This document shows positions 1-64,000 of a stretch of DNA of 64,000 nucleotides, piece after piece. This stretch comes from Octopus vulgaris (lineage: Eukaryota): positions 87,234,001 through 87,298,000 of the forward strand of contig OX597818.1 in NCBI GenBank assembly GCA_951406725.2, in the 5' to 3' direction. Made by a program: the position numbers and the translations under genes. The notes beneath the pieces are model-generated. The model did not search any database. It saw only the letters and a program-made list of their open reading frames with translations, and was not told the DNA's origin. Within the stretch, counting starts at the first letter, position 1; every line of letters begins with the position of its first letter.

Positions 1-1699
1 GAAACCCAATTTGGCAGATTTATATATCGTGCCTAGTGCCTTCAAGCATTCTTTCAGGATCAGTGCACCAGGGTAGTGGTGGGTGTCTTAAGGTAGTGGT
101 GTGGTTTGAGAAAGGATTAGCTGTTGTTTCTAGTACATAGAGACTTGTTGGATATGAGATGTTTTGGCATGGCTGTTTTGGCGCTGCGTATTTGGTATGC
201 TGATTCATCTCCGTCTTATTTGATATCAGTCATTTTAATATTTCTCACATTTAAAGGCAGCAAGCTGGCAGATTTGTTTGCATGCTGGACGAAATTCTTA
301 GCACTATTTTGTTTGCCTTTACATTCTGAGTTCAAATTCTGCTGAGGTTAATTTTGTCTTTCATCCTTTCAGGGTCAATAAAATAAGTACCTATTTCTTT
401 ATTACCCACAAGGGGCTAAACACAGAGGGGACAAACAAGGACAGACATAGGTATTAAGTCGATTACATCGACCCCAGTGCATAACTGGTACTTAATTTAT
501 CGACCCCGAAAGGATGAAAGGCAAAGTCGACCTCGGCGGAATTTGAACTCACAACGTAACGCAGACGAAATACCGCTAAGCATTTCGCCCTGCATGCCAA
601 AGTTTCTGCCAGCTCACCGCCTTGATAAAATAAGTACCAGTAGAGCACTAGGGTTGATGTAATCGACTTAAATCCTCCCCATGCCAAAATTTGAAATCAA
701 TATTTCTCTCATTTTGATGTCTCTCTTGTTCTCTCCAATCCCTCCCTTTATCTCTATGTGCATTTGTATATATGTGTAATGTTTGTCTCTCTCTCTCCAT
801 TTATGTCTGTGTGTTTCTGCTTGTGTTTGTGTGTGTGGATGAGTGTGTTTTTTGTCTCTGCTGTCAGACTACAGTTGCCAAAACAGGCTGAATGTCCAGT
901 TAACCGTGACGAACCATTAGCATCCAAACTGCTGTGCCAAACTGTCTCATTCCAAGACTTGTCTGTTTGCCTGTAGATTCTGGTGTCAGCCAAGTTCTAG
1001 TCAGTAAGAGTGCCCACTGTTACTTTAAGACTCCTTCTGTGGGATGTTGAAACTTCTGTTCCCGCATATGTCTTAGTGGCAAATTTTCAACTTTCAATTG
1101 GTGCTCCAGTCGTGACCCCCTCCACTTTATTTTCTTTCATAATTATATCCACCCACAAGTTAACCAGTTTATTCATGCATTTTTAGAACAGCGGAGTGAA
1201 GTTTGATGGGTGGGAAGCTTTGGTTTTTTTGTTACCAGCAGCGTGTGAATTGGGGTCTTTTGGGTCAGTTGCAGTGGTAGTCGAAGTTCAAAAAATGGTG
1301 GGAGGCCGAACCAGATTGAGACCCATGGAGACCCTAAGTACTTAAAAGATTTTGGTGCCACCTTATGTAATTCTAAATATAAACAATAATAAATCATAAA
1401 ATAAATTTTAATTTTTCAAACTGAAACAAAGCTAGCAATAGGATAGAAAATAATGTTTATTTTTGTATTCTTCCATTTCGTTCATGCTCTTTTACTCTTT
1501 TACATGTTTCAGTCATTTGACTGTGGCCATGCTGGAGCACCGCCTTTAGTCGATCAAATCGCCCCCAGGATTTATTCTTTGTAAGCCTAGTACTTATTCT
1601 ATCGGTCTCTTTTGCCGAACCGCTAAGTTACGGGAATGTAAACACACCTGCATCGGTTGTCAAGCGATGTTGGGGGCAATAAACATATACACATATACG

Positions 1700-1731
<32 letters not shown>

Positions 1732-2276
1732 CAATGGGCTTCTTTCAGTTTCCGTCTACCAAATTCACTAACAAAGCATTGGTTGGTTCAGAGCTACGAC
1801 AGAAGACACTTGGTCCAACACGCCATGCAGTGGTACTGAACACAAAACCACATGGCTGCAAAATGGAATTCTTTAACCACACAACCAACACCACCTGTCC
1901 ACCATATTTCACTCTTAAGTTTTGTGGTTACCCCAAGTACATGACAGAAGATTCACAACTTGAGACCGAACCCTGCTAACTACATTGCTGCAAAGCAAAC
2001 TTCAGAACTACACAGCTGTGCTTGTGTAAATATGTAAATGAATTAAATTAATTATTCCAACTGTTAGCTCTGGGGACCTTTGCATGATAATCTGTTTTGT
2101 ATATTTACCTCTTCAAAACACACTTTGTTCCTCTTCTCTTTCTCTCTCTCCTCTCCTCCATATCCTATTTAACCTCCACCCCCTGCCACTACTGCCCCTG
2201 TTTACCTGTCTGCATCCACCTTTCATGATCACCTGGGGCACTGACTGAATGCACTAAACAAGTTAAAAGGCATGAC

Positions 2277-2308
<32 letters not shown>

Positions 2309-2352
2309 ATACACACACACTCACAGAGTTGTATATAAATACATTATATATG

Positions 2353-2400
<48 letters not shown>

Positions 2401-3404
2401 TAATATTAAGACATATATACATATACCAACACATACACGTAAAGGCGAGAGAGAGTGTGTGTGTTTTATAATAATAGTAGTAGCGGGGTTGTTGTTGACT
2501 GGAATGGACTCTGTGGAGGTGGTAGAGTTTGTAGAGGGTGTTGTGTCTTGATAAATTAACTTGGAAAATTGTGCCAGCATAGGTGTAGCCAGCCCCTTCC
2601 TCTCCACCCCCTAGTCCACATACTCAGTTCTGGTTCTTTACCAATATACTTCACCTACACAGAGACTAAGTAACCCCTTGAAAATAAGAAAATAAAATAA
2701 CAGTTTACCTTTTCACGTCCGTCAAACAGATCAAAAGCTCATCATCATTGTCATCATCATCATCATCTTTTACTGCTTTCAGTCATTAAATTGGGACCAT
2801 ACTAGGGTATTATTTGAAGAATTTTAGTTCAATGATTCAACCCAAGTACTTTTTTTTTTTTTTTTACTTTTTAAAGTCCCGGTACTCTTATTCTTTTGAT
2901 CTCTTTTACCATTTCCGCTTCTACCTCTATGTCTGTATGGATAAGAAGCCTTCTTTACAAGCATGTAATTTGGGGTTCAATCTCACTGCATGAAACCTGA
3001 AGCGACTGTCTCCTTCTTATAGTCTGTGGTTATGTGGTTAACAAGTTTATTTTGTGGCCTTGTGGTTTTGAGTTCAATCTCGCTGTGGAGCGACTTGGAC
3101 AAGTGTCTTTTATTATAAGTTACGGGGATGTAAACACACCAACACTGGTTGTCAAGCAATGGTGGGAGAAAACCACAGACAGAAAGATGTGTGTGTGTAT
3201 ATTATCTTATTAACTTCAATTATCTTATTAACTTCATTATCTTATTAACTTCATTAGCTTACACCTGTCTCCACTATAAGATGCAGTGGACTCGTAGTTG
3301 AGTGCCTGAGCCACACCGTACAATTTCATTAGAGCCTTGACAGAAGCCTTTTGTACACATGTGCATGTGCTTGCACAGCAGGCTTCTTTTAATTTCTTAT
3401 TTCG

Positions 3405-3630
3405 TTATTGCCCACAAGGGGATAAACACAGAGGGGACAAACAAGGACAGACAAAGGGATTAAGTTGTTTGCACCGACCTCAGTGTGTAACTGGTACTTA
3501 ATTTATCGACCCTGAAAGGATGAAAGGCAAAGTCGACCTCGGCAGAATTTGAACTCAGAACGTAATGGCAGACGAAACACTGCTAAGCATTTTGCCCGGC
3601 ATGCTAACATTTCTGCCAGCTTGCTGCCTT
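3405..3630 (-). mobile_element. tRNA-derived SINE family B (core GTCGACTTTGCCTTTCATCCTTTCGGGGTCGATAAA, Meta/Sauria-like central domain); others near 254-625, 10575-10720, 16055-16225, 24585-25170, 25780-25945, 63050-63215
   Basis: many dispersed copies with GAGTTCAAATTC B box. Confidence 0.8.
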
Positions 3631-4351
3631 TGTAATTCTTTTAATTTCTCTCTGCCAAATCCACCCACAAGGCTTTGGTCGACCCAAGACTGGACTCTTA
3701 CAAGCCCTCCTAAGGGTCCAGTCCAGTGTGGTTGCCAATTTAAGTGCCAGTGATCCAGTACAAAACGGATTGTTCGGGTACGTTTTTACTGCAGACTAAG
3801 TGCCAAATATCCTGGGCATCTAACAGACACGCACACACTGTGTTGCAGATTGATTTTTAACTGCAGAACACTCTCTGCTCTTTCAAACTGGCTGACATCC
3901 CTATCTACAGCTCCACCCCCCATCTTATTTCTACTAATCATTCTACCCCCATTTATTCCATTTCTTTTCTTTTTGACTTTGTACCAAAATGTTTCTTTCC
4001 CAGCCCATTACCATTTCCGCTTCTACCACTATGGTATGGCTGTGTGGATAAGAAGCCTTCTTTGCAAGCATGTAATTTGGGGTTCAATCTCACTGCATGA
4101 AACCTTAAGCGACTGTCTCCTTATATCCTTCTTATAGTCTGTGGTTATGTAGTTAACAAGTTTACTTTGTGGCCTTGTGGTTTTGAGTTCAATCTCACTG
4201 TGGATCAACTTGGACAAGTGTCTTTTATTATAGTCCTAGGCCAACCAATGCCTTGTGAGAGATTTTGGTAGATGGAAACAGTGTGAAAGCTCATTACAGT
4301 GTGTGTGTATGTATGTATATGTATTTGTAAATATGTATATGTATCTGTGTA

Positions 4352-4382
<31 letters not shown>

Positions 4383-5714
4383 TTGTATGTAGAGACCGAT
4401 AGAATAAGAACTAGGTTTACAAAGAATAAGTCATGGGATCGATTTGCTCGACTAAAGGCGGTGCTCCAGCATGGCTGCAGTCAAATGACTGAAACAAATA
4501 ATAGAATAAAAGAATGTATATATATATATACACACACACACACCCTGATGTGTGTATATTCTTGGGTTTGTTGCTTGATAACTGTCTTGGTTTGTTTACA
4601 TTCATGTCACTTAGCAGTTCAGCAGAAGAATAAATAGAATACAAAAATGTAAACAGAAAAAAAAAATTGAAAACAATCAAAAAGTACTGTTGATAAATTT
4701 GTTCTGCTAAAAACCCTTTCAAAGCTGTGCCCAAGCATGGCCACAATCCAGTGACTGAAGCCAGTAAAAGAGAAGCTATAAGACATAAAGATGCAATTCA
4801 GTCCCACTGCATGGCACCTTGGGCAAGTGTCTTCTACTATAGCCTCGGGCCGACCAAAGCTTTGTGAGTGGATTTGGTAGACGGAAACTGAAAGAAGCCC
4901 GTCGTACATATGTATATATAAGTATGTATGTAAATATGTATATGTTTGTGTGTCTGTGTTTGTCTCCCCCCCCCCCCCACAACATCGCTTGACAACCGAT
5001 GCTGGTGTGTTTACGTCCCCGTAACTTAGCAGTTCAGCAAAAGAGACCAAAAAATAAGTACTAGGCTTACAAAGAATAAGTCCTGGGGTTGATTTGCTCG
5101 ACTAAAGGCGGTGCTCCAGCATGACCACAGTCAAATGACTGAGACAAGTAAAAGAGAGAGTAATTAAAGAAATGTTTCTACATCTCAAAGATATTCACCT
5201 TCTCTTTCTCTCTCTGTTTTTCCTGCTCTCCTGCTCCCTTCTCTAAACCGTCCTTCTTTTGACGCCAGCTGTGGCAATGGTGTAATTATCACCCAATTTG
5301 ATTCGCGTTGCCGTGCAGCTGACTGACTCCATCCTATGTTGGACACGACAAGGCTGGAATGTAGGTTGAAGAAACGATACAGCAATCAGACTCTATTGTG
5401 GCGTCGACAATTTCAAAGTTAACGCCGACAAGGCTGTCGTTACGCACATATATATATATATATATAAACGCGCACATTACGCATGCATCTCGCATGCATG
5501 CATGACAACGATGCCGTCACCAATAGATGTAGCTGTGTATTTCAATTGTTTGTCCTGTTCTGTGAATCGCTTTCTTTTCCACCAGTTCCCCCACCTCACC
5601 TCAACCCCTGTTGTTCTTGTTTTTCTGAGTGAGAGGGATGTTGTGGGGGATGTGGTGGAAGTGGATGCTTGGTGATGTTGGGGATATAGTGCGATATTAT
5701 TGGCAGTAATAGTG

Positions 5715-6370
5715 TGAGAGTAGTGGTGGTGGTGGTGGTGGTTGTGGTGGTGGTGGTTGTGGTTGTGGTGGTGTTAGCGACGGTGGTGATGATGGTGATA
5801 TTGATTATAATGTCGGTGGTGGTGGTGGTGGTGGTGACATAGATCATGATGTTGGTGGTGGTGGTCATGGTGATGGTGCTGGTGGTGTATGCAAAAGTGT
5901 AGCAATGGTATTGGGGAGGTAGTGTCATAGTATTGGCTGTGGTTGTGTAAAATAGTGAGAGTGATAGTAGCGTGATGGTATTGGTGCCAGTATGGTTTTC
6001 GTGATAACATTACCACAGTGGTGGTACTATCATGTTAATAGTAGTGGTGATGGTAATGTTAAAGAGATGGTGGTAGTGTGATGTATATGGTAGTGGTGGA
6101 GCAGTGGCATTAGAAAGTTGGCTGATGTATAGTGGCAGTTGTAGTAATATCTTAGTAGTGGTCATAACAGTGTTGTGGTGGTGGTGCTAGTAGTAGTAGT
6201 AGTAGTAGTAGTAGTATGTTAATGGAAGTAGTATGACACTGTAGTAGTACAGTGCTGCTGGTGATAGTGGTAGCAGTTGTAGTATGGTATTAGTGGTAGT
6301 GTTGATGTGTGTTAGTAGTGGTTGTTAGCAGTGTGTCAGTATTAGTTGTAGTACAGTGGTGATAATGATA
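5715..6370. repeat. Degenerate (GGT)n/(AGT)n low-complexity tract
   Basis: produces the spurious poly-Thr and poly-His ORFs. Confidence 0.9.
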
Positions 6371-6430
6371 GTGGCCATCACACAGTGGTTTATTAATGAT
6401 AATGTTACACACACACACACTTACACACAC

Positions 6431-6474
<44 letters not shown>

Positions 6475-7255
6475 TTAGTAGTAGATTCTCCTCTGTCTGA
6501 TATCTGCCACAAATTCTTCTTGTTATCGGCCACCATTTCTTCTTCTTCATCTTTTTGTAATATTGACTTCATCTTATCTCATACCTAGCAGTCCACTCAC
6601 TTCCTAACACTCTCTCTTCTCTCTATATTTCTGTATTTCCCTAACACACACACACATACTCTCTCTCTCTCTCTCTCTCCATATATATACCTATACATAC
6701 ATACACACATTTGTGCATGTGCATATATACACACACACATGCTTGTGTACACATAAATACAAATGCACATTTATAAACACCCTTTTGAGTGTGTGTGTAT
6801 GTAATATATATATTCATACATTAGGATTTTAAAATTCAGGCAGATCATTTTTAAGCACTCTGTAATAATCCAGACTTGGCTAGCTGGATCAGAAATGTAT
6901 ACTGGCAAGTCATATGTTATAAACTATCAATTAAAAATGTGTGCTTCTCCATTCTCCTTCATGCTTTTATGTATATGTATATATATGTGTGTGTGTGTGT
7001 GTGTATACATCATCATCGTTTAACGTCCACTTTCCATGCTAGCATGGATTGGATGATTTGACTGAGGACTGGCGAATCAGATGACTGCACCAGGCTCCAA
7101 TCTTAATCTGGCAGATTGGGGTCTGGTACAGCCATATATATATATATATATATATATACCGGAGTAAACACATAAATGTGAAACAAGGTGGAAAAAAGAG
7201 TACTCAAATACCAGTGGTAGAGTAATATGCTTTATTTAAAGCAGCAGAAAATTCA

Positions 7256-7307
7256 ACAAAACCTGTTACTCTGAGTTTCACGTTCCCGTTCGTCAGACAG
7301 TTTTTGC
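7256..7307 (-). ncRNA. Minimal type I hammerhead ribozyme motif, intact core (Penelope-like element type)
   Basis: minus strand gcaaaaactgt-CTGACGA-acg(ggaa)cgt-GAAA-ctc(a)gag-TA-acaggttttgt: helix I, GNRA-capped helix II, palindromic helix III, GUA triplet. Confidence 0.8.
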
Positions 7308-8299
7308 TAGAATCTAGCAAAAACTGTCCGACGAACCAGTTAATATTTTATATATATATATATCTATATTCTTTCATTCATATATATATATATCTGAAGA
7401 ATCCACTAGAGTGGATGCAAGTGCTGATATATGATTTATAAAAAACGTATGACATATTAATAAAAATCTGTAATTATAAAACCATCCAGATTTTTGAGTA
7501 CCATATTTCTTCTAATATATAATACCTGTACATCACCTCCAAACCTTCTAATATATATATATATACATACATACATACACACACATACACACATCTTCTG
7601 ATTCAGGTATAATGCAATATAGCCATTCCTTAGAAAAGTGGAGGAGAAGAATTAACTCATGTACTTGACTGGTACTCAGTTTAGTGACTCTTGCGCAGTG
7701 GGAAGAAGGAAATATGATATGATTTGAACTCAGAATGCAAAGAGTTTACGCTATAGTTACCACAAGGCATTTAACAGTTTTGCTATTGACCATCTTGGCT
7801 CACATATGCATATAATATGTTTGTACATGTATATGTATATATGTGTATATATGCATTTATTTGTATGTCTTTGTGTATAAGTATGCATTTATATATATGT
7901 ATGAGTGTATGCTTGTATATATGTATATATATTTTATATATATATTATATACACACTCAGGCATATATAATGACCATAACCGTTACAATTATTAATGCTC
8001 TTTAGCTTCTGTGTTTGTAACGTAGGAGAAATGGTGTGTGTGTGTGTGTGTGTAAATGTGTGAGAGATAAGTTCTGAGTGTGATTGCCGCAATTAACCGA
8101 CAATCAGAAATATCTTTAGATGGCATTATGATTCCTGGAAGTTGCCCGTTCTGCTTGTCTTATATAACCACTGGTTAATTCTTGTTGTTTTTTTCTTTTC
8201 ATGTAGCCTGGGTCTGCATTTAGCATTGCTGTAATTCCTTACACACACACGCATGCATGCACATCTATACACATACAGATGCGTGCGTGTGTGTATGCA

Positions 8300-8343
<44 letters not shown>

Positions 8344-8665
8344 TATACATATAGGTGCAGGCATGGCTGTGTGGTAAGAAGCTCGCTTCCCAACCACATG
8401 GTTCCAGGTTCAGTCCCATTGCATGGCACGTTGGGCAAGTGTCTCCTACTATAGCCTCAGGCTGACCAAACCCTTGTGAGTGGATTTGGTCGATGGAAAC
8501 CGAAAGAAGCCCATCGTATATGTATGTATAGAATTATGCATGTTTGTCATTGTGACTGTTTGTCCCCCATCACCACCACTACCATCGCTTGACAATTGAT
8601 GTCGGTGTGTATACGTTCCTGTAACCTAGCAGTTCAGCAAAAAAGACAGATAGAATAAGTGCTAT

Positions 8666-8747
<82 letters not shown>

Positions 8748-9349
8748 CACACACACACACACACACACAAACACATATATATAAACATGCACATACATAC
8801 ATACATACATACACATAATATAAATACATTTCATAAACTAAGTACCAGTTTCATACTGGGGTCCATCTAATTGACTGGACCCCTCCCCAAAAATTTTGGG
8901 CCTTGTACCTAGTATAGAAAAGAATATAAATACATTTCATTGTTCTTTATAAACTTCCAACCATTTTCCTCTTCATCATCATCATCTGCCTTCCATGCTG
9001 GCATGGGTCAGATGGGTTGACAGAATCTGGCTGGGCAGAAAACTGGACCAAGCTTCAGTGTCTGTTTTAGCATGGCTTTTTTTTACAGCTGGGTGCCCTT
9101 CCTAACACCAACCACCCAGCAGAGTGGACTAAGTGATTTTTATGCGGCACCAGTACTGGGAAAGTCAGTTTTGGTATGGTTTTTTACAGCTGGACACCCT
9201 TCCAAATGCCAACCACTTTATAGTGTCGACTGAATGTGTTTTACATGGCACAAGTACTGGCAGGGTCACCAAGTAACTTGCAAGGCAAAGATCCTTTGAG
9301 ATAGGAGGTATTGGGTTGTCCGGAAAGTCTGTGCTGATTTTTAAAGGAA

Positions 9350-9870
9350 AGAAAAAGTTCAATAAATACTTGCCATTACATTTTTAATCAACCAAATACG
9401 AACCATTTTGTTGCACAATGCGTCTCTATCTTTCCTTAAACTTGAAAATACCCTCTTCCCAGAATTGAGGTGGTTTCAAGGCAAAAAATTCAACAAGGTA
9501 TCTTTTTACGTCATCCAAGGAATTGAAATTTTTACCATTAACACTATTCTGCAGAGACCTGAATAAGTGGAATTCCGAAGGAGCAATATCTGGTGAATAC
9601 GAAGGGTTGGGTAACACATCCCAGCCGAGCTGCAGCAATTTTTGTCTGGTTCTCAAAGCATCAAGTGCCAAAAATGAACTTTTTTATCTTCCATTTTAAA
9701 GGGCTACAGAATTAACACAGGTTATAGGAACATAAACTTTCTTCCACGGAAAGATAGCTTAAACTGTGCTCTAAATGGAGGTGTAGTCAAACCCTATTTT
9801 ATGGACTCAACCATGTTCTAAAATAAGTCGAAAGGTAAGCTGCTATAAATCGGCACAAACTTACCAGACA
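9350..9870 (-). mobile_element. Mariner transposon remnant, internally deleted
   Basis: ORF 9426-9671 GWDVLPNPSYSPDIAPSEFHLFRSLQN matches the mariner HPPYSPDLAPSD catalytic motif; boundaries approximate. Confidence 0.88.
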
Positions 9871-10077
9871 GCATAATAGTAAAAGAAGTGATGTTGTAAA
9901 AGGTTAGAATGTGACAGAGAGATACCATTACATTTGGCAGGATAATCTGAATGCTAAAGGACTAATGTTATACTTTAACCATTACTGTAACTGAGGTTGT
10001 ATATGTATCCACAAACTTCTACCCACTCTTGTTTGCATTAATATATCTAAATTGAGTTTGTTTTTTTAATTTTACAG

Positions 10078-10284
10078 CCGATCCAAGCTCGAGTGATTGT
10101 CAATAACCAACTGGTTAGTGACCATGTCGGAGACTGGCCAAATTTGCAACATAACCACTTCAACGGGGACATAAGAACAACGACAAAAGACAGTCCAATA
10201 AATAGTAACCGCAACTCTTCAGCGTCCACTGATAGTGGGCGTGGAGTCAGTACAGTACAGCTGGACACTGCTGTACCAATTAAG
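10078..10284 (+). CDS. CASKIN: Caskin-like gene internal exon (linker upstream of SAM domains; PIQARVIVNN...NRNSSASTDSGRG...AVPIK)
   Basis: tttacag acceptor, AAG|gtgagt donor, 207 nt open phase 0-0, in frame with the following exons. Confidence 0.8.
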
Positions 10285-11030
10285 GTGAGTTGACCATACT
10301 GCTACTACTATTACTACTACTACTACCACTACTACCTCCACAACTACACTTTAGTGGCGGGGGTGGATGTTACTCGTTGGTTCCCCTCTCTCTTCCTCTC
10401 GCCTCCTCTCTTCTCTCTATCACTCCCCACCTCTCACCTCTCCCTCATGACCTTGTACTTGAAGAGTTCCCTCCCTTACTTCCTCTGAGGACCAACTCGA
10501 AAAATATTGAGTGCCAGTCTATATCGGATTTGTTTCTTCTCTCCCTCCCTCCTCCTCCTTCAGTGAAGGTAATATGAGGTCAACTTTGCCTTTCATCCTT
10601 TCGGGGTCGATTAAATAAGTACCAGTTACGCACTGGGGCCGATGTAATCAACTTAATCCCTTTGTCTGTCCTTGTTTGTCCCCTCTGTGTTTAGCCCCTT
10701 GTGGGCAATAAAGAAATAAATATATCCCCATGGTCAAGTATTCTTTTATTTGTCTCAGTCATTTGACTGCAGCCTTGCTGGAGCACCACCTTGGAGGATT
10801 TTAGTCAAAGAAATCAACCCCAGGACATACTTTTTTAAAAGCCTAGTACTTATTCTGTTGGTCTCTTTCTGCCAAACCACTAAGTTACGGGGATGTAAAC
10901 ACACCAACACCGGTTGTCAAGCAGTGATGGGAGGACAGACATAAACACACACACACACACGTTATTCACTGAATCTTTGCGTCAACATGTACCTACAACA
11001 GTGTAGCTTTTAATCTAATCAAGATATCCT

Positions 11031-11112
11031 TGGCCTGAAGAGTAGCCGATGGTGTTCACCTCGGATTTTACCACTTCTGAGGTTCCACTCGCTATGAAGC
11101 AATGTAGCCCAG
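11031..11112 (+). ncRNA. Degenerate hammerhead motif with extended helix II (GAAA>GAAG)
   Basis: ggc-CTGAAGA-gtagc..acctcgga/tctgaggt..gctat-GAAG-ca(a)tg-TA-gcc. Confidence 0.5.
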
Positions 11113-12069
11113 ATTTCCCATACTCCATTCTGTAACTCTTGTATTTTCTTTTTGCACTCTCAGCAACTCTGGTTGCCTAACAAGGAATATAAAAAGAACT
11201 TTTTACAGCTCATTGTTCTTTGATAAAAGTTAAAAAAATCTGCAACCTTCCATCTCAAAAAATCACTATTGTTCCTGAAAGCTGTTTTTTTATATTCACT
11301 AAGGATTGCTCAAAGCTAACTTTCTTCCTTCACCTCCTCCATCCCAGGATCTTACATTTATATATAAATATATATTTATAGTGGCTGTGTGGTAAGTAGC
11401 TTGCTTACGAACCCATGGTTCCGGGTTCAGTCCCACTGCATAGCACCTTGTGCAAGTGTCTTCTACTATAGCCTCAGGCCAACCAAAGCCTTGTGAGTGG
11501 ATTTGTTAGACGGAAACTGAAAGAAGATGTCATATATATGTATATATATGTGTGTGTATATATGTTTGTGTGTCTGTGTTTGCCCCTCCAACATCGCTTG
11601 ACAACCGATGCTGGTGTGTATATGTCCCTGTAACTTAACAGTTTGGCAAAAGAGACCCGATAGAATAAGTACTAGGCTTACAAATAATAAGTCCTGGGAT
11701 CGATTTGCTCGACTAAAAGGCAGTGCTCCAGCATAGCCACAGTCAAATGACTGAAAGAAGTAAAAGAGTAAAAGAAATATATGGACACACAGGGTTCTTT
11801 CTGTCTCCCTTTACTAAATCCACTCACGAGGCTTTGGTCAGCCCAAGGCTGTAGTAGAAAACATTTGCCCAAAGTGTCATGCTGTGGGACTGAACCCGGA
11901 ACCATGTAGTTAAGAAGTAAGCTTCTTACCATACAGCCATACCTGTGCTTATATGTTTACAAAGGAGGCTGGATGTGAAGAACACTGCTTGTTGATAGTA
12001 TCCATTACTTATGTCTATCACACTATGTCAAAACAAGAGTACACAAAAACAGGTATCAAGAATGTTGTT

Positions 12070-12116
12070 GACAGTGACTGCAAAGTTTTGGCCAGCCAAG
12101 CCATCATCAGACTGCC
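12070..12116 (-). ncRNA. Degenerate hammerhead motif (GAAA>AAAA) with inverted partial copy at about 12128-12163
   Basis: ggcagt-CTGATGA-tggc..gcc-AAAA-ct..ag-TC-actgtc. Confidence 0.6.
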
Positions 12117-13444
12117 AGTGCAATAGTGGGTTAGCTGGCTAAAACTCCGAAGTCACTGTCAACAGTGTTGTATCAGAATAATAAATCTGTACTCTACAAA
12201 AGTATAGCGTAACCCATCAGATTAATGTAAAAGTATATTCATTGTAACTGAATACAAGAACAAACATTAATATATATATATGTGTGTGTGGAGGTGCGTG
12301 GCTTAGTGGTTAGGGTTTCAGCATCATGATCGTAAGATTGTGGTTTTGATTCCTGGACTGGGTGACGCGTTGTGTTCTTGAGCAAAACACTTCATTTCAC
12401 GTTGCTCCAGCCCACTCAGCTGGCAAAAAAGAATAACGCTGCGATGGACTGGCGTCCCATCCAGCTGGGGAACAAATATGCCATTGAAACCAGGAAACCA
12501 GGCCCATGAGCCTGGCTAGGCTTTAAAAAGGGCGCATTTATATTTTATATATATATATATATACATACACACACACATAGGATCAACTGGTATTAACTTG
12601 TGTTTTCTCATATAAAGGCACATGGCTTTATGGTTGGTATATTCGGCTAATGTCATAAGGTTGTGAGTTCCATTCCCAGCAACGCATTGTGTCCTTTCAG
12701 CAAGACACTTTATTTCACGTTGCTCCAGTCTACTCAGCTGGCAAAAATGAGTAGTACCTGTATTTCAAAGGGCCAGCCTTGTCATGCTGAATCTCCCTAA
12801 GGGTACATGTGTCCATGGAGTGCTCAACCATTTGCTCGTTAATTTCATGATCAAGCTGTTCTGTTGATTGAATCAGCTGGGACCTTCGTCATCATAACTG
12901 ATGGAGTGCTCCTATATATATGTGTGTGTGTGTTTTGGGGTCTTTTGTTTAGAAGATATATATATCTTTTATCTTTTACTTTTCTCAGTCATTTGACTGC
13001 AGCCACGCTGGGGTACCCTCAAACAGATCGACTCCAGGACTTGTTTTTTTTTAAAGCCTGGTACTTATTCTGTCAATCACTTTTACTGAACCGCTAAGTT
13101 ACAGGGACATAAACACACCAGCACTGGTTGTCAAGCAGTGGCAGGGAGCAAACACAAAGGCACACATGCGCGCACGCGTGCACATGATGGACTTCTTTCA
13201 GTTTCCATCTACCAAATTTACACACAAGGGTTCATTTAGCCCAAGGCTTTGTAAAACACACATGACCCTAAGATGCCACGCAGTGGGACTGAACCCAGAA
13301 TCACGTGATTAGAAGCAAACTTCTTACCGCACAACCAAAAATAAAACCCTTAGACATAACATACTACAACAATAACTGTGATGAAGGTTTCTGGACTTAC
13401 TGGTCTACTTGTATAACATGATCGCCCTAGTCAAGCATCTAGAG

Positions 13445-13645
13445 CAGTGCTTTTCAACCTTTTTGCTGGAGCAGAACCCCAAGGAAACATTGCACTGGCT
13501 CGAGGAACCCCTGTGCAATAATTTAATAGTCTTATGCACACATATCTGCATAGGAAACTTTAAAATTACTGCCGATTTTAGCAGTTTTGTAACTTCTTGC
13601 GGAACCCCTGCACTGTGCTGGTGGAACCCTGGTTGAAAACCACTG
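13445..13645. mobile_element. hAT (Charlie-like) MITE
   Basis: TIR CAGTGCTTTTCAACC/GGTTGAAAACCACTG with perfect 8-bp TSD ATCTAGAG. Confidence 0.9.
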
Positions 13646-14019
13646 ATCTAGAGCTGGTCTCCCTAACAAAGGGACATAACTCTGTATTTCCTATTTTGTT
13701 ATTGAATGGTTTACTGTAAGATGGACATCTAATTACAAAACGGTCATTCCAGCAGGATTCAGAGAGTACCAATGTTTGTTTCTGCCAGTAGAATATACAC
13801 AACGTTGGAGAATATTGTAACTTTTATTCTAAGAAGTTGTCGTCTCTCATGAATTTTGGTGTATGTCTTTGTAAAAGCTTCATGAACTGTGATCATAGCC
13901 AATTAACACACTGCCATGTTACACCACCATTATACTGCTACCATAGCATGCTACAACAACACACTAGAATGTTGTCATGACTCGCCTCCAGAGCAGTACT
14001 CCAACCCAATAAATTGTAG

Positions 14020-14715
14020 AGATCCCCTTTGGTCACAAATGACCATGGGATTGCACCTAGAAAGTTACCCTCTGTGGCACAAGTCTTGAGTAAAGTTGGT
14101 TATGGAAGACCATGCAGACCGGCCTCCCCTCTCCATGCCACCAATATTATCCAAGGGTAAGGCAAAGGCCGATACAGCTTGGCACCAGTGACATTGCAAC
14201 TCATTTTTACAGCTGAGTGAACTGGAGCAACATGAAATAGAGTGTCTTGCTCAAGATCACAACATGCAGCCCGGTCCAGGAATTGAACTCACAACCTCGT
14301 GCTTGTTAGCCCAGCAATCTAACCACTAAGCAATGCCTCTTCTTACGCACACACACACACACACATATATATATATGGTAAAGACCCCTTCAGTCACAAA
14401 TGACTGTGAGATTGCACATAGAAAGTTTTCCTCTGAGGCACAAGTCCAGGCAAGGTTGTTAATGGATGACCAACAGTTGCCCATGTGTGCCAGCCTCCTC
14501 TCTCCATACCACTGGTGTTGTCCAAGGGAAAGGCAAAGGCAGATACAGCTTGGCACCAGTGACATTGCAACTCATTTCTACAACTGAGTAAACTGGAGCA
14601 ATGTGAAATAAAGTGGCTTGCTCAAGAACACAACACACAGCCCAGTCCAGGATTCGAACTCACAGCCTCATGATTGTGAACCCAATGCTCTTACCACTGA
14701 GCCATGTGACTTCAC
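14020..14715 (-). mobile_element. Tandem pair of SINE family D; related heads at 12290, 12615, 24178-24570, 54541-54860, 57110-57400(-)
   Basis: GGCTTAGTGGTTAG head with GTGTTCTTGAGCAAGACACTTTATTTCACGTTGCTCCAG core. Confidence 0.75.
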
Positions 14716-16301
14716 ATAACACAGTAGAAACACAACAATAACAACATAACTTCACTCCTACTACTACAACTACCTTCACCACCATTACTACTACTACCAC
14801 CACCACCACTACTACTACTATTTTCAGCACCACCAATACTACTACCACTACTACTACTACAACTATGCCACACTGGAAATATTCTCAAACTGACTATCTA
14901 GATATGTCCCAGAAGTAATGTCCATTACTCCAGACCTACTGACCCAAAGTCGATATTACTATCATCATTGATTTTATAGTTGGTTGCCACTCCTGACACC
15001 AACACTTTTAGTAAACCTATAGCACACAGGGATATGGCCTACCTATGCTTACAAAATGGTATATATAACAAACATTAGGCTCCTGAAAATAAATGGTGTT
15101 ATGCTATCTTGTGCTGGTTGGTTTTGTGGTTGTAGCAGTGGCAGTAGTTATTGTAGTTGTTGTGGTGGTGAGGGTTATAATGGTGGCCGTATAATTGTGT
15201 CTTATAAATTTGCCAAAAGGGGAGAAGGAAGGTCCCCCCACAATGGTGAGGTCAATGCAGTCAATTACCAACCTAAATAGCTGCTGGTCAGTGATTCCCC
15301 TGCAATCCTCCCACCCTGCCACCATCTCTCCCCCTCAATCTCTTTCTTTCTTTTCTCACCTCTTTTTTCACCTCTTTCACTATATCACCCCCAGCTTTGA
15401 AGTGAGTACATCATGTAAACCCTATTCTATTCTACTCTTCATCCTCAGTCTACTCCTGGTTACAGCTACCCATAGTCTATTTGTCACTTCACCCTTGTGA
15501 TATTTTAATGACCCTCCAAACTGACTCATTCCCCTTGCTCCATGTTCTGTTACTCCTTTTCCTATCTCCCTCTCTTTCTCTCTCTGGTGTTTTAACATTC
15601 ATCTATACCCAGAAGTACCCATGGAAATTCCACATTTTCAGGACTATAAGACCATGAAGTGGTTGGCATTTGGAGGGGCATCCAGCTTTAAGACCCATGC
15701 CAAAACTGACCTTGCCTGTGCTGGTACCACTTTGCTGGGTGGTTGGTGTTGGGAAGGATGAGAACGAGCTTCTTTCAGTTTCTCTCTCAAATCTACTCAG
15801 AAAGCTTTAGTCACAATTGCTGACAATTAAATTTTTCCTTTCTGGTTTTACATTGCATATAGATACCTTTATTATTTTATAATTTACACATTATCATTTT
15901 GCTGAATCAGCCATAGATTCATGTGGTAAATACTATATACTGACAGTCAAGATTTAGCCAAATGACCCTCCAACCTAACTCTCCAATTGAATATCTAGAC
16001 ATGTCCCAGATGTGATGTCATTCCTTCTGACCTGAAGCCAATGTTATCATCATTGGCAGAAGCGTTAACATGCCAGGCGAAATGCTTAGCAGTATTCCGT
16101 CTGCCACTATGTTCTGAGTTCAAATTTGCCTTTCATCCTTTCAGGGTAAATTAAATAAGTACCAGTTACGCACTGGGGTCAATGTAATCGACTTAATCCC
16201 TTTGTCTGTCCTTGTTTAGTCCCAAAGAATTAAATATTATCGTGTTTGTTTTTATCGTTGGTTACTGTTCCTGACACCAACACTTGTAGTGCAGTGGAGT
16301 A

Positions 16302-16352
16302 GTCACTACTGATGAGCTTTGATTTTAAGCGAAACTAGACTAGTGTAGTGAT
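16302..16352 (+). ncRNA. Minimal hammerhead motif with GUG at the cleavage triplet
   Basis: tcacta-CTGATGA-gctt..aagc-GAAA-ctag(a)ctag-TG-tagtga. Confidence 0.7.
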
Positions 16353-17546
16353 CTCACTTGCTGTGGGGCAGTTGTTTCCCCTGTCAGTGTATGGAACTGT
16401 GCTTCTTTGCAGCTAAGAGTTATTTTAACTCTTATTTCTATCAATATAGGTGATACCCTGCATCATCAGTCACAGTTTGTGACAATTCAGTTTTTCCTTG
16501 TTGGTTCTATATTGTGTGTAGCTGCCACCTTTATTATATATATGCGGGAAGGACTGTTTCAACAAAGTCGCGTATTGTCCTTGCCTTCGAAATGCGGAGT
16601 AGATGAAACAGGGACAACTGGCAAAGGGGAATATTCTTTATGTTGCATGTCTTGTTTCTCTGTTTTTTTCATTATTCGAAAAAAAAGTTCGTTTTCTATA
16701 TTTTTGTTTTCATGTTTTCATTTCTCATTGTGTTCAACGTTTTTTTGATGTCCTGTACCCATATATTCACCCACAAGGCTTTCGTTGGTCTGGAGACACT
16801 TGTCCAAGGTGCCATGCAGTGGAACTGAATGGTCAGGAGGCAAACTTCTGACCACACAGCCACAACAGCACCTCAAGTATACAAATTCTTTGTGAGTGGA
16901 ATTCAGTAAAAAAAAGAAACCATGCCAAGCAAACCATCATATATATGCTTGTGTGTTGAGGTTGGTACTGCTTTAATAAAAAAGCTCCCCCAAAAAAACC
17001 AATGCTGTTTATGTTCTATGACATTGTAGTTCAACAAGTAGAGATTGATAAAATAGTATAGGACTTTCAAATAAGTCCTGGGACCAATATAATCAACTAA
17101 ACATTTGGATGTACTGACCTATGACTGTAATTAGTAAAAGAATATATATATATGCCATACTTAATTTAAAATATTTATCTGCTGTCTTACAGATAATATA
17201 TATATATATAATATGTTTGTTGTATTGATAAAAGATTATGTCTTCAATTGCATTCCATAATTTAGTAGTCAATAAATAGCCTTAAGAATAATATGTTTCG
17301 TGTGCACTAGATTATGTCTTCGATTTTGTTCCATAGTCTTAGCATTACAGAAATAGACAGTTGCAGAATAATATTATAAATATCTCCAGTTGTAGCTTTG
17401 TGGTGTGAAATTGTTATTGATGTTGTTGGTGATGTTGTTGATATTGTGATAAAAATTGTTGTTGTTGTTGTTATTTGCTGTTGCTGCTGCTACAATTGTA
17501 AGAATCCATATATTGAAGTACCGTGCCATATCGTGTTATTTTGCAG

Positions 17547-17741
17547 AATCACCACAATTTTGTAAACATACAAATCAAAGCACAGCATCGATTATCAGGG
17601 CAGAGTTACGAGTCGGGTGTCTCGTCTCGTCAAAGTTATCACAGTACGTCGAGCTCAAGCGTAGCTAGTCTTGATCAACTTGAAGAGGGCAGGTACTCAA
17701 GCCAAGCCAACGTGGCGGACCTTTTCAAAACTGGCCTTTCA
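17547..17741 (+). CDS. CASKIN: Caskin-like exon (NHHNFVNIQ...HRLSGQSYESGVSSRQSYHSTSSSS...ADLFKTGLS)
   Basis: ttgcag acceptor, TCA|gtaagt donor, 195 nt phase 0-0, Ser-rich segment directly before SAM1. Confidence 0.85.
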
Positions 17742-18282
17742 GTAAGTCCACTTTCATTTCTTTAAAAAGGTTGGGGGGGGGGGTCTTCTTTCTATACTAC
17801 CTTTTTTTTTTTTAGTGGTGCAGAACCCATTTTGTGTATATGTATTATATGTATATATCATTGTTGATGTCATTGTCATCATCATTACCATCATCATCAC
17901 TTTCACCATCACCACCACTACCACCATCATTATTATCATCACCATCAGTTTAATGTCCTCTTTTCCATGCTTGCATGGATCGGACAGGATTTATGGAGGC
18001 AGATTTTCATTGGTTGGATGACTCCCCAAATTCCTGTTGCCATCCCTCACCTCTTTCTAAGCAAGGTAATATTCCCACCCTGCAGCCTCCTGCCCCACCC
18101 ATAGCCAGACATGCTTTTGCAGAATTCATTTACAAGAATTCAGCAATGTTAAGATAAGAAATACAAGCATACTCATACTCACACAGCTATACATATGTGT
18201 ATATATATATGTGACCGCGTGTGTACTGTTGGCGATTTTTTTTTCCTCCGTCTTCCATTCTCCGGATCTTTCCTTTTCCTGT

Positions 18283-18317
18283 GTTTCTGACGAAGAGCTC
18301 CGCTCAAAACGTAAAAC
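18283..18317 (+). ncRNA. Degenerate hammerhead motif (GAAA>AAAA) within an interspersed repeat
   Basis: gttt-CTGACGA-a-gagc(tcc)gctc-AAAA-cg-TA-aaac; a more decayed relative is at about 61045-61080. Confidence 0.6.
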
Positions 18318-18434
18318 CCTCCTTCCCTTCCTTCCTGAGCGTCCAATAATACTATATTTGTTCCACGTCCTCGCGTTGTTGTGTTTTCTCTTTGTGTTTT
18401 CATGTTTGGATTAACTATATATATATATATAAAA

Positions 18435-18681
18435 AAAAAAGGAAATGAAGAAAATGCTGACAAAATAATTTAAGTAATTTAATTAGGTGAAAGTTCTGTT
18501 TACCGGTTGCGCATTTGTTATGCTTATCAAAAGATATTTTTTTAAGAGATATAGAGTTCCTTTCTGATAGATTTTTTCCTCTTATCAGATAAGCATAACA
18601 AATGCGCAACCGGTAAAAAGAACTTTCACCTAATTAAATTACTTAAATTATTTTGTCAGCATTTTCTTCATTTCCTTTTTT
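18435..18681. repeat. Long inverted repeat (94-bp arms, 1 mismatch, 59-nt spacer)
   Basis: 18435-18528 is the reverse complement of 18588-18681; flanked by TA runs. Confidence 0.95.
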
Positions 18682-18715
18682 ATATATGACAACTCGTGTT
18701 CCACATCTCCTTTTT

Positions 18716-18768
<53 letters not shown>

Positions 18769-19499
18769 CCTATGTATGTGTTGACTGTCATGGGGTGGTT
18801 ATCTCTCCTGTCAGTGTATATATATATTGCACTCTTCCTACAGCATTAAAAGATTTTAACTCTTATTTCAAGCTATATAGATGCTTCTGCACCCTCAGTC
18901 ACATTCAGTGACAATTAAATTTCTCCTTTATGGTGTTATATTGTGCCTAGCTGTTTATATTAATTTTTCTATATACACACACACACACACCTACACAATG
19001 GACTTCTTCCATTTTTCCCTCATTCAAATCCATTCACAATGCTCTGATCAACCTGGGTTTATATTAGAAGCCTGAAGAGTATCGTGCACACACACACATA
19101 CACATCACCAGCATCAGCATCATTGTATTAATGTCTACTTCTTCCATGCTGCTTAAGTTAGGTGCTTAAGTTGTTTTTTTTTCCTTATTTTACTATTTTT
19201 ATTTCCTGTGAATCTTAGACTGGATGATTGGTGAGTTCTAAAGTTTTAGTCTGGACATTTAAAGAGGTGTCAAATTGACAGAGTATGCCTCTAATGTATC
19301 TTGACATTGTAGAAGAGTTACCTGGTGCAGGTGTCCCCAACCACTGGGCCACCGACTAGTACCAGGCTGTGGAACATTTAGTACTGGACCACATGGTAAA
19401 AAATAAATCTCTTAGTTTAATTTCTATTGTATTGTCTATCGCAGTCCGCTGGGGGGATTTCGATGATGCCCATTATTTTAAATCCAGGTTTTTTCCTCT

Positions 19500-19855
19500 T
19501 TAACAGGGCTGGCCAGATCTACCTCACTCTTACAGCAACCGCTCTCACCCCATCACGCCAGGTTTTGGGCATCCTCCCTCCTCAAGCCAACCTTCCCAAT
19601 CTTCTCCTCCCCCTGTCCCCTCCACGTTTTCTTTGGTCAATCTCGCTTTCGCAGTCCATTCCCTTTAAACTCAAGCACTCTCCTCAGAACATGATCTTCA
19701 TCCCTCCTCAACGCATGTCCATACCGCCACACCCCATTCGCCCTTGTCAGCTGTTCTACCAATTCCTCCAACTCCAGCATCCCCATCAGGTCCTCAGCCC
19801 TCCTTTTATCCAATAGTTTCACCCCACACCTTGCTCTCACTATCCTTTTCAAAAT
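19500..19855 (-). mobile_element. RTE-like LINE 3' remnant
   Basis: RARCGVKLLDKRR..L..ML...WRYGHALRRDEDHVLRRVLEF matches the RTE post-RT region. Confidence 0.75.
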
Positions 19856-19984
19856 TGCATTATAGTATTATACTTACTGCTTATAATGGCCTGTCAAAGG
19901 GTGATAAGTATCAATCCTGGACAAAGATCCTTTTCCATTTCCAGCACATTGTTTCTGATGTGAGTGAATGTGGCTGACTAGACC

Positions 19985-20470
19985 CAATATGAGTTAGGCA
20001 GATCCTGTGGCACTGAGGACACTGAAAGTGACCCCGAACAACAGTTGCAAGGGGTTGACGACAATGTCTCCTCCTCTCTTTATGCAGTTTCTTGCATTTG
20101 GTTTGAAAGTGCTCCACTCTAGCATCACAGATGGACTTCCATGTGTCCTGATTAATAACCAGGGCCTCCAACAGAATGTGAAGGACACTGCATAAAATGA
20201 GAGACTGCTTGAGGTTGATCTTGAAAGCCTACCTCCAGTCTCAATCTTGCTGAAAATTACCATTTTTGTGAGCTGGTTACTGGCATCCAAATCACATGCC
20301 CAACCCAGCAGGGATGATGACAAAAGATGCAGGCCACAATGCTGTAGATCTCAGCCTTCAGGTGGATATCAGTATGAGGCACCTTGTCCTGCCATGTGAG
20401 ACCAAAGATATTTTGGAGCAATCTGATATAGATAGAACACTTCAGTTGTCTGATCTGATGCCAATAATGG
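19985..20470 (-). mobile_element. Second RTE-clade LINE 3' remnant, frameshifted
   Basis: LQNIFGLTWQDKVPHT...WVGHVIWMP and terminal FQCPQCHRIC zinc-knuckle-like motif in different frames. Confidence 0.7.
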
Positions 20471-22964
20471 GTACATAGTATTATATATGTAACATCATCA
20501 TCATTCAGCATCCATTTTCCATGCTGGCATGGGTTGGACAGTTTGACAGGAGCTGACCAGTTGAAGGGCTGTTCCGGTTTCATGTCTTTTGGCATGGTTT
20601 TTACGGTTGCATGTCCTTCCTAATGCCAACCCCTTTATAGGATGTATTGAGTGCTTTTACACAGCACCAGCACAAATCAGCCTATAAGGTTAGGGATGCT
20701 CAGCTGAAGAAGGTGAGCCTGTACACAAGGGCAACCACACTTTTATTTAGCTTAACATGTTTTTTCAAACACAGTAAACTACCAGGAGTCTTGCTCCCCT
20801 GTCATCCCCTCTGTGAGCCCCAATGTCTGTAGATATTTGCCCTTTATTGTATTTTGTTATGAGCGTGAGTGATCTGATCTTGGAAAAATCGTCTTGCATG
20901 AAATTGGCCCATGGTGCTAAAAAGATTGGGGACTGCTGATGTAAAGCATTCCAGTGTTAAGATATCTTAATATTCCTAGCCCTAGACTGGATGTCTTGGA
21001 GAGCTTCAAGGCTCTTCTTGGCAACCTAAAGAGTTCCAAAGTCATAAATTTGTATTCTGGAGAACTGCAAACTTTTAAATAGGAAATCTATAAAATTTCC
21101 ATAGTCAAAGGATATAAGTTTGGAAAGTTCCAATATTTTAGATGAGTGTTCCACTGTCGTAAAGCAGAAAGTCTGTAAACTACATTTGTGTCGAGTAGGA
21201 GGCGAGAGAGAGAGAGCTGCTGCAATTAACCAAAAACTTTGCCAAAAACAAAGAGGAAATTGATTAAAAAAATTTACTACCGTTTTACCATTCCACTGTT
21301 CTGTATCTGTTCGTTTCTTAATCCATAGTGTTGCAGGATAAGTATTGATTGTGTGTGTTTGTGTGGGCCTCTGTGTGCATGGATACAAACACACACACAT
21401 AGAATGATGTATGATGTATGTGTGTGTGTGTGTGTACATGTATACTGCTGCAAAATAGCATTGATTATGTAAGTTATTACGTACACATACATGCATATTG
21501 ATATATATATATAGATATAAACAAATTTCATGTGTGTGTGTGTGTGTATGTATATATGTGTTTGTATGTATATATATATGTGTGTGTGTGTGTATGTATA
21601 TATATATATACACACACATATATACACTCACTCACACACACAAATTGCTGCAGATAACATTGATTGTGTGTGTGTGTGTGTGCATCCACATTAGCTGCAG
21701 AATAACTAGATATATATGCATATATTATATCTGTATTAATATATAATCAATGTGGATGTATACATGTTTGCATGTGTATGTACAGATGCACACACACACA
21801 TATAAGTCCAATATGTACACTCAGTTACATGTATAACTGCAACGCTATGTACCACACACATACACACATACTCTCTCTTTTTCTTTCTCTCTCTCTCTCT
21901 CACACACTCACACACGCTCTTATGGGTGTGTATATGGGTGTGCGTGCAGTAGCATTTGTCTTGGTTCAGCTGTCAAAGCAACTGCTGTGAATAAAGTTAT
22001 CCTATTTCAATATCACTGTTCAATATCTGTGGTATTGATACATTACTGATTGGCAATATTAGTTAAGTCAAGGGTATACCACCCAGTCCTGAGGATAAAG
22101 CTATTCTACTGAGAGCTGTGTATCAGTGCAAGCTATACCAGTAATATACTGTGGGCTTACAAAGAACTACTTTGGAATATCCGAAGTTAAGAAATCACAG
22201 CAGTGTTCTTGAAATGGATTAATTACATGTTCAGCTGCATAGTTGTACCAGTAATATTCTCAGGAGTGGTCTTTGGTAAATCCCATGGTAGATAATGAAA
22301 GCAGACCTGGAAGAGAACCAGAACTATAATGCAAGGCGTGGCTATAAGGTAAGAATCTTGCTTCCCAACCATATGGTCTTGGGTTCAGTACCACTGTGCA
22401 ACACCTAGGACACATATCTTTTATGGCCCCAGGCTGACCAAAGCCATGTGGGAAGATTTGGTAGATGGAAATATTGATTGAAGGACTGTACACTCATGAG
22501 GCCAGTTTCCTCGTTGCTGTGACGATTACATTCCCCACCTGGATAGGTTGCCAAGCTGTTGCAAGGTTACTCATTTCTACCAGGTGAGTGGAGGAGAGTA
22601 ATGTGAAATGAAGTGTTTTGCTCAGGAATACATCGTCCAGTCCAGGAATCGAAACCGCATTCTTACGGACTTGAGTGCAAGCACCCTATTTACTTAGCCA
22701 CTTATCTCCACAAATGGAAATATACTGTTGCATATATTTGTATGCGTGTGTGTGTGTACACCTTTGTCTAGACATCACATGATAATTGTAAACAAGTGTC
22801 ACTGTCATACAAGTGGTGTAGTTCATTTCCAGTTTTTCATGAAAACCATGTCTGGCCAAGGGAAATAAAACCTTACATGGAAACAGTTGAGTGTTGGTGT
22901 CAGGAAAGGCATCCAACTGTAGAAAATAAAAGGCTTCTTTATTAGCATTATTGTATGATTGTGG

Positions 22965-23375
22965 TTTCCCTAACCTTTGCCCATTGCTAGATATCTCCCT
23001 AATCCTTGTCCAGTGCTGGATGTCTCCTTAATCATTGCCCATTGCTGGCTGTCTCCTTAATCATTGCCCATTGCTGGCTGTCTCCCTAATTCTTATCCAC
23101 TGCTGAATGTCTCCCTAGTCCTTGTCCAATGCTGGATGTCTCACTAATCCTTATTCGCTGCTAGATGTTTTCCTAATCTTTGTCCAGTGCTAGATATCTC
23201 CCTAATCCTGGCCAAGTGCTTTGACTCCCAAATCCTGGCTAAGCTAAGTACTTTGTGTCTCCCTAACTTTTTGTCCCGTACTGAATGTCTCCCTAATCCT
23301 TGTCCAGTGCTGTGTGTCTCTCTAATTCTGGCCAAGTGCTTTGCGATTTCCTAATCCTTGTCCAGTGCAGGATGT
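22965..23375. repeat. Minisatellite, about 29-bp unit (TCCCTAATCCTTGTCCAGTGCTGGATGTC), about 14 degenerate copies
   Basis: direct inspection. Confidence 0.9.
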
Positions 23376-26300
23376 GTCACTGACCTATGTACCAGTAACA
23401 ATACCCTGCTTACTCATTTCCAGCTCATGACAAAGTATACACACGTGTATGTATGTATGTATGTATGTGTGTGTGTGTGTGCATTTTCACATATTCATGC
23501 TTGCATTCTTACACACACTCACCCTGCAGTATAAGTATAGCAGTCAAGTCAACATAGCATTTCATCAACCTAAACATACCATCGCTACCACCAATCCCGT
23601 CAACACATAGCAACAGCTGTCTCCATGCCAACAATCCAGAGTCTGCAGGAGATAACACTGCTCAGCATCTTATTACTGTGACTGCCAATCTAATGATGAC
23701 CGTAGTAGCAGTGGTGGTGGTGGTGGTGGCAGCGGTGTGCTATACTTTGACTGTAGTGTATATATGTATGTGTGTGTGTATATGTATGTGCGCATATATG
23801 TATGCATGTGTGTGTGTATATGTATGTATGTGTATATATATATATATGTATGTTACAGTGTGTGTCTTGCTAGGTGTTACACATTTGTCAGTGTTAGCTT
23901 TCGATAGAATTTGATATTCAGTATTGTGTCCTATAGGAATATGAAACTGAAACCTCCCTGTCTTCCCAAGGATATTACTGGTATTTTATTTCACCATTCC
24001 CTATCCCAAGAGAGTTAAAAAAAAAAAAAAAAAAACCCAAGTTGACCTTTGCAGGATTTTAACATAAATATAAAGACGAGCTGCATACCTCATTGTTTGA
24101 GGTTCCAATCCCAATGAAGTTTGCTGCTTCTTCTTCTCCTCCTCCTCTGCCTTCTCCTCCTCTTCTTCTCTCTGGTGAAGGTGTGTAGCTTAGTAGTTCA
24201 GGTGTTACACTCATGATTGCAAGATCATGGTTTCAATTCCTGGACCAGGTTGTGTGTTGTGTTCTTGAGCGAAACACTTCGTTTCACATTGCTCCAGTCC
24301 ACTCAGCTGTCAATAGGTAACCCTGTGACAGATAATTTCAAGATCACGGTTTCCATTCCTGGAGCATCCTCTGTGTTTGTGTTCTTCAGTAAAACACTTC
24401 ATTTTACGTTACTCAAAGATGTCTAACTCTGCAATGGACAATCACAAGATTGTGGTTTCTGTTCCCAGACAGGGTGACACATTGTGTTCTTGAGTAAAAC
24501 CCTTCATTTCATATTGCTCCATTCTGCCTCAGCTATAAACGAATATCCCTGCAACACTGGCATCCCATTCAGAGTGGACTACATTCATTTCTTTATTGCC
24601 CACATGGGGCTTAACATAGAGGGAACAAACAAGGACAGACAAAGGGATTAAGTCGATTATATCAACCCCAGTGCGCAACTAGTACTTATTTAATTGATCC
24701 TGAAAGGATGAAAGGCAAAGTTGACCTCAGCGGAATTTGAACTCAGAATGTAACAGCAGATGAAATGCCGTTAGGCAGTCATCCAGTGTGCCAACAATTC
24801 TGCCTGCTCGCTGCTGAAAGGACAAAAGGCAAAGTCAACCTTTGTGGTATTTGAACTCAGATCATGCAGATGGATGAAATACCACTAAGCATTTTGCCCA
24901 GTGTGCTAACAGTTCCACCAGCTCGCCGCCTTAATAATAATAATAATAATAATCCTTTATACTAAAGGCACAAGGCCTGAACTTTTGTGGGAAGGAGCTA
25001 GTCGATTACATCGACCCCAGTGTTTCACTGGTACTTAATTTATCAACCCCAAAAGGATGAAAGGCAAAGTCGACCTTGGCAGAATTTGAACTCAGAACAC
25101 AAGGAAGGACGAAATACCACTAAGCATTTCACCTGGCATGCTAACAATTCTGCCAGCTTACCACCTTAATAATAATAGTAATAATAATGATGATGATAGT
25201 AGTAGTACAAATATTCTGCTCAATACCACAGATTTGCTTGTCAGTTGTTTGATCTTAACCAGTTGAGCATGTCCCTTAGTGGCTGACGATATGTGCATCT
25301 CTGATCACGAGCAGAAGTAGTGGGGGAGCATCATAGCCATGTGTTGAGAGGGATTCTTTGGGGTTTGAATAATTCACCTCTGGAAACATGGGTGTTTCGT
25401 TCAACATCCTTAAACAACCCTTATTCAGGGACCTTTTGAGCGGGATGGGCTACTCAACCTGAAGAAAATTCTAACTGGGCCCCACCTGCAAGGTCATGTG
25501 CTGTTTATCTTGATATGAGATCACCATGTCGCGCACATATGGTTGTGATGCATGTGCCTGGTGTACCCTTATCAGACGGGTAGTCATGATGGGTATATTG
25601 GGCTTCGTATATTTTACCCCAGTGTCACTTTGATGGCATGCACTGCTCTCTCACTCAATAATAATAACCTATTCCTTCATCCCATATTTCCCTTTCCCTT
25701 AACTCACACTAACTTGTATTATTCAAATTTTAGTTATATTTACATTTTGCTTTGAATGACAATCCATGGAGCCTCTCAGGTACATTACATTGACCCACCC
25801 CCAGTATTCCACTGGTACTTATTCTGTCGGCCCCAAAAGGATGAAAGGCAAAGTCGACCTCAGCAGAATTTGAACTCAGAATGTAAAGATGGACGTAACG
25901 CCGCTAAGCATTTCTCCTGTTGTGCTAACGATTCTGCCAGCTCTCTGCCACTCTCACTTTCTCCCTCTCTCTTTTTAATATTGTTTTCTATAGTGGTGAT
26001 TGTTGTTAAAAGCAACGAATCTTCTATAACCCCTTCCTTATAGGACCACTGATTGGATATCATAACTAACTTTACTGCCACCTGCCTCCGCTCTCATCAT
26101 CATCATTTCCTTCATCATCACCAACCACCATTGCCTCTTCCTCCTTCCACATCATCATCATCATCATCATCTCCTCCTTTAAGGAACTGAACTCAACACC
26201 GCAAGCTAACAAAGCGGTGGTGGTGGTGGTGGTGATTTATGGCGAGCAGGGAAATTCACAGCAATTATGTAATACAGTTACTGATTACACTGACACACTT

Positions 26301-27027
26301 AACTGGCACACTCCTAATTACAACATACACCCAACCACACACACACACACATACATACATACACACACACACACTTACAGCACTCAGTTATACAGGTGGA
26401 TACACACGCTCACTTTATACTGTTACCTACTCAAACTCACAACTACTCACATACACACACCCTTACACACACGTACACACACACAATTTCATAGACATAC
26501 ATTTGCATACTTCACACACACCTATAGCTACACTCAATTAAGCACTCACTCAAACTCACAACTACACACATGCTCACTCTCATTCACAACATGCTTACTC
26601 AACCATGCACACATACACATACACTTTCTCACACACACACACTCTCACACACACACTCACATGCACACACTCACACTCATGCACACTCACACACTCTCTC
26701 ACAGACACACACACTCTCACATACTCATACACAGCACTAAATTATACAGGTGGATACACTCACATAATTACAGCGGTGGTGCCCCAGCATGGCCGCGGCC
26801 TTCGGGCTAAAACATTTTTAAGGATTTAAGGATTTGTTACCTACTCAAACTCACAACTACTCATACACATACACTCGGATATACATTCATACATACTGAT
26901 AAACACATACATACAAGTTCACAGTCACATACAACTACACACTTGAGCACAACCCCCACCTTTATCTCATTCTTCACACACACTAACATGCATTTACCAA
27001 TGTATTTTTTTGTCTGTCTATTTTCAG

Positions 27028-27138
27028 GATTCGGAGATTCTTCTAACTTGGTTAAGAGATCTTCGTTTTGAAGGCTATTACGATAATTTTGTATCGGCAG
27101 GTTACGACATGCCGACTATATCTCGAATGACGCCGGAG
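27028..27138 (+). CDS. CASKIN: Caskin-like exon, SAM1 first half (DSEILLTWLRDLRFEGYYDNFVSAGYDMPTISRMTPE)
   Basis: ttttcag acceptor, GAG|gtaagt donor; AGYDxPTISRMTPE is the Caskin SAM1 signature; absent from ORF track. Confidence 0.95.
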
Positions 27139-27919
27139 GTAAGTTGGTTTGTCTCCCTTTGATTTAAGTTCCTTTTGTCTCCTTTAATTCTTTTTGTTCT
27201 TTTTTTCATCTCTCTTTCTCTCTCTCTCTCTCTCTCTGCCTCATTATTTTTCTCTTTCATTCTGTTTGCCTGTATCTTCCTCTGTCTCTTAATATTCTCT
27301 TTACATCTTTCTCATTCACTCTCTCTCTTTCTCTCTCACATACACACACCTCTTTTCTCTATCTCACATTCTCATTCTGTCAGTTTACATATCTGTCTCT
27401 CTCTCCTTTTGTCACTTTGCCATTATCTCTCTCTTTCTCTCTCACACGTACACACACTCTGACAATCACTCAGTCTGCTAAAAATAATAGCTACATCTCC
27501 CTCCCTCAAATGACTACTTACCGTATTAAAAGGAGGACAGTACAACACATTGGATAACATGTTCCTGCATGCACACTGTATAAATAAAAAGTAGAGATGG
27601 TCACTATTGGAATGTCTTTAATTCAATGTCTTTGATTCTATGCCTAAATATATAAAAAAAATTTTTTAATATTTGAAAGACTCTACAGTGTTGATGATTA
27701 ACTAAAAAATATCTCAAAAAAATACAGGTGTTGCAAAAATATGATGGATTATCCTTCTGGTCCTAAAAACTGGACCATGGGTGCTAATGGGTTAACGACA
27801 ACACGTGCACCAACACAACACACAGAAAAATCGCTGCATACCATTCCATTAGTATTTCAAAACCAGTCTCTTTTTCTTTTCTTCTTACTTTATCTTCTTC
27901 CTCCTCTTCTCATCACTAG

Positions 27920-28021
27920 GATCTCACGGCCATTGGGATCACCAAGCCAAGTCATCGGAAACGGTTGAAAGCTGATATATCTCGTATGAACATCTACGAT
28001 GGTATTCCTGACTACAAACCT
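27920..28021 (+). CDS. CASKIN: Caskin-like exon, SAM1 second half (DLTAIGITKPSHRKRLKADISRMNIYDGIPDYKP)
   Basis: pyrimidine tract + tag acceptor, CCT|gtgagt donor; DLTAIGxTKPxHRK motif. Confidence 0.95.
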
Positions 28022-29491
28022 GTGAGTATATTTTCTAACCAGTCACCTATTTTCTCTTCATCTTTTTTATCATTTTTTTTTCCTACTTAAAATCTAGTTA
28101 TCATTTTCAATTCCAAATCTTTAGTGGTTGTTCTCTCCCTGACCCGCAGTTTGGGGTCTTAGGTCATGCATCTTTTGTGCTCCTACTCCATGCCTCCCTG
28201 ATGCTGTGTTCAGATACATGGTGCTAAGTCAAAACCTTTCAGCATAGGTTTTGGACTTCAGCCAGGGATGTCTAGTGCCACCTCTGCTTTTCATAATTTT
28301 TATAAACTACATTGACATTTACAGCTGTTGTTGTGGAACTGGTATCACATTCAGTGAGTGTAGGACCAGTCGGCTAATATTTGCAGATGCCTTCATTGGA
28401 CACTGCTTGTGAAGACCTGTTGAGGCAAGTGAAATCGAAATCAAATTCGATGACTGACATCTGTGCTAGTGGAGTACTAAGAGCACCATCCGAGCGTGAT
28501 TGTTGCCAGAGCAGCTAAGTGGCGTTCTTACCGGTGACATGTAAAAAGCACCATTCAAGCGTGATTGTTACCAGCGTAGCCTTACAAGCACTTATGCCAG
28601 TGACACGTAAAAAAAAAAAAAATCACGATTTTTTTTGTGGCCGTTGCCAGTACCGCGTGACTGGCCCTTGTGCCGGTGGCACGTAAAAGCATCCACTACA
28701 CACTTGGAGTGGTTGGCATTAGGAAGGGCATCCAGCTGTAAAAACTCTGCCAGATCAAGATTGGAGCTAGGTGCAGCCAACTGGTTTGCCAGTCTTCAGT
28801 CAAATCGTCCAACCCATGTTAGCATGGAAAGTGGACGTTAAACGATGATGATGATGAAGACATGGTTCTACTTGGCTCATTAGAATGTGATCTGAAGCTT
28901 GCACTGAATTGTTCTGCTGCCAAGGGATGCAAGGCAGAGATGAGAACGAGTGATGCGAAAACTGAAACCTAGGAGAAGACCAAGAATGGTAATATCCATA
29001 ATTGATCATGCTTGAGAATCCACCCACAAAGTTTAATGACAGTTATTTCCGATAGGACCCTATGGAGGAGGTGCCTGAGAACTCCACTCCCATGATCCTC
29101 CCAGGAATAGGGGACTAAAAGGATGGATAAATATGGAGCATCTAGTCACCACTTTTCACATTTTTTTACTTACTCCTTCGTTACTTTTTCCACTTTCATT
29201 TCTTGATTTAAAAAATAAACAACTTTAAGATTTAAAAAAATAAACAACTTTAGGAATGCAGGGTCTACATTTGTATTTTTTCCCCCCTTTTGCTGATTTT
29301 TTCCATTCTACCTCTTTTGTGTTTTTGATGGGTTTTTCACCCCCTTCTCTCCCCCACCTGCTGCAGTGGTTATTCTATCAATCTTACCTTATTCTCATTC
29401 ATTAACCTATCATATTCCTTCCACGACCTCTCAGCTCATTTTCTCATTCATCCGATAACCTTCCATCTTTTACCAAATTCTCTATTTCCAG

Positions 29492-29630
29492 AACGATCTG
29501 CTGCAGTGGTTAAAACTGCTGAATCTGGATTACTACCATGATACATTGCTAAGTCAGGGTTATACCACAATCGACCAGGTTACCGAGATTACTTGGGAAG
29601 ATCTTGAAGAGATTGGTATTAAACTCTTAG
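29492..29630 (+). CDS. CASKIN: Caskin-like exon, SAM2 (NDLLQWLKLLNLDYYHDTLLSQGYTTIDQVTEITWEDLEEIGIKLL-G)
   Basis: ttccag acceptor, TTAG|gtaagt donor phase 1; ITWEDLxEIGI motif continues as GHQKKI in next exon. Confidence 0.95.
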
Positions 29631-30254
29631 GTAAGTCTTTCGCCGTGGCGTCGCCGCCTTTGATTTCATTCTTTGTGTTTACAGATGTTTGGTGTTTGAT
29701 AGCTCCTGGTAAGATGTCTTGTCTTGTCTGGCCTGGATTCTCTCTGTCTCTCCGATTCTGCTTCTGTAACCATTTGAATAATTCTTGCTATTCCTGCTAT
29801 TTCCTGGTCTTGGTGCATGTATGCATATCCACATGTGAGCGGAAGTATATATCAATGCCAACGTGCTTACATAGCAATACCAACATGTACACACATACAG
29901 CAACACCAATTGCATACATGCTTCAATACCAAAATGCATGCACACACAAACGTGCATGTGCACACACACTCACACACACATAAACATGCCATAACTATAC
30001 TATGTGCATGCACACATACACACATCAACACCAATATGCACACAGTTATACTAATCCACACTGGAATACCAACACACACACAGACTGTAATACCAATACA
30101 GACAGTGATACGCACATACAGATGCATGCACACACACACACACACTGTAATATCAACACAAACATGCTCACCAACAAACTATATACATGTGATCCCACAT
30201 TCTTATACATACAAACACACACACACATATGTTCAACAACAAACTATATACACG

Positions 30255-30286
<32 letters not shown>

Positions 30287-31022
30287 TACACCATTTCCAC
30301 CACCACAACAATTCAAACAGAAATTCCTTCTTGTGACTTGTCAAAGTCGATGCTTAGAGAGGAAACTGACTGTCATTGTCTCTTGAGAATGTCCTTTGAT
30401 TGTAAGACTCAATTCTTGGAGAGATTTAACTCGCTGCAGGCATCACTTTACCATGACGTTAACAAAAGAGAAATCATGTTACAGAAGGATCTTAGCACCA
30501 GCCAACCCGCGCTTCAAACAAATGTCAATAGGCAGGTCAAGTGAGCCCAATGGCCTTAGTTTTCCAACAGTGCTGATATGTTACTCTAACTTGATATACA
30601 AGCGGGGTTGCTAAAAAGTTCCTGGCTTTGGGTAGAAGAAAATAAAGGAGGATCAGTTAACTATGGTTTCTTTCAACATATTCCCTTCACATCATCATCA
30701 TCATCTTCGTTTATCGTCCGCATTCCATGCTAGCATGGGTTGGATGGTCCAACTGGGGTCTGGGAAGCCAGAAGGCTGCACCAGGCCCAGTCTGATCTGG
30801 CAATGTTTCTACGGCTGGATGCCCTTCCTAACGCCAACCACTCCGTGAGTGTAGTGGGTGCTTTTTACGTGCCGATTCACACAATTATTGCAGTGGTCCT
30901 TCGTTTTTTCTAAGCCCTGTAAAAGAACTTTGAAGGTTAGGCCTCTAACCAAGCCTTTCATGGTACCCTTAAAACCAGGAACTTTCCAGTACCCCCGTGT
31001 ATGTGTGTGTACATACATACAT

Positions 31023-31056
<34 letters not shown>

Positions 31057-31062
<6 letters not shown>

Positions 31063-31265
31063 TGGGTGCTGAATAGTTTCAGGCTTTGGGTAAAAGAAAG
31101 TAGAGGAAGATCAGTTAATTATGATTTTATTCAGCATATTTAACACTTATTGCAGCGATCCTTCAGTTTTTTTAAGCCTTGTAAAAAGAACTCAGAATGG
31201 TTGGGCCCCCAAACAGACCTTTTGTGATACCCTTGAAGCCAAGAACTTTTCAGCACCCCCTTGTG
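31057..31265. mobile_element. Mariner-type MITE; second copy at about 30598-31000 interrupted by a SINE
   Basis: imperfect TIR CGAGGTGGGTGCTGAATAGTTTC / GAACTTTTCAGCACCCCCTTG; two local copies. Confidence 0.65.
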
Positions 31266-31777
31266 TAATACTACATGTGCTTTCATAGAATAACCCCCAT
31301 GTTATCCCAGAACAATATATCATGGGGCAATTTTCACCCCATTTAACCCTTTATCATTTAAAGCAGCCCATCAGGCTCAAATATTCTATTTGTTTTAGAT
31401 TTAAACTGGTCGTATCCAGCCTCTCACACCTACCCTACAATGTCATTCTAGAAACATACAATCATATCATCAAAATTTCAAAGCTGTGAATTAATGTATG
31501 ATTAATTCCGGCACGTAAAAAGCACCATTTGAACATGGTTGATGCCAGTGCCACCTGACTGGGCCCCCCGTACTAGTGGCACATAAAAAGTACCCACTAT
31601 ATTTTCGGAGTGGTTGGCATTAAGAAAGGGCATCCAGCTTTAGAAACCTTGCCAGATCAGATTGGAGCCTGGTACAGCCTCCTGGCTGGCCAGTCCTCGG
31701 CCAAACCGGCCAACCCATGCCAGTATGGAAAGCAGATATTAAACGATGATGATGATAAGTGTAAATAAATAGGCATT

Positions 31778-32158
31778 AGGCGCAGGAGTGGCTTTGCTAA
31801 CCAACTACATGGTTCTGGGTTCAGTCCCACTGCGTGGCATCTTGGGCAAGTGTCTTCTACTATAGCCTCGGGCCGACCAAAGCCTTGTGAGTGGATTTGG
31901 TAGATGGAAACTGAAAGAAGCCTGTCATATATATATATATATGTGTGTATATGTTTGTGTGTCTGTGTTTGTCCCTCTAGCATTGCTTGACAACCGATGC
32001 TGGTGTGTTTACGTCCCCGTCACTTAGCGGTTCGGCAAAAGAGACCGATAGAATAAGTACTGGACTTACAAAGAAATAAGTCCCGGAGACGATTTGCTCG
32101 ACTAAAGGCGGTGCTCCAGCATGGCCGCAGTCAAATGACTGAAACGAGTAAAAGAGAG
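31778..32158 (+). mobile_element. tRNA-derived SINE family A, representative copy; others near 1493-1880(-), 4795-5160, 8360-8660, 11381-11775, 12975-13335(-), 44005-44250, 57990-58335(-)
   Basis: pol III B-box-like GGTTCAGTCCC head, internal TA/TG microsatellite, conserved ...GGTGCTCCAGCATGGCCGCAGTCAAATGACTGAAAC tail in more than 10 copies. Confidence 0.85.
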
Positions 32159-32276
32159 ATAGTATTACGTTTAGCAGAATAATCTGAATGCTAAAAGGTT
32201 AAAGCGTTGTTTTTTTCTGTAACCAATGTTTCTGAAATAGCCACAACTGATTTTTTTTTCTTTCTTTTCATTTCAG

Positions 32277-33977
32277 GCCATCAGAAAAAGATCATCCTGG
32301 CCATCGACCGCCTAAAACGAATTATGGCTGGTACTAAGCGCTTGTCTTCTTTAGAGCAAAGGTCACCCTACATTGAGCCTCTCGAACCTCCTGCGATGAA
32401 TATGTCGGGCCAGTGGTCACTCGACACGGGTAGCAACAGTTCTTCGGACACTACCCTGACCTTGACTCGGCCTAAAAAATCGACATCCGGTGAAAGTTTG
32501 ACCGAAATGCACCCATTTCATCCATACCGGGAGAAAGAGGGCAGCAGTGGCGACCAAACACCCACCTCATCCAGTCCTGGCAATCTCCCTCCAGATTACG
32601 TAGCCATTCAAGTGAAACGCTCATTGTCAAACAACAGTTCGAGTGATATGTCTCCTATTGTCGAAAGCACGGACATGACTGGTCAGCCAATAACTTACCA
32701 ATCATTTCATATACCTTCTTCTAATAAGAGATGCTCTGATGTCATTGAGGAAAAATTCCCAGGTACCAACGGTCAGTTGATAATAGAGGACACCCTCAGT
32801 GATAATGTCACTCGTCCTTCGGCCACAGTCTCCCCTCGAGTCATGGTGAAACCAAAACCTGTAGCCAAGATCCCTGCTAAGTCTAAACAGCAAGGGCGTG
32901 AAATGTCCCCCGATTTATTGGACGAAAAACACAGTCGTGAGTTAGCTGTGGAAGCATTGAAGAGTTTCAACACAATGAAATCTTGTAGTCAAAGTCACGA
33001 GCATATTTATGATCAGCCTGTCGTTAATCTTCCTAAATCACCCAAACCACTGGTTTTACCAAAGTCTGTTAGTCTAAACAACAACACCTCCATCTCAACC
33101 GGCTGCGAACCATTAAGTCCCATGAAACCAGATGCTGACGACTACTATCCACCAATCGCGACAAAGCCAAAGAAGGTGCCACCCCCACCACCTCCGAAGC
33201 GAAGTAACTCAATGCGTGTAGAGGGACCGAAATACAACTTACCCAACCGACGCAGTGAACCGGCTACCCCTATCTGTATGGCTGACTCGTTGTCAAAATC
33301 ACTGCCCAACTCCACAACACACCACGAAGAATTTGCAAACTGCGTCAAAACTTTGTCAGAGCGTTTCGGCAAGAATATGGGCAATGCCGATGCCCAAGAC
33401 TCATCATCCAATGAAAGCGATGAAATGCCTCCTCCCCCTCCTCCACTTGCCATGGATATTATCACCCCAAGACTTCATAACTATGGCATTCCTTCCAAGG
33501 GAGGTCGACCCACTATGGATCTTTCCAGCAACAATCCACCTTCCAGGCTAAAAAAAGACACATGCCCCATCCTGAAAGAGAAACCAGCATTTTTGATGCA
33601 AAAATTTCCAATTAACGAGAAGATAATTGAGGATCCCCCAGCCCCTATGGCACTACCAACCTCCACTCTAGATAAGAGCATCCCAGAACAAGAAGAGTTT
33701 GTGGCAAAGCGAAAGGATTCTACATTGAGCGTGGAATCAAACAGTTCCAACTCGAGTGTGGAATCTAACACTTTGCCGTTCGCTAACGAAAACATCGGTA
33801 CGATAAAGCAGAAGAATTCTCCTGCGGCGCTGAAGCTAATTGAAGGACTCCAAGCAGATTTTGATTTGACAGACGTCGATCATGACAACATTGGTATTCG
33901 CTCCAACAGCACTTCACTCACAAGTAGCTCAATCGAAAGGACACATGCAAAATTAAACGATGATGCTAATGATGAAC
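32277..33977 (+). CDS. CASKIN: Caskin-like large exon: SAM2 end (GHQKKIILAIDRLK) plus Pro/Ser-rich region (PPPPPKRS, NTLPFANENIGTIKQK)
   Basis: tttcag acceptor, GAAC|gtaagt donor phase 1, lies within ORF 32207..34000; LPFAxExxxTIKQ motif recalled from caskins. Confidence 0.93.
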
Positions 33978-34664
33978 GTAAGTATTTTATGTCATCGTAA
34001 ACTGACCTGTAAAGGTTTTAGTTATGTCACTGCTTGTTCCATGTCAGTTAAGGGCCATCTGCAGCTTGCAGAAGAATGGCATACCTAACAGAAAATTATC
34101 TTATGCTGAACCATATCTCATGCTACTCAGTTCTCAGAAAAAGGTTGCCCATGCTTGTTCTACGTCCTATCATTCCCTGTAGCAAAGTAAGACACCAAAT
34201 GATTGCAAACAGACATATCTAACATAGGTTGAACCAAGTAGGTAATGTGGCTTAGACATGCAACCTTTCAGAAATAACCGTCAACTGTCCCTCTCAAATC
34301 TTACCCTACGAAACTTTAGATACTAGCTGTGAATATTCCAATTCGTTAGCTGTGTAAATGTGCCCTTTCTGTATATTTGCCCCCAAAGATTATATTAACC
34401 TTTTCATTACCATATTTTAAATGAAATAACAATGACTCTGTGTTTTAAATTAATTTTTGAAAATGATCAAGAATTTGAAAGGATTTAGTAAAACAATTTG
34501 AGAGGGTGCTTAGTGCAGTAGATTGGCAAAATTGTTACAGCACCAGACTATATTCCTTGCAGTATGTTTTGCAGCTCATTGTACACCATAACTTTAAATC
34601 TTACCAAAGTTAAATTAGCCTTTATTTTCTGTAGTTGATTAAGTAAAGTTCCAGTCTTATATCG

Positions 34665-34996
34665 GTACCTCGGTGGCATGTAAAAAGCATCACCTGTGCC
34701 GGTGGCACGTAAAAAGCACCATCCGAATGTGGCCAATGCCAGTGCTGCCTTGACTGGCTTCTGTGCCGGTGGCACGTAAAAAGCACCAACCGATCGTGTC
34801 CGCTGCCAGCCTCCCCTGGCACGTAAACAGCACCCACTACACTCATGGAGTGGTTGGCGTTAGGAAGGGCATCCAACTATAGAAACACTGCCAGATCAGA
34901 CTGGAGCCTGGTGCAGCCTCCTGGCTTCCCAGACCCTGGTTGAACCGTCCAACCCGTGCTAGCATGGAAAACGGACGTTAACCGATGATGATGATG
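34665..34996 (+). mobile_element. SINE family C with (GAT)n tail; others near 7008, 8970, 20490, 28400-28856, 30690, 31510-31757, 56625
   Basis: shared GTGGTTGGCGTTAGGAAGGGCATCCAGC...GCATGGAAA.CGGACGTTAA..GATGATGAT; internal GCCGGTGGCACGTAAAAAGCA repeats. Confidence 0.8.
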
Positions 34997-36352
34997 CTCC
35001 CATGTCTAACTTTACCCTCTACTTGGTCTCCCGAACCCAAAAAAATAAACAGTTGCACATACAGCTCAAGAGTAACAATTACAGGCAAGCTAATGGACAG
35101 AATCATCTGCATCTTCTCTTTCTGCTTGTGCTGTTCATTTATTAACTAACCGCTCTCCTAAATTTATAGTCTTAAAATTATTATTAAGATGATGCACAGA
35201 ACATAACTTACACAGCGGCCTCCAAAAAAATGTATACACACTTTAGGAAAGGAAAAATCTACATAAATAATTTTATTCAGTGTTACTACAATTTATTCAG
35301 TGTTATCGCAATTTGAAAGAGGTAAAACTTCAAAAGAGGTATTTATATTTACAGAAGTACTTCTACAAGTCAAATATTTATACAAAATTCTCCTTTCCTT
35401 AAGGTTTTTTTTTTTTTTGGTGGACTCTGTTGAAGTGCTTTCCAAAAGTGGCTAAGATAGGTTGATACTGTATTTAATGGCTTAAAAAATGTACGCACTT
35501 CAGTTACAGCTGTGCATATTAAGGAAAAATTGTGTTTCATGTATTATCTCTTATGGAAGGTCCAACTCAGCATTTTAGGATCCAGGGGTGATTTTCTGAG
35601 CCCCTTTTCTTTCGTTTTTTTTTTTTTTTCCTACTCCTCCTCACAAAAACTCAGCATCAAATATGCCTGAGGGTCCTATAGTTTCTTGCTGAACATCTTG
35701 CACGGATGATTTGTTTGTAATCTACTATAGTAATACTCTTGTGTTTTTCTCCGTCACAACATATGAATGAGAAAGGAAGGGGTGATGGCAAACTTGGTAG
35801 TGGGATAATTGAAGTTCTACAGCGAAAAAAAGTCAAACAGTGTTTCAACTCTGTGTGAGTGTATATGTATATAAAAGGGAATCCTGAGTGATTGTTTGTG
35901 TGTGTATGTGTAATGGAAGTGGGATGGTGAACATCCAACGCTGAAAAGAAAAATCAAACAGCGTTTCAACTCTGCTTGAGTGTATGTGTGTGCATGTACA
36001 AGGGAAGTATGTGAATGTTTGTATGTGTGATTATTATGTACCTTATTTATATACAAAATACTACAATTAGCCTTCATTTTCGACAGCATGGGGCCAGCTA
36101 GTAATTAAATCAAAAGTATTGCCTGTTTCAGATGAACAAGTGTAACCACCACGACAGGTGTGGAAGTGATCGCGGAGCAATGTGAGATGAAGTGTCTTGC
36201 TCAAAAACACAATGCACCACCCGATCCAGGAATCAAAACTACGATTTCGCTAGGTCATTCCACCCTCAAATGCCATCAAAATCGGTATATAATAAATAAC
36301 ATGTAAATAACGGAATTTTACTAATTCCTTCACTGTCTCGTCTTCGTTGCAG

Positions 36353-36482
36353 CTCCCCAGCGGCCTCCTTTGCCAAAGAAGTATGAAGCTTCAGCGTCGC
36401 CGATTATTGCACCGAAACCCAAACTCAGACCCACACCCCCGCCTGTAGAACCCAAGAAGCCCGTGGAACCGCCACCCAAACC
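36353..36482 (+). CDS. CASKIN: Caskin-like Pro-rich exon (PPQRPPLPKK...PKPKLRPTPPPVEPKKPVEPPPKP)
   Basis: ttgcag acceptor, CC|gtaagt donor, phase 1-2 fits both neighbours. Confidence 0.9.
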
Positions 36483-36966
36483 GTAAGTATTATTAGCTGT
36501 GGACCATTCAAGGGAGATAACTATATATATATATCCATATTTTGACATGGTGAATAAATTGAAGCACATTTGTGCGTATGTATGTCTGTGAATTTATGTA
36601 TACTCTTTTACTTGTTTAAGTCATTTTACTGTGGCCATGCTGGAACACCGCCTTTAGTCGATCGAACAAATCGACCATCGCTTGACAACCGATGTTGGTG
36701 TGTTTACATCCCCCGCTACTTAGCCGTTCGGGACGAACGAGACTGATAGAATAAGTACTAGGCTTACAAAGGATAAGCCCTGGGGTCGAGTTGCTCGACT
36801 AAACGGCGGTGCTCCAGCATGGCCACAGTCAAATGACTGAAACAAGTAAAAGAGTATATGTATGTATATAAAAATGTTGGTGATGATATATGTTGTATAT
36901 ACGTCTTTATGCATAGAAAATTACCAAGCTTTGTAATTCTCTTTCTATTTGTCTTCTTTATTTCAG

Positions 36967-37069
36967 TGCCAAACCTGCTACCACAGAGACAGGGAATGTT
37001 CTACATGACATAGACAACATGCTACAGAACCTCACCGAAGAACTCGATGCTATGTTGGAACTAAGTTAA
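36967..37069 (+). CDS. CASKIN: Caskin-like last coding exon, Caskin tail (GNVLHDIDNMLQNLTEELDAMLELS*)
   Basis: tttcag acceptor; matches caskin C-terminal LDDIxxMxxxLxxQLDAML motif; TAA at 37067-37069. Confidence 0.93.
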
Positions 37070-38289
37070 GAGACGTTGCCTTCGCCATTGTCCATCTCCA
37101 CGTACCACGCATACCGACACTCACACACCTCTCCACTTGAACCGTTATTATTCCAGACCACCACCACTACTACTTTTACTATTGTTGCTGCTGCTACTGT
37201 ATTTCATTATTATTATTAATATTTAAAAAGTGGTGGTAGATTGACATTTATATATATGTATGTATACACACACATGAAACGTGTGTATGCATATATATAT
37301 ATGCATACATACACACATACATTAAAGCTTGGATTGAATATCTTGTGGTATTTAGTTACGTCCCTTTATATTCAGACTTTGAAACTCGCCATGGTCGACT
37401 TTTATCTTTTATTCGTTTATGGTTAACGAAATAATGTACCAGTTGTATTCTGGTGTCAACTTGATCGACTTAATTAACTCCCCTCCTTTCCCAAATTTCT
37501 GGCCTTGTGCCTGTTAGAAATGTTAATAATAATAATAACCATTATTATTATTATTATTATATTATGAAAAAAAAAATTTTTTTTTTTTTTTTGTTAATTC
37601 CAACAGCTGCTCTTGAACTTAGAAACAAGCTGTGTCTGGGCTAATATTTATTTTTTATTTTTATGGTTTGTTTGTAAAATTTTTTTTTTTTTCAAATTTG
37701 TCGTAAAATTTTACAAATTATTAAGTCATGTGGAACAACATTTAAGATTGGAAAAAAAAAAATTTTTTTTTTTTAAATTCTTTTTCGGGCAATGAACACA
37801 TGTGAAGCGTGACAATGTGCAACTGCTCAAACATGGTGATTTCATCATTGCCATTTATCATCATCATTATCATCAACATTATCAGTTATCATAATCACTA
37901 CTCCCACCATCATCATCATCATCATTGATAGTAGCATCACACGAATAGCATTTAGTTTTTAAACGTTTACGAAGGAATTTTTTTTTTTTTTTTTTGTGTG
38001 ATGTCTTCTACCTCACAGAACCTCCACACACCTACTACCACTACTACTACTATTATTATCATTACTATTATTATTAACCAGAATTCATGCCAAATAATGG
38101 TTTCTCTCCTCCAGCTAGTCCCCTAAACCAAAATCCCATGTTCCCCCACCATTGTATAAATTATAGAATTTTTTTCTCATTTATTTTTTTCCGTTTGTAA
38201 ATCTTTTGTAAATGTATCTTGGCTCTTAAAATACAAAATTGTGGGTGAAAGTAAATTTGGATATGTATATATGGGTGTGTATGTGTATG

Positions 38290-38329
<40 letters not shown>

Positions 38330-39827
38330 CATTCACACGTGGTTGCATGAATGTGAATACATGTATGTATGTGTAGAGACACATGTATGTGCGTGTTCTT
38401 AGATGTATAGTTTGTTGTATGCAACGCTGGTAAAAAAAAAAAAAAAGAGAATAAAATGGTGCACGCTGCCATGCCATGCCAGTGTAGGTTAGTAATTTAT
38501 AAACAAGAATACAAGCGAATAATCAATATTTTATCTCATTGACGACCTTGTTTTATTAACTGTTGTTCTTGTTGTTTTGCAACCCCCCTGTCAGATGTAT
38601 GTGAGTTTTGGACGTAGCGAGAGAGCTTGTTTGGGAACTTTTGAAAAAAAAGAAAAAATTTCATTCCCAATAAGACACACAAAAAGACAAAAAATAATAT
38701 TAAAAAAAAAAACACAAAAAAAGATAAAAATCTTTCTTCTCTATAAAAAAAAAAAGAAACAAAAAACTCCAAATGGGGATTGAAATAATTTATTGGCAGT
38801 TGCTGACATTCTTCACGTGTCTGAGAGAAAGTCATATAAATGCCACTCCTTTCTTACTATTTCCTAATATTTCTGATGATACCTTTCCCTTCCGCAGTTC
38901 AATACAAAACAGGACAAGCTTATCACCTCTCTTTGGAGCCCTCTCCCCCACCCCTCCGCCCATCGTCCCACCCACCTTTAAATGTGAATTTACATCAGGT
39001 GATGCAGTCAACCACGACATCTTTCCCTTCTAATCGGCAGTCAGTTGGTCACCCGGAACAGCTAACTCTCAGCAGTGTTTAGTTTAATGAAAATCCTCTT
39101 TCTCTTCTAACACATTTAGGCATTTGCAGTTACAATACATATATATATATATAGGTATATATATAAAATAAATAATATTGCTTTTGCTTCATCAAATTTG
39201 GTTCTGTTATTATGAGACACTAAGCAACTTTTGAATTGCTTCCAACCATTCAAATTTTACTCTTGAGCAATTATGGTGAGTGTAACCTTGAGCAAGGCAC
39301 TTAAGGTCTACTTGCTCTAGTTTTGATTTGACTGATTATGAAACAGGTCCCGCCTTCCTCATACTTTTGTTTTTACTTTATAGCCAGGTGGTTAAGTAGA
39401 CAGGTCATTCAGCAACAAAACCACTTGCTCCAGTGTGCATATATATATGTATATATATAAAAATGAGGGAATATTATTCCAAACTTACAGGGAAAAATTC
39501 AATTTAGAAATACTAAATCAAATTTCACAAAATATAATATATATATACTCACATACACACACACAAATATACATATATAAACTTAATCATTAGACTAGGA
39601 TGTGAACAATTCCCAAGAAATTTTCAGATTTATTCATAATTTTATTGTGACATACAGTTTTTTTCCAGCCACTGAAAGAGCTCTGCAGAAAAAAAGTGAA
39701 TGCTCTAAATCTGCAGAGAACTTGTAGTAATGGAAACAAACTGCAAAAAAATTGTGAATAAATGTTATAAAAATCTATATATACAGACCCTTCCCAAGCA
39801 TGCATATAGCAAAGTGTATGTGTGTGC

Positions 39828-39864
<37 letters not shown>

Positions 39865-42800
39865 AAATTAATTCTACAAAGTGAATGTTCTGTTTTGCAG
39901 ATTGCTTGTAAGAGAGATCTTTATATTATAAGTAAAAAAGGTCATTTTTGCGGAAAAGTTAGTAAGAATTGCAATGTTGCTCTCTCTGATGACTATCATG
40001 CTTCAAGTTAATGTAGCTATATTCTATAATTCCTGTGTGATCGACATAATTTGTGCACATCCAGCTTTTTCTTCTTCATTTCAATTCTTTTGTCTTATTT
40101 CGTTTCAGAGAAACTTGAGGTCATAAGACTTGTTTTTTGACATCTTAAATACCTATGTATGTATGTGTGAGATATATATATATATATTCGCGTGTGTATG
40201 TTAAAAGTATGTATGAAGATACAAAATACTGGTTAAGCTAGTTCTAAAAGCTTGTAACTTTGGTCCTCTCACTTATGTAAATTTTATGTATACATTTTCA
40301 CTTGTGTACATATCTTGTATTCATCTGTGTTTGAACAGAAGGCCACTTGACTTACGTATGCATACAAGAGTGCATACATGTGCACACAGACACACTGTTG
40401 ACTACTGTCGTGTATAGTAGTTGTTGCAGGTAAACTCTGGGCTGCACCAACTGTCCTGGCATCATGTAATGCAACATTTTAATTTGCAGGGTTTAATTTT
40501 AAGAGCATACTGAAATCACAGTAGCGCTTTATATGGGGTGGCAACAAAGCCTTGTATGATAACGTCCACACCAAACCATCCCAGCAATTGTTTTCGTGAG
40601 GTTGAAACTTCTTAAAATTCAATGCAAGACTTTCTATCATATAGTATTTGTTACAAACAAAGTGATAAAAACTCAATACTTGTAATAGAGTAAGTATATT
40701 TTTTATTAAGAGTGACTATTGTGGCCATTCCTACTGTTTTGATCTGGCCAGGCGGTCCAGTCCTATGATGGCATTTTAAAGAATATTGTGCATATGAGTG
40801 AGTGTGAATGAAGTATGAACAGGATATTTAATTACTGGGACGTGCCTGTTAGCTTTTCTAGTCACAACTCTCTTGGAACGCTTGACCTCGGCATTAACAA
40901 AAGTATCAGCAATTACCGTTCTTCTATGTCTTAGAAACAAACTGTACCTATTTAGAGCTGGGTAACTTGATGCAGCTCAGTAGCTTTGTCACAGAGACTA
41001 TTGGCAGCATTATTTGCATATAATGCACTGAACCATTCAGCTGATTGACCAACATCCTGTTATCTCGGTCATATGTGCCTGTGTAAATAAATGTAATTCA
41101 AATAATTAAATCAATAATTGTTAATATGACAAAATGTATTTTGTCGGAATAACAATTATGGATTAAAAATTTTACTGCCTCTCAGATTTATCATTGAGAT
41201 CTTTATTCTAAGTGGCTGGACATACCTCCTTTGGAACCAGTCACCCCTGGAATAAATATATAATTATACATACCTAGACATTGTATGTAGCATAACCTGT
41301 ATATATGGTGGACTAACTAAATAGGGCACAAGTATCTTCAACTTCAAGGTACCTTGTTTAATTGATACAAATAATTCTCTCGTCATATAATGCCTGCTCT
41401 GTCTGTATCTCAATAGATGTTTGTGTATGTCACATTATTTTGAGAAATACCAGTTATGTATTGGAAGGTCTTTTCAATTGATTATATGTATATGTGTATA
41501 TATATATATATATACACCCTTCCTTCTATCTATAATTTACAGTTTTGTGTCAGTCAATGTGAAGTCATCATGATTGGGGCATGTTGGTGCATACACAGAA
41601 TATAATACGGCAAAGTTTTTTTCCAATACGAAATAATCCTATGTAGAGTGATCTCATGCTGAATGTAATAACTCACATATACCATTTTTACTTTCGATAA
41701 TTTTTCAACGTATTGGGGGAAATGTTATTTTGAAGAACAACCTGTGGAGAACGTGGGATAGAGATCTGGTGACACCCTGACAATTTCAATTGATCCTGGG
41801 TATATGAAGCTGATGCAGTAAGCACCTGGGTAGTTCATATTAGTGCAAATTAAGTAAAATGCATTTCTTGCTTCTGGCAACTTCCTTCTTTCTCTGAGAA
41901 AAAAAAAACAAACTTTTCTACAACCACCCAAGCCATGCTATTATTACCTAACTCAATCTGCATAAATCTCAGTGTATCAGTTCTTGGGTTGTGTCGCTGT
42001 CACCTTCCTATCCTTTACATAATGTTTCGCCTCTGCCAGCTTTGCTATTTATTTCTGCTTCTCTATAAGCAGATTAAAAGTGATCTGTATAATTATGCAA
42101 TGGTTAGCTTAATCTATTGGCTTTATAAATTAGCTGTAAAAAATTAAAAGCAAAAAAAAAAAAAAAAAGCACAAATAAAATAGACCAGCCACACTGACAG
42201 CCTTAAGAAATGAATGAAGATAAACGGGGGTGGTGCCAGCAACTGTCATTAACCCACCCCACATATATACATATATGTATAGGGTGGCCCATGTCACAAA
42301 GGTGTTAATTCATCTATGCCGTTTTAAACCTACGATAACTTAGCACCTCATACAGTATATACAAGAAGAGCCACAGATTGTGAATTACATATAAAAAAAA
42401 TGTACTAAACCTTGAAACCCTCTGTGACTTTTGGGGGCTCCCCTTTATATATATGTACACACACACACAAAACCCAAATTCATTTCCTTTTTTTTTTTTT
42501 TTTTGGTGTGTTCCATCGCTGCCTGAGATGTAAAGCTTTCTTGCTTCACATTCACTTTAAATGCTCTTCAAATGTGCTTCTTCAAAATAATACCCTTGTC
42601 TTCCTATACAACTTCACCCACTCCCAATCTCTACTCTACCACTACGAAAAATCATGTCAAACTAACTCCCAACTCCTTGTTTCTGTTCTTCAAAGTGGTC
42701 CCAGACGACCCCACCCCACTCCCTTCACTACAGAAAAAATTTTTTTTTTTACTGGCAAACTCTGCCAATGTGCAAGCCTTGCTGACGATCTCTGTAATTT

Positions 42801-42915
42801 AAGTTCATAGCCCCTTTCCATCCCCCCTGGTTTTTCTTACTTGGTCCACTTGACCTATGGATATGTCTCTGACAGCATAACTGATATTGAATAAAAGAAT
42901 TTGTACAAATAATCT
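37070..42915 (+). other. Probable long 3' UTR of the Caskin-like gene with several candidate poly(A) signals
   Basis: about 5.8 kb nearly free of the SINEs that fill the introns; AATAAA at 42890-42895 followed by a GT/T-rich tract; further AATAAA near 38450, 41086 and 42174; true end not determinable. Confidence 0.5.
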
Positions 42916-45049
42916 TTTGTTATCTTTGGATTCCTTTTTTTTTTTTTTCATTTCTTATCCATGCTGACAAATAACTTTATTCTGTCAAAACACATATACA
43001 ACAGGCTTCTTTTCAGTTTCCGTCTACCAAATCCACTGACAAGGCTTTGGTCGGCCCAAGGTGCCACACAGTGGGACTGAACCCAGAATCATGTGATTGG
43101 TAAACAAGCTACTTACCACACAGCCACTCCTACACCTACTGCTTAAATAATCATCATATCCCAATGAGTGACTATCTCTGATAGACATAACACTGGCTAC
43201 ACTTTCAGGTTTTCTTTTTGATAAAATTTTCAAAAATAATCCAAGTTTACAATTAAGTCTGAATTGTTCACAAAGTCCTGCTAATTCACATAATTCAACC
43301 AAAGGGAAAAGTGTCATGAAATGCAGAGTGGAATGAGAACAGTGTACATCTGCAGGTCAAATACAGGGTCAGGTTTGAAATTCTTATACAACCATAAGAC
43401 AGATGAAGAAGGCTGGAGTGTACATGGATGAAGCAGTGAAAGCAACAATCAAGATTAGAACATGAGACCAATTGTAAACAGTATAAAATATACTGCTCCT
43501 TTTTCTTTTTTGCAAATTAATTTTGAAAATAAAGAATTTAATAAAATTTACATTATCAAGACTGTTGTCCAAACATAAAATTACTACCAACTACCCCACC
43601 CAAAGATGTAGCAAGGAACAAGGAAAATAATGCACAAAGTAGCTTGCTTAGGACATCTGCCCAATGGAAAACACTAAAACAGTAGCTCCAATCATGGGTT
43701 ATCTTTCTATTACCAGGTGCACAATCTATTGCAACACCATTTCAAGAACAATGGCTGTGAGAGAGTCTAAAACAAGAAAATTACAACAATGCTGCATTAC
43801 AGTGGTGTCAGGTGTGGCAAGGAAACCACCACATCACTTGATTTATTTTTCTCTTCGGTTTTACAAACTCCGTGTATACATGTAAAATGTGAGTTCATAT
43901 TTCTCTATACTTTTAGTTCCTACTCAAACCGTGTACAGATTACAACCATCTCATGAACTTGCATCCTTGAGGACCACTGTAATGGTTGTGAGAAAAAACA
44001 AAAAGTGGCTGTGTGGTAAGTAGCTTGCTAACCAACCACATGGGTCCGGATTCAGTCCCCCTAGCATTGCTTGACAACCGATGCTGGTGTGTTTGCGTCC
44101 CCGTCACTTAGCGGTTCAGCAAAAGAGACCGATAGAATAAGTACTGGGCTAACAAAGAAAAAGTCCCGGGGTCGATTTGATCTCGACTGAAGGCGGTGCT
44201 CCAGCATGGCCGCAGTCAAATGACTGAAACAAGTAAAAGAGAAAAGAGAGTATACTACTTTGACAAGGGGGGGACAACTACAAGAATACAAAAGTAAAAG
44301 AGGTAATCCAGGGCGGAATTAAGCGTTGCATGACAAGACATTTAAGATATGCAGAATGGCTAGCAGCTAAACTAGAGGCAAGACAAACTGAGAATAAGAG
44401 ATCAGCAAATCACACTTGCTATTCTACAAGATTGTTTTATCAGTATTTGCAACACTACCATTACAGGTATTTAATACAAAATAACGATCTACATCAATGG
44501 TTCTCAACCAGGGACCATCTAAAGGGTTTGTTGTTAAAATTTATGTACAATAAATTGGATTTACTTCTACAAAAATATTTTAGCAGTTTTCAAATACATC
44601 TAATAAATAATTATAAAAATATAATTTTTTTTAAACATTTAGTTGTGAGGATCCATGCGAAATACTGACACTAGTATCAGTCAGATAGGGTTTGTCAAGA
44701 CAGGTTTTACTTTGGCCCAATGCCCTTGTCAACAACCATCACCTATTTCCAGCTAAGGTTATATCTCCACATGACCAGACTGCAAACTGATTGTCAAGAC
44801 TAGAGCAGCTTTTCTCATATTGTTCCACAAAAACTCCAAGGAACAGCACCGTACATGAAGTAATAGAACTAATCCAGATGTACAACACCACAACCCTTTT
44901 AGTATTCAGATTGTCAATTGTGAAGTTTATATTATTATAAATTATCACACATTTATCTTATAGTTTACAGACGTTGAAGTGATTGTTTAATTTCAGAATG
45001 GCATTGTAGAGTTGAGGCAAGAGGACAGTTTCAACATAAAACAGGTTAA

Positions 45050-47553
45050 CCCTTTCGTTACTCTATTTCTGACCAAAATATACCCCTGTGTTTCAATTAA
45101 TTTCTAACATAATCATAAATTTAGTCTGGTTTCATTAAACTATAACTTTTTTATTTATCAATATATTAATGTGACTTTTGGAAGATAATTTAATGAAATG
45201 TTCTCAACCAATTCTATACTATAATTTTTGTCACAAAGTGACTCTAATTGCAGGTAAATTCAACAAAATATAAAATTATTAAAATTTTTGTTTAAACATC
45301 ACTATAGAAAATAGGTTATTAGCTAATATTCAATTGGGTATACAACAAAATTTTACTATAGAATTTGTTATTCTGGGTAACTTTCTGATACCCATAATAT
45401 TTATGGCAAAATAGGCTTTAATTTCATTTAACCCTTTCATTACTATATTTCTGACCAAAATACACCCCTCATGAGTTTCAATTAAATTCTAAAATAATCA
45501 TGAATTTAGGCTTGTTTCATTAAATAACTAACTTTTTTACTTATCAACATATTAATGTGATATTTGGAACATAATTAAAGAAAGGGTTCTTAATCAATTC
45601 TATTGCATAACTTTTGTCTCAAAGTGACTTTAATTACAGGTAAAAATATTAAAATTTTGTTTAAACATCACCATAGAAAATGAATCATCAGCCAATATTC
45701 AAATGGGTATGCAACAAAATTTTGATAAAGAAGAATTGTGCACATCACTAGATCACCAGTTGAATTTAATGCACAACAGGTGTACCATAATGGTGGAATA
45801 AACTGAAATACTGGAATCCACTGCAAGTTTGACCGAACTAAAGAAATCGGTCAAAAAATAATATACGACCCTGGTTATGGTATGGAAGTGATAAATTCCA
45901 GACATCGTTCCCTAGGCCATGCTGACTAACATTATTTTCTCTATAAAAACTAAATCCACAGCAGTACTCAGTATTTTGCTTCACAAATTTTCCGAAATTT
46001 GATCCCCCATTTTTTTTTATCTTTACATCCTGTGTAAATTTGTTTCCGCATTGATCGCTTCAAACAATAACTTCCAGACCACATCGTACCCTAAGCCATG
46101 CTGACTAACAAGTTTCCCTGTATAAAAACTAAATCCACAACAGTACCCAGTATTTGCTTCACAAATTTTCCAAACTTTTGTGTTTGTTTACAATCTGCGT
46201 AAATTTGTTTCCAAAGTGATCGCTTCAAACTAGCATACTGAAAAAAATAAAAGTCTAACGGTTTTGCTTCCTAATAAAAACATTTTTAAAGTTTTTTTAC
46301 TTCATTCCGATGTAAAATCGTCTTTGCTGCTGCCATCGCCGCTTTGTTTCTTCGGAAGGCGCTGCTTTCATTTTCAGATAAAAAAAATCCTATTCATTAT
46401 TTTGTACACCACATGCTTTAGTACCTATTTCATTCTTTTTCTCGATATCTCCCTATTTTCCGTTGAAAAAGCTTTAAATTCGGACTCAATGCTTGATAAC
46501 ATGAAACTCCTATCCATTTTCAAAGTTGAAGAAAAATCGATGCTGAAAAAAATCTCCCAAAATTCACCGAGTTGAGATATCACTTCAAGCAATGTCGGAT
46601 ACTATAACTTAACTATTTACAATGTGAAATCACATGTTTTAACAAATGTACCAATGAGATTTGGGTTCAAATTTACATTTAAATAACAAAGGTTCTCTCG
46701 GCCGGGTTGGTATTATGAACCAAAAATTTTTTCGACCGGGTTAGTAACGAAAGGGTTAAGGCTGTAGGAAACCACAAACTATCCTTTCTTTCGCTTTGTT
46801 TACATTTAGTGTAAACGGTTCGTTTCCGCCTTAATTTTCTGATACCCATAATAATAATATTTATGGCAAAATAGGCCTTAATTTCATTTAAGGCAGTGGG
46901 AAACTACAAACTATCCTTTCTTTCGCTTTGTTTACACTTAGCCTAACGGTTCGTTTCCGCCGTAATGATTTCAAATAGGCTCATTCAAAAAAGTAAAAAG
47001 AAATAGTATAAGGCTTTACTCTCCTGGGAAAGACTGTGGCTTGGTCCAGTTTCTTCAGAAAAATCACTGAAAGAAAAAGCTTTTAAATTTTCACTCCATT
47101 CAGGTGCCAATTCATTTTCTTTATCGCTGTCGGATTCACTGCTTTCATTTTCGGAAAATGAAACATTGGATTCATTATCAAATACCACATGCTTTTTTTT
47201 TTTTTCAGTCATAGAGTTAGATTTATCAAGGTCTTCAGTAGAAAATCCTTCGAATTCTGACTCGCTGCTTGATATAATGAAATTCGTATCCATTTTTTGT
47301 CAGAATTACAAATTTTGAAAACACAATAGGAACAAATTTGGGGGAAAAATCTCCCAAAATTCACGGAATTAAAATTACACTTTCATTGTTGTACAAAACT
47401 GTAGATGAACTTTTTACGAAGTATAATCACGTGTTTTCACGAATGTACTAAAGAGATTTGCTCTGATATTCTCATTTAAATATGAATAGGTAATTTCGGA
47501 CGGCTTGGTCACATGAACCAAAATTTTTTTCAGGCGGCTTGGTAACAAAAGGG
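45050..47553 (-). mobile_element. Non-autonomous piggyBac element (outer) with N-terminal transposase remnant at 46985-47293
   Basis: TTAA|CCCTTTCGTTAC ... GTAACAAAAGGG|TTAA termini; acidic N-terminus with W..FSEETGP..LYYFFLLF typical of piggyBac transposases. Confidence 0.85.
45432..46755 (-). mobile_element. Related piggyBac derivative nested in the outer element
   Basis: TTAA TSD at 45428-45431 and 46756-46759, same TIRs, paralogous start MDRSFMLSSIESEFKAFSTE ending near 46516. Confidence 0.85.
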
Positions 47554-47964
47554 TTAAATATTCTGGCCAGATAGATATGGCTAGTTTGAATTATTATTTA
47601 ACATGTATTGCCCATGCTGGCATGACATGACCATCTGATTTGGCATGGTTTCTACAGCTGGATGTCCTTAACACCAACCACTCCACAAATGGGTGCTTTT
47701 ACATGCCAGTTGCATGGCACCAGTATCTTCCATGGATATTTGTATTAGTCTTAGAGACAGATTAGTATAAAAAATATTCAGGATATTTAAGTGAGCTAAG
47801 AATCAAAGTGGATTTTAACTCATTTGCCACAGCACCAATGAGTAATGTCCTCCACTAACATACACAGATGCAATTTGAACCTGAGAGAGAGAGAGAGCAT
47901 AGGGATGCTGAAGAAATATCATTAAGCATTCTATACAATGCTCTGATAATTGCCATTTTGCCAC

Positions 47965-48024
47965 CCAAAAAAAAAAAAAAAAAAGCACAAAGACAAGTGT
48001 ACAAGTTCCCTCAAGGCATTTATT
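47965..48024 (-). terminator. RPL18 polyadenylation signal and downstream GU/U-rich element
   Basis: AATAAA on minus at 48019-48024, about 100 nt past the stop, followed by TTGTCTTTGTGC and a T-run. Confidence 0.7.
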
Positions 48025-48120
48025 GTTGTCCTTTGATGGACACTCCTCAAAAAGGAATAAAAAACAAAAGCAACTGAATACTTTAGAGTTATTTTACTTT
48101 GGAAACAAACCAATACAGAA

Positions 48121-48196
48121 TTAGTTCTTGAAACCTCTGCTCTTCCTGCGACCCCGAGCCCGTTCAAATTTTCGGCCTTTAGAACGTACATATGGC
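48121..48196 (-). CDS. RPL18: RPL18 last coding exon (PYVRSKGRKFERARGRRKSRGFKN*)
   Basis: tttcag acceptor; canonical eL18 C-terminus; stop at 48121-48123. Confidence 0.98.
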
Positions 48197-48574
48197 CTGA
48201 AAGAAAGAATTGATGAAAGGGATTACAAAAACATAACTAAACCACCATCATATTTTAATCAAAATCAACCTAATATACAGGTACACCTGCTGTGTAGGTA
48301 GGTAGGCACCTAAACTTTGGATTGGCGTAAATGAATTAAGCTGGTGTTTGAGACAAATCAATTTAGATAACTTTACACAGCTCTATGCCATCACCAATAG
48401 GACAGCTTCAGTAACAGAAATAAATTTATCAAATCTAGTATATATTGTCCCCAAGTTGTACTTGAGTCACAGCAGAGAGTTAAAAGTATGTTAATCACTC
48501 AGTGGAAGCCTCAGAAAGAGGTAGCTAACACCAGAGGGTAGTAGGGTAAAAAGAAAACAAAACAAGATACTTAC

Positions 48575-48644
48575 TTAGTGTGACTGTGGGGAACACCAGG
48601 TGCCGGACCGAAATGGCGATAAACCTTGCGGCCTTTACGACGTC
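48575..48644 (-). CDS. RPL18: RPL18 exon ([24 protein letters not shown])
   Basis: ttgcag acceptor, AA|gtaagt donor; RHFGxAPGxPHSHTK motif. Confidence 0.97.
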
Positions 48645-48767
48645 CTGCAAAAAGAAAGAGTCGAAACAGTAACGAGCCAATTCTTAAGCTTGTGTTATTA
48701 TTATTATTATTAAATTTGTTACCAGGTCATCACAAGAGAACAGAACCAAATATTAAAATATACTTAC

Positions 48768-48891
48768 CCTGTAGCAGGGAGGTATGTCTGCCCTTGGGTG
48801 CTATCATTGCCAACTGGTCAAAAGTCAAAATCTCACCCTCGCTCTTAAGAACTCTAGCGCGAGCTTGGTCTGTCATCTTCAGAGCACAGAT
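48768..48891 (-). CDS. RPL18: RPL18 exon ([42 protein letters not shown])
   Basis: tttccag acceptor, CAGG|gtaagt donor; [13 protein letters not shown] motif. Confidence 0.97.
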
Positions 48892-49187
48892 CTGGAAAGA
48901 CAAAGCAGGCACTCAGTACAAGATAATATTACCATAGAACTTTATTTGAACAGCTGTAAACGAGAAAGTAGCAGCTAAATATCACACAAGTCACAAACCA
49001 CCATTAAAAAAGAAATCATGTATAAAAACTGCAGGCAACCCAGACTACTTTTTTAAGCATGAGATTGCTCATGCCAAAAAGGCTTGAAACCACAGTAGCA
49101 TAAAAAGCCTAAAAATTCAAAGGTGTTTGACAGAAAGCTGAAAGGGTTGTAAGTGATAGTTCAGTTGGTGCAACTATCCCATACAAG

Positions 49188-49505
49188 AGACAGATTAGTA
49201 TAAAAAATATTCAGGATATTCAAGTGAGCTAAGAATCAAAGTAGATTTTATCTCATTTGCCACAGCACCAATGAGTAATGTCCTCCACCAACATACACAT
49301 TGGTGCACACAGATGCAATTTGAACCTGAGAGAGAGAGAGAGAGAGAGAGCATAGGGATGCTGAAGAAATAGCATTAAGCATTCTATACAATGCTCTGAT
49401 AATTGCCATTCTGCCATCTGGAGGAAAAAAAAAAAAAAAAAAAAGCACAAAGACAAGTGTGCAAGTTCCCTCAAGGCATTTATTGTTGTCCTTTGATGAA
49501 CACTC
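49188..49505 (-). repeat. Intronic duplicate of the RPL18 3' end/downstream flank (47755-48045)
   Basis: about 300 bp of high identity in the same orientation, including AATAAA at 49479-49484 and the U-rich downstream element. Confidence 0.92.
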
Positions 49506-49941
49506 AATAACCCAGCTGTAATCTCAATATTTAAACCGGCCACACCTGGATCAAATATTCTACCTGTTTTATCAAACCAGCTGGATTTAGCCTCATACTG
49601 ACCTAATAATGTCATTCTAAACACAAACAACCACAGCATCGAAATCCTGAAGCTATTAAATAATGCACGATTGATTGAAAACAATGTAATAAAAAGTATA
49701 ACAGTTGCCAAAATTATCTGAATCCTGAAGAGGTAAACTTAATGAACATACACAACATTATAAAATTTAAGGCTTCTGTTATAAACAGTAAAACTGAATG
49801 GAACAGATAAATACCAGAGAAGCCCTAAATATAATGTATTACCTCAATGTAATAACCATTTGTGCAGCATACCGATGCACAAATAACTTCACAACAAACA
49901 AATTTCCTTGCTCTAAAAATTAAGACCAATGCAAACATACT

Positions 49942-50016
49942 TGACCACTCAGTGGATTGGCTAGGTACAATCACAAACAATCAGAGCCACGGAAGAAGTT
50001 TTCATCATAGTGGTCA
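49942..50016 (-). ncRNA. Box C/D snoRNA family 1, copy 1
   Basis: minus strand TGACCAC-T-ATGATGA(C)...CTGA(D')...GTGATTG(C')-TACCTAGCCAATCCA-CTGA(D)-GTGGTCA; 7-bp terminal stem; intronic and sense to RPL18. Confidence 0.9.
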
Positions 50017-50678
50017 GTCAAATCAGTTAGTTGAAGTTAATAAAGAGGAACACGTAACAACACTGGCAAATGGGCTATGGTGAGAAGGGCTTAAATCTTG
50101 CAGGTGGTCAAAGAATTATTATACTCATTACTGTAAACCAAAGTCACACAGATGTGGATAGATTGCATTTAGATTGAGGAGCATATAATGCACAAATGAG
50201 TATATTTTACCCCTTTGTTACAATATCCATGTTGAATTACAGTAGCTTTTTCAACATGATTATGTATAGCTGGTAGAAAGTAGAAAAATTTGTCAAGTTC
50301 CTGTCCAAAAATAATTGGAACAAGGGATCTAACAAAAAATGGCACATCATAACTTCGACCGATGGAAAATTCTATTACTAAGACCCTTGGTAGTCACTTG
50401 ACCTCGTACAAATAATCCAGTGCTTCTTGATATATTATATTATGCCCCGGATAAAACCATCAGGCTGCCAAAAAAAATTCATATAAGACAGACCTAACAA
50501 ACATTACAAAAGAGATAGAAATCCCAGATACATTTAACAATAATTAAACAGACATAAGATACAAGAAGCTCTAAATAGATTTTACTACCTCATAGTTTAC
50601 CAGCCTACAACTGACATAATCACTCCTGCACTATATCAAAAAGACATAAGATATTTCCCTACCATGTGTATATAAATT

Positions 50679-50753
50679 TGACCACTCAGTGGATTGGCTA
50701 GATACAATCACAAACAATCAGAGCCACGGAAGAAGTTTTCATCATAGTGGTCA
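50679..50753 (-). ncRNA. Box C/D snoRNA family 1, copy 2 (guide variant TATCTAGCCAATCCA)
   Basis: same boxes and stem as copy 1. Confidence 0.88.
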
Positions 50754-51127
50754 GTCAGATCAGTTAGTTGAAGTTGGAATTAATATTATACTCATTACTG
50801 TAAATAAAAGTCACATGGATAAATTGCATTTATATTGAGGAGCATACAATGCACAAATGAGTATATTTGGCCCCCCTTGTTGCAATATCCTGGTTGAATT
50901 AAAGTACCTTTTTCATATAGTTTAAGGAAAATTTGTCAAGATCCCGTCCAAAAATAATTGGAACAAGGGGTTGAAAATTCCTTTTGAATATATCTTTTAG
51001 ATTTGCAGTATATAAACATCAAAGATGCCTAACAGGTGTCTTTAATAATTTCTGACGTCCATACATTGCTAATAAAGAGGAATGAATATCTCCTCTGCCA
51101 ATATCTCCAAGCCAGCCTTTCCTTTAA

Positions 51128-51348
51128 CCCTTTAGTGTTCGCATTATTCTGCCAAAATTAATGCTTCTTCATCTACATTGTTTTGAACTAATCAGGCATT
51201 ATCTTGTAGCTATGAGATTTTGATGAGGTAGCTGTTAATTTTAAAAACGATATTGTAAGGTTGGTGTGAGAGACCAGATAGGGCTAGTTTGAACATAAAA
51301 CAGGTAGAATATTTTTGGCCGGATATGGCCGGTTTAAATGCTAAAGGG
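51128..51348. mobile_element. 221-bp TTAA-specific (piggyBac-type) MITE
   Basis: CCCTTTAG...CTAAAGGG with TTAA TSD; empty site visible in the sister repeat unit near 52810; relatives at about 31345, 44894, 55090, 57947 and 59300. Confidence 0.92.
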
Positions 51349-51618
51349 TTAAGCAAACAAAAAATGGCACATTATAACTTGGACTAATGGAAGATTCAAT
51401 TATAAAAACTGTTGGCAGTCATTTGACTTCGTACAAATAACCCTGTACTCCTAGATATGTCTCAGATAAAGCCATCAGGCCATCAATAAAATCTACCCAA
51501 AACAATTCATTTAAATTATTTTATTACCTCACAGTTTATCAGCCTATAACTAATGTAACAACCGTTCTTATATCAAAAGAAAGATACAAGATATTTCCCT
51601 ACCATGTGTATATAAATT

Positions 51619-51693
51619 TGACCACTCAGTGGATTGGCTAGGTACAATCACAAACAATCAGAGCCACGGAAGAAGTTTTCATCATAGTGGTCA
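51619..51693 (-). ncRNA. Box C/D snoRNA family 1, copy 3
   Basis: identical to copy 1. Confidence 0.88.
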
Positions 51694-52380
51694 GTCAGAT
51701 CAGTTAGTTGAAGTTAATAAAGAGGAACACGTAACAACACTGGCAAATGGGCTATGGTGAGAAGGGCTTAAATCTTGCAGGTGGTCAAGGAATTATTATA
51801 CTCATTACTGTAAACTAAAGTCACACAGATGGGGATAGATTGCATTTAGATTGAGGAGCATATAATGCACAAATGAGTATATTTGACCCCTTTGTTACAA
51901 TATCCATGTTGAATTACAGTAGCTTTTTCAACATGATTATGTAAAGCTGGTAGAAAGTAGAAAAATTTGTCAAGTTCCTGTCCAAAAATAATTGGAACAA
52001 GGGATCTAACAAAAAATGGCACATCATAACTTAGACCGATGGAAAATTAAATTATTAAGACCCTTGGTAGTTACTTGACCTCGTACAAATAATCCAGTGC
52101 TTCTTGATATATTGTATTATGCCCCGGATAAAGCCATCAGGCTGTCAAAAAATCTACCAAAAAAAAATTCATATAAGACATTAGACCTAACAAACATTAC
52201 AAAAGAGATAGAAATCCCAGATACATTTTACTGATTAACAATAATTAAACAGACATAAGATACAAGAAGCTCTAAATAGATTTTATTACCTCATAGTTTA
52301 CCAGCCTACAACTGACATAACAATCACTCCTGCACTATATCAAAAAGACAAGATATTTCCCTACCATGTATATATAAATT

Positions 52381-52455
52381 TGACCACTCAGTGGATTGGC
52401 TAGATACAATCACAAACAATCAGAGCCACGGAAGAAGTTTTCATCATAGTGGTCA
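52381..52455 (-). ncRNA. Box C/D snoRNA family 1, copy 4
   Basis: identical to copy 2. Confidence 0.88.
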
Positions 52456-53078
52456 GTCAGATCAGTTAGTTGAAGTTGGAATTAATATTATACTCATTAC
52501 TGTAAATTAAAGCCACATGGATAAATTGCATTTAGATTGAGGAGCATACAATGCACAAATGAGTATATTTGGCCCCCTTGTTGCAATATCCTGGTTGAAT
52601 TAAAGTACCTTTTTCATATAGTTTGTAGAAAGAGTAGAAGGAAAATTTGTCAAGATCCTGTCCAAAAATAATTGGAACAAGGGATTGAAAATTCCTTTTG
52701 AATATATCTATTAGATCTGCAGTATATAAACATCAAAGATGCCTAACAGGTGTCTTTAATAATTTCTGACGTCCATACATTGCCAATATCTCCAAGCCAG
52801 CCTTTCCTTTAAGCAAACAAAAAATGGCATATTATAACTTGGACTGATGGAAGATTCAATTATAAAAACTGTTGGCAGTCATTTGACCTCGTACAAATAA
52901 CCCTGTACTCCTAGATATGTCTCAGATAAAGCCATCAGGCCATCAATAAAATCTACCCAAAACAATTCATTTAAATTATTTTATTACCTCACAGTTTATC
53001 AGCCTATAACTAATGTAACAACCGTTCTTATATCAAAAGAAAGATACAAGATATTTCCCTACCATGTGTATATAAATT

Positions 53079-53153
53079 TGACCACTCAGTGGATTGGCTA
53101 GGTACAATCACAAACAATCAGAGCCACGGAAGAAGTTTTCATCATAGTGGTCA
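53079..53153 (-). ncRNA. Box C/D snoRNA family 1, copy 5
   Basis: identical to copy 1. Confidence 0.88.
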
Positions 53154-53824
53154 GTCAGATCAGTTAGTTGAAGTTAATAAAGAGGAACACGTAACAACAC
53201 TGGCAAATGGGCTATGGTGAGAAGGGCTTAAATCTTGCAGGTGGTCAAGGAATTATTATACTCATTACTGTAAACTAAAGTCACACAGATGGGGATAGAT
53301 TGCATTTAGATTGAGGAGCATATAATGCACAAATGAGTATATTTGACCCCTTTGTTACAATATCCATGTTGAATTACAGTAGCTTTTTCAACATGATTAT
53401 GTAAAGCTGGTAGAAAGTAGAAAAATTTGTCAAGTTCCTGTCCAAAAATAATTGGAACAAGGGATCTAACAAAAATTGGCACATCATAATTTGGACCGAT
53501 GGAAAATTAAATTATTAAGACCCTTGGCAGTTACTTGACCTCGTACAAATAATCCAGTGCTTCTTGATATATTATATTATGCCCCGGATAAAACCATCAG
53601 GCTGTCAAAAAAAATTCATATAAGACAGACCTAACAAACATTACAAAAGAGATAGAAATCCCAGATACATTTTACTGATTAACAATAATTAAACAGACAT
53701 AAGATACAAGAAGCTCTAAATAGATTTTATTACCTCATAGTTTACCAGCCTACAACTGACATAACAATCACTCCTGCACTATATCAAAAAGACAAGATAT
53801 TTCCCTACCATGTGTATATAAATT

Positions 53825-53899
53825 TGACCACTCAGTGGATTGGCTAGATACAATCACAAACAATCAGAGCCACGGAAGAAGTTTTCATCATAGTGGTCA
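53825..53899 (-). ncRNA. Box C/D snoRNA family 1, copy 6
   Basis: identical to copy 2. Confidence 0.88.
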
Positions 53900-54479
53900 G
53901 TCAGATCAGTTAGTTGAAGTTAAAGGGGAACAAGTAACAACACTGGCAAATGAGCTATGGAGAGAAGGACTTAAATCTTGCAGGTGGTCAAGGAATTAAT
54001 ATTATACTCATTACTGTAAACCTAAGTCACACAGATGGTGGCTAGATTCCATTTATAATACACAAGTGAATAATATTTGGCCCTTGTACTATGTAATGTT
54101 TGTAGCATTTGTAGAAGAATGTCATGTCTTAAATATTAAGAACCGCTCCACAAACAATAGGAATAAGCGACTGAAAATCCCTTTGAGTAAATCACTGTGA
54201 AAGAGCAAACCTAGTACTAACTGTTGGTAACCACCATTGCTAAGTCTCACCAATTCTCTTGGCAGACAAAAATCTGCCCCAACAAAATTCATATAATCCA
54301 TGCCAGCATGAAAAAGAAAAAGAGATGCAAACCCTAACAAAAGAGACAGGGGAAATCTCAAATATATTTTAATGACTAATAGCAAAATTGAACAAATATA
54401 ATGACCATTTCCACACTATATCAAAACAAAGATGTAGAATCTTCCTGGCTATAAAAAATAAGTCTTGTGCACACAAATT

Positions 54480-54550
54480 TGACCACTCAGTGGATTGGCT
54501 AGATACAATCACAAACAATCTGACAGATGAAGTTTTCATCATAGTGGTCA
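54480..54550 (-). ncRNA. Box C/D snoRNA family 1, copy 7 (D' box changed to CAGA, D' guide diverged)
   Basis: C box, D box, D guide and terminal stem intact. Confidence 0.82.
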
Positions 54551-55387
54551 GAGCATTGCGCTTACAATCAGGAGATAGTGAGTTCAATTCCCAGACTGGA
54601 CTGTGTATTATGTTCTTGAGCAAAACCCTTTATTCTACGTCGCTCCAGTTCACTCAGCTGTAGAAACGAGTTGTGACATAACTGGCGCCAAGCTTTTCCG
54701 GACTTTGCTTCTCCCTTAGATAACATCACTGTCATGGAGAGAAGAGGCTGGTATGCATTGGTGACTGCTGATCTTCCATAAATGACGTTGCCCAGGCATC
54801 TGCCTCGGAGGATAATATTCGAAGTGCAATCGTATGGTCATTCATTACTGAAGGGTTGGTTTTTTTTTTACCCATTACCCCTTTATATGTGTATTAGAAC
54901 AAGGTTTTAAAATAGTTTGTCTACCAACCATGTGGTCTTGGGTTCAGTCCACTGATGCACCATCACGAAGTGTCTACTATAGTCCAGAGTTAAGCAAAGT
55001 CTCCTGAGTGAGATTGGTAGACAGAAACTGAACAAAGTGTGTGTGCATGTGCCATCCAACCCTTACAAACATGAAAAAGTGGATATCAACCCTTTAGCAT
55101 TCAGATTATTCAGTCATGTTATGCCCATTTATTCACATTGTTTTGAATTAATCAGGGATTATCTTGTAGCTTTGAGATTTTCATAGTGGTGACTGCTTAT
55201 TTTTAAGACATTGTAGGATAGGTGTGAGAAGCTGGACATGACAAACATAAAACATTGAATATTTTCGCCAGATATAGCTGGTTTGAGCCCAAAATGGTTA
55301 AGGGAGGAGGTTGATGTGTTTTGTGAAGTTAGTTTCTCCTACATGCATCAGCCCCACTGCATGCCCTCTTTATTGTTAAAGGTTACC

Positions 55388-55700
55388 TCAAATGTTCAAT
55401 ATGTAAATCATTATTTGCAATACAGTTACAGCATCGTTCAATAGTTGAATCAGTAAGTTTTTTTTTTTACACAGCTCTGGTGTTATATCTTGCCATGTAT
55501 TTACGATGCTCTGTTCCAGATCATTGAAAGTTTTTGGTCTAACACTGAACACCCGATTGTTTTTTTTAGCACTCCCCAGAGAAAAGAGTGCAGAGGACTG
55601 AGGCCCGGGGACTTTGCAGGCCATTCCATGGATCCGTGGTAGCCCATCCACCTACCCGGACAATATTCATCAAGTAATAAATTTAATAGGAATAGGTCAC
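55388..55700 (-). mobile_element. Tc1/mariner-superfamily transposase remnant, frameshifted
   Basis: PGRWMG...EWPAKSPGLSPLHSFLWGVLK resembles the WPxRSPDLNPLDFFLWG motif. Confidence 0.8.
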
Positions 55701-56336
55701 TTCTGAGCCACTCTGTGTGTGTATGTATATATGTGTGCCTTTGTGTTTGTATCCCACCACTGCTTGTCAACCATTGCTGGTGTGTTTATGTATTCAAAGA
55801 GGTGACCCAGCATGGACACAGTTTAATGAATGGAGAAAAAAAACCCCAAAAAAACTTGCAAACTTCCCATCCACAACTTGGTATGTTTTGTTGTAAAGAC
55901 TCAGTAGTTCTCTTGTAAAACTAACAAATTAGAGAAATGCTGTGGAAAAATACATCATCAATATTCTCAAGTATTGCTAATTCAGTTCGATTCGAAACAA
56001 ATTTTAGAATTACAACTCAATAAAAATAACAGCCAAATCTGCTTCAAATCAAGAATATATTAAACAAAACCCAAACAGGTCTCTTGTATTCAAGACTAAG
56101 CAATGAACTTTTTCATTCAAAACAAGTCCGTAACACTGAGCCCTTCATTGTCTTAATTCTGTTGAAATATAGTGCTTGTTTCAATTAATTTACTATGTTA
56201 ATGAAAATTGAATAAATCAACTGGTGTTTGGAACAAAAATCAACATGGGAACTTTCAATTTCGATCACTGTCAAAGAGGATGCTTGTATTAGTCTTAGAC
56301 ATGTCAGTATATAAACAGCCAAAAATAAATATTAAC

Positions 56337-56413
56337 TGACCACTCAGTGGATTGGCTAGATGCAAATCACTAAACAATCAGACCCACGGAAGTAGTTATC
56401 ATCATAGTGGTCA
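56337..56413 (-). ncRNA. Box C/D snoRNA family 1, copy 8 (most diverged)
   Basis: boxes, stem and ATCTAGCCAATCCA guide conserved while flanks are unrelated. Confidence 0.88.
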
Positions 56414-57768
56414 CTATAAGCAGTGCTTGTATTAATTTTTAAGATCCTCACATTAAAACTCGCATTCATATAGAGAATTCACGATTGTTGTACCTTTACT
56501 TGCAAGGCTACAACACTAGATAGAGAAAAGTCAAAAACTGCAATCCTTACCTAGGTTGTTGGACCCAATATCCTACCTATTAATCATTAGAATTTTTCCA
56601 TCTTTGAAAAGAAAACTCCATTCAGCATCATTATCATTTAACCCCTATTGTCCATGCTGGCATGGGCTGGACGGTATGAAGAGAGCTGGTGAGCTGAGGG
56701 GCAGAACCAAACTCCAGTGTGATTTAGCATTGTTCTTATGGCTGGAAGCCCTCCCTAACACCATTAATTTTGACAATTCTCTAAAGATTGTTGTTATATA
56801 ACCCACTAAATATAAAATATATTAAAGGCCACAAAAGATTCTGAAGTTCTTCACTGATGTTTAAAGAATCTCTTGGAAAAACTTACAATAAAAACCCAAT
56901 TTGTTTAAAATTTGCTAGATACACCCAAAAAGTAGAGATGGTACACTTACAATGCAAGTTCTGATGGTCATCACAAGAATCAGTATTTCTTTCTCGTTGG
57001 AGACACTTCCACTCCCTGAACCTGACAATAGCAACTAAGTATGGTACCAAGAGAAACAGCTGATTGCTAAATGTTGCTAGATCCTGTGTATATGTATGAC
57101 TTGAATGGCACTGCCAGTTATGAGGCTTCCAGTTGATCTGATCAAAGGAACAGCCTGCTTGCGAAAGTAACATGCATCTGACTAAGCACTCCACACAAAA
57201 GCAGTTCTCATGGGAGATTCAGCACGACACAGTGTGACAAGGCCGGCCCTTTGAAATACAGGTACTACTCATTTTTGGCAGCTGAGTGGATTGGAGCAAC
57301 GTGAAATAAAGTGTCTTGCTCAAGAACGATGCATCACTGGGAATTCAACACATGACCACATGATTATGAACTGAATACTATAACCACTAAGCCACACGCA
57401 CATAATACCTTTGTTAAGTTTGTAATAATGGAAGAGCAACAGGTCCAACACCAAATATATATCCAGGTAAGTGTTGGTTGCTCAATATCTACACTAAAGA
57501 ATACAAAGGGTCACAACTAACGAAATCTGAGCAACAACCCACAAATAAAATTAAGCGGTATTTTAGGCTGGGACAGAGGTCATTCTTAGTACTTTCATTT
57601 CATCAACAGAAAAAAACAGTTTGGCTCAGCTGCAAATGAAACAATCATACAAGCAACTGACATTTACAGTAAATTCACTGAAGTTAGGAAACAAAGAAAA
57701 CAAGAGACATCATCCATAAAAGAAGAGAGAAATAGTACAACATTACAAACACCAAAGAGAAAACTTAC

Positions 57769-57864
57769 CTTCAACTTGGGCACCATGTGCAGACGAATAT
57801 CATCGGTGACTGTAGAAACAACCACAGCTATCTTATCCTCGTCTTGTCCCTTCATGTGTCGTAC
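57769..57864 (-). CDS. RPL18: RPL18 exon (VRHMKGQDEDKIAVVVSTVTDDIRLHMVPKLK)
   Basis: gcgcag acceptor, AAG|gtaagt donor; KIAVVVxTVTDDxR motif. Confidence 0.97.
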
Positions 57865-58815
57865 CTGCGCAAAGAAAATGCAGCTAAATGAAGCAACTCC
57901 AGAGACAATAAATTAATACCAACAAACTTGAGTAGGGTTCAAATTAACCCTTTCGCATCCAGATTATTCTATCATGTAATGCTTATTATATTCTTTTATG
58001 TGTTTCATTCATCCGACTGCAGCTACACTGGAGCACAGCCTTAAAGGGTTTTGGTCAAAGAAATCAACTCCAAAACTTATTCTATTGGCCTCTTTTGACG
58101 AACTCGATCATGGGGACATAAACACACCAACATCAGTCGTCAAGTGATGGTGGGAGGAGGGACAAACAAACACACGAAGACAAATACATACATGACAAGC
58201 CTCTTTCAGTTTCTGCCTACCAAATCCACTCACAAGGCTGTAGTATAAGTATCTTGAGACATTTGCATAAAGTGCCGTGCAGTGGGACCGAACCCGGAAC
58301 CACATGGTTGGGAAGCAAGCTTCTTACCACACAGGGAAAGGCAAACGCTGATACAGCTTGGCACCAGTGATGTCGCATTTCACTTCCACAGCTGAGTGGA
58401 CTGGAACAATGTGAAATAAAGTGTCTTGCTCAAGAACACAACACACAACCTGGTCCAGGTATTGAACCCACTACCTCATGATTGTGAGCCAGACACTAAC
58501 CACTGGGCCATGTGCCTTCACCATATTAACACTCAAGTTTTTAAGGAACATAACACTTTAGCATTTGGATTGCTCCGTCAAATGCAATTCTTACTCATTC
58601 ACATTGCTTTAAATTAGCCATGCACTATCTCTGAGTTTTCAGATTTCAACACCATTGTAGGGTGAGTGTGAGAGGCTGGACCTACTAGTTAGGACATAGA
58701 AAAATAGAATCGGATATGGCTGGCTTAAACAAGCTCCAATATAAAACTCCCAAGACATGAAGCATATAACATTTTAACCACAACAACCTAAGACACCGAA
58801 GAAAAATATACTTAC

Positions 58816-58923
58816 AATACGCGATAGGGGAACTGGTGGTCTGTTGCTTCTGCTCATGCAGAGACGCTTCAGAATAATCTTGTTGAACTTGGAGTTAGTC
58901 CTTCGGGCCAAAAAGCGGTAAAG
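58816..58923 (-). CDS. RPL18: 60S ribosomal protein L18 (eL18) exon ([36 protein letters not shown])
   Basis: tttacag acceptor and ATT|gtaag donor on minus; unmistakable eL18 peptide; upstream exon(s) outside window. Confidence 0.97.
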
Positions 58924-59412
58924 CTGTAAAATAAAGTTGATGCATTGAACAAATACAGATAGGATATGCTGTTTATGGAATCATTGATAGACAATGTAAA
59001 CAAGACAGTTGCTTAAAAGCTCCTGTAACCTGCTTTCAATTAATCACATATTATCTCAGCTTTGGGATTGTGATGTCACTTGTTTTTATATTCTAACAAT
59101 TACATTGTAAGATAGGTGTGTGATGCCAGATCTGGCTGGTTTAAATGCCAAAGGGTTAAACATGACCCCAGCATGTGCAGTATGGGTTTGCTGCCAAGTG
59201 CTCAAAGCAGCAATGAAAAAGTGTTGTGATGACAGACATAAGCCCGTTGAAGAAAGTCTTCCCAACGCACACCTGGGAACATCATTAAGAAGAAATAAAA
59301 CCCCTCAGTGTTCAGATTTCTTTGTCAAATGTAATGCTTATCAATTTACATTGTTTTGAATAAACCATGCATTATCTCATATCTTTGAGATTTCTAAGAT
59401 GTGATTGTTTAA

Positions 59413-59610
59413 CCCTTTCATTACTGTATTTTGAGATGCTCTGTGTTTCTTTCAATTGATTTTAAATATAACAAATAATTTAGTAAAATAACTTAGTAAT
59501 CATTCAGCTAGTGTTAGGAACATAAATTGTAAGGTTTGGTGGAAGATTTTAATTCAAAACTTTTGAAAACAAGACATTTGTACTACAGAGCCGGTTTGGT
59601 AACGAAAGGG
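59413..59610. mobile_element. About 200-bp piggyBac-type MITE (second family) nested in an older MITE
   Basis: TTAA|CCCTTTCATTAC...GTAACGAAAGGG|TTAA, same TIRs as the 45050 element. Confidence 0.85.
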
Positions 59611-61580
59611 TTAATGTAGAATAACATTGTAGGGTAGGTGTGAGATCCTGGATCTGGTTTCAAATTACTGGCACAGTAGTATGCTAGTTCTTACAGTCGA
59701 TCCTCAGAAGTGGTGAGGTTAGTAAAAATGCTGAAGCTACTATCTTCAATTCAGTTTCTGGACCTGTCCTCACCTGTGTTCAGGAATATAAGTTGCCAAA
59801 ACAGAGTCCTTCTTGAAGATCTCTGGAGTAACATTACTCATCAGAATACATAGCTCAGAAATCAGAGTCTCTCCCAGTAGAGCTGTTACTTCTCTCCACA
59901 TTGAATTCACTGCTCCATTTCACACTACCGATGTGATTAAAATGCTGCAGGAAAGAAGCACAAGATGGATTCTTCAAGCCAAGAAATAGGAAACCTGGGG
60001 GTAAACCGAGAATGAGAGGGTTGGATAATATCCAGTCCCAGCTTGTCAAGCCTGGGAACCCTGCCAGAAGGCCTAATGTCGACTGCTTCTGATAGCACCC
60101 TACGGAGGAGATGCCCAAGGACCTAATTCCCACAACCCACCTAGGAATACTGAGCAGAAGACTTGGATGGAATACAAAATTTTGAATCCAACTTGGACAA
60201 ATGACAAAAATAAGCACCATGGTTTTACTAGCAACACCTGTTTGTTGGAATTTTTAAAAAAAACAATTTAAAAACTGCAAGTGTACCCACATTAACTTTC
60301 AAAAAGTTAAATGACTGCCATAAGAGCAACCATAAGTTGCATCAAAACCGAACAAAATCTAACCAAACTTCAGTATTAAAACCTGTATCTGCTGCTGATT
60401 CCAAATGCAAGGACTTCAGAAAAGGTTACCTTTTGGCAGCGATATGAGAAAGATCCAGCCATTGATAATACCAATTTATACCATGGATTACCTAAATAGC
60501 AATAGTCCCCTCAGCCCCTGACAGAAATAACTGTCTCCGATAAGTTGTGCAACTTTTGTGGTCATGACAAAAATTAGAATTTAAAATTCCTCACTGGAGA
60601 CAATCTCACTCTCTTATAGACAGTACCAAGTTTGTATAATCACTTGGTGAGATCATTCCACAAGCCATAGCTGCTAACAGTATTGTAATCAGGTTTCTCA
60701 TGTGATCAGAACCCTGCTCATGCGACAGGCCTACAAATGTGAATAAAATACAATAACTTTTCATAGCATAGACAAAGATTACATTTGAGGGAAAAAAACT
60801 TTTGATTTCACAATGAATATTCCCTAGCAGCTATTTATCAAAGTTGTGCAAAAACAGTGCATAACCAGTCCGCTTTGCAATCCTACTGCATGACACCTCG
60901 ACCAAGCGTTTTGCTATAGTCTCCACCTCCCAGGACCAAATAGTGCTTTGTAAGGCAATCTGGAAGACAAAGTGTAGCAACCAGCTGCATCACCATGTTG
61001 AACCACTGAACACTGCAGCTTTTCTCTCCTTTTCCTCATTCCTTTCCGTTAAAGAGCATAGGCTCAAAACGTAAAAGACATTTCTTTTTTTCCTGAGTAT
61101 TAAACTAATACATCTGCTTGTTATTCCTACCTGCCTTCGTCTTGTTTTTCTATAAACTCGATCTACTTATATAACTATGTCTTCCTGTTTGCCAACTACC
61201 ACAACTGATGGTTTGTTTACTTCCCTTAATTTAGTGGTCAGCAAATACCAAATTTGAAAGTAAAAAAAAAAGTACTGGGGTGGAATGTTTGACCAAATCT
61301 TTCACACCCTTGTCTCAGAGTGACCACAGTATAATAATCAAATTAAGAATAAAAGGACAATCAAATACGTTAGCCATGATATAATAATCACTTGGGAACC
61401 AAAGTCTTGTCTTCTGTCTTACAAATAAATTAACTGCATCAATGTATTTGGGAGAAGGAAATCCTAGTGATTCCATATGGAGTTATTTAACAAGAATTCT
61501 ACATGTTAACTACACAAAATCATTTAAAAGCCAGTTAGGTTTGTCTGAGAGCCTATAAAATCACATCTAGCAACAATAAA

Positions 61581-61657
61581 AGTGCCTCCATCAGTTGGGT
61601 GATCCTGAAAGGTCATCACAAAAGATAATCAGAATTCTTCTTCCTCACTGAGGCACT
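61581..61657 (-). ncRNA. Box C/D snoRNA family 2, copy a
   Basis: minus strand AGTGCCTC-A-GTGAGGA(C)...CTGA(D')...GTGATGA(C')-CCTTTCAGGATCACCCAA-CTGA(D)-TG-GAGGCACT; intronic and sense to RPL18. Confidence 0.85.
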
Positions 61658-62589
61658 CATACACTGACACTCCTGAGCAATTTAATCTACAGCATTTCCG
61701 AGTTTATTTGGAGACCCAAAGTTGCTAACAGAGGCAGGATGTGTACTTCTGCCAGAAGCTCTGAGTCTCAAAAAATAAACCTTCTCCAAAGAGTCTAGTA
61801 TATAAAACCCCACATTCTGTTGTCTGCTAGTTAACCAATCTCTTCAGATAGTACTCTAACTGTTAATAATATTGGCATCAAATGAATTAACTCTTGATGA
61901 CAACCTGCCAGATATTACCTCTGGATCTATAATAAAAACCTGTTTTGAAGTAATGTTAGGATGATTTAAAACGGTTTAAAATGGATACAAGATGATGTAT
62001 AGTTCCAATCATAAAGATAACCATTAAGTTTACTTTCTACACCCAGCCTGTTGCTGGTAATATATATCAGAAAGTGGCAGAAAGTTAATTGTCCTTCGAA
62101 TTTATGATTAAAAAAAAAAGTGGAACAGACTACTACCTAACACTCACTATTTAGTGGTTGGTACTAAGATGGTCAAAGCAAACAATAAAGCCCATAGCAC
62201 TAGTCGGATCTTTTCAACCTAACCAGCTCCAGTCAGCAAGGATATGAGCATAAAATGAAGACAAGGTGGAAAGTGCCACAAACATTTGTATCTACATAAT
62301 TTAGTAGAACAAAAGGAGAAGCCTGTAAAGTGACAGGACAACAGTATCAACCCGAGCACTTGCACCCACTAACCCTACATTTCTCCATACTTTTCAACCT
62401 AACTCTAGTCAGCAAGGATATGAGCATAAAATGAAGTTGGAAAATGACAAACATTTAGATCTGCATATAACTTATTGGAACAAAAGTGGCTGGATATGGC
62501 CTATTTTAAAGCTAATGGGTTAGTCTTCTAACGGACACTAGAATGCAGATGTAATCTAATATTGCATTTAACCACTGACATTAGTAGTG

Positions 62590-62662
62590 GTGTCTCCATC
62601 AGTTGGGTGATCCTGACTAGTCATCATAAAAGATCAGAATTCTTTCTTCCTCATTGAGACAC
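62590..62662 (-). ncRNA. Box C/D snoRNA family 2, copy b
   Basis: GTGTCTC/GAGACAC stem, ATGAGGA, CTGA, ATGATGA, TCAGGATCACCCAA-CTGA. Confidence 0.85.
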
Positions 62663-62695
62663 TACTATTTTAATTTAAACTCTAGAACCAGTTAA

Positions 62696-62903
62696 CCCTT
62701 TCATTATCAACCTGGCTGAAACCGGCTCAGGCTCTGTAGTACAACTGTCTTGTTTTCAAAATCTTCCACCAAACCTTAGTCACAATTTATGTTCCTAACA
62801 CTAGCTGAATGATAACTAAGTTGTTTTACTAAATTCTTTGTTATATTTAAACTAATTGAAAGAAACACAGAGCATCTCAAAATAAATACAGTTAATGAAA
62901 GGG
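62696..62903. mobile_element. piggyBac-type MITE, same family as 59413; duplicated at about 63857-64000
   Basis: TTAA TSD and CCCTTTCATTA/TAATGAAAGGG termini. Confidence 0.85.
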
Positions 62904-63748
62904 TTAATCTACACACAGGAAATGTACCTGTGCCAGCAGCGCTGGGTCTATAAAAAAAAAAAAAATTTCCAGAGAGTTTACCACTTTAGGCACTATATTC
63001 TATTCTGCTCTAGACACAAGGACAGAAATGTTGTGGGGGGGGGGGGGGCAAGTTGATTGACTCCAGTACACCACTGGTACTTAATTTATCGACCCCCAAA
63101 AGGATGAAAGGCGAAGTCAACCTCGACGGAATTTGATCTCAGAATGTAAAGACAGACGAAATACCCCTAAGCATTTCATCCAGTGTGCTAATGTTCCTGC
63201 CAGCTCACTGCCTTACTTTAGACACTCTATAAGTTAACCAACCTTTTCGGATAATACCATAACTGTTAGTAAATATTATCAATGAATAAGCTCCTTTGAT
63301 AACCGAATAATGATGTTATGATGATAAAAGGTTTAAACGGATGCAAGATGACGTACAATTCAATTGTAATGGCAACCACTAAGTTTACTTTATATATCCA
63401 GCTTGTTGCAGCCAATACAGGGTCACCGAGAAAGGTTTCTGTGATTTTAGTTGTCAGATGCACTAGCTATAAGCAAGCAATCTGCATGAAAATAACAAAC
63501 ATTTAGATCTACATAACTTATTGAAACAAAAGTGGCTGGATATGGCCTATTGGTTCCAAGCAGTGCTGTTTTCAGCAAGTGCTCCCCCTTATTGCAGCCC
63601 CTATTTGTTCCACGTACTTCGAGATTTTTGCTCACTGTTCCCAGGGCTCCGACAATTTAATGCTAATGGGTTTAGTCTTCTAACGGGCACTAGAATTGCA
63701 GATGGTCTGGTAGTCTAATATCGCATTTAACAACTGACATCAGTAGTG

Positions 63749-63824
63749 GTGTCTCCATCAGTTGGGTGATCCTGACTAGTCATCATAAAAGATGATCAGA
63801 ATTCTTTCTTCCTCATTGAGACAC
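63749..63824 (-). ncRNA. Box C/D snoRNA family 2, copy c
   Basis: as copy b; part of a roughly 1.2-kb duplication. Confidence 0.85.
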
Positions 63825-64000
63825 TACTATTCTAATTTAAACCCTAGAACCAGTTAACCATTTCATTATCAACCTGGCTGAAACCGGCTCTGGCTCTGTA
63901 GTACAAATGTCTTGTTTTCAAAATCTTCCACCAAACCTTAGTCACAATTTATGTTCCTAACACTAGCTGAATGATAACTAAGTTGTTTTACTAAATTCTT

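Follow-up and report, generated by a model that had tools for sequence, protein, structure and literature searches.

The window analysed here, a 64,000-nt stretch of the Octopus vulgaris genome, contains exons and introns of RPL18 on its reverse strand, and one of these introns holds eight copies of a small nucleolar RNA (snoRNA) of the box C/D class, all in the sense orientation relative to RPL18 (Table 1). Each of the three RPL18 exons listed scored for the Pfam domain Ribosomal_L18. The joint 48891-57769, which spans 8877 nt with CT..AC ends, was present in three of four runs of RNA contigs at depths of 1466-25010, and the fourth run contained loose contig ends matching it. These runs consist of contigs in which RNA ends are not visible and none is on record as RNA, yet they carry spliced RPL18 joints. 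The earlier note on this DNA had placed all copies in a single intron, and the joint in the RNA contigs, which is that of the main mRNA, bears this out. With two or more snoRNAs sharing one intron of the main mRNA, the locus has the arrangement of an intronic (polycistronic) snoRNA cluster.

Table 1 Features of the RPL18 locus, with positions counted from the first nucleotide of the window
Feature	Position	Strand	Remarks
RPL18 coding exon downstream of host intron	48768..48891	-	RNA contigs, Pfam
RPL18 host intron (intron 4)	48892..57768	-	8877 nt; excised whole in main mRNA
Weak candidate non-coding micro-exon after A1	49843..49912	-	Ends at TGAG/GTAAT donor-like motif
Box C/D snoRNA copy A1	49942..50016	-	3'-most copy; 1050 nt to acceptor
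Homologous micro-exon candidates	50589..50630, 51528..51566, 52290..52334, 52988..53026, 53734..53778	-	
Box C/D snoRNA copy B1	50679..50753	-	
Interspersed-repeat (SINE-like) insertion	51126..51350 (ends approximate)	.	Marks the B1-A2 spacer
Box C/D snoRNA copy A2	51619..51693	-	
Box C/D snoRNA copy B2	52381..52455	-	
Box C/D snoRNA copy A3	53079..53153	-	
Box C/D snoRNA copy B3	53825..53899	-	
Box C/D snoRNA copy c7	54480..54550	-	71 nt; D guide retained, D' guide gone
Box C/D snoRNA copy c8	56337..56413	-	77 nt; 5'-most copy; both guides retained
RPL18 coding exon upstream of host intron	57769..57864	-	RNA contigs, Pfam
RPL18 coding exon between two snoRNA-bearing introns	58816..58923	-	RNA contigs, Pfam
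Second C/D-like family, copy 1 of 5, RPL18 intron 2	61582..61657 (ends approximate)	-	
Second C/D-like family, copy 2, RPL18 intron 2	62590..62663 (ends approximate)	-	
Second C/D-like family, copy 3, RPL18 intron 2	63749..63825 (ends approximate)	-	
Second C/D-like family, copies 4 and 5, RPL18 intron 2	about 64790 and 66150		Past window end

The eight elements are 71-77 nt long and spaced 0.6-1.8 kb apart, at distances of 1050-7445 nt from the acceptor of the host intron. Every copy has an ATGATGA C box, a CTGA D box and a 7-bp terminal stem; an internal D'/C' pair, consisting of CTGA and a TGAT-containing C' box, is found in seven of the eight, the D' box of c7 reading CAGA. A generic C/D scan of the window recovered the eight copies together with two unrelated single matches, and the count of eight box C/D copies in one RPL18 intron is thus confirmed by scan, boxes, stem and intron joint alike. 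The Rfam comparison proposed in the earlier note, when run, assigned no named family to the array snoRNA at the gathering score (the best match was 27.4 bits to snoZ196, against a threshold of 55).

No two repeat units of the array are identical: spacers of the same type are 97.6-99.0% alike and differ also by indels, and flanking sequence unique to A1, B1, c7, c8 and the SINE-free B-A spacer is covered by RNA contigs from four studies. Because all units differ and contigs cover copy-specific flanks, the possibility raised in the earlier note that the array is an assembly expansion of one to three copies is excluded. We regard at least six copies as secure on comparison of the units, those of A2B2 and A3B3 being 99% alike.

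The snoRNA bodies are conserved relative to their own flanks in every lineage (A, B, c7 and c8). Bodies of A and B differ at 1 of 75 nt, compared with 11% of positions in the spacers (p 0.001), and at an assumed flank rate of 25% the corresponding values are p 0.0002 for B versus c7 and p 8e-6 for B versus c8. The flanks of these four old lineages lie near the 70% baseline of unrelated sequence, whereas boxes, stem and D guide are kept in all four and body differences among copies avoid functional columns. These comparisons support the action of purifying selection on the RNA body, as the earlier note had proposed. Its statement that copies 7 and 8 keep boxes, stem and D guide applies to the C and D boxes, the stem and the D guide, but not to the D' side of c7, where the guide has been lost and the box reads CAGA. 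Gene conversion could mimic a selection signal of this kind.

Two dispersed retrocopies, among 10 matches, begin 3-6 nt before box C and end 4-5 nt after box D. Both are followed by an A tract and a SINE, and one is enclosed in a target-site duplication 13 nt or more in length. Their D' regions are of the A/B type, which places their origin in copies with further copies upstream of them. The 5' end of one overlaps the target-site duplication and may be a truncation. Given that the bodies are conserved and that two retrocopies end at mature snoRNA boundaries, a trimmed array snoRNA very likely exists. The identification of a real box C/D snoRNA in the earlier note is supported.

We considered whether most copies might be passengers of a recent tandem duplication, one or two of them functioning and the others resembling one another owing to their young age and to gene conversion. 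As judged from the similarity of their spacers (97.6-99% within type), the six A/B copies are indeed recent, c7 has lost its D' guide, and the genome is rich in local tandem repeats, U2 and U6 among them. The retention of boxes, stem and D guide in A, B, c7 and c8 beside flanks close to the unrelated baseline, the avoidance of functional columns by the differences, and the derivation of the retrocopies from A/B-type RNA nevertheless make this explanation quite improbable.

Both guides can be paired with the 28S rRNA of the same genome, whose rDNA was located via 5.8S. The D' guide forms 11 bp (10 Watson-Crick and 1 GU) and the D guide 9 bp, each in accordance with the +5 rule; shuffle tests gave p 0.034 and 0.041, respectively, so that each guide alone is marginally significant. 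The predicted D' target is an A in the loop of 28S helix 43 (RF02543 model position 1254), and the predicted D target is a U at model position 1948. In c8 the D' duplex is shifted to 10 bp with the same target A. The genome's own U2 and U6 matched the guides no better than 28S did. The array snoRNA is thus predicted to direct 2'-O-methylation of both 28S sites. By position count along the RF02543 alignment, where the target falls at model 1254 and three anchors show an offset of +2, the D' target A is likely the equivalent of Am1252, a mapped methylation site of tomato 25S rRNA (PMC11542601 Table 2); the octopus RNA itself matches no Rfam family. The D' site is not listed for human, yeast or fly, and the D target U is absent from the human, fly and plant site lists compared, with fly represented in both cases by the available part of a cross-species table. 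The ACCT/ATCT difference between A and B, which had been described as a guide polymorphism, falls outside both predicted duplexes. A reading of the RNA as an orthologue of SNORD34/snR62 (Um2837) and SNORD76 (Am2363) was rejected, the targets lying at RF02543 1948 and 1254 instead. A short-pattern search of 28S gave no match because the rRNA differs at that pattern.

The same arrangement occurs elsewhere in the genome. Apart from the second C/D-like family in RPL18 intron 2, same-intron arrays were found in 4 of 17 other gene regions scanned (RPL4, RPS8, RPS12 and RPL7A), and arrays of three to eight conserved copies thus occupy single introns of several ribosomal protein genes. RPL4 has five SNORD18 copies in one intron; RPS8 intron 4 and RPL7A combine different single-copy guides within one intron, U24-like and U36-like copies lying together in the latter. 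No credible C/D candidate was obtained in 12 of the 17 regions (RPL3, RPS3, RPL5, RPSA, RPL17, RPL13A, two Nop-domain genes, three L7Ae genes and one L13-family gene), single doubtful matches being dropped, with a scan that misses H/ACA and degenerate RNAs and to which Rfam added five more candidates. Local tandem repeats, U2 and U6 included, are numerous in this genome. Because other host genes hold same-intron arrays, amplification is not special to the RPL18-array snoRNA, and the dosage amplification of this RNA suggested in the earlier note is not borne out.

In animals, an intron is usually limited to a single C/D snoRNA because exonucleases halt at the outermost snoRNPs. The earlier note had argued that eight copies per intron require extra splicing or an endonuclease. 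Something beyond plain trimming is indeed needed if all copies are released, but a third route, in which one copy assembles per lariat, needs neither. Given that none of the seven RPL18 gaps contains a strong acceptor-donor pair (6 of 29 gaps do over all arrays), our best guess, held tentatively, is that the eight copies are released one by one from the whole-spliced intron, an endonuclease cutting the spacers and exonucleases then trimming the ends. A snoRNP would assemble on each copy, aided by the 7-bp terminal stem; an endonuclease, for which an EndoU-type enzyme is a candidate, would cut between copies; and exonucleases would then trim the pieces to mature snoRNA. An EndoU (PF09412) gene is present in the genome and the RPL18-array spacers are 34-39% U, and in Xenopus XendoU frees intronic snoRNAs (PMC10557570, available in part). 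At 1.0-7.4 kb from the acceptor, the copies also lie far outside the splicing-coupled optimum, which is about 70 nt from the 3' splice site (PMC1821038, available in part). The array itself may have grown by local unequal crossing-over, which would have been tolerated or mildly favoured because a cutting pathway, as proposed, lifts the limit of one per intron. No long hairpin was found in the spacers (longest helix 10-13 bp, z +0.6 to -2.6), and a route through RNase III is therefore unsupported.

Hidden splicing, which we rank below endonucleolytic release and consider rather unlikely, would instead place one snoRNA in each lariat: weak micro-exons 39-70 nt long, or recursive sites of zero length, would lie between copies and be used in minor or transient isoforms that are degraded by NMD or leave no mRNA trace. 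A TGAG/GTAAT donor-like motif persists about 98-106 nt beyond each of the six A/B copies, including A1 despite its otherwise diverged flank; on a generic matrix with untrained weights it scores 2.1 (-0.1 for B1), compared with 1.7-8.0 for four true RPL18 donors. The candidate acceptors, in contrast, reach only -0.3 to 1.6 against 3.0-10.5 for true ones, candidate pairs do not stand out from the intron background (p 0.13-0.33), and c7 and c8 lack the motif. A mild enrichment of splice-like signals is seen behind array copies (Fisher p 0.0009 for 16 flank types chosen by hand, p 0.025 when the strongest is omitted), with window and representatives picked after the sequences had been viewed. Outside intron 4 of RPL18 the signals are in part stronger: RPS8 intron 4 has a very strong zero-length acceptor-donor site (8.5 + 8.8) between different snoRNAs, RPL7A a likewise very strong exon-like pair of 95-125 nt between its U24-like and U36-like copies, and RPL18 intron 2 an acceptor-donor pair in three of four gaps. 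Over all arrays, however, 23 of 29 gaps remain below the strong-pair threshold, and the 10 exon-like sites in 54 kb of array introns, compared with 1 in 16 kb of control introns, are too few to separate the two. Contigs pass unspliced through candidate splice sites at A1, A3, c7 and c8, though contigs lose rare forms and 315 minor joints were masked by repeat noise; with these weak candidate sites, the same observations apply to a reading of the repeat units as a SNORD115-type intron-exon array. Precedents for splicing include recursive and nested splicing in Candida snoRNA clusters (PMC5033589), the SNORD49A/B host (PMC4233243) and, in fly mfl, the DmSnR60 cluster, whose copies each have their own intron (PMC1821038), each source being available in part.

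Ranked lower still is an assembly-limited process, in which distant copies rarely form a snoRNP and exonucleases pass the unassembled ones, so that one assembled copy gives one mature RNA and two give a snoRNA-ended long RNA, extra copies raising the yield. This would account for selection on all copies and for mature-size retrocopies without any enzyme, and it agrees with the distance of the copies from the optimum mentioned above and with the mammalian sno-lncRNAs that arise from two snoRNAs per intron (PMC11028025, in part). Yield would nonetheless drop when two copies assemble, and different single-copy guides sharing introns, as in RPS8 intron 4 and RPL7A, would be wasteful; we thus judge it unlikely.

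Intronic snoRNA clusters are known in rice, and fly H/ACA RNAs also cluster in introns (PMC3089462 and PMC11028025, both in part). These resemble the octopus arrays in that a single intron of a protein-coding host carries multiple snoRNAs, isoforms in many cases, whereas according to the same partial sources the Drosophila C/D class stays at one per intron and the octopus clusters are made of C/D copies at intervals of 0.6-1.8 kb, as many as eight to an intron. SNORD115/116, SNORD113/114 and rat Bsr likewise consist of tandem C/D copies that multiplied through unequal recombination and were homogenised, with subfamilies, but are described in PMC11028025 (in part) as orphan RNAs, one per intron in repeated introns of non-coding hosts; the octopus array, unlike these, is predicted to guide rRNA methylation and lies in a single intron of a ribosomal protein gene. 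The a-d isoforms of Drosophila DmSnR60 lie in tandem in mfl, a ribosome-related host, and represent a double-guide C/D RNA that targets 28S; each of the four occupies its own intron about 70 nt from the 3' splice site (PMC1821038, in part), whereas the RPL18 array has no strong sites between copies. Mammalian sno-lncRNAs and the SNORD49A/B host have two snoRNAs per intron with splicing setting the outcome, but these are two different or paired RNAs and form no arrays, and a long snoRNA-ended product is documented there (PMC11028025 and PMC4233243, in part). In Candida, zero- and few-nucleotide exons part the snoRNAs, as the RPS8 intron 4 sites suggest, but the hosts are non-coding and fungal (PMC5033589, in part) and the RPL18 intron 4 array has no such strong site. 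Homologous C/D arrays within single animal introns were not found in the literature searched, nor was a paper on cephalopod or mollusc snoRNA arrays, most subscription papers lying outside it.

Arrays of three to eight copies in several ribosomal protein genes imply that this animal cuts such introns, splices them invisibly or routinely yields snoRNA-ended long RNAs as a by-product, any of which would add to what is known of snoRNA biogenesis; through the diagnostic bases that mark the copies, the question of release is directly testable. With somewhat less assurance than for endonucleolytic release at RPL18 itself, we propose that the rule of one C/D snoRNA per intron may have been lost genome-wide through a general splicing-independent pathway that cuts polycistronic introns, while recursive splice sites would serve some of the older clusters. 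Such a pathway would have let rRNA guides amplify freely in ribosomal protein genes, including a guide for a methylation in the helix 43 loop of the GTPase centre with no mapped counterpart in human, yeast or fly. The ribosome of the octopus' group was recently reported to be structurally unusual, in a source whose available part does not mention snoRNAs or methylation (PMC13321053). The array RNA predicts two 28S methylations, one of them in the factor-binding centre.

The eight box C/D snoRNA copies that the earlier note placed sense to RPL18 were all recovered with a generic C/D scan, and the remaining two matches in the 64-kb window are unrelated to them. Six copies alternate in tandem as types A and B (A1 to B3, A1 being 3'-most) and two are diverged (c7 and the 5'-most c8). 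All three exons scored beside the array match RPL18 (PF17135, Pfam). In contigs assembled from RNA of four studies, RPL18 joints are canonical throughout, and joint 48891-57769, which skips 8877 nt, appears in three of four runs and as loose ends in the fourth; all eight copies therefore leave the main mRNA as a single intron (48892-57768), as had been proposed. Same-type spacers in this 2.8-Gb assembly are 97.6-99.0% alike. Given that repeat units nevertheless differ by substitutions and indels, that one is set apart by a SINE-like insertion, and that contigs span flanks unique to A1, B1, the SINE-free spacer, c7 and c8, six copies are secure and eight are likely. Every A/B copy is preceded, at a distance of 10-15 nt, by the branch-point-like sequence ACTAAC (50017-50032 and equivalents), with the next AG inside the snoRNA. 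A duplicate of about 300 nt, 88% alike, links the RPL18 3' region (47753-48045) with intron 4 (49186-49505), and a convergent neighbouring gene (exons 29459-33997, plus strand) encodes peptides resembling SAM domains and has an open frame of 601 codons. The single C/D-like match antisense to a neighbouring gene is probably due to chance.

Features of the array and related loci (C, contig of the same assembly, G000; L, extracted stretch with local coordinates)
Feature	Position	Strand	Description
RPL18 intron 4 box C/D elements	starts 49942, 50679, 51619, 52381, 53079, 53825, 54480, 56337	-	box C, box D and 7-bp terminal stem in 8/8
Single C/D-like match	20442-20504	-	7-bp stem; without copies in extended window
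RPL18 intron 2 second family	61582-63825, plus ~64790 and ~66150 in extended coordinates (L011)		variant C box RTGAGGA
snoRNA-SINE chimeric retro-insertions	L014:5129-5470; L015 about 4500-4910
RPL4	L030:6562-L031:1771		five SNORD18 in one intron; four above Rfam gathering score
RPS8, first array intron			three identical and one diverged copy; intron ends joined in a retrocopy
RPS8, next intron			two copies and a decayed one, alongside two other guides
RPS8 intron 4 candidate sites	G000:C4:100412328 (L027 ~2328)	-	strong zero-length acceptor-donor 75 nt after one snoRNA
RPS8 intron 4 second site	G000:C4:100411374 (L027 ~1374)	-	3-nt exon-like candidate after another snoRNA
RPS12			three + one copies
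RPL7A			two + two copies; SNORD36 in second intron
RPL7A extra single candidates	L052:2253-3467, L053:3088-3159		SNORD103-, SNORD53/92-, SNORA50-like, SNORD36, closely spaced
Nop-domain gene on C1			two single C/D RNAs

SnoRNA bodies are 92-100% alike, compared with 65-79% for the c7 and c8 flanks, where the aligner gives about 70% for unrelated sequence. The excess was significant in binomial tests (p = 0.001 for A vs B, 0.0002 for B vs c7, and 8e-6 for B vs c8, the last assuming a 25% flank rate), and changes among copies avoid the boxes, stem and D guide, which supports the proposed purifying selection on the RNA; gene conversion could contribute. Copies c7 and c8 do keep boxes, stem and D guide, but c7 has lost its D' guide. 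Two of the ten genome matches are dispersed copies that start 3-6 nt before box C, end 4-5 nt after box D and are followed by an A tract and a SINE, a pattern that would be expected from retroposition of trimmed RNA; one of them sits in a target-site duplication of 13 nt or more. Both carry an A/B-type D' region, so that their source copies have c7 and c8 upstream. Against a simple reading, one 5' end overlaps the duplication and may be a truncation, and the two have in common a base change that none of the eight array copies shows.

The array RNA matched no Rfam family at threshold. With 28S rRNA of the same genome, its D' and D elements pair over 11 and 9 bp, respectively, each covering the +5 base; shuffled guides equalled this in 3.4% (D') and 4.1% (D) of 5000 trials, a joint chance of about 0.0014 if independent. 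In c8 the D' duplex loses one pair nearby and gains one distally, with the same target. The A/B variant, previously taken for a guide SNP, falls outside the predicted duplex. Counted by hand on the RF02543 alignment, the targets are positions 1254 (D'), in the GTPase-centre loop of helix 43, and 1948 (D). If numbering is shifted by +2, in agreement with three of the listed sites, position 1254 corresponds to tomato Am1252 (PMC11542601). Neither target is among 61 fly sites (PMC11014333) or has an equivalent in the available part of a human methylation list (PMC11550049). Given the lack of an Rfam match, the two 28S duplexes and a D target matching no listed site, the RNA is a C/D-class snoRNA with two guides and new to that class, predicted to direct methylation of both targets.

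The earlier note had suggested a lineage-specific dosage amplification of this RNA. A second C/D-like element occurs five times in RPL18 intron 2, whose exon 2-3 junction was seen as a loose end in contigs. When its D element, which resembles U3 box A, is aligned by hand with the 18S 5' end, 12 of 13 positions match and the one exception falls precisely at +5; no clean target was found in rRNA, U2 or U6. Among 17 other gene regions located by Pfam, with host names and exon order based on Pfam and known peptide motifs, five contained credible gene-strand C/D RNAs, and four of these (RPL4, RPS8, RPS12 and RPL7A) had homologous copies in the same intron. Amplification is therefore a trait of this genome rather than a dosage event at the array RNA. 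RPL4 also hosts SNORD18 in vertebrates; four of the octopus copies retain a sequence resembling an acceptor about 40 nt downstream. RPL7A carries an array of ~178-nt repeats between two U24-like copies, and an RPS3 exon gave two equal-scoring matches, oppositely oriented and separated by 1.3 Mb (G000:C13:73917351 and 75213623), either a recent duplication or an assembly duplicate.

Clusters of snoRNAs in introns and tandem C/D arrays are already known, as is cis-duplication into neighbouring introns (PMC3412847, in the part available). A full-text literature search, with subscription papers mostly outside it, found no homologous C/D rRNA-guide arrays in single introns of animal ribosomal protein genes, and the accessible portions of PMC6984369, PMC4394429 and PMC13321053 contain nothing contrary. 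In fly, clustered intronic RNAs are of the H/ACA class and C/D RNAs are not clustered, according to the available text of PMC3089462, whereas the octopus clusters are C/D. The observation is real.

Plain trimming alone of an eight-copy lariat would be expected to yield a single 6.5-kb RNA with c8 and A1 at its ends, the equivalent of the snoRNA-capped mammalian sno-lncRNAs that arise by trimming (excerpts of PMC11028025). The earlier note required extra splicing or an endonuclease; both were weighed together with a third route. We tentatively favour an endonuclease that would cut between copies within the intron and free the snoRNAs, a reading that fits the gaps without splice signals, the retrocopies and the selection seen on internal copies. 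The genome has an EndoU gene, XendoU releases intronic snoRNAs in Xenopus (available part of PMC10557570), the intronic H/ACA clusters of the fly offer a further precedent, and the array spacers are U-rich; long hairpins were not found in them. Hidden splicing between copies is somewhat less likely: although every one of the six A/B copies has a donor-like motif downstream, their acceptor-donor pairs are unremarkable with a generic matrix (p = 0.13-0.33), candidate acceptors score lower than any of the five true RPL18 ones, and a strong pair occurs in none of the seven array gaps (6/29 across all arrays). Contigs cross four candidate sites unspliced, but rare forms are lost in such contigs, and repeat noise concealed 315 minor joints.

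Other loci speak for hidden splicing, with pairs in three of four gaps of RPL18 intron 2 and very strong sites between different snoRNAs in RPL7A and RPS8 intron 4 (zero-length site); the two RPS8 sites are candidate recursive splice sites separating snoRNAs within an animal intron. Enrichment of splice-like signals across 16 chosen flanks was mild (p = 0.0009; 0.025 without the strongest), and the available portions of reports on Candida clusters (PMC5033589), the SNORD49 host (PMC4233243) and fly mfl (PMC1821038) provide precedents. Trimming limited by assembly, with extra copies raising the yield, is unlikely, even though the copies lie 1050-7445 nt from the acceptor and snoRNP assembly may thus be rare; that most copies are passengers is quite improbable. 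Endonuclease release and these alternatives may coexist at different loci. Upstream of c8, an exon-like acceptor-donor pair (56550-56693, minus strand; 116-143 nt, donor score 6.0) is a possible poison exon of RPL18.
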